From Botryllus schlosseri (taxonomy: Eukaryota): 60,000 nucleotides of DNA. Of the stretch, positions 1 through 60,000 are shown piece by piece. Each line of letters opens with the position of its first letter. The first letter of the stretch is position 1. The notes beneath the pieces are model-generated. The model saw only the letters and a program-made list of their open reading frames with translations, was not told the origin of the DNA and ran no database searches. Both the position numbers and the translations under genes were made by a program. The stretch lies in contig CM119371.1 in assembly GCA_051294905.1 (NCBI GenBank), forward strand, positions 12,216,001 to 12,276,000, in the 5' to 3' direction.

Positions 1-258
1 ACACAAACTCCTTCTGTTGACACAAACCGGGTTGGCGTATTTGGATAATAGTATATTGTCAGGCACACAAATTAAAATATGATCGGCCTCTTCCGACAAC
101 GCGAAATCGGTCGTCTCGATAACTTTTCGCATATTCAAATGGTTGCCAATGGATGAACTCGTGGCCGTTGTCTTTTTTGACTCAAGTTTCAACGATGACA
201 CACAGGAACATATATTCAAATATCTATTTATCTCCTGTAACTCAAAGAGTCTCTTCAT
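1..258 (-). CDS. Possible coding exon running off the window edge (MKRLFELQEINRYLNICSCVSS...), product unknown
   Basis: The minus-strand frame is open from 318 to base 1, with ATG at 258-256. An acceptor-like TGCATTTCACAG (AG at 276-275) lies 16 nt upstream of the ATG. No recognisable domain. Confidence 0.25.
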   Translation of the reverse strand, partial: MKRLFELQEINRYLNICSCVSSLKLESKKTTATSSSIGNHLNMRKVIETTDFALSEEADHILICVPDNILLSKYANPVCVNRRSLC

Positions 259-2935
259 ATAAGTTGGTTTAAAACTGTGAAATGCAGATAATGCACATAT
301 GCATATAATTTCATTCACTTAATGATGATTATGTGTAGCATTTGCTGGCGTGATAATACGCATTTGTTCTCTAACGCAGTGTTGAATTATTTTTCCTCGC
401 TGTATCCTGACGCAATCCGCTGATCTATTACGAATCATAAATGTCAAATGTATATGTATGCCTATTGCCTAGCGACGAATTGATAATCCACATTATATTA
501 TAAGGAAATGGTAATCACGCACAGGGTGCGGGCAAGCGATAATAGAATGCGTTTTGGCGAACGGTAAGTGCAGGATGATTCGAACACCTGTCTGAATTGC
601 TATCATTAAATGTAATATTGTGATTTCGCCAACGGGGCCTCTGCCTGATTTAAAGATATTGCTTTTCGTATCAGTCTGAGATAAAAATACGGGTTGCAGC
701 TTGGTGTTATTAATATCGAAGTAGGCTACTTCAATTTTCATGAGTACATGAATAGATCATGATGTTTGCATTATCAGATCTTCATATCGTAAACGTGGAT
801 TGATCATATTTTGCGCTCAAGATATTGAATTTCTCGCGAAATTGCCTTACGAGCAGCAGGTATTTTTTCGCAACAGAAACGACCATATATCCCCAATACG
901 CCATAGGATATGATAAACCCAATTGAATTCAACTCGCAGTCATTTTTATCTACATTGCAACCATATCGAGTTGGCAATTTTTACGCCACATCTGTTTCCA
1001 CTATTGATAGTTTGCTGATCATAATATTTACACTTGCATTCATGAGCGCATTTTTGACGACGCGGCTTGTGCGCGCGTCGCGACAGAATATTTTCAAACA
1101 ACGGGAATGATGCATACAAGACTTTTACCAGCAGAAGTTTACTTGACTATTTTCAGCATATCAACCAAAATAGAGTTTACGTTTGGTGTCACGCCAAAGA
1201 CGATAATATCGGCAAAGAAGTGCACCGTTGATGGCCTACTTAATAAAACGACTCTCCGACGTATAAACACAGTTCTGTCATGGTACCAGATAATTGATTT
1301 TATTGCGACTCAAGTCAGCTCTGTCACGATACCGGATAATGAATTTAAGTTATACCTAAAGAAATACATATTCCGGTAGACGGCAATGCTCAAAATATCG
1401 TTATCAAGATAAAATATTTGCACTCATAATTAGTCATTTGAGTTATCTCGGAAAGTATTTCCCTCGAGTCATCTGCTGCGTATTTCTCGGAAGATTATGT
1501 CTCTTGAGCAATTATCGCACAGCCAGCAAATCGACTTGTAAATCGAGAAATAACATTCTCATTTACGCAATGGAATGGCGCTGAGTGCCAGAAATGTTAT
1601 TTGGGTAAATATACAAGACGAAGGAACGATTCTTATACTCTTATACTATGCGAATGTATACATTACGTAATTGCAAGTGGTCGTAATAAATAGAGAATTC
1701 AGTTAGGCGTCAAATATTCTCGGTTCACATGGAAATTGCCAACCAAATTTCTCACGCGCAATAGTTAGGTCTGTACACAATGATTCAGTCCGGTGATAAG
1801 AGTATATTTATTCGAGTAACAAACATATGCTCCTTCCTACCACATTTTAACAACGAAAAATATAGCTAATATTTCTAATACATTATTTCCTCCATCTCAG
1901 CGTCGAAATGCATGCTGCACAAGTTTACGAAAATTCACGGAACAACAATTCCGTCATGTAGTGATCGAGCTTCACAATGGTCACAACGCGCAACTGAATG
2001 ATCATTCTCAAGAAATTCGGAATTATTTTGCATGGCATGGAGCAAGCACCGTATGCCTTGTGAGCGCAGAGAATACATATTTAAACTTTTTCAGGCGAAA
2101 TCACCGTTATCAACTCACATCAGGTGACACTCGAATACCTAACTTTACATGAAGGGTATTTCTCGATTTGTAATTGTATTCAGCAATATCACGAGCTAAT
2201 ACTCATTCTGACTCACACGACTCTTCCGGCATTGAGTGTCTAATACTAATTGTAAAATAAGTTTATCGACAATGCAGTACATTGCAGCAATTAACGGACC
2301 TACCTTTTTTCGAATCACCGCGCCCTTATCAACCTCGACACAACTTTTCGTTCTCCACCCTCCCCTCCCTTCCCCCGTACTTACGGATCCGCAAAAGAGA
2401 ACATGTAACGCGAACTTTATTCATTACACTATGATCACAAGTGAATTGAATGGAAACGAGGGTAATTTTTCCGAGTAACTGCTCGGAAAACCGGTTTCCG
2501 CGTCTACTTTCCGTTGAGTAGACCTTTTTTCACGACATATGCAGAATAATCAGTCTTCAAGTGCATTTTTGGCCATGTTCATTTAATATGTCTCACTAGA
2601 CGTTTTAACATGTTCGGCCCCCTATCACCCCCTTTGGTGTCTCCCCCCATATTTCTCAAAATCGCCACGTTTGGGAGCAGAGTTGCTCTGATCCCCAATT
2701 TATCCGTCTCCGGGTGGATATTGAAAAGTCGGAGTCCGAAAATATCAGGCCAAAATCATGTTAATTTGTCATATGTCAGCGGAGAAATCCGGCCAAAAAC
2801 CGAACGTCAACGAAAATTTAAATCATGATCCAGTCCGACTACGTTGAAAATCGATGAAATCCATTTCCGGTTCCTGAACCGCATCTCTGGTTGGGAGCCC
2901 CTGGTCTAGTCGGTTCTGTTACACACAGTTTAGAG

Positions 2936-3012
2936 CAATGGTTCCCAACCTTTTTGTCTTCATTCCCCACTTGAGATTTAATCTGAGCCTTCGTTCCCCA
3001 CTACCCAAAACC
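2936..3012 (+). mobile_element. hAT (Charlie/Buster-type) MITE terminus
   Basis: CAATGGTTCCCAACCTTTTTGTCTTCATTCCCCAC...; a reverse-complement copy lies at ~29090-29164, ending AAAAAGGTTGGTAACCACTG. Confidence 0.55.
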
Positions 3013-5757
3013 TTCGGCATTACGGAGCAGCTATTAGTTTTTGAGTACACAAGACACGCAGCCACACCAATACGCAAGACAATCGCCTATAAATGCAACA
3101 TAAAACATATTGTGAACCGATACCGATAACCCTAAAAATTCAGCGAAAGCGTTATTCCTCGCCATACCGGTCATACCCAATGTGTCTGTGACGCCATCAT
3201 TCGTTTTCCGGAGTTACAAATGAGTTTTTGTGAACAACACGCAACATAATTTTCGATACATAGATTCCAGAGCAGTTAACTGGTAACGGTAATTGCGCAT
3301 GTGTCTCCGAAAATAATTAGACTGTCCTGTAAACATAAGGAATATCCGCCTGATGTAAAATAAGCAATGTAGCCGAAACAACAACTACAACAAGTAGGCC
3401 TCTTCTTGCGTTAAGAAACGATCAAGTACAGTACAACAAATTCAGCAATGCTGTGTAGTGTGTATTCACCACGGCAACGCAGTATTCGACATGGCGTTGG
3501 GTAATTTTTTTCATAAACGATTCCCATCGCCAGCAACGGATATATCTTGCTCGCTGATATGGACTGAAATGTCATCTATATTGGTTACTAGGGCAGGAAG
3601 CATTTCGCGTCGCGATTAACACATCGGTTACACATTACGGCATTGTGTATCGTTTCACATTAAATTCATCTCAACGTCAGAGAAACCTTGCCTATCTACA
3701 ATAAATAGCCATCTATGCCACGTGTGGGAATAAGTCACATTACATATCGATACAACATAGCGCCTTTCCCGAGGAAATTTCCGCCATTCATCATAACGCA
3801 AACGAATCATGCTCTCGTAATCACGCGTATTCAATCACGCGCATGTCATGGTGTTGACTAGACAATGCAATCCTGGCCTATATCCAAGCTGGTATTATTT
3901 TTAGGCATGGCAGTGATTAACAGTCGTAATATTGCTCTTAATGATACAGTATAACAATTGAATGCCAATAAATAGAATCTTATGTCAAGTCATACAACCT
4001 CATTGTGATTTTAACATCCAACCAGGCGATAATCTACACAATTGATCACCAAAATGTACGCCGCCATTACATTAGGTATCTGTGATTCAGTGATTCGCCA
4101 TATAATTGAGAAATTTGAATTATGATTTCGGTATGTTCCCCAGCTGGTTCTAAGAAAAACAAACATATTTTCAAGACCGACTCGTCAATTAAAACACATC
4201 GCATGCAAATTACGCGTAACAATGAAAATATGATATGTGTGTTTGTTTATTTATAAGACAAATGTAAGCATCGGCGTAGTGATTGAATGATGGTATACGT
4301 ACGGTGACTCGCTAATGTTATCTAAAATGTTTGAGCTATGCGAAAATATCCTGGGAAAATCTTGGCTAACAGTAGTAGTATGTGCTCAGCTAGTTCCAAG
4401 AAAAAACAGGCATTTACTCCAAGGCTGACGCCGCAATTAAAACAACGTGCGCGTAGATCATGCGTAACTATAAAAATACGATTTGTCTGTTGATGGATTA
4501 AAGCATAAAAGGTAAGAAATGCACTATTTGACTAAGGCTGCGTACCATGGGTTGCTAATGTCCCCTGAATAGTTTGGGTTTGAGTTTTCGGACAACTATA
4601 GGCCAGTTTATTACACGTGACTTAGTTTATAGACGTGTGTACCGGAATGATAGAAGTCATGGGGGCTAGGGACAGAAGCTACAGCCCAAGAGTGACAAGA
4701 TTCTGCAGTAATATCTATATGTGAAGTTTCAGTTTATGCACTTGCATTTTATCAACTTGGCTGTCTAGTGCTGCAGCCATTGGTTTGGGAACGCAACACG
4801 CGAATGCTCATTCCAAATCTTCGACTTGCGCATTATGTTGTCACTCGTTTTCACTGGGTAACATTGGATATTCGTGAAGTGACGTCACCATTTCAAAAAA
4901 TCGTTGCTCAAATTTCCTTTTTTATTTGCCTCTAATCCTGTCCACTACCAATAGTATAGATGGGATATCGTGGTGAGATTGTGCAGCAATACTCATCGAG
5001 GCGAAAGCCCGTCATCAATTCTCGCTCTAGAGACATGGCATCGATGTCCCCATCCTCTTTACGGCCCGCCACAAAGAGTGGTCCTATTTCGTGGATTCGC
5101 TGTTACCGATTTTTAAATGGCCTGTGAGACATTCGTTCCGAATTAACTATGAAATGCGAGCAGAAATCAGCCCATCATCGAGCGTGGATAAAAGTCACTG
5201 TATCAGTAACTGAGACCCCAATCAGAGAACCGTCACATTGCGCAATTTGTTTCCCTTCATAATTGCTCATTGATTCCCATGCCTTCATTCGCACTGGTGT
5301 TTCCGAAAGCAAGACTACAGCTTTGAATATATTATCGCGGCTTATAGATTATTATCTTCGAAGGGGTTGATATTAAAAATTCACGGGGGCCTCACTGCAA
5401 ACGTGACGACGCTGTCGTATTCATAAGACTGACAAGGAAAACATATGGTGGTTCCGTTTCTTGATCCCCGCGTCCAGCGATGAGAATGATATTTTGATGA
5501 ATTAATCGGAAAATGAATAGCCTGCACGGATGTCCATCTCTCTCACTGTTAGTGGATTTGCCAACGATATTTACAGTCGACGGAATTCCCCCTTCAATAC
5601 GCCGGGATAGACCCCTGATATTCCTGTTTCCAGCAAGCCCGGCAGATTTCGTGCGCAGAGCGTTGAATTATGATCATATTAAGACTATAATGTAATGTAA
5701 CAGCTCTCAGCGGATCGTGATATCTGATATGTGTAAATATGTGTAAATGAGCATAGA

Positions 5758-5780
5758 ATATATATATATATATATATATA
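5758..5780. repeat. (TA)n microsatellite
   Basis: Direct inspection. Confidence 0.9.
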
Positions 5781-6135
5781 CATAAATACACACATATTCC
5801 GATAGCTACGATCCACATTCCACACACACACTACACCCTATATATATGTGGGGAATGGAGCAAATCAAAAGATTCATCGAAGTGCATGTTAGTCAGGAAA
5901 TGTGCTCTATACCTTCAACATCGTGCTCGATTCATCTGAATGCTTATACTTAGGAGACTTCGAACGCCCATAACTACGGTAATGAGGAAATAATGTAAAT
6001 ACGGATTAGGATTTTAGCCTATCTATCTTGCCTGAAGACGTTATGAGCCAACAATTGGTAACGTGACGATCAAGTTACCGAACGACAAGGAATCAGCGTA
6101 ATCAATGATGGCTCTGCAGTTAACAATAGTCTAGT

Positions 6136-6997
6136 CTGTGGTTCCCAACCTTTTCATCTTCGCGGATCCCTTTTGAATAGCCACGGACCCCCAAGGACCC
6201 CCGAAACTTTTCGTTCGAAATTAGCTCAATTATCGTGCAACGGTCATCTGACTCGGGCAGTGATAAACAGCCGCACAATGACTTTTCTTGAAAATAACAT
6301 CGCCCGTTATGTAGAAATTGGTTAGACATATATTATTCCGAAACGCATTCTGCAGCTGTATTTATTGTCTTGAAAATCCGCGTCTTCGATTGGATATGAA
6401 TGAGTGCCGAAAATCAATTTCCACAAATATATATTGGTGGAGAATAGAATAACAACGTGTAGCGATTCCGACGATAGTTTTTGGTGTGTGTTTTAATGAA
6501 CATATCACGTCAAGCCTAGTCATTTCAATGTAGAATCTCATCTTGCAGTTATTTATTGGTTATATCACAGGAAAAAATGAATTTCGTGGCGAGGTTTCAA
6601 TTCCTTCATTGGACCAGATTATAGCTTTCAATACAACATTCATCGTAGTAGAAAATTTATTAAACCCGAACAGATTAGGAAAAGAATTCAGGAACTCCAA
6701 AATGCCATCTCCAACATTTCATGTTCCACAAACCCCAACAAAGCATCAACAGCAATATGTTTGTATCGGCAGGCTTTTGATAATTTGACAATTAAAATAA
6801 GTTTGCACAGTCGGATATTTCATCTTAGACCATTTTCATTATGCGAGTCCTAAGGTTTTAGCAATTATGAAGCGAAACTGCCTCATGCTTTTCCTAATTA
6901 AAAATGAATAAAAATTGGGTTATCAATCATTTTACTAATTTAGAGGTTTGGCGGACCCCCTGAAAATGCTTGGCGGACCTCCGGTTGAGAACCACTG
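6136..6997. mobile_element. Non-autonomous hAT MITE, same family as 31484-33014
   Basis: Termini CTGTGGTTCCCAACC...GGTTGAGAACCACTG, subterminal CGGACCCC motifs, GTCTAG-containing flanks, and internal sequence colinear with 31484-33014. Confidence 0.8.
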
Positions 6998-9504
6998 GTC
7001 TAGATGTTCGGTTCGTCTTTCTATTCGGTGCATTTCAATTTTGAAGATTCCGATATTCACGCTGCTAAAGGAGCCTAGGCAGGATCTACACAGTGAACAT
7101 TTTGGTAAACCATCAGCATTTCACTGAATCTTGCTAGTTGTGACCAAAACTCTTTCGTTTTTAATATCTTATCACTGACAGCACCACGATGACACCAAAG
7201 AAAAGGAAATTTAACAACAAAGTAAAATATACCTTGCATAAACAACGAATATTGAGATTACCAGAATATGGCCAGAAATATCACGCGATTCCGGTAGTAA
7301 AAAATTAAATTAGCTCACACTTCCGTCACTGCTACACGATTTTCCAGCAAACATATCATGATATCATGAGCATGTCTGGCCACGCGTAAGCACAGTAACC
7401 TTTGCCTGATGCGACCGCATATAACATTTGTACCTGGTATCCGCGGGTCCTCTGAGCCGCCCAACAGTAATGGGTGCAAGCATTTGAAGGAAGCGCGAAG
7501 CTGCGGTAAACTGAAAACAAATATTCGTGCTTCGATCGATTTACCTCCGATTCATAGTTATTGCTCTGCGTATAAACCGAATGTCATAATTGAGATTTCT
7601 CTCATCAACAGTACAACAGCCATAACCTTCCATACCATAAAACTATTCGTTGGGATTGCTAGCATTCTGGTTGTACTTTGTAATATCACGACAACGGGAG
7701 GGGTAAAACCTTTCACTATCGTAAAGTGGGCGTATCTAAAGAAGTTTGACCACTGTTGTAGGCCTATACTGTATTATTATATAGCACACGCATATAGGGC
7801 TAAAATATAGTAGCCTACGTTTTGATATCGCCAACAACACAGCTCACTGATTAATTGTCAGGGAAGCGTCTCTACTGATTCCTTCGTTTCATTGGTTATT
7901 AACCGGTGTGTCATAAAACACTAGGGTTTCCGTCAGCCAGTCCTAGGGGTTCGGTGGATGTCGAGAGCCACGAACGAGATGTTTTGGGCATCATGGTTGC
8001 AGGCAGCTAGACCCGATAAATAGCCGGAGTGAGGCTATGGAGGCGGTACCGTTGTGTACCTGACGTATGCAGGGGAGTTTGGGGTTCGATCAGTGACATT
8101 CCGTCTTTCTGAAATCGTCAATTCTATATATATTATTTGTAAGCTCTTCTTAAATTAGCAAATTGCCTTCACTCTGTAGCTTTTAGACCAGATCTGAGCA
8201 AAATGCGGCCGTCGAAGCTATTCTGAGCGGCGCGCGAAAAGTTGTTTCGATTTCAAAAGATGCATCCTACTTTTTTAATGTTGCTGCGTGAAACCATGAA
8301 ACCGTATGTTGTATAAACTGAACCGAAAATTCGTTTACTTTCAGGTCAGTTCATAAATATGGCGCGATTACGCAGCCTACCTAGGCCTACCTCGCATGCG
8401 ATATCCATATTGAAAAAAATGTCAATGTAGCAAATTATGCCGTAACAATTAAAGTCACAAGAAGTCACGGAAACGTCTTTGTTGCCGTTGTCACATTACG
8501 CATTACTTGGTCTGTGCTTCGAATTGTTACGTGATACGTCTCCATATCCCTCATTTGCAAAACAAGTCAATCAGTGACCTTGATTACTATGTGTCATCAT
8601 CACCCACAAAGGATGAACGGGCATGTCAAAATGAAAGCTGAAATTGAAAGACGGTTTGGAGCACCTAATATTTGTTTACCGCGTAGTCAGCGGTAAACCT
8701 GTTTTTTAAGTAGTTAGTGGCTTAGTGCCGAGCTGGTCGCCATGTTTAAAAAGTATAATTCAAGTCGGTCCTATGACAAAAACATGAGGACGTGCACTCT
8801 CAACTTAAATGTCAATTTCTCGTTCCCTAAAATCAACACATCCACTGAGCAGCGTTTATTCAGCGTATTTCAATGTCTTTCATGCATAAAATTAATACAC
8901 TTGAGAATGCAGCAAAAAATTTTCACTCGGCCCGCCACCGTATTTTTCGCTTCTCATTTGGCCTTCGGAGAAAAATAATTGCCTACCCTTGGTTTAGACA
9001 GAACAATACGATCTCACTTTAAAGGGAAAAACCATGTACTTCAGAACTGGTACATGAAAGTGAACAGTAGAAGTCACGCCGATTTGCAATAAATATTCAT
9101 CATAAGGTTTTCACTTTGTGTGAAACTATATTTTAATGGCTTTGTTGATAATAGTTTATTTTGTACACCAGTAATTTATAGTAATGTATTAGATGTGTTG
9201 TTAGATGTGAATTGTGTTGGAGTTTTGTTTTGATGACTCCGTGAAATAAGTGTTCCACAGGTTGGAACCACTGCTTTAGTGAGCAATTTCACTTTTTCCG
9301 CCAAACGTATCTGTACAATCTGTTCTACAAGATGCACGTCATTTTACATAACTTAAAGCGAATATGAAGATGTCACGGCCTTATTTGAGTTCATTGTCGA
9401 TTGTTACCGCATGCATCGTCATATTTCACTAAAGCAACCACCTTGCATTGTAACGAACGAAGTACTGTCTATTGTGTCATAACCCTACAATCACATTTGC
9501 CGAT

Positions 9505-9637
9505 ATCTGTCCGAATTAAGCGGGTGACTGCAGGAATTAGCCGGGGTATTTAACGCGCCATTTTTACTTTTGCTCCGTTCGTCGAATAATGCGGTAGCCC
9601 GGGTTATTCGGGGTCGGAATTAAGCAGATACATCTGC
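9505..9637. mobile_element. Degraded Tc1/mariner (Tigger-like) MITE remnant
   Basis: ATCTGTCCGAATTAAGCGG...GGAATTAAGCAGATACATCTG has weak inverted symmetry. A similar-style remnant lies at ~55258-55373. Confidence 0.3.
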
Positions 9638-12600
9638 ATTAGAATTTACCAATAAGATGATTATTATAGAGCATTTAGCTCCAGACCCATCATCATGCAT
9701 TCATGAGTAACATCTTTAGAATGCTTACTATACTTCGGAAATATATGATACAGACAGCGGCGTTGACCCCAAGACAAAATTTGTAAATTATCATTATCAC
9801 GCCATGTGTCTGTCTGCGTGTTCGTGTTTACACGAGCGAGAACCTTTCACCGGTTCCCACCACCCCTAGATGTTATGTAGTGCTCTAACACTATATGAAA
9901 TTGGTAAATTACTAGCCAGTCAAAATCTCATTGGGCTTGGTAGCGGTAAAGGTCGATTATGAATAATTTAAGGTAAGCGATCAATTATGGTTCTATAATA
10001 CAAAATACATACCCGTGGAAACAATGTAAAGACTAGGATCGACACCGATTGCATTGCGCCCGCCATCTGTTTGCGAATGATGATTATCACACACAATAAA
10101 TTAATCCTTGCGCTATACGGTCATCCTGTTACAAATCAACATTGAACGAATAATAAAACATTTGGTCCAGTAACATGCTACTAGGATTACGCATAAATCG
10201 TTTTGCATTATTCTGACTCGGCCGAAGCAGCATACGGTGTCCGCATGTCCAGATTTATCACAAATACGTCGTGTTGTGGGGCACTCGATTGGTATAATGA
10301 GACTTTGCAGATACAGACATGCCATAGCAAATAAGAATTATCACCAAAGAACCACCGGATAATGCTCATGTCTTAAATTTACAGTTCTTATTTTATCTGA
10401 ATGAATATATAGTAATCAGAAAATAAATCGGTGAGCCTCCTGCGTGACCAGCTACGAACATTGAGTAAGAATATTATTATTAACCAGGGCTCATTAGCGA
10501 CGATCATATATACCCAAGTTGGACACTGTATATTGTATAAGCAAGTAAAAAAATACCGAAATGACGGATGATGGAATATTTACATTGTAATCCACGCTGC
10601 CGAGAAGTACAGCGTAGTAATTGAAAAGGCTTGTTAGTTCCAAAGTACTTCTAGTTCTGATAATTTCCACCGGTTTTATGTATATTGCGATACTGCAAGC
10701 TACTTTTAATTCAGCTAAGCGCCTACGGCCTGGTATAAATAAACCATGTCCTGTAGATCAGGGTTTGAAACTTTGTTGACAAGCGGGTCAGATATAACTA
10801 AGTCAATGTAACCGCGGGTCGCACAGACCTTCTAGTAGCCGCCAGGCTCACCACCCCACAGAATTGTTCACGCGGGGGGGGGGGGGGGCGAGAAGTATCA
10901 GTGAAATTGGATATTTGACCACTGGGAACAGCTGTGAATTCTTGCGGACGAAATTGCTTCAGGTTATTGAATAGGTTTACCATATTTAGAGATCCGTAAA
11001 GGATGAAACTTTTTGCAAATTACAAAAAAGCTATAATATAGAACGATAAAACGGATTACTTAAAAAGTTGTTTCGACTAAAAAAAAATCGACTCTCGAAA
11101 GACCTGCTCGAATGTCCAGATTCCAGACTTCCCGTCATTTATGGCATTTTTAGTTGTGCCTGTCGCCTGGCCCCCAAAACTAGGAAGGAGGACGAATTGC
11201 CAAAAAGGAGGACATTTTCCATTTCCTGGAAAGTGAGAATTAATCCTCCTAAAGGAGGGCGTATGCTGGTAACCCGATTATTGAACGAACTGAAAATATT
11301 CATGTACAAAGTCAACATATTATTGGGATTACAGTGTATATTTCAACCCACCACAGTTTAGGTACAGTAAGCTACCCAAATAATCAAAGTTTGAACCCAT
11401 TTTGCGGGCCAGACACTATTCAAAATTCTCACCTCATCGTTGGTCACAAAATTTGTCAATACATTTTATCGATTGCGCACATCTAGGCCCCTTTTAAAAT
11501 CGGGAATGGGTATGAACGAATCAGCAAATATAACGTCCGATTTCAGGTTATAAGAATTCGTCTGTAAATCAGCGTATTACATCATAATCGATTCACAAAA
11601 ACTAGACTCGCGCTAATGAGCTTTACATCATTGGATTGGCATATTCTCTCATAAAATTTTATGCTGCATTCATCATGCGTACAATAATTAGCCGCCCGCT
11701 ATACAAAAGGATTATTCTAAATGACTGTACGCCTATAACAGAGATTCTTTTCTAACGGCTGCTCATTTCAAAATACCTGTCTCTTACGCAGGAACTTGCG
11801 CACGAAGTTTACAAGTCTTTGGTGTATTGCGTGAAGGATATCTAGATTGATTGGATGCGGATTAGTTTGGGATTAAGGTTATGTTTTGATAGAGATTACA
11901 TTGTTGGCGAGCTGATATTTGTAATCCAAGAGCGATCAATTCCAAACAACCTTTATAAACAAATACAGTCTGGGATGAATCATGCAACTGCTTAATTTAC
12001 CAGAAAAGTAAGTCGTAAGTACGGGAAAATGACCAGAACACGTGAAGTGTAGTTGAAGCAGATAGTATACCTTTGTAAAAGTTCGGTGGTACAATGGCGT
12101 TGCGCATCCGGCAGCGCGGACGAAATGAAATCGAGCTTGAAAATTTGTTTACTTAGGGGCGTGTCGTGGATTTAGTTTGTATGACTGTTGTTATGAAGAT
12201 AATAGTGATGTTTTATTCAGTAAACGTGCGAAATACTCTCGAGAACATTGTTAAATACTGATGATTTTTCCGAATCGTTCGACCATATTTAGAGTAACAC
12301 TGATTCATTTATCTTCTGCAAGACGTCCTCTTGTCATTCGCAACTGTTGCTCACTTATATGTTCATGTTCACGCAGCGCAGCGCCCGCGACCGGTTTTGA
12401 GTTGGCAACCCTGTTATATTCGATGCCGTCAACGAATGCGGTATTTCAGCTGGTGAATACGAACTTGGCAGATCTTACGAAAATTATGAAAATTCGAGAT
12501 ATATAATCTGCTTACTACACTTAAACCTTGTTAGGGTTCAAAGTGACTGTCGACGTATTAGTAAGACTATGGTAAGGATTCCAATGATGGGAGTTTTTTT

Positions 12601-13105
12601 CTCCATACACACTTTGAAAATTGCAAAACAGCTTAATTCAAAAAATATATTCCTGCATAAGTCGCCATTTCACGGATTTAGATTATTTCCTTCGCGGACA
12701 TGAAGCTGTGTTGGATTAAAATGCAAAGGAATTCCGTAATCGGGATTAATCTGTCAGCATCTATCGGTATTGACTGGTGTCTAAATAAATTATAATATTT
12801 AGTTTAGAGTGTTATCGTATTTACATGTGACGCCTTTAAGGCGTACCGAGTTCTCGCAACTACGGGTACAGTTGGCTTAACACGGTTATGTGGTGAATAA
12901 TTAGTCGTAATCAGTTGCGTTCTATCTGGTCTCGCTGGAGATGGTCACCACCGCGCATCAAATTTTCAATATCATCCGGTGTAATAATTTCCGTTTCAAA
13001 GATATTTATTACGGGTGAGGGGAAATAGTCGCTCGTAGTGCTTATGTATCGTTGCAAGTGTAGGTTTTCAAAGCTACTTTTCAGTAATTAGTGACCATCC
13101 CAGGA

Positions 13106-13669
13106 CAGTGGTTCTCAAACTGGGGGCTGATCTTTTTTGAACTCGGAATGAGTTTAATTTGTGGCCAACCTTCCTAGTGTGAACCACGGCAATAATCCTA
13201 ATTATATTTGGATCTTAAATGTTATAATTGTGTCGTACCGCACAATGATGCTAGATTTTTACTGTTACCGAACCTTGAGCTAATCAAAAGATGTCCCTGA
13301 ATGAAGTATAACCGGTAGATGCGTGTAGCTGTTCCGTTGATTTTTAATTTGGATTATGGTCAGGTACGTTTGAGAGGATCTCGAAATGGTAACAGAAATG
13401 ATTTGGCTTCAAATTTGTTAACAATCCATGCTGTGCTACGTGCTACCATTGCATATGATTATGTCTTACAAAATATTCAACTGACTCTTAATTATTGTTC
13501 TGTGCCTAACCGAATTCCATATTTGAGACGTGACTCAAAACCACCAACCAACACTGGTATTGCAAATATTCTGGTTGTTTTTCTAATATCTTGCGATATG
13601 ACGATAAGGGGGCGCGAAGATTTCCGCTGACATCAAGGGGGAGTGTCGAAAGAAGTTTGAGAAACACTG
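13106..13669. mobile_element. hAT MITE
   Basis: TIRs CAGTGGTTCTCAAACT / AGTTTGAGAAACACTG. The right end is shared with 44369-44670 and ~7620-7755. TSD not recognisable. Confidence 0.7.
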
Positions 13670-15980
13670 AGCTATGAGATAGACCACTCGTTATTCATGT
13701 TGACGCCTGTAAATTTGATATCCCGAAATTACAAAATACAGTAATGGTTGAGACATATTTAATATTTATTATATCACCTCCTACATTTGCCACAGTGTGT
13801 AGGGATGGGTGTAATTGCCTCACATACCGCCTGTATATATGGACGTAAAAAATTTGTCGCTGCAAATACCACTGGCTTAGTTCGCGCCCATGCCATGTTT
13901 AAAATCCTTAAAAATCTACGCAGGCTATATGTGTACAGATTGACATTATGAATCAGCCAATTTCCACATAACCGTGATAGTGTAGCGGGTATAACCTCTA
14001 TATGTCAATTATCGCCACAGTCTTAGCGAAAACACGGTGTATTTCCTCCAATGTACCGTGTAGATATACACCCTTGGCACACAATACCAGAATCTACCTC
14101 AGACTTATACCGAGGTATAAATCGAGTACCACATTTCAATCCAAATTGTGCTTGCACGTAGGAACGTGAAATTTATGACCGCGATAGAATTCTGAGTTAT
14201 CTTCTGTTTTCGACCCTTTGGGTGTGAATACACATTCTATTCGCTAACGTTACAGTCGCTGCACCAAGTCGTTACTCCTTGTAATGTTTTGTTATAAGGA
14301 CTATGTTTTAGTGTAAGAATCCAAAGGACATGTTTACGACCTTCATCGTTGTTTACAAATATCTTCGTTCATGTACATAAACTTACGTAGGGAACGAAAT
14401 TTAAGAGTGTGAAATGGTGCCATCAGAATTATATTATGAACATATAGTTACTTCAAACGTTGAGGATTACTGTATGTGCGTTTGCATTCGCACCGAGATC
14501 AAACAGATAGGTTGTTGAACAGTACGTTCTCTCCGTTATGCGAGAGAAATCGAAACAGGAGTCAAAATTTGACTGGAGACTTCCTACCCCAGATTATGTT
14601 AAGCCTCGTTAATAAATTCCCCGTGCATGGTATAAATAACACGGTCGAAGCGATAACTCGACAGTACGTGCCTCGTATAGCACCGGCAGAGAGGTCTGCG
14701 TAAATTCAAGCTAAAGCGACAACACGATGACTTAAATTAGAATGCTGTTCAGTATTGATGGTGTTTCTGCGTGATGAAATTTTACACTATGCCTATTATC
14801 TTATTGTGATTCATGAGCTGGCGAGCTGTAGCACGACCCACTTTCGTCACCAGCTTTTTGTCGGACACCGATTTTGTGGGTGGGGTGGCCGGCAGAAACA
14901 TTCAACGAGCGAAGTAACGTAAATTCTAAGAATTTGTTGCAATTTGATAGATTTATGGCAATGAGTAGAGTACGATATCAACTTTGATCGCGAACAATTT
15001 GATGTTTCATTCGCAAAAGAGTTGCATAACCAAAAGTCTTGATATACTTGATTCCTATGACATTTCGGTTAGTGTACAGCGAAATACTCGAGACATGCCA
15101 TTTTCGGTCTCAAAACACCCGTACGGACACATCTGGAAAGCATAAATCACGGAAATCTATAAAGTGGGATTCCAATGTTGAAATTTTATCATTCATGGTC
15201 CAATAACGCAACATGCATAGTATTTTATATCCATCGCGGGTGGGAAATTCATACCGGTTCTGTCATTGCTATTTGCATCAAAGACGAGATCGTGCTGTCT
15301 AGCTTTCACGGAGGCTTCGTGTAGCGTCTCTGTCGAGTGATAAGTTTCTATGCGTCGGAGGGTTGTTTAGGCTTCTCATCGCTGCTATCGCTGTAGAACT
15401 AGCGTAAAGCTCAGAGATAAAGTCAGTCGAGCTGCTAGCTGGCAGTAGAGACCTGACAATGGACACGCGAAAATTGGGTTGAGAATGCGCGAGGGCGAAG
15501 TCCACAAAACATTACGAAAAGTCAAGTTGAACATTTTGTTAAACATAATCGTTTGAAATGGTAGCACGTAGCACACATAGATATTTTCACAAATTTGCTG
15601 CATAATTCCATATTTTACCCTTGAGCTTACCTCAAACGTACCTGACTATACGCAAAATCAAAAACCAATGGCACAGCTACATGCATTCAGCAGTTAGACT
15701 TCATTCATGGAGATCTTCTGATTGGTGCAAGATTAGGTATCAGTCAAAATTTAGTATCAATGTCCAATTATGACATTTAAAATGGAAATATGGTTAAGAA
15801 TATTGCCATTGTTGAAACTTGGAAGTTTTAACACAAATTTAAGTCACCCCGAGTTCAAGAAACATCATTTCCGTCAGGCGGGTTCGCACCTCCATTCACC
15901 TGCTTTCTCGCCAGCAGTTTAAGAACTACACTGATATAGAATGTGTCGAGTCATATGACTTGGTCGAATCTCGATCTATC

Positions 15981-16262
15981 TTGTTTGTTTGTTTGGGGGT
16001 ATTACCGGTGCTTGTCGACTACTATGGTCATTGGTAATTTACACCAGGCCGATATTCTTCTTATTATCCGTAACTGCCGACTTATAACACGGCCCAGCTC
16101 TATGCTTTTTGTAAGGCACCGCTGACGCGGATAGGGAGGCGTGGAGGAGCCTAGGTAAACCTCCAACACTCAGGTATCGGAATTCGGAACTCGACCTCGG
16201 TCGGACTCGAACCCGCACCATTGGTGTTGCAGCCGCGGATTATACCACTGTGCTATCTCGCC
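15981..16262 (-). mobile_element. tRNA-derived SINE (family 1)
   Basis: On the minus strand it begins GGCGAGATAGCACAGTGG (A box) and contains GGTTCGAGTCC (B box), ending in a (CAAA)n tail. A second copy lies at 56865-57147. Confidence 0.85.
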
Positions 16263-18045
16263 ATATTCGATCTTTCTTATTTCAGGCCTCGTCGCAATCT
16301 TCATTCCTACTTTGAATTCGTCCTTGAACGGGTCGGCCTTCGTTGTGAGTCCGATATAAGCTCATCGACGTACGGGAGAATCTCAAATACCACTGACGCT
16401 AATGAACGTGCTCACCCGAGGCCCCCGCTGTCGATGGTGTTGGAATGCAAACGCACCCTCATATATAGTAGCATTTATATAACTAAACAAAACACAATCA
16501 CCCGGGTAATTTGGCTGTGATGTTGAGGTCCGAACGAAGGTGTTTACCTTTCTTCGAGTCGTCTCCATCAGAACCGCGGTCCGAACAATGACATGTCGCA
16601 ATTAGATCACACTTGTCCCATTCCCAAACATCGTTGTGCCAAATCTTGCGGTCGAGGTATTGCTGATATCGCTTATTGTGATTCCTTGAGAAGCCTTTTT
16701 ATAGGACGACCCACGTTCGTTCCAGACTTTTCGTAGAACATCACTTACGCATAGTGGTTAGCGCATAAGAGTTGATATTAACATTCAGCACTTCGGAAGA
16801 GACCGTGGGGTAAGCCTTGGTCGGACTCGGATACTAGGACCCGCAACTCGTTGGTATGGTAGCGGTAAAACGTTTTCTTGCGTTAATTCGCAGTCAGGTT
16901 ACTCGAAGTGCACGGTTGCCGATAACTATTTTTCCATTTCAAACGGTGCCGCGAGGTCAAAAAGGTTGAGAACCGCTGGGTCAAGGAAACACGACCTCTA
17001 CCGCATGGTGCTTTATTCCCACAACTGAATCTTGGGATGATCAGTGAGATGCGTGAGGAAAAAACATTTAGCAACCCCGGTAATATTATAAAATTTACCG
17101 CAAATAAACCGGACGTGACACCCATGTTTGTTTTTCAGGCGTAATAAAATCCAGTAGCAATTTCTATTGAAAATTTGCTTTTCGAACAAAAGTGATACAG
17201 GCCATCGATGACCAACTTAAATGCTAACCTAGAGTTATCTCCCAATGTAGCGTGTTTCGTAAACTGGTGAAGGGTAGAACCCTGATATTCGGTCGGGAGA
17301 TGTCTACATTTTAACTTATAGCAATCGTGGTAGAAATGGTAAATGGTCAGGTAATTAGGAGAGCATAAATAGTTTTAGTAATCTATCCGGGCTACTTTGT
17401 CGATGATGGGATCGCACCGATGTTGTCAACGAAATATCCGACTATGCATTGCAGGTTTAACAACAAGGAATAATCATCATTTCATAATATGTCACATACG
17501 TGTATTTCTCTTACGCAAAGCTTGTGTGGCAAATGCAACATCGTGCTATAGGTTGGCTGTTAAGTAATCAAGTATAAATGTTCGCAAGAGTCTGCCGTAT
17601 ATTGAGATTGCGTACCTGTAGCATACGTCGAATCAATTGTCTGCGCTTAAATAACTGCGTCAACTTGTAACTAGGACCGGACAAAGTCGGATACCGCAGT
17701 GATTTGAAACCGCAACTAGTATTCGAATATCACAAATTATATGTCTTCCTACTAGTTAGGTAAACACGCCATGATCAATTATGTGTATATATTTTGTGAC
17801 CAGTGACCACTGTGAAATATTCATAGTAACATGCCAGCCATATGTTACCCCAAACAGTTTAGAATTCCATAGATAAATCATAGTCTGGATTTGTGACTTG
17901 GAACTTGTGTGGATTTTGAATGCGGTATTTTATGATTTAAGAACTTGATAGCTTTCACGGCTTTTCTAACGTCCACTTACACATGAATATAACCTTGTTT
18001 GCTACACGAGCTTTCGCATCGCAAGTCCTTCATCATGTGTTAAAG

Positions 18046-18516
18046 CAGGGGGGGGGGGACATACGGTCCGCGACGACGTTGTGAGCAGCCCGCAGACAGT
18101 TTCCGGTCTCACGTGATAATGTGGTCATGTCCCATGTCTACATTACATTCGCGAGCAAACGTTTTTTGAACATTAACGAGACAAAGCTGCGTTCCAATCT
18201 AACTGATGTTCACGTGCAATCGTTACTAAGGGTTGCTACGTACGACATGCATCCAGAGTTCAAAGAACGTGTCGACAACTTTGATCTACCACAGATGTCT
18301 CATGACTTCAAAAGCTCCTGAAGCACATTACGGTAATAAATTCATTGGGTGCTTTTTGGTCTCTATGAGTTAAACATGAAGTTCACAATAAATACGAGTT
18401 GTTCCTTGTATATAGATCGATAAATACACGATTAATGTATCCATTTAATAATCCGCCCGCCAAGTAGTTAATTTTCCCATATTAGGCCTACCGACGAGAG
18501 AAGTTGCCCGCCCCTG
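18046..18516 (+). mobile_element. hAT Charlie/Buster deletion derivative retaining the transposase C-terminus
   Basis: Ends CAGGGG.../...TTGCCCGCCCCTG, imperfect TSD TGTTAAAG/TGCTAAAC. ORF 18121-18321 (LNINETKLRSNLTDVHVQSLLRVAT...PQMSH) matches the C-terminal pattern of Buster/GTF2IRD2-type transposases. Confidence 0.8.
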
Positions 18517-18937
18517 TGCTAAACGAAAGTATGGTTCTGTTAGACATTGTACAACGGTTCGTTGTTACTCGAGAGTTTCAAAATAATGCTGTTCGGCTGT
18601 GATAGCAGTCTTGTCCTGCTTACGCTATGAAGCACATTATACTCAAGACCTCATGTCGACTCGCTTCACTGGAAGACTATCATACTCTACCTATACGATT
18701 TCACATTAAATATCTATACAAAATTGGCGTTGATAATGATAACGTCACGGATTTCACGACGCTATGCCTCAATTAGTACGAATTTTATCTATGCGTTTAA
18801 GTCGTTCTATGTTTCCAAGTGAGCCATTGCAGATTTTGGTTCTTTTTGCTCCACGTCGGACTGGATTCGTTATTGATCACTTTGATAACGCCAAGTATCG
18901 ATTCACAGATTACGTTAGATCCATAGAACTCTTAAAT

Positions 18938-19020
18938 ATGGCAAGATCAACGCTGATACTGATGACTGTTTGTCTGATGGCTGTCTTGCTGTGTCATCAC
19001 GGAGTCGAGTCCAGTTGCTC
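18938..19020 (+). CDS. Exon 1 of putative secreted peptide precursor (signal peptide MARSTLILMTVCLMAVLLCHHGVES|SC)
   Basis: ATG at 18938, with a basic n-region, hydrophobic h-region and V-E-S cleavage site. Consensus donor GTAAGT at 19021, phase 2. Confidence 0.75.
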
Positions 19021-19179
19021 GTAAGTGTCGTTACATTATTTTTCCGTTAAGTTGACGTGATTCTACGCCTGGGAATGTAGGGTTGCTCCCGAAATTCAAA
19101 GTAGTCAGCGTTTCTAGGCAAGTGGAAGTAGAAGAAATGGCGAAATTCATACTCAAGTATCATTCAAATTCACAATTTA

Positions 19180-19494
19180 CATGACACACTGGAAAGGAGA
19201 GGACGCAATGTATTATGTCCTTGATGTGTTTGTGCCGTATACACCGACTCACGTTCTATGCATATGCATACCATGAGGGCATGATGTGCATATACCGCTG
19301 GACAAGGAAAGTATAGATGTAGTCTTGTAAGGCTTGCACAACCCCACCATGCTACCCCGGTAATGCTTTGCGCCAAGAGGGAAAGTCATGGATACCAGTG
19401 TTACTGATCAGGTCTTTGGTCTGACCCGGACGGTGATTAAACCCAAGACCTATACTGACCAAGAAGCCGGACGCTTCACCATTACGCTATCTCG
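19180..19494 (-). mobile_element. tRNA-derived SINE with a Meta-like central domain (family 2), in intron 1
   Basis: The minus strand reads CGAGATAGCGTAATGG (A box), a degenerate B box, then GGTCAGACCAAAGAC...ACTGGTATC...CTTTCCCTCTTGGCGCAAAGCATT. A related fragment lies at 37399-37505. Confidence 0.6.
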
Positions 19495-19739
19495 TAGGTT
19501 GAAGTAGTTGAATTACATTGTTATTGACCAAGTCTGCTTGAGATTGGACAGTGTTTTCAGTCTGAAATGTATTTGCCGACTGTCCGTGTTAATACCAACG
19601 TTCTCGCCTAATAAATCATAGAAATATTAAGAATACGATAAGCTTACCCACGCTGCCTATATTTCACGTAAAGACGAAATGAACAACAGTAGAGCCATTC
19701 GCCGTCCAATCCAAATTTAACCCGAGCTTATTTTTTCAG

Positions 19740-19768
19740 GCATTTCGATTGTATATTTCAAGGAAGAA
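19740..19768 (+). CDS. Exon 2 (29 nt; S-HFDCIFQGR) of putative peptide precursor
   Basis: Acceptor TTATTTTTTCAG and donor GTGAGT. Phase 2 in and phase 1 out are compatible with exons 1 and 3. Confidence 0.7.
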
Positions 19769-21832
19769 GTGAGTGACTCTCTACAATCTTCGAACTTAAT
19801 GTTATAGGCGTTTAAAAACTAATATAGATGTTTGTGCCTGGAATTGTGTACCAGAAATTGCAGTGGGACTTGATATGCACCCCGAATTATTTAGCGAATA
19901 TAGCGAATATTTAATATTTCATTTCCACCAGAAAGCGTTGGTGACTTCATACTTTCGCCGCGCGGTACTCATGTGACGTTCTGGACGTAAGGGTATTCCC
20001 ATCTCCCCGTTTCCACTATCTCCATCCTCTAAGTCGTATTTAGAGGAGTGCCTTCTAGGTGGAGGAGATAGAATTTCGTACGTAATAAGATACATTCTAA
20101 CATCAGTCAAAAGCATTGCTGGTTAGGAAAATACCGAGTTGTAAACATATGTCAGCGGTTCTTTACGGCTTCCAAATATTCATTCGTTACCATTTATCAT
20201 CATAATGCGGATTTAAACGTCGCGAAGGAATCATTCACTGTGTTTGCATTGGTTTTATGTCTGCTGTAAGATGGATAAAATTCCCGTGTCTCACTGACGC
20301 ACATATAATACCGTAGACCAAACATATATATTGGCTATGTTAAGAGTAGGCATATAAGAGTCGTGTGCACCTTTCAATACATGACAGTAAACACATTGTC
20401 ACGTTTTATAGTCGTAGAATCGATGTTTTTTTAGTGCGTTGGGAAATGTTCTTTCGACAACAATAACCACGTCCTAATATTATATACGACAATTTTGGAA
20501 AATCTATAACTTGGACGACCATGGACGAAGCAAATTGTCACAGGATCTTAGGAACTTATAACAAGTCGTTGGAAGATGGTAAAATATCCGAAGTCACGTT
20601 TCCGACCCTAATGGCCCATCATTCGCATCCCGTATTGTCGGACTTCAAAGGGACTTTTCACCGTCCTTTGTGGTTTTGCAGAACGGAACGCAAATATCAT
20701 TGACGGAGGGGTCGCATCATGCATAGCCATCCCTGACACTGCACAGAATATCATCTTATGATCACGCCATATTCCATTCCCTGGTCAATCACCCGTCCGT
20801 GTAATTATAGCGCAACTAGGCCTAATCTACTTGAATATTACGGTAAATTGGGCGTACTATTTTGCTTCCACCTATGGCAAGCAAGTCGCTTTGTCATTCA
20901 CAACCGGAATAGCGTGATACTTGAATCACATCTTTGAAGTATCAGTGTAATACATGACGATACAAAATTTACCTTGCGTTGATTTGTATCTTTTGCTACA
21001 GCCTTGATGCAGCTAGTAATTTTGATCACGTGGTTGTTGCGACTCTAGAAATTGTCCATGACTTCGATACGTTTACAGTTGTAGAGAATATCTATACCAG
21101 TTGTGTCAAACTCAACTTGTGTCGTGGGCCAGATTCAAACCTTCCGATCGCTTGCGGGTCGCACCAGTAAAATGATTCCAAAATATTGCCTCAAAACTCA
21201 TGCCATTGTTTCAATTTGAATACTTTATTATCAAGCCTATCACTTAATATAGTAGGCATGTATCACATTATATAACGGATTACAGGGGTCCTATTCTAGC
21301 TACACTTTTATTTGGAAGCAATGGAATATGGTGAATACGATGACAAGGGGGTTTAATACAGTTATAAATGGCTAAAACTGAGGCTCTTACGGTGATATAA
21401 ATTGTTAAATTTCGATGCACCCTTTGATTTAGTCGTATACTGGCGTCAGCCCTGCGTGTGCGTTTTGAGTAATACAAGAGTTGCCCCATATATTTGAATT
21501 GTATTTCCGCATAAATATATTAAATTCTTCATGTAACCTGCATATAAAGATTTCGCAATGGCGCTTTCGATTCTGTGAATAACTAGTTTAGGGGATCTTT
21601 TTCCATAAAACTCTAAGCGCTGCATGGACTTTTTTGCCTTCTCCAAATTGGGTATCAACGTCAACGACTTGCTCCTAGTGGTGACTAAAGTGAAATCACA
21701 ACACCACTGTCGGATGGTTATGGTCTATCAACATAAACATAGCCTAATTTACATTTGCTGTCGTGAGGAATTATTGAACGGAAGTAGTTCTTACTAAAAG
21801 TACCATTACTAGCTGTTAGGAATATGCTAGAT

Positions 21833-23375
21833 CAGGGGTCACCAACACGCGGCCCGCGAGGTCATATTTTGCGGCCCGCGGCCCGATTTGGAGAAATTTC
21901 GGAAGAACGCTCAGCGAACCATTTCGAAATGCCGAAATTGATTTCAGTTTAAAAATATTGTTGTTGTTGTTCAAAGTAAGCCATTCTACTGCGCCCAATA
22001 TCACTATTCCGTCGGTTCGGCATGGTAATATCATTCTATGGAGGAATAATTTGCTGATATGAATGCGCATATTGCCTTGGCGTGAAATGGCCAACCACTG
22101 CCAAGACCGGGAGGCTTGATAAACGACATCGGGCTCTACAAGAGACCATGCTTTACAAGTAGATAGTGTTCCAGCAAATAGGCTACCTTGTCTACAACTA
22201 ACCCCAATATCGCTTCTTTATTCCTGGGGCGGCCAATCTACGGCAGTAGAAGAAAAATTATGCGGGCGTCGACACTCAATTCAATTAGGACGTGTTCGCG
22301 GCTATCAATATTATGCTAATTGAATTTACGAATTGACTCCCTAATTAATGAAAGGCTTGAATTATTCTTGAAATTTTCTTCGCGAGTTGATTTTTGATAT
22401 TAATATAGCAGTGTCCATTGTAATCTGAGTCCCACAGTACAGATGCGAACAGCAGAGAAAAATTATGCGCCCCCTAAAGAAATACCAATTTTTAATCGTG
22501 TTCTCCTCATCCCGAATTAATTTTCTTTCTGGTAGGCCTGCGTTTGGGCGAATCCAATATATTTCCACTATAACGACAATTCTAATGGGAGGCCAAGAAA
22601 TAACTGCATGCAACATAAGAGACTAATGAGGATTGGCCCACCCAAAGATGCACCACAGCATTAATAATAATAAATAATAATAAATAGGTTTTGGAAGACA
22701 CCCCCTGCATAAACTCTACCGGTGAATCTGACCAAATGGGCCGAGAAAGGATGAATTTTTGATATTAATATGTGAAACAATACCAATAATACAATGAAGA
22801 AATCCACTCATGAACATGAAAATTTTTTCGCGCTTCGCGCAACTACAGTATCCGAATCCCTGTTGCTCATCTTCACTACATATTCACGATCTCGGTGCCC
22901 ATAGTAAGCCGGTATGAGTAAATAGATTTGTCAGGAGTGTACCAGCAATGGACATGGTGAGTTTAACGTAGATATTTGGCCCCAGCTTCTCTATTACTAT
23001 GCACCGGAATGCGGCCGCGGGCTACATGAATAATCGAAACGCGGCCGTGAATACCAAAAAGGTTGGCCACCCCTGTTTTGGTTGCTACAGAATGTCGTCA
23101 GGTATCGTGCGCAGCTCATTGTTCAAAATATAATGAAATTGATGAGCATGATATTTTTTTTGTATTTGTGTTTTTTCAATAAAATATTATTCATTTTGTG
23201 GTGACTATGCCCATCGCCCATGTAAGAGAACACAGCATTGTACTTACGTAGAGTTATCACACATGATTGATAAGTTGCGTTGGCTATGTTAATCTCGATA
23301 TTGAAGTCATGCGGCTCGCGGCCTCTAGGAATTTTGAAAAGTGGCCCGCGACCCATTTTGAGTTGGCGACCCCTG
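21833..23375. mobile_element. hAT MITE with perfect 8-bp TSD, containing a nested MITE (~22223-23075), in intron 2
   Basis: TIRs CAGGGGTCACCAAC / GTTGGCGACCCCTG, with TSD TGCTAGAT on both sides. It is probably itself inside an older element at ~21098-23482. Confidence 0.9.
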
Positions 23376-24288
23376 TGCTAGATAATATATTCATGTTTTA
23401 ATTTCCTCAAATTGCTTCGCGGCCTGTATGAAACCGTCAGGCGAGCCGGATGCGGCCCGCAGGCCATATGTTTGACAACCGCGACACCACCTATTGCAAG
23501 TGGGAAATATACATGCTCGCATACCAAAGACCAAATAAGCATGGACTGGACGTTATCTACATCCTTACCATTGGTCGTAACCACGAAATGGGGCGAGAGC
23601 GACATCTTGCGACATTATTATTATCGTTGCCATGAAAGTCGTTGTAAAGTCGTCACTCGTCATCACAAGGGCTCGCCAAAACCAAGTACCTGACTGATTT
23701 TATTCCGAATCGTTATGCTTCAAGTCGATCATTCGCTTCTTATCACTAATCTTGACGTCATGATATCACAATTGACCTGGAACGTTCAATTATGCACCAT
23801 TTATTCGACCACAAGGAAAATAATATCAATTTGTTGGTAGCCTATTTAATAAACAGAAACTAGGTGCTTGTAGCCGGTTGGTCTTTTGCACCACGGTGAA
23901 CGATTGCGTACCAAAAAATGCACCCCGATCAATAGTAAGAAAATGAATAATGCCAAATACACACGTAAAACATACCTATTTCGTAGCACTGAGGATATAT
24001 CAACTGTTAACTGCGTAGCATTATGCTATGAGTTTTGGATTCTGTGATGCAACCGAACTAAGTTGGTGGGTACGAAGGTATCAAAACTATGCGTGATCAA
24101 GAAAGGCCTGCTCGAAAGAATGGTTCCCGCCAACCGACTCGATTCATTTCTCGGTTGGAACTAGAGAATACCTCGATTCCTTGTGAGACCCCCCTATATA
24201 ATTATCACACGCACCACAGCCAAATTCCCGCGCGAGCTGTTATCAATAGACGAATGCTTGGTTTGAAACGACTGTTTTCTTTTCGCAG

Positions 24289-24491
24289 ATTTCATCGGCC
24301 GACCACGGAATCCGCCAAAATATAAACCACAAAATGAAAAGAAGTCGGATTGGGATGAAGAAGTCATTGCTGCTCTTGCGGATGACAACATGCCTATTTA
24401 CAAGCAGGATGAATTCTTAGCGCCATGGCAGTCGGGAATAACAAATCCGAAATTCAAAAGTTACCAAAACGATTACCGGAATATCGATTGA
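24289..24491 (+). CDS. Exon 3 (terminal) of putative peptide precursor: NFIGRPRNPPKYKPQNEKKSDWDEEVIAALADD...YRNID*
   Basis: Strong acceptor TGTTTTCTTTTCGCAG, open in the required phase to TGA at 24489-24491. The spliced CDS is 315 nt (104 aa). Confidence 0.7.
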
Positions 24492-24663
24492 ATTTAAAAG
24501 CCTTAATGTCTTTCTTCTAATCTGCATCTTCTCCCGACCGGACGTGTTTGTTCGTATGTGTTGAGCTGGAATCGTTGTGAAATATATATGCTGGTTTGTG
24601 CCGATGACACCGCCTTGTTAGTCGCGTACAATGGTGGAGATTTCAGGTTAGATCTGTATTTAG

Positions 24664-26121
24664 CAATGTTGGGATCAAGTCACTACGTTCGAGTCACGAG
24701 TCATCTCGTCATTGGACGTTTAGACTCGAGTCCAGCAGTCAAGTCACTCGATTTTCGAAGGTGACTCGAGTGAAGTCAAGTCACTCGATTTTTGATGGTG
24801 ACTCGAGTCAAGTTCAGTCAAGTCAAGTCCCGGGTCAAGTCACAATTAAAGTCAAATTGATTTTTTTAAGTAAGAGGGATGATCAAAATTCGTTACATTT
24901 TGCTAGCTGTGTTACAGGCAGGGATGCAACCAAGTCACAAGGTTGCGAGTCACGAGTCAAACTCCCTTTTATAGTTTTTACTCGAGTCAGGTCGAGTCAT
25001 TTTCAATTCACCACCAAGTCAAGTCCGAATCCAAGTCACGGAGTAGAGTGTCGAGTGCGAGTCATAGTGTTTTGACTAGAGTCCGAGTCCAAGTCATTGT
25101 GTTGACCGTTCAGTTCCGGTTAATGTCATGTAAAACGCACTTTATACAACTCTGCTACGGGATATCGAATGCTTTCCATTCATAATATTCTAATTTTTCT
25201 CATTTTAAACAATTTCTGGTAGCATTTACAAGTACCAGTACTGATAGACGAAATAATAATAGTGTCATAACTCTACTATTCTTCGAAATTACATTGAAAT
25301 GCCTGTTTTGGTAGACCCAGTCTCGAGTCATATGACTTGTTCCGAGTCATGCGCAATGACTTGAGTACAAGTCGAGTCAATACACAAATTGACTCGAGTC
25401 GAGTCGAGTCATTTTTCATTTTTAAGAAAATGACTCAAGTTAATGCGAGTCACCAAAATCGCGACTCGAGTCATTACAACCCTGGTTAAAGGCATATTAA
25501 CTTGCCATTTATCTAAAATCATATAACGAATATAAAGTTAACTAAATATGCAAAAAGGTGTTTGTTGTCACGCACACGTAGCACTGCTAATAAAATAGGT
25601 GATTAACTGTATGCTAAGTCTGTTATTATCAGCCATAATAGAGGATCGAATACGAAGCCTAGAGAAGTTGAAACAAATTAATATGGTCTAATACACTGCC
25701 TATCTACATATCCGTGAGAATATAGACGCATACACTATATTTGTTCGATTTAAATCGTACAAGAGGGTTGGTAAAGGTGAGCACTGAATCGACTAAGAAA
25801 CAGAGATACGTTGCTATCAGACTAATCTACTACTGCTAAGGTAACGTAAACTGTAATTATTTTGTTTTCGGTCAATTTATTTGTGATGTAACAATGGAGG
25901 ATCAGTGAAACTTACAAACAGTGAATGACTGGTTCCTCTCACAAGTGACACCTGCGTATCGCGAACAATCCGAAAGTACATACGATACAGTGATCCAATC
26001 GACACCGTTTACTTGATGACTTGAATTTTGCTCCGAATCACGAGTCAACCCCATTTCTGAAGCGCCGTGTCAAGTCAAGTCAAGTCATACGAAGAAGTTG
26101 ACTCGAGTCATCCCCACACTG
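24664..26121. mobile_element. hAT (Ac-type) non-autonomous element with GACTCGAGTC-rich ends, hosting a nested element
   Basis: Ends CAATGTTGGGAT / ATCCCCACACTG, imperfect TSD GTATTTAG/GCGTTTAG. A related left end lies at 56549. Confidence 0.7.
24919..25484. mobile_element. hAT MITE (CAGGGTTG family) nested in 24664-26121
   Basis: Ends CAGGGATGCAA / TTACAACCCTG, TSD GTTACAGG/GTTAAAGG. Colinear with 30282-31384. Confidence 0.85.
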
Positions 26122-26819
26122 GCGTTTAGACGATGATAAACATTTTTGATGCTCGCAGTTTGAGCCTTATGGATATCAGAATTAGGAGAGGATAGCGATG
26201 TCGCCGATACAATATATTCTAGAAGAAATAGTCAAAATTTTCTGCCGATATCAAAATGTCACATATTACAACTAGACCTTTTAATTAATTAGTTGCGGTG
26301 ATTTGAAACTGATGTCTTATATAATCTTCATATTCATGCAGCAAAACTCCAGCTGAGTGCAAAAATATAGCAGCCTACATACAATTCCAAATACATGTAG
26401 TTAAGGACACAATATTCACAGCGTTTTCACCTATAAGTGAACTTTTATTGTATTGTGTATGGTGCTCATAAACCAGTCCAGTCGCACTGATGACCATGAC
26501 CATATCACTTTCAAACAATTGTGAGGTTGACGACCGGAGTTGCCCCATCCCGATATTTTCATGAAGACACATATCCCGAAATATCGGTCGGAATCTAGTT
26601 ACTGCCGCACCGATTCCAAAATATATGATTTCGCCGTTGACGTTCAATGTACTTGGTCATTTATTATAGGGTTTATTACTCCATAGAGCTGTGGCAACTG
26701 TAAGTATGGTGCAAACCCCTTAAAGGCTCTGTTGAACGAGAACCTTTTGAAAGGATCTATCTATGACTCAGGGGCGGGCAACATATATATTTAGTTTTTC
26801 ATATTATATTGATCACTCA

Positions 26820-27240
26820 GGACCCCTTTTGAATTGGTATCGTAAATATTGTGACCTGTGTGAATGCTAGTAATTTTGCAGGCATAGTGAATCGACTATA
26901 GAGAATAAATATCACAGAAGTACTCGGTTATGTAGCGGGTAGAAATTTGGTCTCCAACATCGTTTTCAATTCGGATGTGAATCTTGCTCTTTGATTGCTA
27001 AAGAGTCGATTCTGCATGTTTTGTGACTTCTGCTTCACCATAAAGACCAAAGTCAATCGTTTTCTAAGGTTAATTCGAGTCTATAAATATTCAGTTACCA
27101 TATTCAGTTACCATATTCAGTTACCATATTCGGTTGCCATATTAAGTTACCATACTCCATGTCTAAGCCAAAAGATTTTGGTTTGCATTGGCCAAAATAC
27201 CCGGAGGTGGTCGGTAACGAAGTACTCGAGTAGTTTTCGT
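26820..27240 (+). repeat. Dispersed repeat (TE internal segment), second copy ~45638-46005; contains a 13-bp tandem expansion
   Basis: By-eye colinearity. ATATTCAGTTACC occurs about 5 times at ~27087-27153 but once in the other copy. Confidence 0.8.
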
Positions 27241-27258
27241 CTAGTGGTTTTCCTCAAG

Positions 27259-28530
27259 TAGTGGTTCATAACCTTGCCTCCAGCGCCGACATTTTTGGTC
27301 GCGCTACGCCTTTGCCACATATGTTTTCATAAATGTAGTGGGTTATTATAATTCATGTAAAATGAATTGTGCATACTTTGAGATCACCAATTTCCCGTCA
27401 AAACACTGCTGTTACGCTTGCTAGGGTTAGTCTCAACAAAATGTTTCGAACTAGGTATTATATCCTGCAGCGCACATCGTGTGGATATCGAAGGAGGAGA
27501 ATCTGTATGTCACTTTTGAGAGTGAGAGCCATGCACATAAAATATGCTTTGAAGCTTTGTGCACGAAATGAATACCTAAATATAGACGTAGGCCTACTTG
27601 TATTTGAGAGCTACAAAATTAAATAGTCAGAATATTTCGCCAGCGTATCATAAAGGATGATACTATCTAGTGTAGTGATCCAGATCCTCACATGAACGTT
27701 ATATAATGTGAATTGCTTTGTTTGGAGTACATTCATGTTAAAATTAATAACTGGGTACAGTACTAAATTCTATGTTAGCAGATATATGCAGCCCATTCTC
27801 AGTTGACTTAGTCACACAAAGCACTAAAACAAAATCCAACCCCTGTAATTTCCCCGTATTGCCAATCGCAGATGTGAACTCGGGATGGTTCGAACCACAG
27901 GGTATGAGACCGCACCCGGTTGTTGTTATATTAGCCTTGATTTAATCCTGAATATACCACATACAATTACTATATGGTTTATTATAGTCGAGTGTTCCTC
28001 GAGCGCGATTACAGCGCGAAACATTTCCAATACCAAAGTCCCGAAAAAACCGACTGGACTTTGACCACATACCAAGACTGAAACTGCTGCAACCCAAACT
28101 CCCAATCGGAGGGGGATGGATGTGCTCGAAGGGTGGCCTAAATTATTCTGGTGAATGAACATAAATTACACATCATGTTTTGACGACTCCCCCACGAAAA
28201 GTACGCACAACTATAGAAATAGAAATAGACATTTGGCGTCGGCCATTACCACGAAGAACTTCCGGTCAATATGGGACTCCGACAAGTGTGCCAAAAAATC
28301 GTCAGCGAGAAAACCTTAGCCGAAGAGGATTGCCCTTATGTTGACCGTAAACGTCGATGTATACAAGTCTAGTTGTCCAGAGGTGCTTAAATCGCTCGTG
28401 CCGAATTATCATGTCGTCGCAATCTGCACCCCACAGGACAAATAACATCCACCAGAGAAAAATTATTTACCAGTGAAGAAATACCAATTTTGAATCGTGT
28501 GATTACTTTAGTTTAATACGTTTATGCGTT
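27259..28530 (+). mobile_element. Diverged, truncated copy of the hAT family at 46715-54614 / 47483-49547
   Basis: Starts TAGTGGTTCATAACCTTGCCTCCAGCGCC. The internal sequence is colinear with 48453-49335 and reverse-complementary to 46930-47480. Confidence 0.8.
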
Positions 28531-28944
28531 TCAATATCTTTTGACTATATAGCGGACAAGAGGTAACAAAATAACAACATGTGACGAAGTAATTGTACGG
28601 ACAAGTAAACCTGAGTAATTTTAATCATTAATTACGTGGCCTTCATTTTCCAAAACAGCAGCTCACTGACCGCACCTGGTAAATCTGATTACGTGGGCTG
28701 AGAGGATATAAAGTTTATAGCGACATATATATGCTATTACCACCTATATTCATTCATGCATTATAGAATATTTTGGCGCCTACGGTGACCAGGCCGCACG
28801 AACTTTGCTGATCATCGAAATCGCGCGACGGGGTTCTTGGGGGCGAAACCCCCAGACGTTTGGATTCTCACGCTATCGGTGCCAGACTATTTCGCGCATC
28901 CCAGACGTAGTCTAGACGTGATACTTATTGCAGTGTGAAACCTC

Positions 28945-29042
28945 CCTGATACTGCTGATACTTGAATGATACAGCTGATACAGTCGATGCATCGGATACT
29001 TGAGAGATGCAGCTGATACATCTGATACAACTGATACAGCAG
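28945..29042. repeat. Degenerate 9-bp tandem repeat (CTGATACAG-like)
   Basis: Repeated TGATAC/GATGC units. Confidence 0.7.
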
Positions 29043-30281
29043 TATATCTACATATACAGGGCCTTTTTAGAGGGTGGACTATATAGAATATTTGGGTAGT
29101 GGGGAATGAAGACTCGGAGTAAACCTGAAGTGGGGAATGAAGACAAAAAGGTTGGTAACCACTGCCCTAAATGGTATTCCCTTTGATGGTACGAGACGGT
29201 CGTTTCGGAGTTAGGTCAGACTTATCAGTTACCCGATTTTGATATGATATCAAAAATATTTCAAGTTACATTCGGAACGAACCAGCTATATAGATATCTT
29301 GGTACATATCAGTTTCATTCTTTTTCTTGAGCCATTGTTTCCGTCTAGTGTACGCAATGACAGCCAATGATTATTCCCATATATGTGGTGGATTGACATG
29401 ATTATCTTAGATAGAGAGTTCTTATGCCTACCATACCGTCCAGTATAGTCGCCATTGTCTCAGACAATTTTACAATAGCCTTGGTATTACCGATGACTAT
29501 ATGACTTGAAACTATAGGTTTTATTGCACCAACTTGACTCCTTCGGTCGTGAAATGCCTTAAAATCAATAAAAGAAGGCATACCGTTCATTCATCGGAAA
29601 TTAAAGTAATGTTAGCATATTGCTTTCAATTAAATAATTAAACAAAAGGGCATAATAAAACAGGAAACAAAAGAATATCAAGATAATCCGTTTTGGGCCC
29701 TTGTTAAGCGCCTCCAGCGTGGGCGGTCGTGGGCGTCTTCGAGCGAAAGCCCGCGTTGCGCTAGTTTGGTCTCTATTGTCTAGCGCCATGTGGGTCTATT
29801 CCAGCCACCTCTGCGCCATGGCTCCGTCAGAATGTGGTTGATGATGGCGGCGGCTGGTTGATCGTCTTGATGCCGCACTAGGTGACCGATTAGGCGGAAG
29901 CGTCGTTCAGCAGCCAGCAAACGACATGGGACCGTTTTTGTATGTTTGCGCAGAGCATTGGGGGATATGTGCTCCGGGAGGTGGATGCCGATTGCGTAGC
30001 GGAGGATTGCATCGTAGTTGGCGTTACGTGTCTTAGCCAGCTTTTTTGTCAGCGTGAGTGCTTCTATTCCGTAGAGAAGAATCTGCTCGACAGTGGCACG
30101 GAAAATGCGGGTCTCGAGCTGGAGTGAGGCACTTGAGTGGAAGAGGCAATGTAGCCGTCTTGCTGCGCCCCAGGCATTTGCTCGCCTCGCCTTTAGTGCT
30201 TTTCCAGAGTCCGCGACGTCAACACCGAGGTATATAAAACTCTTGACATTCTTGAGCCTGACTTCTTCCAGTTGAATTGGT

Positions 30282-31384
30282 CAGGGTTGTAACCAAGTCA
30301 CAAGGCTCCGAGTCACAAGTCAATTTCACTTTTATAGTTTTGACTCGAGTCAAGTCGAGTCATTTGAATTCACCACCGAGTCAAGTCCGAGTTCAAGTCA
30401 GCGAGCAGAGGGTCGAGTCCGAGTCATGGAATTATGACTCGAGTCCGAGTCCAAGTCATTGTATAGACTGCTCAGCTCCAGTTAAAGTCTTGGTAAACCC
30501 ACTTTTTATAACTCTGTTTGGTGATATCGAATGTTTCGCATTTATAATATACCAATTTTCCTCACTTTTAGCAGTTTCTGGTCGCATATTCAAGTACCAG
30601 TACCAACAGACGAAATCCCAAGTGTGTTGGCTTCGGAATTACAATGAAATGTCTGCCTTGGCCGTCTGAGTCTCGAGTAGGGCTGGGCAAAATCGAGTAC
30701 CTGAGTGATTCGATTCTGAATCACGTATTATGCTTCGAGTCGAGTCGAGTATTCGAGCATCGTTCAATATGACGTCATAACAGAATGAAGTATATCAAAG
30801 TTCAGATATTAACTTTTATTCCAGAACAAAGAATATAATGCCTATTATCCATCAAATTAAAGAGACTTTGGTATTTTTCGACCATACCAATTTCATTGCA
30901 CTTCGTGACAAGTTTATGAGATGATTATGACTTCTGAAATGTGTTATTTCATGTAACGTTGGTAGCTTCGTGCTATGTTTCGTATGCTTCGATGCGGCCA
31001 ATCAGGGTTCTAAGCCTTCCACAGTGGAAAATAGTATCAAGACTATAATTCTCAGTGATTAATTAACTTTTAGTGACGAGGAGCGTGTAATTTCAGTACT
31101 CAAAAATATCGTCTTTTACTACTCGACTCGAATCAGTAAAATTAATACTCGATTCAGATTCGAGTACTCGAATCATTGTGCCCAGCCCTAGTCTCGAGTC
31201 AATGACTTGGTTCGAGTCATGCGCAATGACTCGAGTCCAAGTCGAGTCAATACACAGATTGACTGGAGTCGAGTCGAGTCATTTTCGTATTTTGAAAAAA
31301 TGACTCGAATCAAGTCGAGTCATCAGAAAATCGTGACTCGAGTCGGACTCGAGTCGAGTCATGACTCGAGTCATTACAACCGTG
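30282..31384. mobile_element. hAT MITE (CAGGGTTG family) inserted in the RTE LINE
   Basis: Ends CAGGGTTGTAA / TTACAACCGTG, perfect TSD GAATTGGT, subterminal GACTCGAGTC arrays. Confidence 0.92.
30678..31190. mobile_element. hAT MITE nested in 30282-31384
   Basis: 12-bp TIR TAGGGCTGGGCA / TGCCCAGCCCTA, perfect TSD GTCTCGAG. Confidence 0.93.
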
Positions 31385-31483
31385 GAATTGGTGTCGCGTT
31401 CTGCGACAGAGCTGGTATGACCAGAACCTCAGTCTTCTTGGCATTGATCTGGACGCCCATAAGAGCGGCGGCAGCCTCTAGTG

Positions 31484-33014
31484 CAGTGGTTCTCAACCTT
31501 TTTGGCTTCGCGGACCCCTTTTGACCGTCACGGACCCTCGCGGACCCCCTTAAGTTTTAGTTCAATTTTAGCTCTATTATGGTGCAACCTTCATCTGTCT
31601 TGTGCAAATATGAACTGTAGGCTTGTGATAAACAACAAAATCATGATTTTTCTTGAAAATAACATCATACTATTTATGTAGAAATTGGTAGACTTTTATT
31701 ATTTCAAAGCTAATTTTGCTGCTGTATTTCTTGAAGTACATGGTCGTGTCTTGAAAATCCGCGTCCTCGTTTGATATGAATGAGGGCCGGAAACCATTTA
31801 CGCAAATATAGATGGAGGCTAATGCAGTATTAACGCATAACGCTTTCGACGATACTTTTGGTGTAATCGCAACATTTATGGCACCAAAATGAAAAAAAAA
31901 AACATATATTTTATGAACATATAACGTCCAGCATTTAGCGCAGGGACGGGCAACATACGGACCGCGGGTCGGATCCCGCCCGCAACCCAGCATTTAGCGC
32001 AGAGACGGGCAACATACGGACCGCGGGTCGGATCCCGCCCGCAACGGCATTATGATCGGCCCGCAGAGAGTTCCTACCGTCAAAGTGAAAGCCTAATCTA
32101 ATAGTATAGACACATTTTATGTGCCAAATGTTTTCCAACCTGAGAAGGACTGTCATGAAACGACTTGTTCTGTTCGGGTTTACAATTTATTTACGGGCAA
32201 ACATTTTCGACCATGAACAATTGTACATTAACAAGACAAGGCTGCATACCAATATAACTGGTGATATAAATTAAATTTCAAGGTCGGAGCGTAATGCTTT
32301 GATAGCAACGAGACACTCCTTGCTCATAAAAAAAACAGCTTTGTAGATAGGACATCCACAATAATGCGCCAAATCTGATAGTCGAGCTTCAAAAGCAGCA
32401 TCGTCCGATTTATGACGACTGTCAGCCGACAATATTCGGGTTCATTTCAATATGAATATACTATTCAATTGTATATTGAAGTTCTGTACCTCCAAGAAGC
32501 TGTTCATATAGTGGTTATGTCTATCGCAGGATAAAATGGATTTCGTGGCGAGGTTTTCATCCCTGCATTGGTACAAATTAGGTAAATACTTCGGAAATTT
32601 TTATTTCAAACGACTGTTCACTAATTTGATGGGACTGACAAATTCAAATCGAGTAGGTTTCGCAGACATTACGAAGTAACCCTGATTGACGTTACTATCT
32701 CCATATTTCTATTTTTCCACAAACCCCAACAAAACGTCCCTAAACAGCAATATATTTGTATCGGCAAGTTATTGGAAAATTGGCAATGAAAATGAATTTC
32801 CACACTACGATAGTTCATGTCAAACGATTATTATGATGATATGAGTCATGAAGTTTTAGCAGTTGTGGTGCGAAGCTGCCTCATGCTTTCTCAAATTAAT
32901 AAATAAAATAAAATTACGTTATCAACCATTTAAAAAATTTAGAGGTCTCGCGGACCCCCTGAAATTGCTTCGCGGACCCCTAGGGGTCCGCGGACCCCCG
33001 GTTGAGAACCACTG
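31484..33014. mobile_element. hAT Buster-type MITE inserted in the RTE LINE, with further internal insertions
   Basis: TIR CAGTGGTTCTCAACC / GGTTGAGAACCACTG, perfect TSD CTCTAGTG. It contains a ~59-bp tandem duplication of another MITE end (~31928-32045) and a foldback arm (~32423-32500). Confidence 0.92.
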
Positions 33015-36000
33015 CTCTAGTGTCTAGTTGGTTGATGAGGCGCTGTGCCGATGCGGTATTCGGGGCAAGCAAGGCGAGATCGTCTGGGTAGGCAAAAATA
33101 CTCACGTGGATAGCCTCGGGAGTCGTACGCGTACGGTACGCGTTCCTTGCCGTGGCCGCCATCCAAAGAAGTCCGAGTTGTCCGGAAAGGCCGTTCGTAG
33201 CACGAAGTCAAGGATTATCACGAACAAGAATGGTGCCAAGTTGTCACCTTGAAGTACGCCAGCCGAAGTGGTAAAATCTCCGCTTGGACCGTCATCTGTT
33301 CGGACTCGCGCTCGTGTGTCAATGTAGAGGGCCATAATGGCGTTCCTGATCACCTCAGGAATTACATAGAATCTGAGGATCTTCGCCATGGCTGGGTACG
33401 AGACCGAGTCGAAGGCTTTTGCTAAGTCAACAAATACAGCCACAGCATTATTTTTATGTGAGCGGCAGGTGTCAATGATTGTACGCAGTGCCAGGATATG
33501 CTCTGTTGTACGGCGGGATGGTCGAAATCCATTCTGGACACAGTCTGTTTGGCAGTTTGGCGCCACAAATAGCATGATCTACTACAGAAGGTTGATGTCA
33601 CGTTTCCAAGTGCGTCCAAACGTGTGTCCAAGTGCTAAACGTCCAATCAGGCTATACTCGGTCATTTGAAAAATGAAGCATTTCCGTTATATTCATTGTT
33701 ATATATATATGTAATATATGTAAGTTCGATAAGGTTCGATATTTTTACTATTACTATTCCCTGGAATTTTGTGAGTCACCTCATGCATTCATTCTACTAA
33801 CATTCTCAGTAGGCTACACATGAGCTTCAATTGCTTTGTTTATATAATTTTATATGAGATTAAATTTCGTCATTTTCATACCTTTTTATTGCGTTGTAAT
33901 TATTGCTTCATTACAATTACATTGCTTCATTCACAATTAAATGGCTCTGTATGAAGCTATAATCCGCAACACCCTGATGAATAGTCTTCTTAACCGTGTG
34001 GCATGAATATGACTTAAGTAATATGAATAATTACTAGGGATGGTGTGAACCTCTGAAAGGTTCAGGTTCGTGTGAACGTGAACACTTTTGAAATGTTCTG
34101 TGTAACGCGAACGTTAACCTCATGACGTCACGTGACGTCGCACTGCTAATTCCGACCCTATATTTCAGTGAAGTGATTTGTACACGATACCTAGCGACGA
34201 CTCTCGCCACATATCCAATGTCACAATGCTGATGTACATACTCACTTTTTAAACGTCGCTAAATATATCAAGTGGAGCAATCAAATGATATATTAATCTC
34301 ATAAAATCAATATCTTCCGTCGCTTCGCCAACAATTTCGACAAGGAGATGCGAGGGAATAATAGCTTACACGTTAACGGTCTAGGCCAGACCGGACAATG
34401 TACTCGACGTCTGTGTGTTGCTACGTTGATATTGAGCAGAATGTAAAACGGGATTTACCCCAGTATGCGAAATTCAGTTACTTTCCCGAATTTCATTTGC
34501 CAGATAGATATCACCTAATATATTAAGAAGGGAGGCCGCTACTTGTTCTGGTAATTAGGGCTGTGAGCCAAAAATATCAACATCTCGTTTCAACTGTTCC
34601 GGAAAGATTTTTCATGATATCACCGAATTTAGTTCATTTTTGATTATTTTTTATTTAATTTAAACTAGATTACATGTTATCTGAACAGCCTGTATCAACT
34701 GTTTTAGTAAGTCTGTCTGCACTGAAAGCACAAGAATATGCGAAAAGTACACCGAAGCTGTGCTGCATAAAATTATTCTTTTCCGCAGATCCAACACAAA
34801 AATCTCTCATTTATTGGTTTTTCCATCGTAATCTTTCATGTTGCAATGCCTGACACTAAATTTCATCTACTTATAAATGTGATTAAAGTGAACAATAAAT
34901 AGCAGTTAGCCTATATTCGGCAATAACAAACATAGTATGCCTGAGCCTACAAAGAGATGACGATTTGTAGACACCAACGAAATGCAATATTGTTGTTTAC
35001 CAAGAAGCGGTGAAAGATGTGCAGGATTTGCCTAACTGAAGTTCATAGATACAACTCTGATTATTTACTCAAATTAGCCTTAAGTCATTTGCAGGACAGT
35101 TTTCTATTACTCCTTTGACTAGGCAGTGGCCGTAATCTGCCAATAATCAATAATCGTCAGATTATATTTTATCTGAACAAGACACACAATTAACAATACA
35201 ATAAGACACAATTCGATGTAATGAACAAATAGGACGATGCCGAAAGACCAGTTACGGTTACGGTTTTCTAAACTGGCACCCACCTCAGCCGAGGTGGCCG
35301 ACATAGTTCCTTTAACGATTGTAGTCTCTATTCCGCGGCTCCATTTTGCTCGTTCCATTCGTCGCTCATTTATTGGGTCCGTTTCTGGGCTTGCTTTGTC
35401 GCCGTAAAAACATCGACGCTGGGAAAAAGGTGCCCGCCCAGAATAACCTGAAGCGCGAACCCAGGCCGCCAGGCGGTAGTCGCTTATCGTCACCACTACG
35501 CTATCTCCTCCGACATCATGCAAGGATTCCAGCTATCTCGATATATCTCTTCCATTTAGTGGCTATATAGGTGACGCCTTCCACCTCGTTCATAGACTCA
35601 TATTTCCGAGGTTATCAGGGAAGCGATGATAGTGAATGTTTATGCTCATGCTTATCCATGATCCAAAAAATTTCGTTAGCATCATTTTGACGCGATTTAT
35701 CTGGTTGCTTGCTTCTGTCATTCCAACCCAGGTCGTTGTTTAGCTAATCCCGAGTAAAAAGCGTTGGTTTACTGTGTATTCGTGACAATGTTGAGGAGTC
35801 GGTGTCATTGCAGTTGCTACAGCATCTACTATTGTCAACTTCATTTTTCATGACATCCTATATCGCAGCATCATTCGAACTCAAATCTGTCAGTGACGTA
35901 ACGCTGCCACTAGAATTTAAGGCGAGTGTACATTTGGTAATAAAGCAGAAGCAACGCTGGGTTAATGCTTCGACTTCTTTTTTTGGATCCAACCTGGCAT

Positions 36001-36573
36001 GTAATTCATGGAAAAATATCTATCATCACGGTGTTACGCTGGCTTTTACCAAACCACAGAGATTACAAATTGCATTCATTAGACTTCACCTCGAGTCCAC
36101 AAGCGTGAAGTGTCAGTCTAATGCAGGTAGACCGTTTGAGGTGCCCAGCAGTAATCCTGATCTCTCAACGTCATACAAAAGTACCCTACTCTTTGTAAGC
36201 TATCTTCGTGACATTTCACACATTGAATCGCTACGTGTTCATCGTGTTCTCGTCACAGATGTGAAAAAAACAACTGTGGGCCGTCACGACACTTTTTATA
36301 ACATACTTAAAATACACATGAATTAAAATTTCTGAAAATTATAGCAGGGGACAATGTCTGATATTCAAAGCGTGTTGCCTTTGAGCTCATCAATCGTTGG
36401 TGATGGGATAACTTTCATTTGACTCTTTCTGTAGCTCAAATGGAAAGGGGGTAAATTACCGTAGTCTACCAGAAAAATAGCCTCCAAATGATAATTTTCA
36501 GAATGAAACTAACGATTGTATTATCGTTACACTACAAATCATATGTTAGTAATGGATGAGAGATGATATAAAC

Positions 36574-36933
36574 CAGTGGCTCCCAACGTGGGCGATTTTG
36601 AGAAACAATTGGGCGAAAATCCCGAAGAGACGACAGGGTAGGGGGCGATAGCGGGCGAAAATGCCAGTGAGATATATTTAATTAACACGGCCAAAATGCA
36701 CATGTAGACGGATTATTCTGAATTGCGCAAAAAAAGTTAACTCAACGGCTAGTAGAACCGTTTTTTCCAGCACCTATTCAGAAACATGACCTTTCCTAGT
36801 CAATTCACCAGCGGACAGAGTTAGGTGAATAAATTTCTCGTTTACATGTCGTCTTTTGCGGATCCGTGAATATTGCGGGGGCGAAAATCTGTGTGAGAAG
36901 GTCGCGATGAGTCGAAAAAGTTTGGAACCACTG
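36574..36933. mobile_element. hAT MITE
   Basis: CAGTGGCTCCCAAC / TTTGGAACCACTG, TSD ATATAAAC/ATATTAAC. Confidence 0.8.
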
Positions 36934-37290
36934 ATATTAACTAATCTGAGGCCACATTCACCTCCCCGGACCGCAAAACACAATATGTTACCCACTAACC
37001 TTCCATCTTCATGGCATATATAGGAAGTAGCAATATCAATATGTCAAAAAAATAGAGCCAATTCGGTAAAAGTAATGGTATTTCCGGACATGGCGCACCT
37101 GATGTACGCCTAATTCGTACTGAAAATAGACTGAATCTATAATAAGTAATAAATAAAATAAATAATCTGTAATATATAGCCTACTGAAAAAATTCTTGGC
37201 CTGTGGTATCAGGCCTGTTATTGTCGAAATGTCCCACATGTCTTTGCTATGGCTCTCGTACAAATAGAAGTGGAAATCAGTAGGTATCAC

Positions 37291-37322
<32 letters not shown>

Positions 37323-37391
37323 AGAGAGAGGAGAGAGAGGGGGAGAGAGAGAGGGGAGAGAGAGGGGAGAGAGAGAGAGGGGGAGAGAGGG
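37291..37391. repeat. (GA)n/GGGA purine microsatellite
   Basis: Direct inspection. Confidence 0.9.
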
Positions 37392-37398
37392 TGTAGTG

Positions 37399-37505
37399 GG
37401 TTCGATCCCGGACTAAAGACTCGAAAACTGGTATCAGCGGCTATCCCGCTAGGCGCTCATCATCTTCGGATAATATAGAGGTGATAAAACGGTTGTGCAC
37501 GTGCA
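37399..37505 (+). mobile_element. SINE fragment (family 2, Meta-like)
   Basis: GGTTCGATCCC B box followed by GACTAAAGACTCGAAAACTGGTATCAGCGGCTATCCCGCTAGGCGCTCATCAT. Confidence 0.55.
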
Positions 37506-37834
37506 GCCTAGATGACATTACTAAAGGTATCGCGTCTTGTGTCGCATCTCCTTCGCCAAAGCATATCGGTAGTGCAGGTGATTGGGAATACAATATTTCG
37601 AGCAAATTTAGGAGCAACGCACTGTTGCAAAATTTGTACCTGTACCGTCAATAAATATTTGCTGTTTAATAATGTCAGCCTTTGCAGTTCTCTGCTATCT
37701 CGCAGAATTTACTTAAAAAACAAACAGTGACATACGCTGACATACATTAAATTGATGTTGTTGGCTTAACTCGTTCCATGGCCTAAAGCTCGCAGGACAA
37801 ATGTTTTTCCGTAGTAGTCAACTGTTGTATGGAG

Positions 37835-39888
37835 CAGGGTTGGAATGACTCGAGTCATGACTCGACTCGAGTCAGACTCGAGTCACGATTTTTTTATGAC
37901 TCGACTTGACTCGAGTCATTTTCTTGAAATAGGAAAATGACTCGACTCGACTCGAGTCAATATTTGGATTGACTCGACTTGTACTCGAGTCGTTACGCAT
38001 GACTCGACCCAAGTCATTGACTCGGCTTATTTTATATGACTTGAAGATGAAGAAATTTGCGAATCATAATGGCTAGATCAACGCATCCGACGAATTCTGC
38101 CGACATCGCTATTTGTCACCACTGCTTTCGTTGCACTTGTCTGATATATCAGATATGCCGCCGTAAAAACAACAGAAAATGATACATAGTAGCAATGCAT
38201 TGTACAAAATCGTCCAGTGATAAAGAGGTAATAGATCCTCCGCAATTAAAGTACTCAAGACTTTTCAATTATACAAGCAAACAATTGAATCAAAGTTCAA
38301 TTAGAGCCAATGAAATGACTCAGATGGTGAAGAGACTGATAAGCTCATGTGTAGATTTGAAGGCGATGATTCTTTGCATTTTTATGCGACTAGAAAGAAT
38401 GAGTATTCAATGCTCTTCAGTGTGGTTCAAAAATGCTTGTCAATTCCTGCATCTAGTGCACCAGTGGAACGTGTATTCAGTAGATGTGGATTCATTCTAC
38501 GGCCATGCCGCTTTAACACATTTGAGGTTCTCCTTTCCACATTAGTATTTTTGAGGTGTAACTCATTGATTTGATCTGCTGTCTGTGAAAACACACAATG
38601 CCCTTCGTTCATTTGACGTTTTGTTAGGTATGTGCATTGTGCACGTGAGTAATAATGAATGGCTAATGTTGTGTGATGTTTGTACAATATGGCTGTTCTA
38701 AAATAACTTCTTTTTTATTTTACTTGGTGGTTACATGATAAAATTGTTATGTTGCATAAAAGGAACAATGAATCTGGCTTAATTTGAAAAAAGTGGAATC
38801 AATTATCTGAGAGGAGAATATTCTGGATTTGAAAATAAATGGAGTATTTTAGTGAGAAATTCTTTCATATGATATAATTACATAGTAGTAAGCCGACTAT
38901 TTTTTCATATCCAAAACATTCTAATCTAATAACTTCACTTTTTCTAGTTGGAATTGAGTCAAATTTGCTATGAATCATATTTTTACACAATGTAACAATA
39001 TCATGAGATAGCCGGTAAAATTCGAAAATCTCTATTTGTAATTAGTCTAAAATTTTCTTTCATAGCATTGCTTTCTACTGGTTGGAATTGAGCCAAATTT
39101 GATTTTTAGGCAATCTAGCAATTTTAAGAAGTAGCCAGAAAATTTGAAAAAATGTTTTTGAACAGCCCCATTGTACAATTATTTCTCCAATGCTGTAACT
39201 GCGATGTAGTCGGTAATGCAATTGGGAAAACCTTTAGTATAATCAAAAGGTATCTGTTCTGTTGTCACTGCACAATGCACATAGTTGCATGCACGATTTT
39301 ACAGCATGCTGGCCTGTTGTAAATACCTCTACATAAACATGCATCTATTGATTCTCTATCAACTAGTATCTTGACGTGAATTTGTTGGTTCTCTATCAGA
39401 TGGTATGTAGACGTGAATTCGTTGGTTCTCTATCAGCTATTCGTGAGCTATCGTCGATGTGTTCATAATAAAAACTGAATGCTTGTATTGGTGATGTATC
39501 AGACTGACAAGAGAGATATTTGATTTTAAGTTCTAAGATTAGTAAAGTTATCTTTAGCATCGGTAAATGAGGCCAGGACCTGTCCGTTATCTGCCTAAAT
39601 AAACACGTGCCAAGACTCTGATAGGGACAAAATGAGCATGTTTCGCAAACAGGGAATTCGATATCACCCAAGCAGGATTGAAAACATGAGTTGAACATGA
39701 CTTCAATACTGTGACTTGGACTCGACTCGAGTCATAACACAATGACTCGGACTTGACCCTTTAATCGGTGACTTGGACTCGGACTCGAGTCTGTGATGAA
39801 TTGAAAATGACTCGACTCGACTCGAGTCAAAACCACAAAAGTATGATTGACTCGTGACTCGGAACCATGTGACTTGGTTACAACCCTG
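37835..39888 (+). mobile_element. hAT (Ac-type) deletion derivative with a transposase dimerisation-domain remnant
   Basis: TIR CAGGGTTG/CAACCCTG, perfect TSD GTATGGAG, empty site in the duplicate (~55997 GTATTGAG), and GACTCGAGTC subterminal arrays. Confidence 0.93.
38347..38574 (+). pseudogene. hAT transposase C-terminal dimerisation domain fragment
   Basis: LSIPASSAPVERVFSRCGFILRPCR...LVFLRCN is the hAT dimerisation motif. Confidence 0.88.
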
Positions 39889-40440
39889 GTATGGAGCATA
39901 TGAGCGGATGGATTAATTAGTGAAGGTGTAGCTACAATTGAGGGTCATAGAGAGCTAATCTATATTGCTCGATAATTTCCCAAAATCTGGGCGTCATTCT
40001 CATGACACATAAAAATAATTCTTTGGTTGACATTGGTGACAAAACATGAAGACCCATATTCAACTACAGACTGTCTATACAGCGATCAGTTATACACAGC
40101 TATACTAATAGTGACTTCGTGTCATGCCGTAGCGCGACTCTAAAACAAGTATCTTAGTCAATTAGTCGCCTTATAATTGCGCTGTTGCGAGTGGGCCGCA
40201 TACTTTTATATAGAATCGTATTGAGGACAATGTAGCCTATACTATGAGTTAATATTATCGCGTTGCGATTTGAATTGAAAATTGTTATGTGTCATGACTA
40301 AATGCATTTCTACGAATATATGGTATCTTCTTCAATTTGAATTTTTACTGAAACGGCCTCGAATTCACCCATTTATTGTACTCGACCGATCGCAATACTT
40401 GATTCGTATTGCTTATCAAATACTCGTGAAGGCTCTAGTT

Positions 40441-40887
40441 CAGAGGTCTCAAACTCAAATGTGCTTGCGGGCCAGTTTTTCCGTTTTGACGACGCCGCGG
40501 GCCGCAGCATTTATAGGGGTATTCTATGTCTTAACAAGTAGGCCTTATTTGGCGGGCCGAGAAACGCTAAATGCCTGATAGGAATATGTGAAACTATTAT
40601 TAATAATGACGAAATTAAGTCGTGAAACGGAAAAATCTTCGCGCCTCGCGCGTCCATAGCTAGTTCCAGATAATATTCATAACATGACCACTCGCGATTT
40701 CGGTGGGTATAGTAAGCCGATCTGAATAAATAAATCAGTCCGGAGCTCATCAGAAATGGGCATGGGCAATTTAACATTGGTATTTGGCGTCCAGTTGGTT
40801 CATTATGACTACTCCCTGAAATGCGGCTGTAGGCTACATGGGTAATTGATTTGCTGCCGTGAATAGCAAAATGGTTGTCAATCCTTG
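40441..40887. mobile_element. hAT MITE (apparently chimeric)
   Basis: The left end CAGAGGTCTCAAACTC matches 48345-48452 (reverse complement). The right part matches 22810-23075. Absent from the duplicate copy. Confidence 0.7.
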
Positions 40888-41290
40888 ATATAGTCAGATA
40901 CATCGCAACAAATCGAAGCTAATGTTAGTAAGAAATAACCCGAATATCCAGATGTCGGTCTCGATTTTCCGCGTCTTGAAAATATTAGCAGATAGAATAG
41001 CTCGAATGGAGTGTTTAATACATATATATCTAATGGAACTGTGATCAACCTGCCGTTTTTTCATTATACTGGTACTATACATGCTACGACCGACCGAGAC
41101 CCCGTTAAATAAATCTGACTGCAAATGGACGATGATGGAGAGATCTCAGGTACAACTTTCACAAAACCCTATGTTCAAAAGCAGTAATTCAATAAACTAG
41201 CCGTAAAATAACAAATTTTCATGCGATGTAAAAATCTATTTATCGTGACAGAGAAGCAACTCTATGGTTAGCTAATTGAATACGTGATGA

Positions 41291-41503
41291 GCTTCTTGAA
41301 GGTACAGAACTTCAATATACAATTGAATAGTATATTCATATTGAAATGAACCCGAATATTCTCGACTGACACTCGTCAGGGGTAATCGTCAGCAACTAGT
41401 AGAGAATGTACAATGTTCTTTCCAATTCTCTACTAGTGGTTTACGAATGCCCCTGACGGGCGTCAGCCGAAAATATTCGGGTTCATTTGAATATGAATAT
41501 ACT
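41291..41503. mobile_element. Palindromic/foldback element
   Basis: Inverted arms TAGTATATTCATATTGAAATGAACCCGAATATT... / ...AATATTCGGGTTCATTTGAATATGAATATACTA. Absent at the orthologous site of the duplicate (~57898). Other copies at 48791-49085 and ~32423-32500. Confidence 0.8.
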
Positions 41504-41771
41504 AAATAAACAAATACTTATATTTGATCGACCCGAATACAAGAAATGAATCGTTACGTCATCTTTAACCATCTTACAGCATAGATTATATGAGTGGCAT
41601 ATCAGTGGATTTGCATTTGCAATCCAACAAATATTTTTAGTAGCCTGATACAAAAGTATCGAACATATATGTAAATGTATCAGTTAACTACTGTACAGGC
41701 ACTGTGTACTCATGGTTTAGTGTATCCTCTGCAGAATAGCCTCATATCCCGGCCACCTATATGGTTGGAAT

Positions 41772-43318
41772 CAGACTTGTACAAACTATTGAATATTCAA
41801 AACTAGGAAGTATAACTAGATCTAGGACTACTGGTTTTCCAAACCATCAACTATAGAACTAGAAATAACGACTAGAGCCAACTACAAAAGACGACTGACT
41901 TTGTACTGACCGTTGGTTCAGGGCGAATAATTTAAGTAATGCATGTAAGTGTAGTTAGATGTGTAATGTGGTTGATTTTGGTTTTTGTGACTCACTGAAA
42001 ATCTGGAGCGGCCCGAAGGCTTGCCGATTAGCGTATGACAGACCTGGTCATGTTACGGCCCACGGGCCAAATCCGGATCGAGTAAAGTTGCTTGAAATTT
42101 GATTTATTCATTTGAATTAATATTAAAACCACAAAGGGTGTATAAATCGAACCTAGAATGTGTTTACTTTGAAGGCTGCGTCGTGACTATTGACCTATAT
42201 ATTTTAATATATAATAAAACCACGGGATATATAAATCAAACCGGAAATACGTTTACTTTGAAGGCTGTTTGGTAGACATTTATGCACCGTGGTTACGCAA
42301 CTTGATTCGTCGTATGCGAAATTTATTCACGATAAAGTCGATACCACAAGGGTTAATTTACGTGAGGATGATGCAATAGACACACTGTCACTCGGCTGAG
42401 ACTGCGAGAAGGCGTATTGCAGAAACCATGGCTGCAAAACTACCAAAACAACAAGGCTATTTTACCAATTTACATACCGCTCGGCATGTGGTGACCAAGC
42501 TATTATATTCTTTACATTTTGGTGTCTCGATCGAAGGACATACGTGGGGGTTGGTGTGAATGAACTCAGTTAACAATGTTTCTTTGTTTACCATTGATTT
42601 AATTTATTAGTGGAATAAATATTATTTTTTTGTACTCCAACTTTCTAATTGCGTAATAGCAACACATCCACCCGGCAGCTTGTGTTAACAACGCAATTCA
42701 ATGCGTTCAATTAAGAAATTAATATACTTTAGAATAAAGTGCAAACCTCTGACTTGGACAGCCAGCGTATTTCTTGCTTCTCATTCTCAGAGAAATTATT
42801 GCCTACCTCAAGTCAATAAAGGTTAAGAATTATACTGAACTGAATTTGATTTTCTTAGGCAACTCATTAATTTTGATTTTATCGGAAATATCAGACATAT
42901 AGTCGACATTTTGAAACGACGGGGTTTGGAGTTTGAAGTGGGAGAGATTTCTACCCCAAAAAACCTCACGCTGGCTATGCCACTGTTAGTAATGACGGCT
43001 CCAAGCTAGCATTGGCTGCACAATGCACATTCAACAGAACAGCGGTATCACGATTCACGCAAAAAGACGACACTAGTGTTCGACAAGTTGTTCGGCGACT
43101 AAAATTTTTCAATTGTGCAACTAAAACTAGAACTACCGAATTTTCAAAATCTGCAACTAAAACTAGAACTGGAACTACTCACTTTTGAAAATTCGCAACT
43201 AGAACTATAACTATCCAATTCATAATATACGCAACTAGAACTAGAACTAGATCTACTCAGATCTCCGTTAATTATAGTTGACCGTCAACAAATTAAATGG
43301 CTAATTTGTACCAGTCTA
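41772..43318. mobile_element. hAT non-autonomous element with AACTAGAACT subterminal repeats
   Basis: Ends CAGACTTGTACAAA / TTTGTACCAGTCTA, TSD GTTGGAAT/GTTTGAAT. Also present in the duplicate from 58623. Confidence 0.8.
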
Positions 43319-44197
43319 GTTTGAATAGGTTCATCAATTGAACGATAGCCTCAATATTGTCTGGACTCAATAATTAGCCCCTAACTCTCATATCGACATT
43401 GTTTCGCTTGGCTACATTTTCCAAGTATCTTATTTGTAGGCTTATAATAGGCAGTGTTCGCACATGTAATAGAGGGCTGTTCGACTGTCTCTACTAACAT
43501 GCATGAATGGCACCGGCCATCTTCGTCTCAAGTTATCAGATCAATTACATGTAAATTAATATGCTGTTAAATATACAATTGCAAGCCCCGTTCGCGATTC
43601 GAGTACCGTGAAGTTGTCATAAGAGACAAATTTGGGTAATATACATTGAACATTGGTTAGGAAGAGGCAGGTAAAATTGAGCCAGTGTTTTAATAAGTTG
43701 TAACTAACAATATTGACAGTATATTAAAGTGGAGAAGATTATTAAACCGCAGGCTTAGATCAACCTCGTTGCGACAGACTTTGATATACGGAAATGTTAT
43801 CTGAAAGACATTCGCTACAATACGACGATCGCTCGTTGTCAAATGAATTGAGAAAGAATTTATTGAAATCAGAGCTGCTGGTGTATATTGAGCTATGTGG
43901 CAACGATAAACATGTCTGGCTGCTTTTCCTGGTTGCATTCGTCAAACCAAGGTTTGGACTATTGTGCGATACCAAACGCATGCGGCTCGCAGACGCTGAT
44001 TTTCCGGCCCGCAACATCTGCGATGTTTACACTAGTCAACACATGTTTTTAGGAAGACAAAGTGAGTATAGGGTTGGGGGCTCTGAAGGGCACTGATTTC
44101 GAATATGGCCTTATTTTTTCAAATTGGCTCTTATTTTGGAGATAACCTATGGGGCTGTTTCGACTAAAATCTTCCATTATCGCTGTAATCGCTAGAT

Positions 44198-45265
44198 CAG
44201 GGGTGGGTAAACTATAGCCCGCATGCGACGCACCACGCCTTTCGGTGCGGCCCGCGAGAGTCTAAAGAAACTTTTTGAAAATTGTGATAAAATGCGTAGT
44301 AAAAATCGAATTATTGTAGGAACTTGATTAATATTTTCTTAGTATATTTAACCATGATAATTCCAAGACAGTGGTTTTCAAACTGATGGGCGCGCCCCCC
44401 TCGGGGGCGTGAAAGCATCTGAATGGGCGCGAAACTGAGCTCGACCGAAAAAAAAATTTCATCCAGTTCATAATTATTGCTATATATTTAGTCTGAATTA
44501 CATGTTTAAAAATATTTCATCCACAGTCGTAACCTTCCACGCCATCAAACTACCCGTCAGGTTTGCTAGCATCCTGGTTGCGTTTCGTTATATGACGATA
44601 AGGGGGCGCGAAATCTTTGACCATCGTAAGGGGGGTGGGGGGCGTGTCCAAAAAAGTTTGAGAGCCACTGATCTAACGTAAATACTTGATATCACAGCGG
44701 GATAGCTGCAACGAGATTGACATAATTTGGATCACCAGTGGGATTTCAGATTGCCCACTTCATTTTTATTTTATTTCAGTGATGTGCTTATAAAAACCGA
44801 TGTGGGCGTGTCTTAGGTACATTCGTTGTCTGTATACGTAGAATGGGGGTATTTATATTTTATCTACACATAGTAGAAGCGTGTTTGAAGTTAACATGAT
44901 TATGATGCTGTCAGCACTGTGTGTCCTGGAACTGAGCCAAAAGTGGAACTACTAAATCTATGAACAGAGCACTGCTCACATATTCATATTTCAATCCTAT
45001 TTTAAGAATCGGGCCAACCGATTTTTATCTCTATAGTTTTGACAAATTGGTTATTGAGGTCCGCCTGCCTATGAAATCTCGCCACTATATGTTTCTGACG
45101 TGTGTACGATATCATCAAAGCAATATTTGACTTGTTTTAAATAAGCACATATATTGTCTCCATGTCCTCACTATATAATCAAATATCAATATTGCGTTTT
45201 GGTTTTATAATCCCATTTTTATATAGTGCAGCCCGTGATTGATTTTGAAAGTTTGCCCACCCCTG
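44198..45265. mobile_element. hAT MITE with a nested MITE (44369-44670)
   Basis: CAGGGGTGGGTAAACT / AGTTTGCCCACCCCTG, TSD CGCTAGAT/CGCTGGAT. Confidence 0.85.
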
Positions 45266-47482
45266 CGCTGGATAAAAAATCGGCCGAGTCTTACGATAAA
45301 GTTTAGAAAATCAATCTACTTCCTATTGTTACCCACAAACGACTCTTTCAAATCAAAATACAGCAACAGCACTGTATTTAGGGGTATTCGACTTTGAACG
45401 CAATTTCTGCTGGCACAGTATTGTTAAGGAAATCCGATGTGTCATATTTGTCGAAGAACAGTAGTTGTAACGAAGCGTGGAAGCTTAAAATGATACCACA
45501 ACTGTTTGTTCCGAAGTTGTAGCCTATACATCGTCTGATGTTATAAAAACGTTGATAGCTAGGTGTCAAGCCCAGCAATATATACTTCGAGGCATTGTTA
45601 AAATTGCCGAAGACGTCACAGACACATCAGAACGTCAGAACCCCTTTGAATTTTTATCATAAGTATCGTGACCTGTGTGAATGCTGGTAATTTTGCACGC
45701 AGATTAAATCGACTATAGAGAATAAATATTCGCAGAAGTACTCGGTTTTGTATCGAGTATAAATTTGGTCTCCAACAACGTTTTCAATTCGGATTTGAAT
45801 CTTGCTGCTTGATTGCGAAGAGTCGATACTGCATGTTTTGTGACTTATGTTTCACCATAAAGATCAAACTCAACAGTTTTGTATTGTTAATTCGAGTCTA
45901 TAAATATTCAGTTGCCATACCCCATGTCTATGCCAAATGATTTTGGTTTGCATTGGCCAATATACCCGGAGGTGGTTGGTAACGACGTACCCAAGTAGTT
46001 TTCCTCCAGAGGTTACTACTTTCTAAAGTAGATTTATTTATCCGCTACTTCCGCTTCGTCGTATTTTGGGGTATGACTTACTTACTTTACGCAATTTACA
46101 GTTTGGGAAGTAGAAGTATCGCGGTTCCCGAAACGCGGTTCCCGCGGTTCCCGAAACGCCAAAAATAACTCGGCCTGCGTATATCACAGCTAAATAAGAC
46201 TACAAACACGTTAGTCTTTTTGGAAAAGTATATGCAAAATATATGTGCAGTTGTGCACACTGCACACGCACATCCACTTGGATTTCGGAACTAATAAGAG
46301 GTTTATACCTCAGATCATGTAGGCCCGTTTGGTGAAATTAGTATAAATTGATAGGAAATAATCAAAGGAATAGTGTCAAGACAATGTTTGATGGATATCT
46401 GTTAGTAGCAACATCCAATATTTTGATCTAAGTCAAGAGAAGGAACCAGTTGATAAAATAAGAGTTGATCGCGAGGCTGAATTTAAATTGACAGCTCACA
46501 AGTGTAATATCATCAGCCAGTCCCATTCATTTGTCTGTAGTGTCATAATGGGAGAAGCAAATGAATTTGTATTAACGTTCTGTTCAGATTCTTACATAGT
46601 CTGTTACGCTAGTTTTCAGTTTCGGATACCTAACTACTCAAGATAGTCGGGTCCATGTAGAGACCGGCAATCATTTATATTCAGAAGCGTTAGTTATAGC
46701 ATGTAGGTATAGATCAGTGGTTCTTAACCTTTTTTCCTCCAGCGCCCCTTTTCGGGAAATTATCGTGCTCCAGCGCCGCCAAACCCCATTTTGTAAGGAA
46801 TGTAATAAAGACAATGGGTAAGAGGGATAGCCGTACCAGCACTTCCTCAAACCCCCTGAAAACGATTCTCTTGTGTACCCATAGCGTGATGAGCAAAACT
46901 TCTGGGGGTATAGCCCCCAAGAACCGCATGAACGTATTAAACTAAAGTAGGCACACGATTCAAAATTGGTATTTCTTCACCGGCAACAATATTTCTCTGA
47001 TGGATGTTATTTGTCCTGTGTGGTGCAGATTGCGACGACATGATAATTCGGCACGAGCGATTTAAGCACGTATGCACAATAAGACTTATATATACATCGA
47101 GGTTCACGGTCAACATAAGTACAACCCTCTTCAGCTAAGGTTTTCTAGCTGACGATCTTTTGTCACACTTCTCGGAGACCGATATTGGCCGGAACTTCAT
47201 ATGGCTTTGTGCATCGTGGCGTAGTAATGGCCGACGCCGAAATGCCTATTTCTGTTTTCTATACTTATGCGTGTTTTTTCGTGGGGAAGTAGTCAAAACA
47301 CGATGTGTAATTTATGTCCATTCTCCGAAATAATTTAGGGCACCGTTCGAGCTCAAAATTGGGGGTTAGGGTTGCGGCAGTTTCGGTCCTGGTAAGAGGT
47401 CGAAGTCCAGTCGGTCTTTTCGGAACTTAAGTATTATAAATATTTTGCGCTTTAATCGCGCTCGAGGACCATTCGACCATAT

Positions 47483-49547
47483 CAGTGGTACTTAACCTTG
47501 ACTCCAGCGCCCCCCCCCCCAAGGAGCGCTGGCGATTTGGAAGGGGCCGGAAACCCTCAGGGGGCGATATGGGGGGCGCTGGGATCAGGGGGCGATACGG
47601 CCGCATGCGGCCCGCCAGAGCATTTTGTGCGGCCCGCGACGACATTTTAGATTTTTATTATTTTGTCAATATATAAGTGTCACATATATATTTTCAGGTT
47701 ATAAAGCAAAAATTCCCACTTAAATTGCTCCGAAAGCCAGAAAGTATTCATCAAACTTCACTATCAAAGCAAATGCAAACGCTACCATGCAGTGGAAGAT
47801 TCACTATTTCGTCACATTTCCAATTCATGATGACAAAACACGACCCTTGGACGATTCGTGACTGAAATTTGTGAGTTGGACTCGGACGCAAGCTTTCTTA
47901 GAATTACTCAGACTCGGGCTAACTCGATGGCAAAATGAAAATGACTCGATTGGACTCGGAGTGATTCAGAATGCCGTCATATGCTTTTCAGAAGTATACC
48001 CGAATCCTGGATTGGAATTACAATGCTCAACCTAAAAATGTTTTGATATCAGATCAGTCTGTTTTATCAATCTGTTAAATTCAAAATAGTCATAGTAGCT
48101 GAAAAATTATAACCCGATAGCTTCTATGATGGAATCTGGCATTTTCCCACCCATATGGTGTATATATCTTATAATTAATGTATATTAAGTACAACAACAA
48201 TTCTATTCAAATAGGTATAAATGTGATGATTCTTTACGTGCCAGGTCTAAATTGATACGAGAGTAAATCAAATTCTGACGATGATTGATTACTACCAGTC
48301 TGCTGGATCGGCTCACTTTCAATGGGACAATTCATCCCCACCAAATAAGGCCTAATTGGAAAGACATAGAATACCCCTATAAATGCTGCGGCCCGCGGCG
48401 CCGTCAAAACTGGAAAAATGGCCCGCGAGCACATTTGAGTTTAAGACGTCTGTATTATATCATGCAGCGCACAGCGTGTGGAAATTGAAGAAGGAGGCAC
48501 CGTATATCACATTAGAGAGTGAAATCCCCTTGTACATCAAATTTGTTTTTAGGCTTTGTGCACGAAATGAATAACTAAATATACTTGTATTTGAGAGCTA
48601 AAAATTAAATCGTCAGGATATTTTCTCATCGCATCACAAATGATGATGCTTATCTAGTGTTGTGGTCCACAACCTCACATGAACGTTATATAATATGAGT
48701 TGCTTTGTTAGGAATACATTCATGTTTGAATAAATAACTAGGTACAGTACTGAATTCAATGTGAGCAGATCTATGCATCCCATTCTCTTCCACAATTAAA
48801 TAGTATATTCATATTGAAATGAACCCGAATATTTTCGGCTGACTCCTTTTGTTGTCGTGTACCACCTAAAAATAGTACATTGAATGCTCTCTCATTCAAA
48901 ATTTCATGCTGGTGACGTAATATTTTGTGATACGATTGTTGATATACAATGCTCTTTCTAATTCTCTACTAGTTGGAGACGATTGCCCCTGACGAGTCTC
49001 AGCCGAAAATATTCGGGTTCATTTCAATATGAATATACTATTTAATTGTATATTGAAGTTCTGTACCTCCAAGAAGCTCTTCAAATCTTTCTCAATTGAC
49101 TTACTTAGTCACACAAAGCACTAAAACAAAATCCAATACCATTAACTTCCCTGTATTGCTAATCGCAGATGTGAATTCGGGATGGTTCGAACCACAGGAT
49201 ATGGGACCGTGCCCGATTGTTGCTAGAAACACCTTGCACCCCACAGGACAAATAACATCCACGAGAGAAATATTGTTGCCGGTGAAGAAATACCAATTTT
49301 GAATCGTGTGCTTACTTTAGTTTAACACATTCATGCGGTTCTTGGGGGTTATACCCCCAGAAGTTTTGCTCATCACGCTATGGGTACACAAGAGAATCAT
49401 TTTCAGGTGGTTTGAGGAAGTGCTGTTACGGCTCTCCGTCTTACACATTGTCTTTATTACAATCCTTACAAAATGGGGTTAGGGGGCACTGGAGCACGAT
49501 AATTTCCTGAAAAGGGGCGCTGGAGGAAAAAAGGTTAAGAACCACTG
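47483..49547 (+). mobile_element. Inner hAT copy B, same family as A, opposite orientation
   Basis: CAGTGGTACTTAACCT / AGGTTAAGAACCACTG, TSD GACCATAT/GACTATAT. Contains a further MITE (~47599-48452) and a foldback element. Confidence 0.88.
48791..49085. mobile_element. Palindromic/foldback element copy
   Basis: ~50-bp near-perfect inverted arms (ACAATTAAATAGTATATTCATATTGAAATGAACCCGAATATTTTCGGCTGA). Absent from copy A. Confidence 0.8.
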
Positions 49548-49759
49548 GACTATATTAAACCATATGATAATTATATGTGGTATATTCAGGGTCAAATCAA
49601 GGTATTTATAGCAACAATCGGGCACGGTCCCATATCCTGTGGTTCGAACCATCCCGAATTCACATCTGCGATTAGCAACAATCTTGGAGTATTTGGTTGT
49701 ATTAAGCTTTAAAGTAATCTAGGCTATAATCTAGGCTATATACCCATCCAAGAAACAAA

Positions 49760-50590
49760 ATGACAAAGCCCGGAACAAACGAAGAAGTCATCTTGCTGAG
49801 ACTGAAAAAGATGGAGAGTAAACTGGATAATACGCTCGCTGAAGTCAAAGTGTTAAAGGAAGAAAACAAGGAACTGCGCAACATCATCTCAGAACTGCAG
49901 ACTACAGTTGAAGATATCAAAAAGTCTGGTTCTGCCGTAGAAGAACTGCGAAAAGAGATAGAATCTTGCAAGTCTGGTATGGAATTCATGAATGCAGAAT
50001 TTGAGGACACCAAGAAAAAACTAGAACGCGCCTCACAAGAATCCATGCTCAACGAACACGACAAATTTGAGTCAACTATGAGATTCCTGAGCAAAAAAAT
50101 ATCTGACCTAGAACGCACCAACGACAACGTGGAGCAGCAATCTCGAAACAACAACCTGGAATTTCATGGTGTTCCCCACTCCGAAAAAGAAAATCTGCCT
50201 GAAACCATCATGAAAATAGCTAACGCCTTGAAAGCTGAGATTACTGCGCCACAGATTGTGCAGTGTTATAGAGTGCGCTTCAGAAATAAGGACAAAACAG
50301 GACCCGTTATAGCCAAATTCTCTTCAGAGCAACCAAAAAAAGAATTCCTCAAAGTGAAAAAGGCCAAAAGGGATATCAAGGAGTTTGGTGTAGATGGAAT
50401 GAAACAACTCTTCATAAACGAAAATTTAACAAATTACAGAAGAGATGTTCTCTTTGAAGCGCGAGCTGCGAAACAAAAGAAAAGCTTCAAATACCTCTGG
50501 ACTGCAAATGGAAATATCTACATGAAAAAGAATGATGGTGCACCCAGAATCCACATTGAGTCAAAGGATGACCTCGATAAACTCAAATAG
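49760..50590 (+). CDS. LINE ORF1 protein (coiled coil + RRM-like + C-terminal domain)
   Basis: 276 aa, with a heptad-rich N-half and the motifs RNNNLEFHGVP, FINENLT and KYLWTANGNIYMKK typical of CR1/L2-group ORF1. Confidence 0.88.
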   Translation: MTKPGTNEEVILLRLKKMESKLDNTLAEVKVLKEENKELRNIISELQTTVEDIKKSGSAVEELRKEIESCKSGMEFMNAEFEDTKKKLERASQESMLNEHDKFESTMRFLSKKISDLERTNDNVEQQSRNNNLEFHGVPHSEKENLPETIMKIANALKAEITAPQIVQCYRVRFRNKDKTGPVIAKFSSEQPKKEFLKVKKAKRDIKEFGVDGMKQLFINENLTNYRRDVLFEARAAKQKKSFKYLWTANGNIYMKKNDGAPRIHIESKDDLDKLK

Positions 50591-50637
50591 AAACTGCTAT
50601 ACTGCTCTCTCACTGCAAACGCAACCCACACTAAAAA

Positions 50638-53552
50638 ATGGCTCAAAACTTTTTCAACGTGAGCAACTGCAGATCTATCAATTCAACGAATAGTAGTGAT
50701 ATCCCCTCATCTCAAGGAATTTTACTTGCACACTTAAACACAAGATCCCTCCAAGCTCATCTAGATGAAATTCCCCCCTGTTTGAAATGTTCAATTGCTC
50801 ACCAACCCTCATCGGAATCTCTGAGACCAAGTTGAAAGAACATCCAACGACTAATGTTAACCTGACAGGTTTCAACTTTTTACACTCGCCATCTAAAACG
50901 AACGCTGGAGGTGTTGGACTATACATCAACGAAGGTCTAAGATATGACATGATGCCCGAAGTAAAATTTGAAACCGAAGGCGTAGAATATATATTTGTCA
51001 GAGTACATGTACAAAAAGCTCTCACAGTGGCAGTCATCTACAAACACCCAGGAACAAAACAAGAGACTTTTCTTGACGAATTCTCAAATATTCTGGAAAC
51101 GCTAACGGCAGCTAACGAACAAATATTTATTATGGGAGATATAAATATTGATTTGCTGAAGACCACCAACTTTACCACAAGGTACCGTGAAATGCTCGAT
51201 TCTTATGGAATAGCTCAGATAATTACCGAACCCACAAGAATAACTGATCAATCCAAAACTCTACTAGATCACTTCTACTGCAACACTCATCAATATCACC
51301 TGTCCCCTTTTGTGCTCCAACACAGTATGACTGATCACTATCCCATCATCTGTCACATGAAATTGGCCCTGCCACATTGTGCTAAAGAATTTGAATCTAG
51401 AACGCCCTTAAACCCACGCGGTATAGAGGAGTATATTGAAATTGTCAGCAATACCTTCAACAACTACAAAATTCCTCCACTCACAACTGACAACTACAAC
51501 TGCCATTTTGAAAAATTTATTGAGGAACTGCGGGCAGCCCTCGACACATCTTTCCCAATTAGGAAAGTCAACCGCAATGCAAGGCGCTTGAAATCGAAAC
51601 CCTGGATTGGTTATGACATACTAGTTGCGATCAAAACAAGGGATTGGATGCATAAGCACTACTATCTGCAAGGCACCATCGAAGGCAAAAAAGTGTACAA
51701 AAAATATGCAAACCAAGTGACGCATATGAAAGAAAATGCCAAAAAAGCGTACTTCCAAAAAAGATTCGAAGAGTGCTCCAAAGATCCCAAGAACACATGG
51801 AAAACCGTTGGAGAAATTATCAACCTAACTAAAGGTAATGCTCCCAAGAGTACTGATGACATCCAGCTACTCGAGAATGGCAGCGTTATCAAAGACCAGC
51901 TTGCAGTAGCAGAAAAGTTCAATCAGTATTTTTGCAACATTGGTCCGGATCTTGCAGCTTCAATACCAAACTCCTCCGATGACTTTCTCTCGTACTTGAG
52001 TCCTGGCCCTCAGAAATCCATTTTTCTTGAGCCGACGAGCAAAGGAGAAGTTGCGATCGTATTATCTGAAATGAAAAGTAACAAAGCAGTAGGACCCGAT
52101 CTCATCCCAACTCACTTTCTGAAGCTAGTCTTTAGTATTATTGGTGATGTTATATGCATTTTCTTTAATGAGTCGATACGTCTAGGCATTTTCCCAGATG
52201 CATTGAGAACTGCCAGAGTAATGCCAGTGTTTAAGAAAGGCTGTAAAAAGCTAATTTCTAACTACCGACCAATATCTGTTTTGCCAAATCTTGCCACGGT
52301 TTTTGAGAAACTGATTGACTGCCGACTTAAGAACTTTTTTGAATTGAATGCAGTACTGTCTCCGACTCAGCATGGATTCAGATCCAACCACAACACCAAC
52401 CATGCAATACTATCAATTGTAACGGACTATTACAAAACCATCAAGCAAAAAGAAAGTGGCTGCAGCATTTTTATCGATCTCCGCAAAGCTTTCGACACTG
52501 TTAACCACAGAATCTTAAGATACAAGCTAGAACACTATGGGATCAGGGGTGTTGCAGCAACTCTACTTGAAAGCTACCTGGCAAACCGCAAACAATTTGT
52601 TAAACTGGGGACATTAAGAACGACTACCAGAGATATAACTTGTGGAGTGCCACAAGGCTCAGTCCTTGGACCGACTTTTTTCCTCATTTATATTAACGAC
52701 ATTGTTAATGCATCTTTATTCCGCACAACGCTATTTGCTGATGATACTCACCTCTTCATAACCTCCAACACTGTCGATGATTTGCATGCATCTGTGAATA
52801 GGGAACTCCCAAAAGTGTCGAGATGGCTGCAAGGAAACAAACTAAGTTTGAATGCAGATAAGACCGAGATGCTCGTTTTAAATAATGCCAGTCATAATTT
52901 CACCGTGAACATTAATCATAAACAAATCTCAATATGTGACTCAGCAAAATATCTCGGCGTCACCATTGATGCCAAAATGTCTTGGAAGCAGCATATTGAA
53001 TGCACAATATCAAAAATAGCTCGGTGTGTGGGAATAATGACCCGTCTCCAATCTTTGGTTTCCAGATCAGTACTACGAACCATCTACTTCTCTCTTTTCC
53101 ACTCGCATCTGCAATATGGAATCGTAGTATGGGGAAATGCTTGTACAACATTTTTGTGCAGAATTCGAACCCTGCAAAACCGTGCGATACGGCTGATCTC
53201 ATCTGTACCTTTACGTACCAATTTATCGCCTTACTACCGTAAGCATCGAATTTTGCGAGTTGATGAACTGTATCGCTTCGAAGTATCAAAAGTTGTTCAC
53301 AAATATTTTTCCAATAGTCTCCCTCCTGTGTTTGATGACTTTTTCATACCTGCTAAACATGTCCATTCCCATTACACGAGATCTTCGTCTAAAGGAAACG
53401 TCTACTTACCCCAACCCAATAGCAACCTAACTAAGAGATCTATCGACTACTCGGGACCTATCATCTGGAATGCATTACCATCACATATCCGTGAATTGCC
53501 TTATAATAGATTCAAAAAAGCCCTACTTGATCACCTCTTGTCGTTACACTAA
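50638..53552 (+). CDS. LINE ORF2 apurinic-like endonuclease-reverse transcriptase, with one -1 frameshift at ~50773-50778
   Basis: APE motifs HLNTRSL (upstream frame), ISET, GGVGLY, GDINID, LDHFY and TDHYPI. RT motifs YRPISVL, QHGFR, FIDLRKAFDTV, GVPQGSVLGP, FADD and YLGV. The 921-aa part (50787-53552) is uninterrupted. Confidence 0.93.
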
Positions 53553-56500
53553 CACTGTTGCCCTACCCCGCCCAGACATTGCTTCATTGATCATTTGCTA
53601 CCATTGTTTAATTTTTTTTCTATTTTCCTTTCCTAACTAAACACTTTTTTACAGCCAGACTGTTCTGAGTCAAGTGTACCTGTTTGATGCTGGTGTGATC
53701 AGACTAGATGACCTTCACGGTCTTATCGATCATTCCTATCTAATACGGAATACTGTGCACGCATATTTTCTGTACCACCATCACTGCCGTTTGTTATGTA
53801 TTTTGGTTCGATGAAAATAAAGACTCTCTCTCTCTCTCTCAATACAGGGAAGTTAATGGTATTGGATTTTGTTTTAGTGCTTTGTGTGACTAAGTAAGTC
53901 AATTGAGAAAGAGAATGGGATCTGCTCACATTGAATTCAGTACTGTACCTAGTTATTAATTCAAACATGAATGTATTCCAAACAAAGCAACTAATATTAT
54001 ATAACGTTCATGTGAAGTTGTGGACCACAACACTAGATAAGCATCATAATTTATGATGCGATGAAAAAATATCCTGACGATTTAATTTTTAGCTATCAAA
54101 TACAAGTATATTTAGTTATTCATTTCGCGCACAGAGCTTAAAAACAAATTTGATGTACAAAGGGCTTTCACTTTCTAATGTGATATCCGGTGCCTCTTTC
54201 TTCGATTTCCACACGCTGTGCGCTGCATGATATAATACCCAGTTCGAAACATTTTGTTGAAAATACCCCTAGCAAGTGTGACGGCAGTGATCTAACGGAA
54301 AATTAACGATCAATTCATTTTACATATATTATGATAACCCACTATATTTATGAAAACATATGTATCAAACATTGTCGAGCAGCGCGACCAAAAATTTCTG
54401 GAATTGACATATTTTGTGGAATGTTAATTTGCTATGAATAGTCATTAGGGATATGTCCTGCTACTACATCATCTACTGCGAAACCATTGTTCTTCTGCGC
54501 CCCCCGTATCGCCCCCTGATTCCAGCGCCCCCCATATCGCCCCCTGAGCGTTCCGCGCCTTCAAAATCGCCAGCGCCCCTTGGCAGGCGCTGGAGTCAAG
54601 GTTAAGAGCCACTGGTATAGATCATCGGTGCGAAATGGTTGTTCTGATAATGAGAACTGCCGACTGTAAAAATTTAGCTTGGCTATGTAGTCCTGGTTGA
54701 AGATAATTTTGATTAGTTTATGACAGTGGTCGGAAGCTGTTTTCGTCGAAAGAGTCATATTTACCATATATTTTCAATTGTCAATGCCATTCAGCTCCTG
54801 TGGCGTCATAATTAAAGATCTGTGACGTCATTGTTAAAATCTGTTTTAAAGAAGGATCATGTTTTAAACATGTTTGTTTTACATTGATTTTTTTTAAATG
54901 CAATCATAGTCACAATCACAAAACTGCTATTTAACACCTTTGTCATTTACTTTGCATGGGGAAAGGCTGTAAACGTAGACAGTTCATTACCCACTACTGG
55001 GATCTATCCCCATATAGATTGCTGTATTTTACTCGACAATATTTTGACAGCAAATTGCCGGTGACCTGATTTGAAACCCATATGATGCGGCACGCACTTA
55101 ATTTTCATCGATGCGCGTCAGTGCGCGATGTATAAAAATGTAGCAATTCCTTCGAAACCTAATTCATAGCAAAATAAAACTTCTCATGATCAAGATGTAT
55201 TCACTCGCTGTGGTCTAGCAATTGACATGACCCAAATTGTAGAACCACTGTGGTGCACGGTTAATAAGAACACCGGATAACCGGGAATTTCGCTGTAGTC
55301 GGCCAAAATGCTCGTGTGGGGAACGCAACAAAAGCAAAAATAGGCCGTTAATAGCTCTCGTTAAATCGGACAGTTTCCCGCCTAATTCGGTGACAGGTTC
55401 GCCATTACTATGACGCAAAAACAGCATTTCATTCGTTTGAACACAAGATGAGTGACTACGCTGAAACAATGAAGATCAACGAAGTAACAATCGGCAATGC
55501 ACTCATATAAGGCCGTGCTAACTTAAGTCTGTTTTATTTCGGCAGAATTACGTACTGTTTGTAGAGCAGAATGGTGAAGGAAATAGCGTTTCAGCCCTTG
55601 CTAACATGCGTAATGATGTATTTGAAGAAATATTGCGGTTTTGTACGTTTTATGACATCAGTGCATTATGCACGCAGCAGTACAGAATTTTTCTTCCATT
55701 GTTTGCCTTTACGCATTACCAGAAATTGACTTTTCTGCCTAATTGGCACAATGCTATTTTGACGTCAAATGTAAATGAAACCAAAGTGTATCAATTAAGT
55801 GGAGGCGACTGTTTATCAACCTATGGAACGGCATACCAACACTGGATTGATCATGGAAGTCAAATATTAATTCACAATTGCACTAATGCCATCACAGTGA
55901 CGTCCTATGACTTACATAAAATTGATTTTGTTGACTGAAGTCGTTTTATGGCCGAAAGCTCGCAATACAAATGTTTGTCCGTAGTAGTCAACTCTTGTAT
56001 TGAGCGTATGAGCGGGTCGATTTATATGTATAGATATAACTAGATTGAGGTTTACAGAGAGCTAATCCATATTCCGCGATAATTTCCCATAAAAAGTATA
56101 ATTCTTATAACATTACATTGAATAGAAATAATTCGGTTTTGACATGGGTCACAAAACCTGAAGACCCATTTTCGACTACAGACTGTGTATGCAGCGATCA
56201 GTTACACAGCTATAGTAGCCTAATGTTGTCTTCGTGTCATGACGTCGCGCGACTCTAATCAAGTAGGCTATCGTTAGTGAATTAGTCGCCATATAAATTC
56301 GACTATGCCAACTGGCCGCATATTCTTATGTAGAATTGTAATGGGGACAACAATGTATACTATGAGTTGATATTATCTCGCTGTAGATTGAATTGAAAAT
56401 TGATACGTGGCTTGACTAAATGCATTTCTACGAATATCTTCTATCTTCTTCTATCCGACATTCACCCACTAATTGCACTCGATCGATTGCAATACTTCAT

Positions 56501-56864
56501 TCGTATTGCTAATCATACATTGATGAAAGCTCTAGTTCATATTGATATCAGTGTTGAGACCAAGTCACCACGAGTCATTCTATATTTTGACTCGTGTTAA
56601 GTCAAGTCTCGATTCAGGTCAAGTTGAAAGTTCGAAGTGCGAGGCATGATTCCAAGTCAATGTTTAATATCATGTAAACGGTTTTCAGGTAATAAATTGT
56701 GGGTCCACGCCATTTCGATTGGGCAAATGAGTCAAATACACGAATTAGGATGTATCTCTGGGATGTGGTGGGTTCTGTATTCGTGTACCATCCCATGACG
56801 TCTTAAAAGATGGTGCACAAGGAGACAGATTCCACTACACACCTGGGATGTATATTTACTGCGA

Positions 56865-57147
56865 GGCGAGATAGCGAGCGTATTGGTTTCATCCACAGCT
56901 GCAACACCGATGAGTTGCGGGCTCGAGTCCGATCTAGGTTGATTCCAGAACTCCTACGTAAATGTTGGAGGTTTATCTAAGCGCCTCCTCGCCATCTCAT
57001 CCGTGTAAGCGGTGTCTTATAAAAAGCGTAGAAGTGGGCCGTGCTGCAAATCGGCAGCTACGGGATGAAAATGAAGAAAATTGGCTTGGTTTAAATGACC
57101 ATATTATTAGACGAAACACTATGAACTCCTCAAAACAAACAATAAAT
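56865..57147 (+). mobile_element. tRNA-derived SINE (family 1), second copy
   Basis: GGCGAGATAGC...GGGCTCGAGTCC...CAAAACAAACAATAAA, colinear with the reverse complement of 15981-16262. Confidence 0.8.
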
Positions 57148-57401
57148 GTATCTTCATGAGTCTTGGTGTATTTGACTCATTTTCATCCAATGGAATGCTG
57201 AGAAAGCCAAATGTGGTATCCGAAAGTGGAGTATATCTGATTTATACTCCGCGCTATGGTGGAAAACTGATACACACCTATATTTCATCAATGAATTTAC
57301 ACTGTGATATCGGCCTGAGCGGCAGTGAAACATATATATATATATATATTAGCAAATATTAGCAAAAATAATTGCCCGAAATGACTTGAACAAGTGTATA
57401 T

Positions 57402-57622
57402 TAGGGTTGGATTATCCGGATACCGGTTAACCGCAGGTATTTTTGTTATCTGATATCCGGATAAAATATTATCGTTGATAATGCGTTTTACACTTTTCAG
57501 CAAGCTTCAATAAGTCGTATATCAGTGTGGCGCACGGCTAATTAGCAAGAAGCGTGTTGCCAATCAGTGAGATACGTTTGTACACAATGTAACGCGAAGT
57601 ATTGATATCCGAACTAACCCTA
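57402..57622. mobile_element. Short hAT MITE
   Basis: TAGGGTTGG / CTAACCCTA, ATCCGGATA subterminal motifs, imperfect TSD GTGTATAT/GTGTTTAC. Confidence 0.65.
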
Positions 57623-58011
57623 GTGTTTACTGCATATAAATCTTATTGAACTGTTATCAACGCAATTTCGTTTATCTATATTAGTTGGTACCATAAATGC
57701 TTCGACCGACTGAGACGCCGTCAAATAAATCTCATTGAAATGGACGATCATGGAAAGAGAGCAGGTACAACTTTCACAAACCCCTATGTTCAAAAGCAGT
57801 AATTAAATAAACTAGCAGTGAAATAACCAATTTCTATGCGCTGTAAAAATTTATCGTGACAGGGAAGCAACGCTATAGTTAGCTAATTGGATACGTGGTA
57901 TAAACAAATTACTTATATTTGATCGACCCGAATACAAGAAATGAATCGTTGCGTCATCTATAACCATCTTACAGCAAGGGTTATCTGGTTGGCATATCTG
58001 TGAATTTGCAA

Positions 58012-58472
58012 TAGATGTCGACACAGTATCGACCTTGCCGATTATCGATATTTGGAACTTTCCCGTTTATCGATGTCGGCCTATGACTTCGCGACCGATA
58101 TTTTATAAATAAAATAATCCGAAAATATTGGAAATTCAATGCTCCGTGTTACAAATCTCAAGAAATCGGTGACTCCAAGAGCTTAATGCAATCTACCTCT
58201 ACTGGACTAATCTGTAATTCTGTATCACGTTTCACTTATTTGATCATCCCAAATTTCAATGAATTTGCAAAATGAAGCAATAATTGTTTTTAATTTCTGT
58301 TTTCTCGTTTGTTGTTCAGCTTTCTGTGACATGTACAAGTGCCGTTCTGCCTAATATACAATATTTTTGGCGAAATGGCTTTCTGATCCTTCCATATTAT
58401 TATCGGTCTTGTGAGTGTGTCGATAGTGGGTATCGGTGTCGGTCTGCAAAAATCACTATGGGTCGACCTCCA
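58012..58472. mobile_element. hAT MITE
   Basis: TAGATGTCGAC / GTCGACCTCCA, perfect TSD ATTTGCAA. Confidence 0.88.
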
Positions 58473-60000
58473 ATTTGCAATCCAACGAATATTTTTAGTG
58501 GCCTGTTACAAAAGCATCGACCATATATGTAAATGTAGCATTGTAGAGGCGTTGTATAAGCATGGTTTAGTGTACCCTCTGCAGAGTAGCCTCATATCCA
58601 GGCCACTCTATATGGCTGAAATCAGACTTGTACAAACTACTGGATATTCAAAACTCGCAAGTATAACGAGAACTAGAACTACTTTATTTTCAAAATCTGC
58701 AACTAGAACTAGAACTCGAGCTACTTGGTTTTCCAAACCATCAACTAGAACTAGAATTAGAACTACCGACTAGAACCATATATAAAAGACGACTGACTAG
58801 TTATTGACCGGTGGCAATGTATGAAATTGCAGTTAGATGTGTAATGTGGTAAATTTTGGGTTTTGTGACTCACTGAAAATTAGGAGCGTCGCGATGGCTT
58901 GCTGATTAGCGTATGACATACATGGTCATTTTACGACCCGCGGGCCAAACCTAGGATATGTTTACTTTAAAAGCTGGGCTACTTAGTATATATTGACCTA
59001 TACGTTTTACTGTGTACTAAAACCACGAACAGTATAAATTAAACCGGGAATGCGTTTACTTTGAAGGCTGTTTGGTAAACATTTATGCACCGTGGTGACG
59101 CAACTTACATTCGTCGTATGCGAAATTTATTCATCATAAAGTCGATGCTACAAGGGTTGAATTACGTGAGGATGATGACATAGACACAGTGTCACTCAGC
59201 TGAGACCGCGAGAAGGTGTAATGCAGAAACCATGCCTGCAAAACTACCAAAACAACAAGTCGATTTTACCAATCTACACACCGCTCGGCATGTGGTGACC
59301 AAGCTGTTATATTCCTTACATTTTTGTTGTCTCGATCGAAGGACGTAAGTAAAATACCGGAAGTCACAAATGTTGTATTTCGAAACCAGAAACGGTGCAT
59401 TTTGAGCTAGCTAGCAGTCGAAAATCGGGCTATGGAGCTTCGGAAAAGCGTCATTGTGGTGCTTCATGGACGCGATTGTGTATTTCGTCGAAGTAATTAC
59501 ATTGTATAACGTGCATATGGTTGATTTTCAAACGATCGGTTTTGAAAACAGGTGTTTTTAATGTGTAGTGACCTACATATTCCGCTGGGACAAATGACTA
59601 TGGTATCCTGTCCACTGAATTTCTCTAGTGGTTATATCGCGAATTGTTTCCCGTACAACAGGTTGTCGAAAAGCAATCCGTGAGCGTACACAATACGAAC
59701 CAAATACAACCGCTCAGCGCAAAACTGACTCACTGTGTTAAGTATATCACGAATCACAGATGTATACATTTAATGTGTTTATTAGGCACCTGTAATCAAG
59801 CTCTTTACAAAAACACGAACAATTCTATCATTCTCATATTTTTTATCACCAAAATAATTTAGATACTGTTCAGTTGAAAAACCTTGAGATCTTCTAATCA
59901 AATATGAAATACAATGATGAGCGCACATATCAGATTTTTTACTTTGAAGCTGTTGCCTGGTAACGGTGGAGTCCTCTGGACCTAGAAACTCGATTATCTG

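Follow-up and report, generated by a model that had tools for sequence, protein, structure and literature searches.

A stretch of 60,000 nucleotides of Botryllus schlosseri DNA (GCA_051294905.1, contig CM119371.1, positions 12,216,001 to 12,276,000; hereafter, the window) raises the question of whether a hidden three-exon gene lies on its forward strand, as a first-pass annotation had proposed from the letters alone, and of what its small product may be. The first part of the question has a plain answer: the gene is real, it is spliced and transcribed, and it yields a product of 104 residues (Table 1).

Table 1. Features of the three-exon gene, in positions of the window
Feature	Position	Strand	Basis
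5′ untranslated stretch, start approximate	18910..18937	+	RNA depth upstream of 18936
Exon 1 coding part, 83 nt: predicted signal peptide (residues 1-25) and residues 26-28, including Cys27	18938..19020	+	Donor GTAAGT, confirmed by reads
Intron 1, 719 nt, GT..AG, phase 2	19021..19739	+	Joint and loose ends in RNA data
Exon 2, 29 nt micro-exon: residues 29-37 with Cys32 and Gly36-Arg37	19740..19768	+	Donor GTGAGT; both flanking junctions in reads
Intron 2, 4520 nt, GT..AG, phase 1, with repeat fragments	19769..24288	+	Joint in 4/4 runs
Exon 3	24289..24491, to stop	+	Acceptor in reads
Exon 3, first part: Pro/Arg/Lys-rich segment (residues 38-54) and dibasic Lys55-Lys56	24289..24347	+	Sequence
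Exon 3, acidic stretch (residues 58-79), W59-D60-E61 at its opening, A66-L67-A68-D69 inside; likely pro-region	24348..24413	+	Anionic windows; comparison with Table 1 of PMC7387483
Exon 3, C-terminal tail (residues 80-104) and stop	24414..24491	+	Residues 80-88 weakly like the obestatin start
3′ untranslated region, end approximate	24492..24650	+	X6 depth 90 at 24508, 28 at 24666

The evidence comes from four RNA runs: a contig (X1), two sets of bulk reads (X6 and X10) and single-cell reads (X4). The joint between exons 1 and 2 (19020>19740, GT..AG) is present in three of them, namely the X1 contig, X6 (63 reads, 47 starts) and X10 (18 reads, 17 starts), with none in X4, and the joint between exons 2 and 3 (19768>24289, GT..AG) is present in all four (X1 contig; X6, 77 reads and 52 starts; X10, 18 reads and 17 starts; X4, 2 reads). 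The exons, splice sites and phases that had been proposed are thus those that the RNA uses, and the joined exons measure 315 nt and encode 104 amino acids with a single stop. A transcript lacking exon 2 would, by computation, reach a stop after 39 codons, and the 15 joints listed of 121 include none from exon 1 to exon 3. Over exon 3 the first mates of X4 lie on the minus strand only (73 vs 0 at 24449), an orientation that fits plus-strand RNA if the second mate is sense. Expression is about 31–38 reads per million in X6 and 8–9 in X10. As a control, an ATG followed by a hydrophobic stretch and a nearby GTRAG donor occurs at just two places in the 60 kb, both strands included, and this gene is one of them.

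The two ends of the transcript are approximate. The RNA depth upstream of 18936 amounts to about 26 nt of full exon depth in X6 and 13 nt in X10, and the 272-nt X1 contig leaves 107 nt for exon 1, which would place the start near 18914 if the contig is contiguous. The frame upstream of 18938 is open for at least 50 codons and has in-frame ATGs at 18791 and 18809, which were not included in the gene because RNA depth is too low there. No AATAAA is found downstream of the stop before a repeat near 24665; an AATATA is located at 24581. A high-copy repeat is present inside intron 1 (approximately 19250–19492), and self-BLAST places repeats of intron 2 at 22422–23065.

The charge layout of the product is as firmly established as the splicing, transcription and reading frame of the gene: a predicted signal is followed by two cysteines, a Pro/Arg/Lys segment, a KK pair and an acidic stretch. 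The protein is predicted to be secreted, in agreement with the small precursor proposed earlier: the 11-residue Kyte-Doolittle mean is 2.88 in the coding part of exon 1 and at most 0.73 past residue 25, and a cut after residue 25 fits the (-3,-1) rule. The simple form of this rule would equally allow a cut after residue 27 or 28, which would leave one cysteine. The only cysteines after the signal are Cys27 and Cys32, and the C-x4-C pair described in the first-pass annotation is there, but it can form a ring only with cleavage of the signal after residue 25. The count of 7 K/R against 2 D/E was also correct, but it includes the KK, and residues 26–54 have a net charge of +3 by themselves. An allele with Q52R and N53T is present in three of the four runs. 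At least three amino-acid variants are listed; two of three fall within the cationic tail, and residues 54–104 have two silent variants listed but no amino-acid change. This pattern is too small to carry meaning (3 silent of 6 listed, P = 0.10). Exon 2 has no variant among those listed (542 others lie outside them).

No family was recognised earlier, and the searches agree: exon 3 has no credible homologue in 5.8 billion and 1.84 billion proteins, Pfam, the PDB, metagenomes or the literature. Six exon 3 stretches matched no Pfam family at E<=10, and exon 3 stretches did not retrieve the obestatin chain of the PDB, both with HMMER filters that hide weak matches.

What, then, could the product do? 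The reading preferred here, tentatively and with a probability of about 0.4, is that of a host-defence precursor with a signal-cationic-anionic layout, cut at its basic/acidic border to give a cationic, proline-rich, disulfide-ringed peptide of 29–34 residues that would belong to blood cells or epithelia. The comparison starts from Ciona, where only 22 of 252 predicted secreted proteins of 50–100 aa passed an antimicrobial screen; according to the sections of PMC7387483 used here, 17 of these 22 candidates have an anionic C-terminal helix, and most follow the order signal, cationic, anionic. In our own implementation of the cationic filter of that screen (18-residue window, net +3 to +10, hydrophobicity 0–0.6, moment 0.1–1.0), 4 of 62 windows pass (starts 33–36, net +5), every one with 3–4 Pro and 1–2 Gly. 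The anionic filter is passed by windows starting at 51–57 (net -3 to -6).

The border between the two parts carries a further likeness. Counted by eye, W-N-E/Q occurs in 11 of the 22 entries in Table 1 of PMC7387483, which does not name the motif, and in 10 of them it stands at the cationic/anionic border, two of the 10 being near-identical Ci-META4 copies. The product has W-D-E at its own border, as basic-x2-W-D-E at 56–61, an arrangement that 1.6% of 200,000 shuffles match; all the Ciona motifs in that table have Asn and none is W-D-E. Residues 59–70 and the Ci-META4 anionic helix share 6 of 12 positions without gaps, with a chance of 5e-4 (shuffled propeptide) or 9e-3 (acidic stretch alone) before correction for about 20 table entries. 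This W-D-E...ALAD boundary, similar to the W-N-E/Q boundary of Ciona, had escaped the first-pass annotation.

The likeness to ascidian antimicrobial precursors drawn earlier stands for the layout and not for membership of the styelin/clavanin type. The linear cationic alpha-helical family (styelin, clavanin, botryllin, Ci-MAM, Ci-PAP, Ci-META4) is defined by the absence of cysteines and by an amphipathic helix, and the product lies outside it because of Cys27 and Cys32, its prolines and a net charge of only +3 to +5.

As a host-defence precursor, the protein would lose its signal after residue 25 and Cys27 would pair with Cys32, while the acidic stretch 58–79 would mask the cationic part in storage. 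A prohormone convertase may release the peptide at Lys55-Lys56; alternatively, release may take place on the acidic side, before Asp58, as reported for styelins and clavanins in the literature consulted, or between Trp59 and Asp60, comparable to the Trp-Asn cleavage proposed for CiEMa (PMC10888236). The released product would have a net charge of +3 to +5, and one more with the Arg52 allele. Given that it is proline-rich and poorly amphipathic, it would act through microbial-surface binding, a non-lytic route or immune signalling, and not as a membrane-lysing helix. Should the signal be cut after residue 27 or 28, the single cysteine could allow a halocidin-like covalent dimer.

Several observations weigh against the host-defence reading. 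Residues 26–54 are 24% hydrophobic, and their net +3 compares with +11.2 in botryllin and +4 to +12 in the tested Ciona peptides; KK is a neuroendocrine-type site, and the parts of PMC7387483 used here report no basic processing motifs at the cationic/anionic border of the Ciona candidates. The 60-kb window has no paralogue, and no NF-kB consensus is found within 13 kb upstream of the gene (3 matches in the whole window vs 3.8 expected). Furthermore, three other unrelated families match short stretches of the protein, two of them at similar post hoc odds, which indicates that short motifs arise easily.

Some of these points would suit a lineage-specific neuropeptide or hormone precursor, which we consider rather unlikely: a disulfide-ringed GPCR ligand freed at Lys55-Lys56, or at Arg37 with Gly36 as amide donor, with the acidic part as a spacer. 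The ring would come straight after the signal, C27-x4-C32 with three further residues and Gly-Arg reproduces the ring-and-tail length of oxytocin/vasopressin, exon 2 ends immediately after Gly36-Arg37, and KK is a classic site; the single copy in the window, the moderate expression and the weak charge point in the same direction, and Ciona is rich in lineage-specific neuropeptides without homologues. However, none of the 18 Ciona-specific peptides in Table S1 of PMC8936170 matches the 104-aa protein by eye. Besides, the protein has no neurophysin, no amide donor before the KK and no repeated peptide cassettes, and a neuropeptide reading would leave unexplained why W-D-E...ALAD resembles the anionic helices of precursors from Ciona blood cells.

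Named families of ringed or amidated peptides were also compared. Oxytocin/vasopressin precursors require a Cys-rich neurophysin domain; only two cysteines follow the signal here and exon 3 has no Pfam match, so membership of the vasopressin family is not supported. The C-terminus of neuromedin U/S is amidated; residues 39–45 match five of the seven positions of the neuromedin U C-terminus F-x-x-R-P-R-N, but the motif is internal and is followed by Pro-Pro-Lys instead of an amide donor. C27, C32, G36 and R37 fit the oxytocin/vasopressin plan of ring, three residues and Gly-basic, as given in the parts of PMC6283891 and PMC11616451 used here; the protein differs in that a further residue precedes the ring, a second basic residue is lacking, and ring position 2 is Ser and not an aromatic. 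The same sources describe a helix after the ring and a C-terminal amide in the calcitonin/CGRP family, whose N-terminal x-C-x4-C ring is matched by C27-x4-C32 only with the cut after residue 25; membership of CGRP/amylin is not supported either, since Gly36, Gly41, Pro43, Pro46, Pro47 and Pro51 leave no helix after the ring and Glu54, not Gly, precedes Lys55-Lys56.

It is improbable, in our estimation, that the product is a small secreted protein that acts for the most part in its uncut form. Such a protein might work in the tunic, in mucus or in adhesion and bind through its basic and acidic patches, and the KK and the motifs would then be incidental. No cleavage was observed, the 25-residue tail 80–104 is near neutral and aromatic-rich, with only a silent variant among those listed, which would be unusual for a throwaway pro-piece, and, in the sections of PMC7387483 used here, few Ciona secreted proteins of this size passed the screen (22/252). 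On the other side, the charge turns sharply from basic to acidic exactly where KK and a Trp motif lie, as in processed precursors, and a single-sequence structure model of exon 3 (pLDDT 60, pTM 0.13) has no helix of four or more residues and no strand; weak as this model is, it shows no trace of a folded domain.

It is very improbable that the product is a distant member of the ghrelin/motilin family. In such a precursor a peptide of about 30 residues, its tail rich in Pro and Lys, would end at a basic cleavage site, an acidic spacer and a motif like that of obestatin would follow, and the product would be ligand of a tunicate ghrelin-receptor-like protein. The segment sizes agree with those given for avian proghrelin in the portions of PMC2925213, PMC6533539 and PMC11616451 used here (23-aa signal, 26–28-aa peptide, 65-aa C-peptide containing obestatin), and, by eye, residues 80–88 share five of nine positions with the start of obestatin as F-x-A-P-aromatic-x-x-G-I (PMC11616451; post hoc, uncorrected chance 0.008 anywhere, 0.0008 near the expected register). 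When numbering begins at the predicted signal cleavage, human ghrelin has the same residue at 4 of 28 positions by eye, including Ser3 and Pro21-Pro22; the receptor of neuromedin U, whose C-terminus residues 39–45 resemble, belongs to the same clade, and a Ciona gene named Ghsr-like exists. Against this, the conserved N-terminal residues number one of seven for ghrelin (Ser3) and one of six for motilin (by eye), with no active N-terminal motif, two cysteines are present, the Pfam and PDB searches found no match with filters that hide weak ones, and the obestatin-like motif was chosen post hoc from many families. The layout also differs: three coding exons, with the peptide over all three and the motif in exon 3 together with the peptide tail, as opposed to four coding exons, a peptide over two and obestatin in its own exon in the ghrelin/motilin genes as described in the literature consulted, which traces these peptides only within vertebrates. 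If such a relationship were true, the gene would have kept the segment sizes, Ser3, the Pro-Pro tail and the obestatin-like motif, alongside an N-terminus ringed by a disulfide and an internal motif reminiscent of neuromedin U, its product would serve the tunicate Ghsr-like receptor as ligand and the gut-hormone family would predate vertebrates; the significance would be far greater if orthologues confirmed the likeness.

The host-defence reading, if true, would give a new architecture of ascidian defence peptide, with a proline/arginine-rich tail behind a small disulfide ring, among described peptides that are, in the sources consulted, mostly cysteine-free helices. The Trp-Asn/Asp-Glu/Gln border, common to about half of the Ciona candidates, may represent a general ascidian processing site. 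The length of the peptide suits synthesis, and the gene can be sought in single-cell data already available. The find weighs less, however, in that orphan secreted peptides are numerous in tunicates, as the 252 predicted in Ciona illustrate.

Among known systems, the Ciona linear cationic precursors, especially Ci-META4 (KH.C14.152/KH.C14.235), Ci-MAM and the KH.S921 group, share with the protein the order of parts and the Trp border motif, as far as the material used from PMC7387483 goes; the protein differs from them in its two cysteines, its Pro-rich non-helical cationic part, its weaker charge, the KK, the extra 25-residue near-neutral tail and its 104 aa. The styelins, clavanins and botryllin of styelid ascidians are likewise small secreted precursors with a cationic peptide before an acidic extension, but botryllin has 158 aa and a largely helical peptide of 37 aa and +11.2, and neither its three printed epitopes nor the KHK motif is present in the 104-aa protein (PMC9966394, PMC10817596, in the parts used). 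CiEMa, a signalling peptide of Ciona blood cells, also comes from an orphan secreted precursor, with a Trp-Asn-Glu site comparable to Trp59-Asp60-Glu61; its 14-mer has no sequence match here, and its Gly-Asp amidation site is absent downstream (PMC10888236, in the part used). Halocidin and dicynthaurin are cationic ascidian peptides that contain Cys, and they bear on the case in which signal cleavage spares just one of the two cysteines; as described in the part of PMC10817596 used here, halocidin consists of chains of 15 and 18 residues joined by one disulfide, whereas the peptide proposed here exceeds them in length, is rich in proline and probably retains both cysteines.

The spliced three-exon gene at 18938..24491 on the forward strand is real. 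When the three exons proposed in the first-pass annotation are joined by their coordinates, they give 315 nt that encode 104 residues and end in one stop. Intron 1 (phase 2) is 719 nt long and intron 2 (phase 1) 4520 nt, and both are of the GT..AG type. As that annotation had pointed out, the gene escapes the open-reading-frame track: none of its exons is in the list of open frames of at least 100 codons. Four public RNA runs were aligned to positions 16000–27000, namely a contig (X1), a single-cell run (X4) and two sets of bulk reads (X6 and X10). Junction 19020>19740 is found in three of the four (the X1 contig; 63 reads with 47 starts in X6; 18 reads with 17 starts in X10), and junction 19768>24289 in all of them (the X1 contig; 77 reads with 52 starts in X6; 18 reads with 17 starts in X10; two reads in X4). 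No alternative joint from the donors of exon 1 or exon 2 appears among the 15 of 121 joints listed. Judged by exon depth, expression is roughly 31–38 reads per million in X6 and 8–9 in X10. The first mates of X4 on exon 3 lie on the minus strand only, which fits transcription from the plus strand provided that second mates are sense. The transcript begins at about 18910, downstream of the in-frame ATGs at 18791 and 18809, and the longer N-terminus that these would add was rejected on read depth; it ends between 24508 and about 24660, and no canonical poly(A) signal was found at this 3′ end. Among the variants listed, at least six are coding (E24Q, Q52R, N53T and three silent changes) and none is a coding indel.

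Apart from the gene, the window is repeat-rich and gene-poor; it contains an intact-looking LINE, fragments of broken reverse transcriptases and numerous short repeats of a dispersed kind. The LINE has an ORF1 of 276 aa from its Met, in which a coiled coil and a PF25298 domain (baculovirus FP, E 3e-13) are recognised, and an ORF2 of 927 aa that carries endonuclease and reverse-transcriptase domains; its family looks young, because ORF1 is 92% identical to the ORF1 in another contig. The tRNA-like boxes at loose read ends suggest that the repeat in intron 1 is a SINE, and ARAGORN and Rfam found nothing in it. One copy of the palindromic element starts just past the 3′ end of the gene, at the site without the poly(A) signal. 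Within the 60-kb window no paralogue or tandem copy was found: the look-alike of the exon 1 start aligned with a lower score than shuffled controls and is likely due to chance. The sole other place in the window where an ATG, a hydrophobic stretch and a donor pattern come together is 12606 on the minus strand, outside the RNA-aligned stretch.

Features of the predicted precursor (residue numbering) and of the surrounding window (nucleotide positions)
Feature	Position	Strand	Basis or remark
C27-x4-C32, then Gly36-Arg37	behind predicted signal		sequence
Proline/basic segment (four Pro, five basic residues)	between Gly36-Arg37 and Lys55-Lys56		composition
Lys55-Lys56, dibasic	after the proline/basic segment		sequence
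Acidic stretch	residues 57-75		six D/E, no K/R
Aromatic, near-neutral tail	C-terminal, after the acidic stretch		composition
High-copy repeat	19250-19492, intron 1		RNA depth >2600 at 19294 (X6)
Abundant dispersed element, short palindromic units	24665-25470, 30282-31384, 37724-38024, 39703-39900
Reverse-transcriptase-like frames, broken	29780-30280, 33102-33578	-	RTE-type by eye; short inverted-repeat elements between
Exon 1 look-alike start	38069-38084	+	15/16 bases identical, opens 37-codon frame
Degenerate hAT transposase dimerisation-like frame	38183-38545	+	by eye only
LINE, intact-looking	49730-53552	+	ORF1 and ORF2 domains

Residues 1–25 resemble a signal peptide, with a hydropathy of 2.88 as compared with at most 0.73 after residue 25 on the Kyte-Doolittle scale, and the product is predicted to be secreted. 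Cleavage after residue 25 agrees with the (-3,-1) rule, and cuts after 19, 27 or 28 pass the same simple rule. Behind the signal, the two cysteines would close a ring through a putative disulfide. The count of seven K/R to two D/E in the first-pass annotation is correct as a number but includes the KK; peptide 26–54 has a net charge of +3 and is 24% hydrophobic, and peptide 26–57 has a net charge of +5. A single-sequence structure model of exon 3 alone contained neither helix nor strand, at a confidence so low that it is uninformative (pLDDT 60, pTM 0.13).

No credible relative was found with the exon 3 query, and the peptide gene is apparently undescribed. Homology was queried with exon 3 alone, 66 of the 104 aa, and in Pfam with exon 1 as well. 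In a set of 5.8 billion proteins, exon 3 gave no candidate of 36–116 aa, and none of the four candidates of 117–2000 aa scored. The two matches in a set of 1.84 billion (E 4e-8 and 3e-7; 3261 and 1072 aa) are unrelated repeat-bearing proteins, scored over five to six weak stretches. In the ESM Atlas the best feature matches, at 0.92, pointed to small clusters of phage or primase-like type and were discarded as inconsistent. The single PDB match, a ribosomal protein (E 0.76), was rejected too. Pfam returned no family at E<=10 for six exon-3 stretches, and its one match, below threshold, was between the signal and GRP (E 0.1). Of 300 pattern matches in metagenome contigs none was confirmed, and Rfam, ARAGORN and a bacterial promoter scan gave nothing useful. 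Identity with botryllin was excluded, and a supposed resemblance between halocidin and the last residues of the signal was set aside, since that portion would be cleaved off. Five 8-residue stretches are absent from the published papers searched, a set with most subscription papers outside it, and none of six 10-nt words is present in the probe tables that accompany the Botryllus atlas of 2026 (PMC13635237). By eye, none of the 18 Ciona-specific neuropeptides in Table S1 of PMC8936170 matches; the Ciona peptide list in Table S1 of PMC12441681 (including BR000878-886) was left out of this comparison. Other literature drawn on comprises PMC13364575, PMC8419268, PMC4797157, PMC6533539, PMC2925213, PMC12441681, PMC10817596, PMC6283891, PMC9966394 and PMC11616451.

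The most likely reading, at a probability of roughly 40%, is that of a stored defence precursor, putatively of blood cells or epithelia. The acidic half would mask a cationic peptide of 29–34 residues during storage, and a cut at the KK or on the acidic side would release it. Given its many prolines, weak charge and poor amphipathicity, the peptide would act without a lytic helix, or as a CiEMa-like immune signal. This reading is drawn from the layout, the charge filters, the W-D-E border, the likeness to Ci-META4 and the cuts described for CiEMa, styelins and clavanins. The ascidian-type order of signal, cationic and anionic parts, recognised at first pass, is that of 17 of the 22 Ciona antimicrobial candidates in PMC7387483. 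With the thresholds given there, the cationic filter is passed by 4 of 62 windows and the anionic filter by windows starting at 51–57. At the cationic/anionic border, three residues past the KK, stands W59-D60-E61, a motif of a kind that occurs in 1.6% of shuffles. In Table 1 of PMC7387483, W-N-E/Q is present in 11 of the 22 entries (in ten of them where the anionic part begins, two of these ten being near-identical Ci-META4 copies); the pattern is left unnamed in the Results and Discussion sections of that paper. It agrees with the Trp-Asn cut proposed for CiEMa, a Ciona blood-cell peptide (PMC10888236), and could represent a processing site used generally in ascidians. For styelins and clavanins, cuts before Asp are reported (PMC7387483). 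Residues 59–70 share 6 of 12 positions with the Ci-META4 helix, ungapped, with a chance of 5e-4 to 9e-3 before correction for about 20 entries; like the odds for ghrelin and motilin, this figure scores short patterns only and is rough and post hoc.

Several observations stand against this reading. The cysteines and the lack of a helix conflict with the defining criteria of the helical family, and the gene has no tandem copy in the window. The border motif has Asn in the Ciona entries, whereas it has Asp here, and according to PMC7387483 basic motifs are not found at the border of the Ciona candidates, while the present precursor has its KK. The variant pattern is non-significant (P = 0.10). 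The lack of an NF-kB consensus near the gene also counts against this reading.

A neuropeptide or hormone specific to the lineage is a less likely alternative; it fits the KK, a type of site that prohormone convertases recognise, the ring, the single copy in the window and the moderate expression. Short motifs also lead away from defence: the ring, three residues and Gly-Arg have the length of oxytocin/vasopressin, and residues 39–45 coincide at 5 of 7 positions with the neuromedin U C-terminus (post hoc chance 0.002). Still less probable is a secreted protein that works uncut, with which the well-kept C-terminal tail and the absence of observed processing agree. A distant relative of ghrelin or motilin is highly improbable: segment sizes fit, Ser3 and Pro21-Pro22 are shared with ghrelin (4 of 28 positions identical by eye), residues 80–88 match the start of obestatin at 5 of 9 positions (post hoc chance 0.008), and a Ciona gene named Ghsr-like exists, but only one of the seven residues of the N-terminal active motif is present, the exon layout differs and profile searches (Pfam, PDB) gave no support. 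Other readings together deserve similarly little weight. The likenesses to vasopressin, neuromedin U and obestatin are mutually incompatible, which makes the false-positive rate of short motifs evident and limits confidence in the likeness to Ci-META4; the latter is weighted higher because it involves a motif that recurs in a tunicate, sits where it was expected and bears on a hypothesis set out in advance.

Taken together, this is a genuine, expressed peptide gene, one among many orphan secreted peptides of tunicates. Affinities to CGRP and vasopressin, raised at first pass, were not borne out, and neither were those to neuromedin U and ghrelin/motilin, a defining feature of each having been looked for and found missing; vasopressin precursors require neurophysin, and neuromedin U is amidated. 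The styelin and clavanin type of linear helical peptide, whose precursor layout was invoked at first pass, differs in its defining features, since cysteines are present here and no helix is predicted. On the best reading, the precursor would work like an ascidian defence precursor of the signal-cationic-anionic kind, outside the linear helical family.
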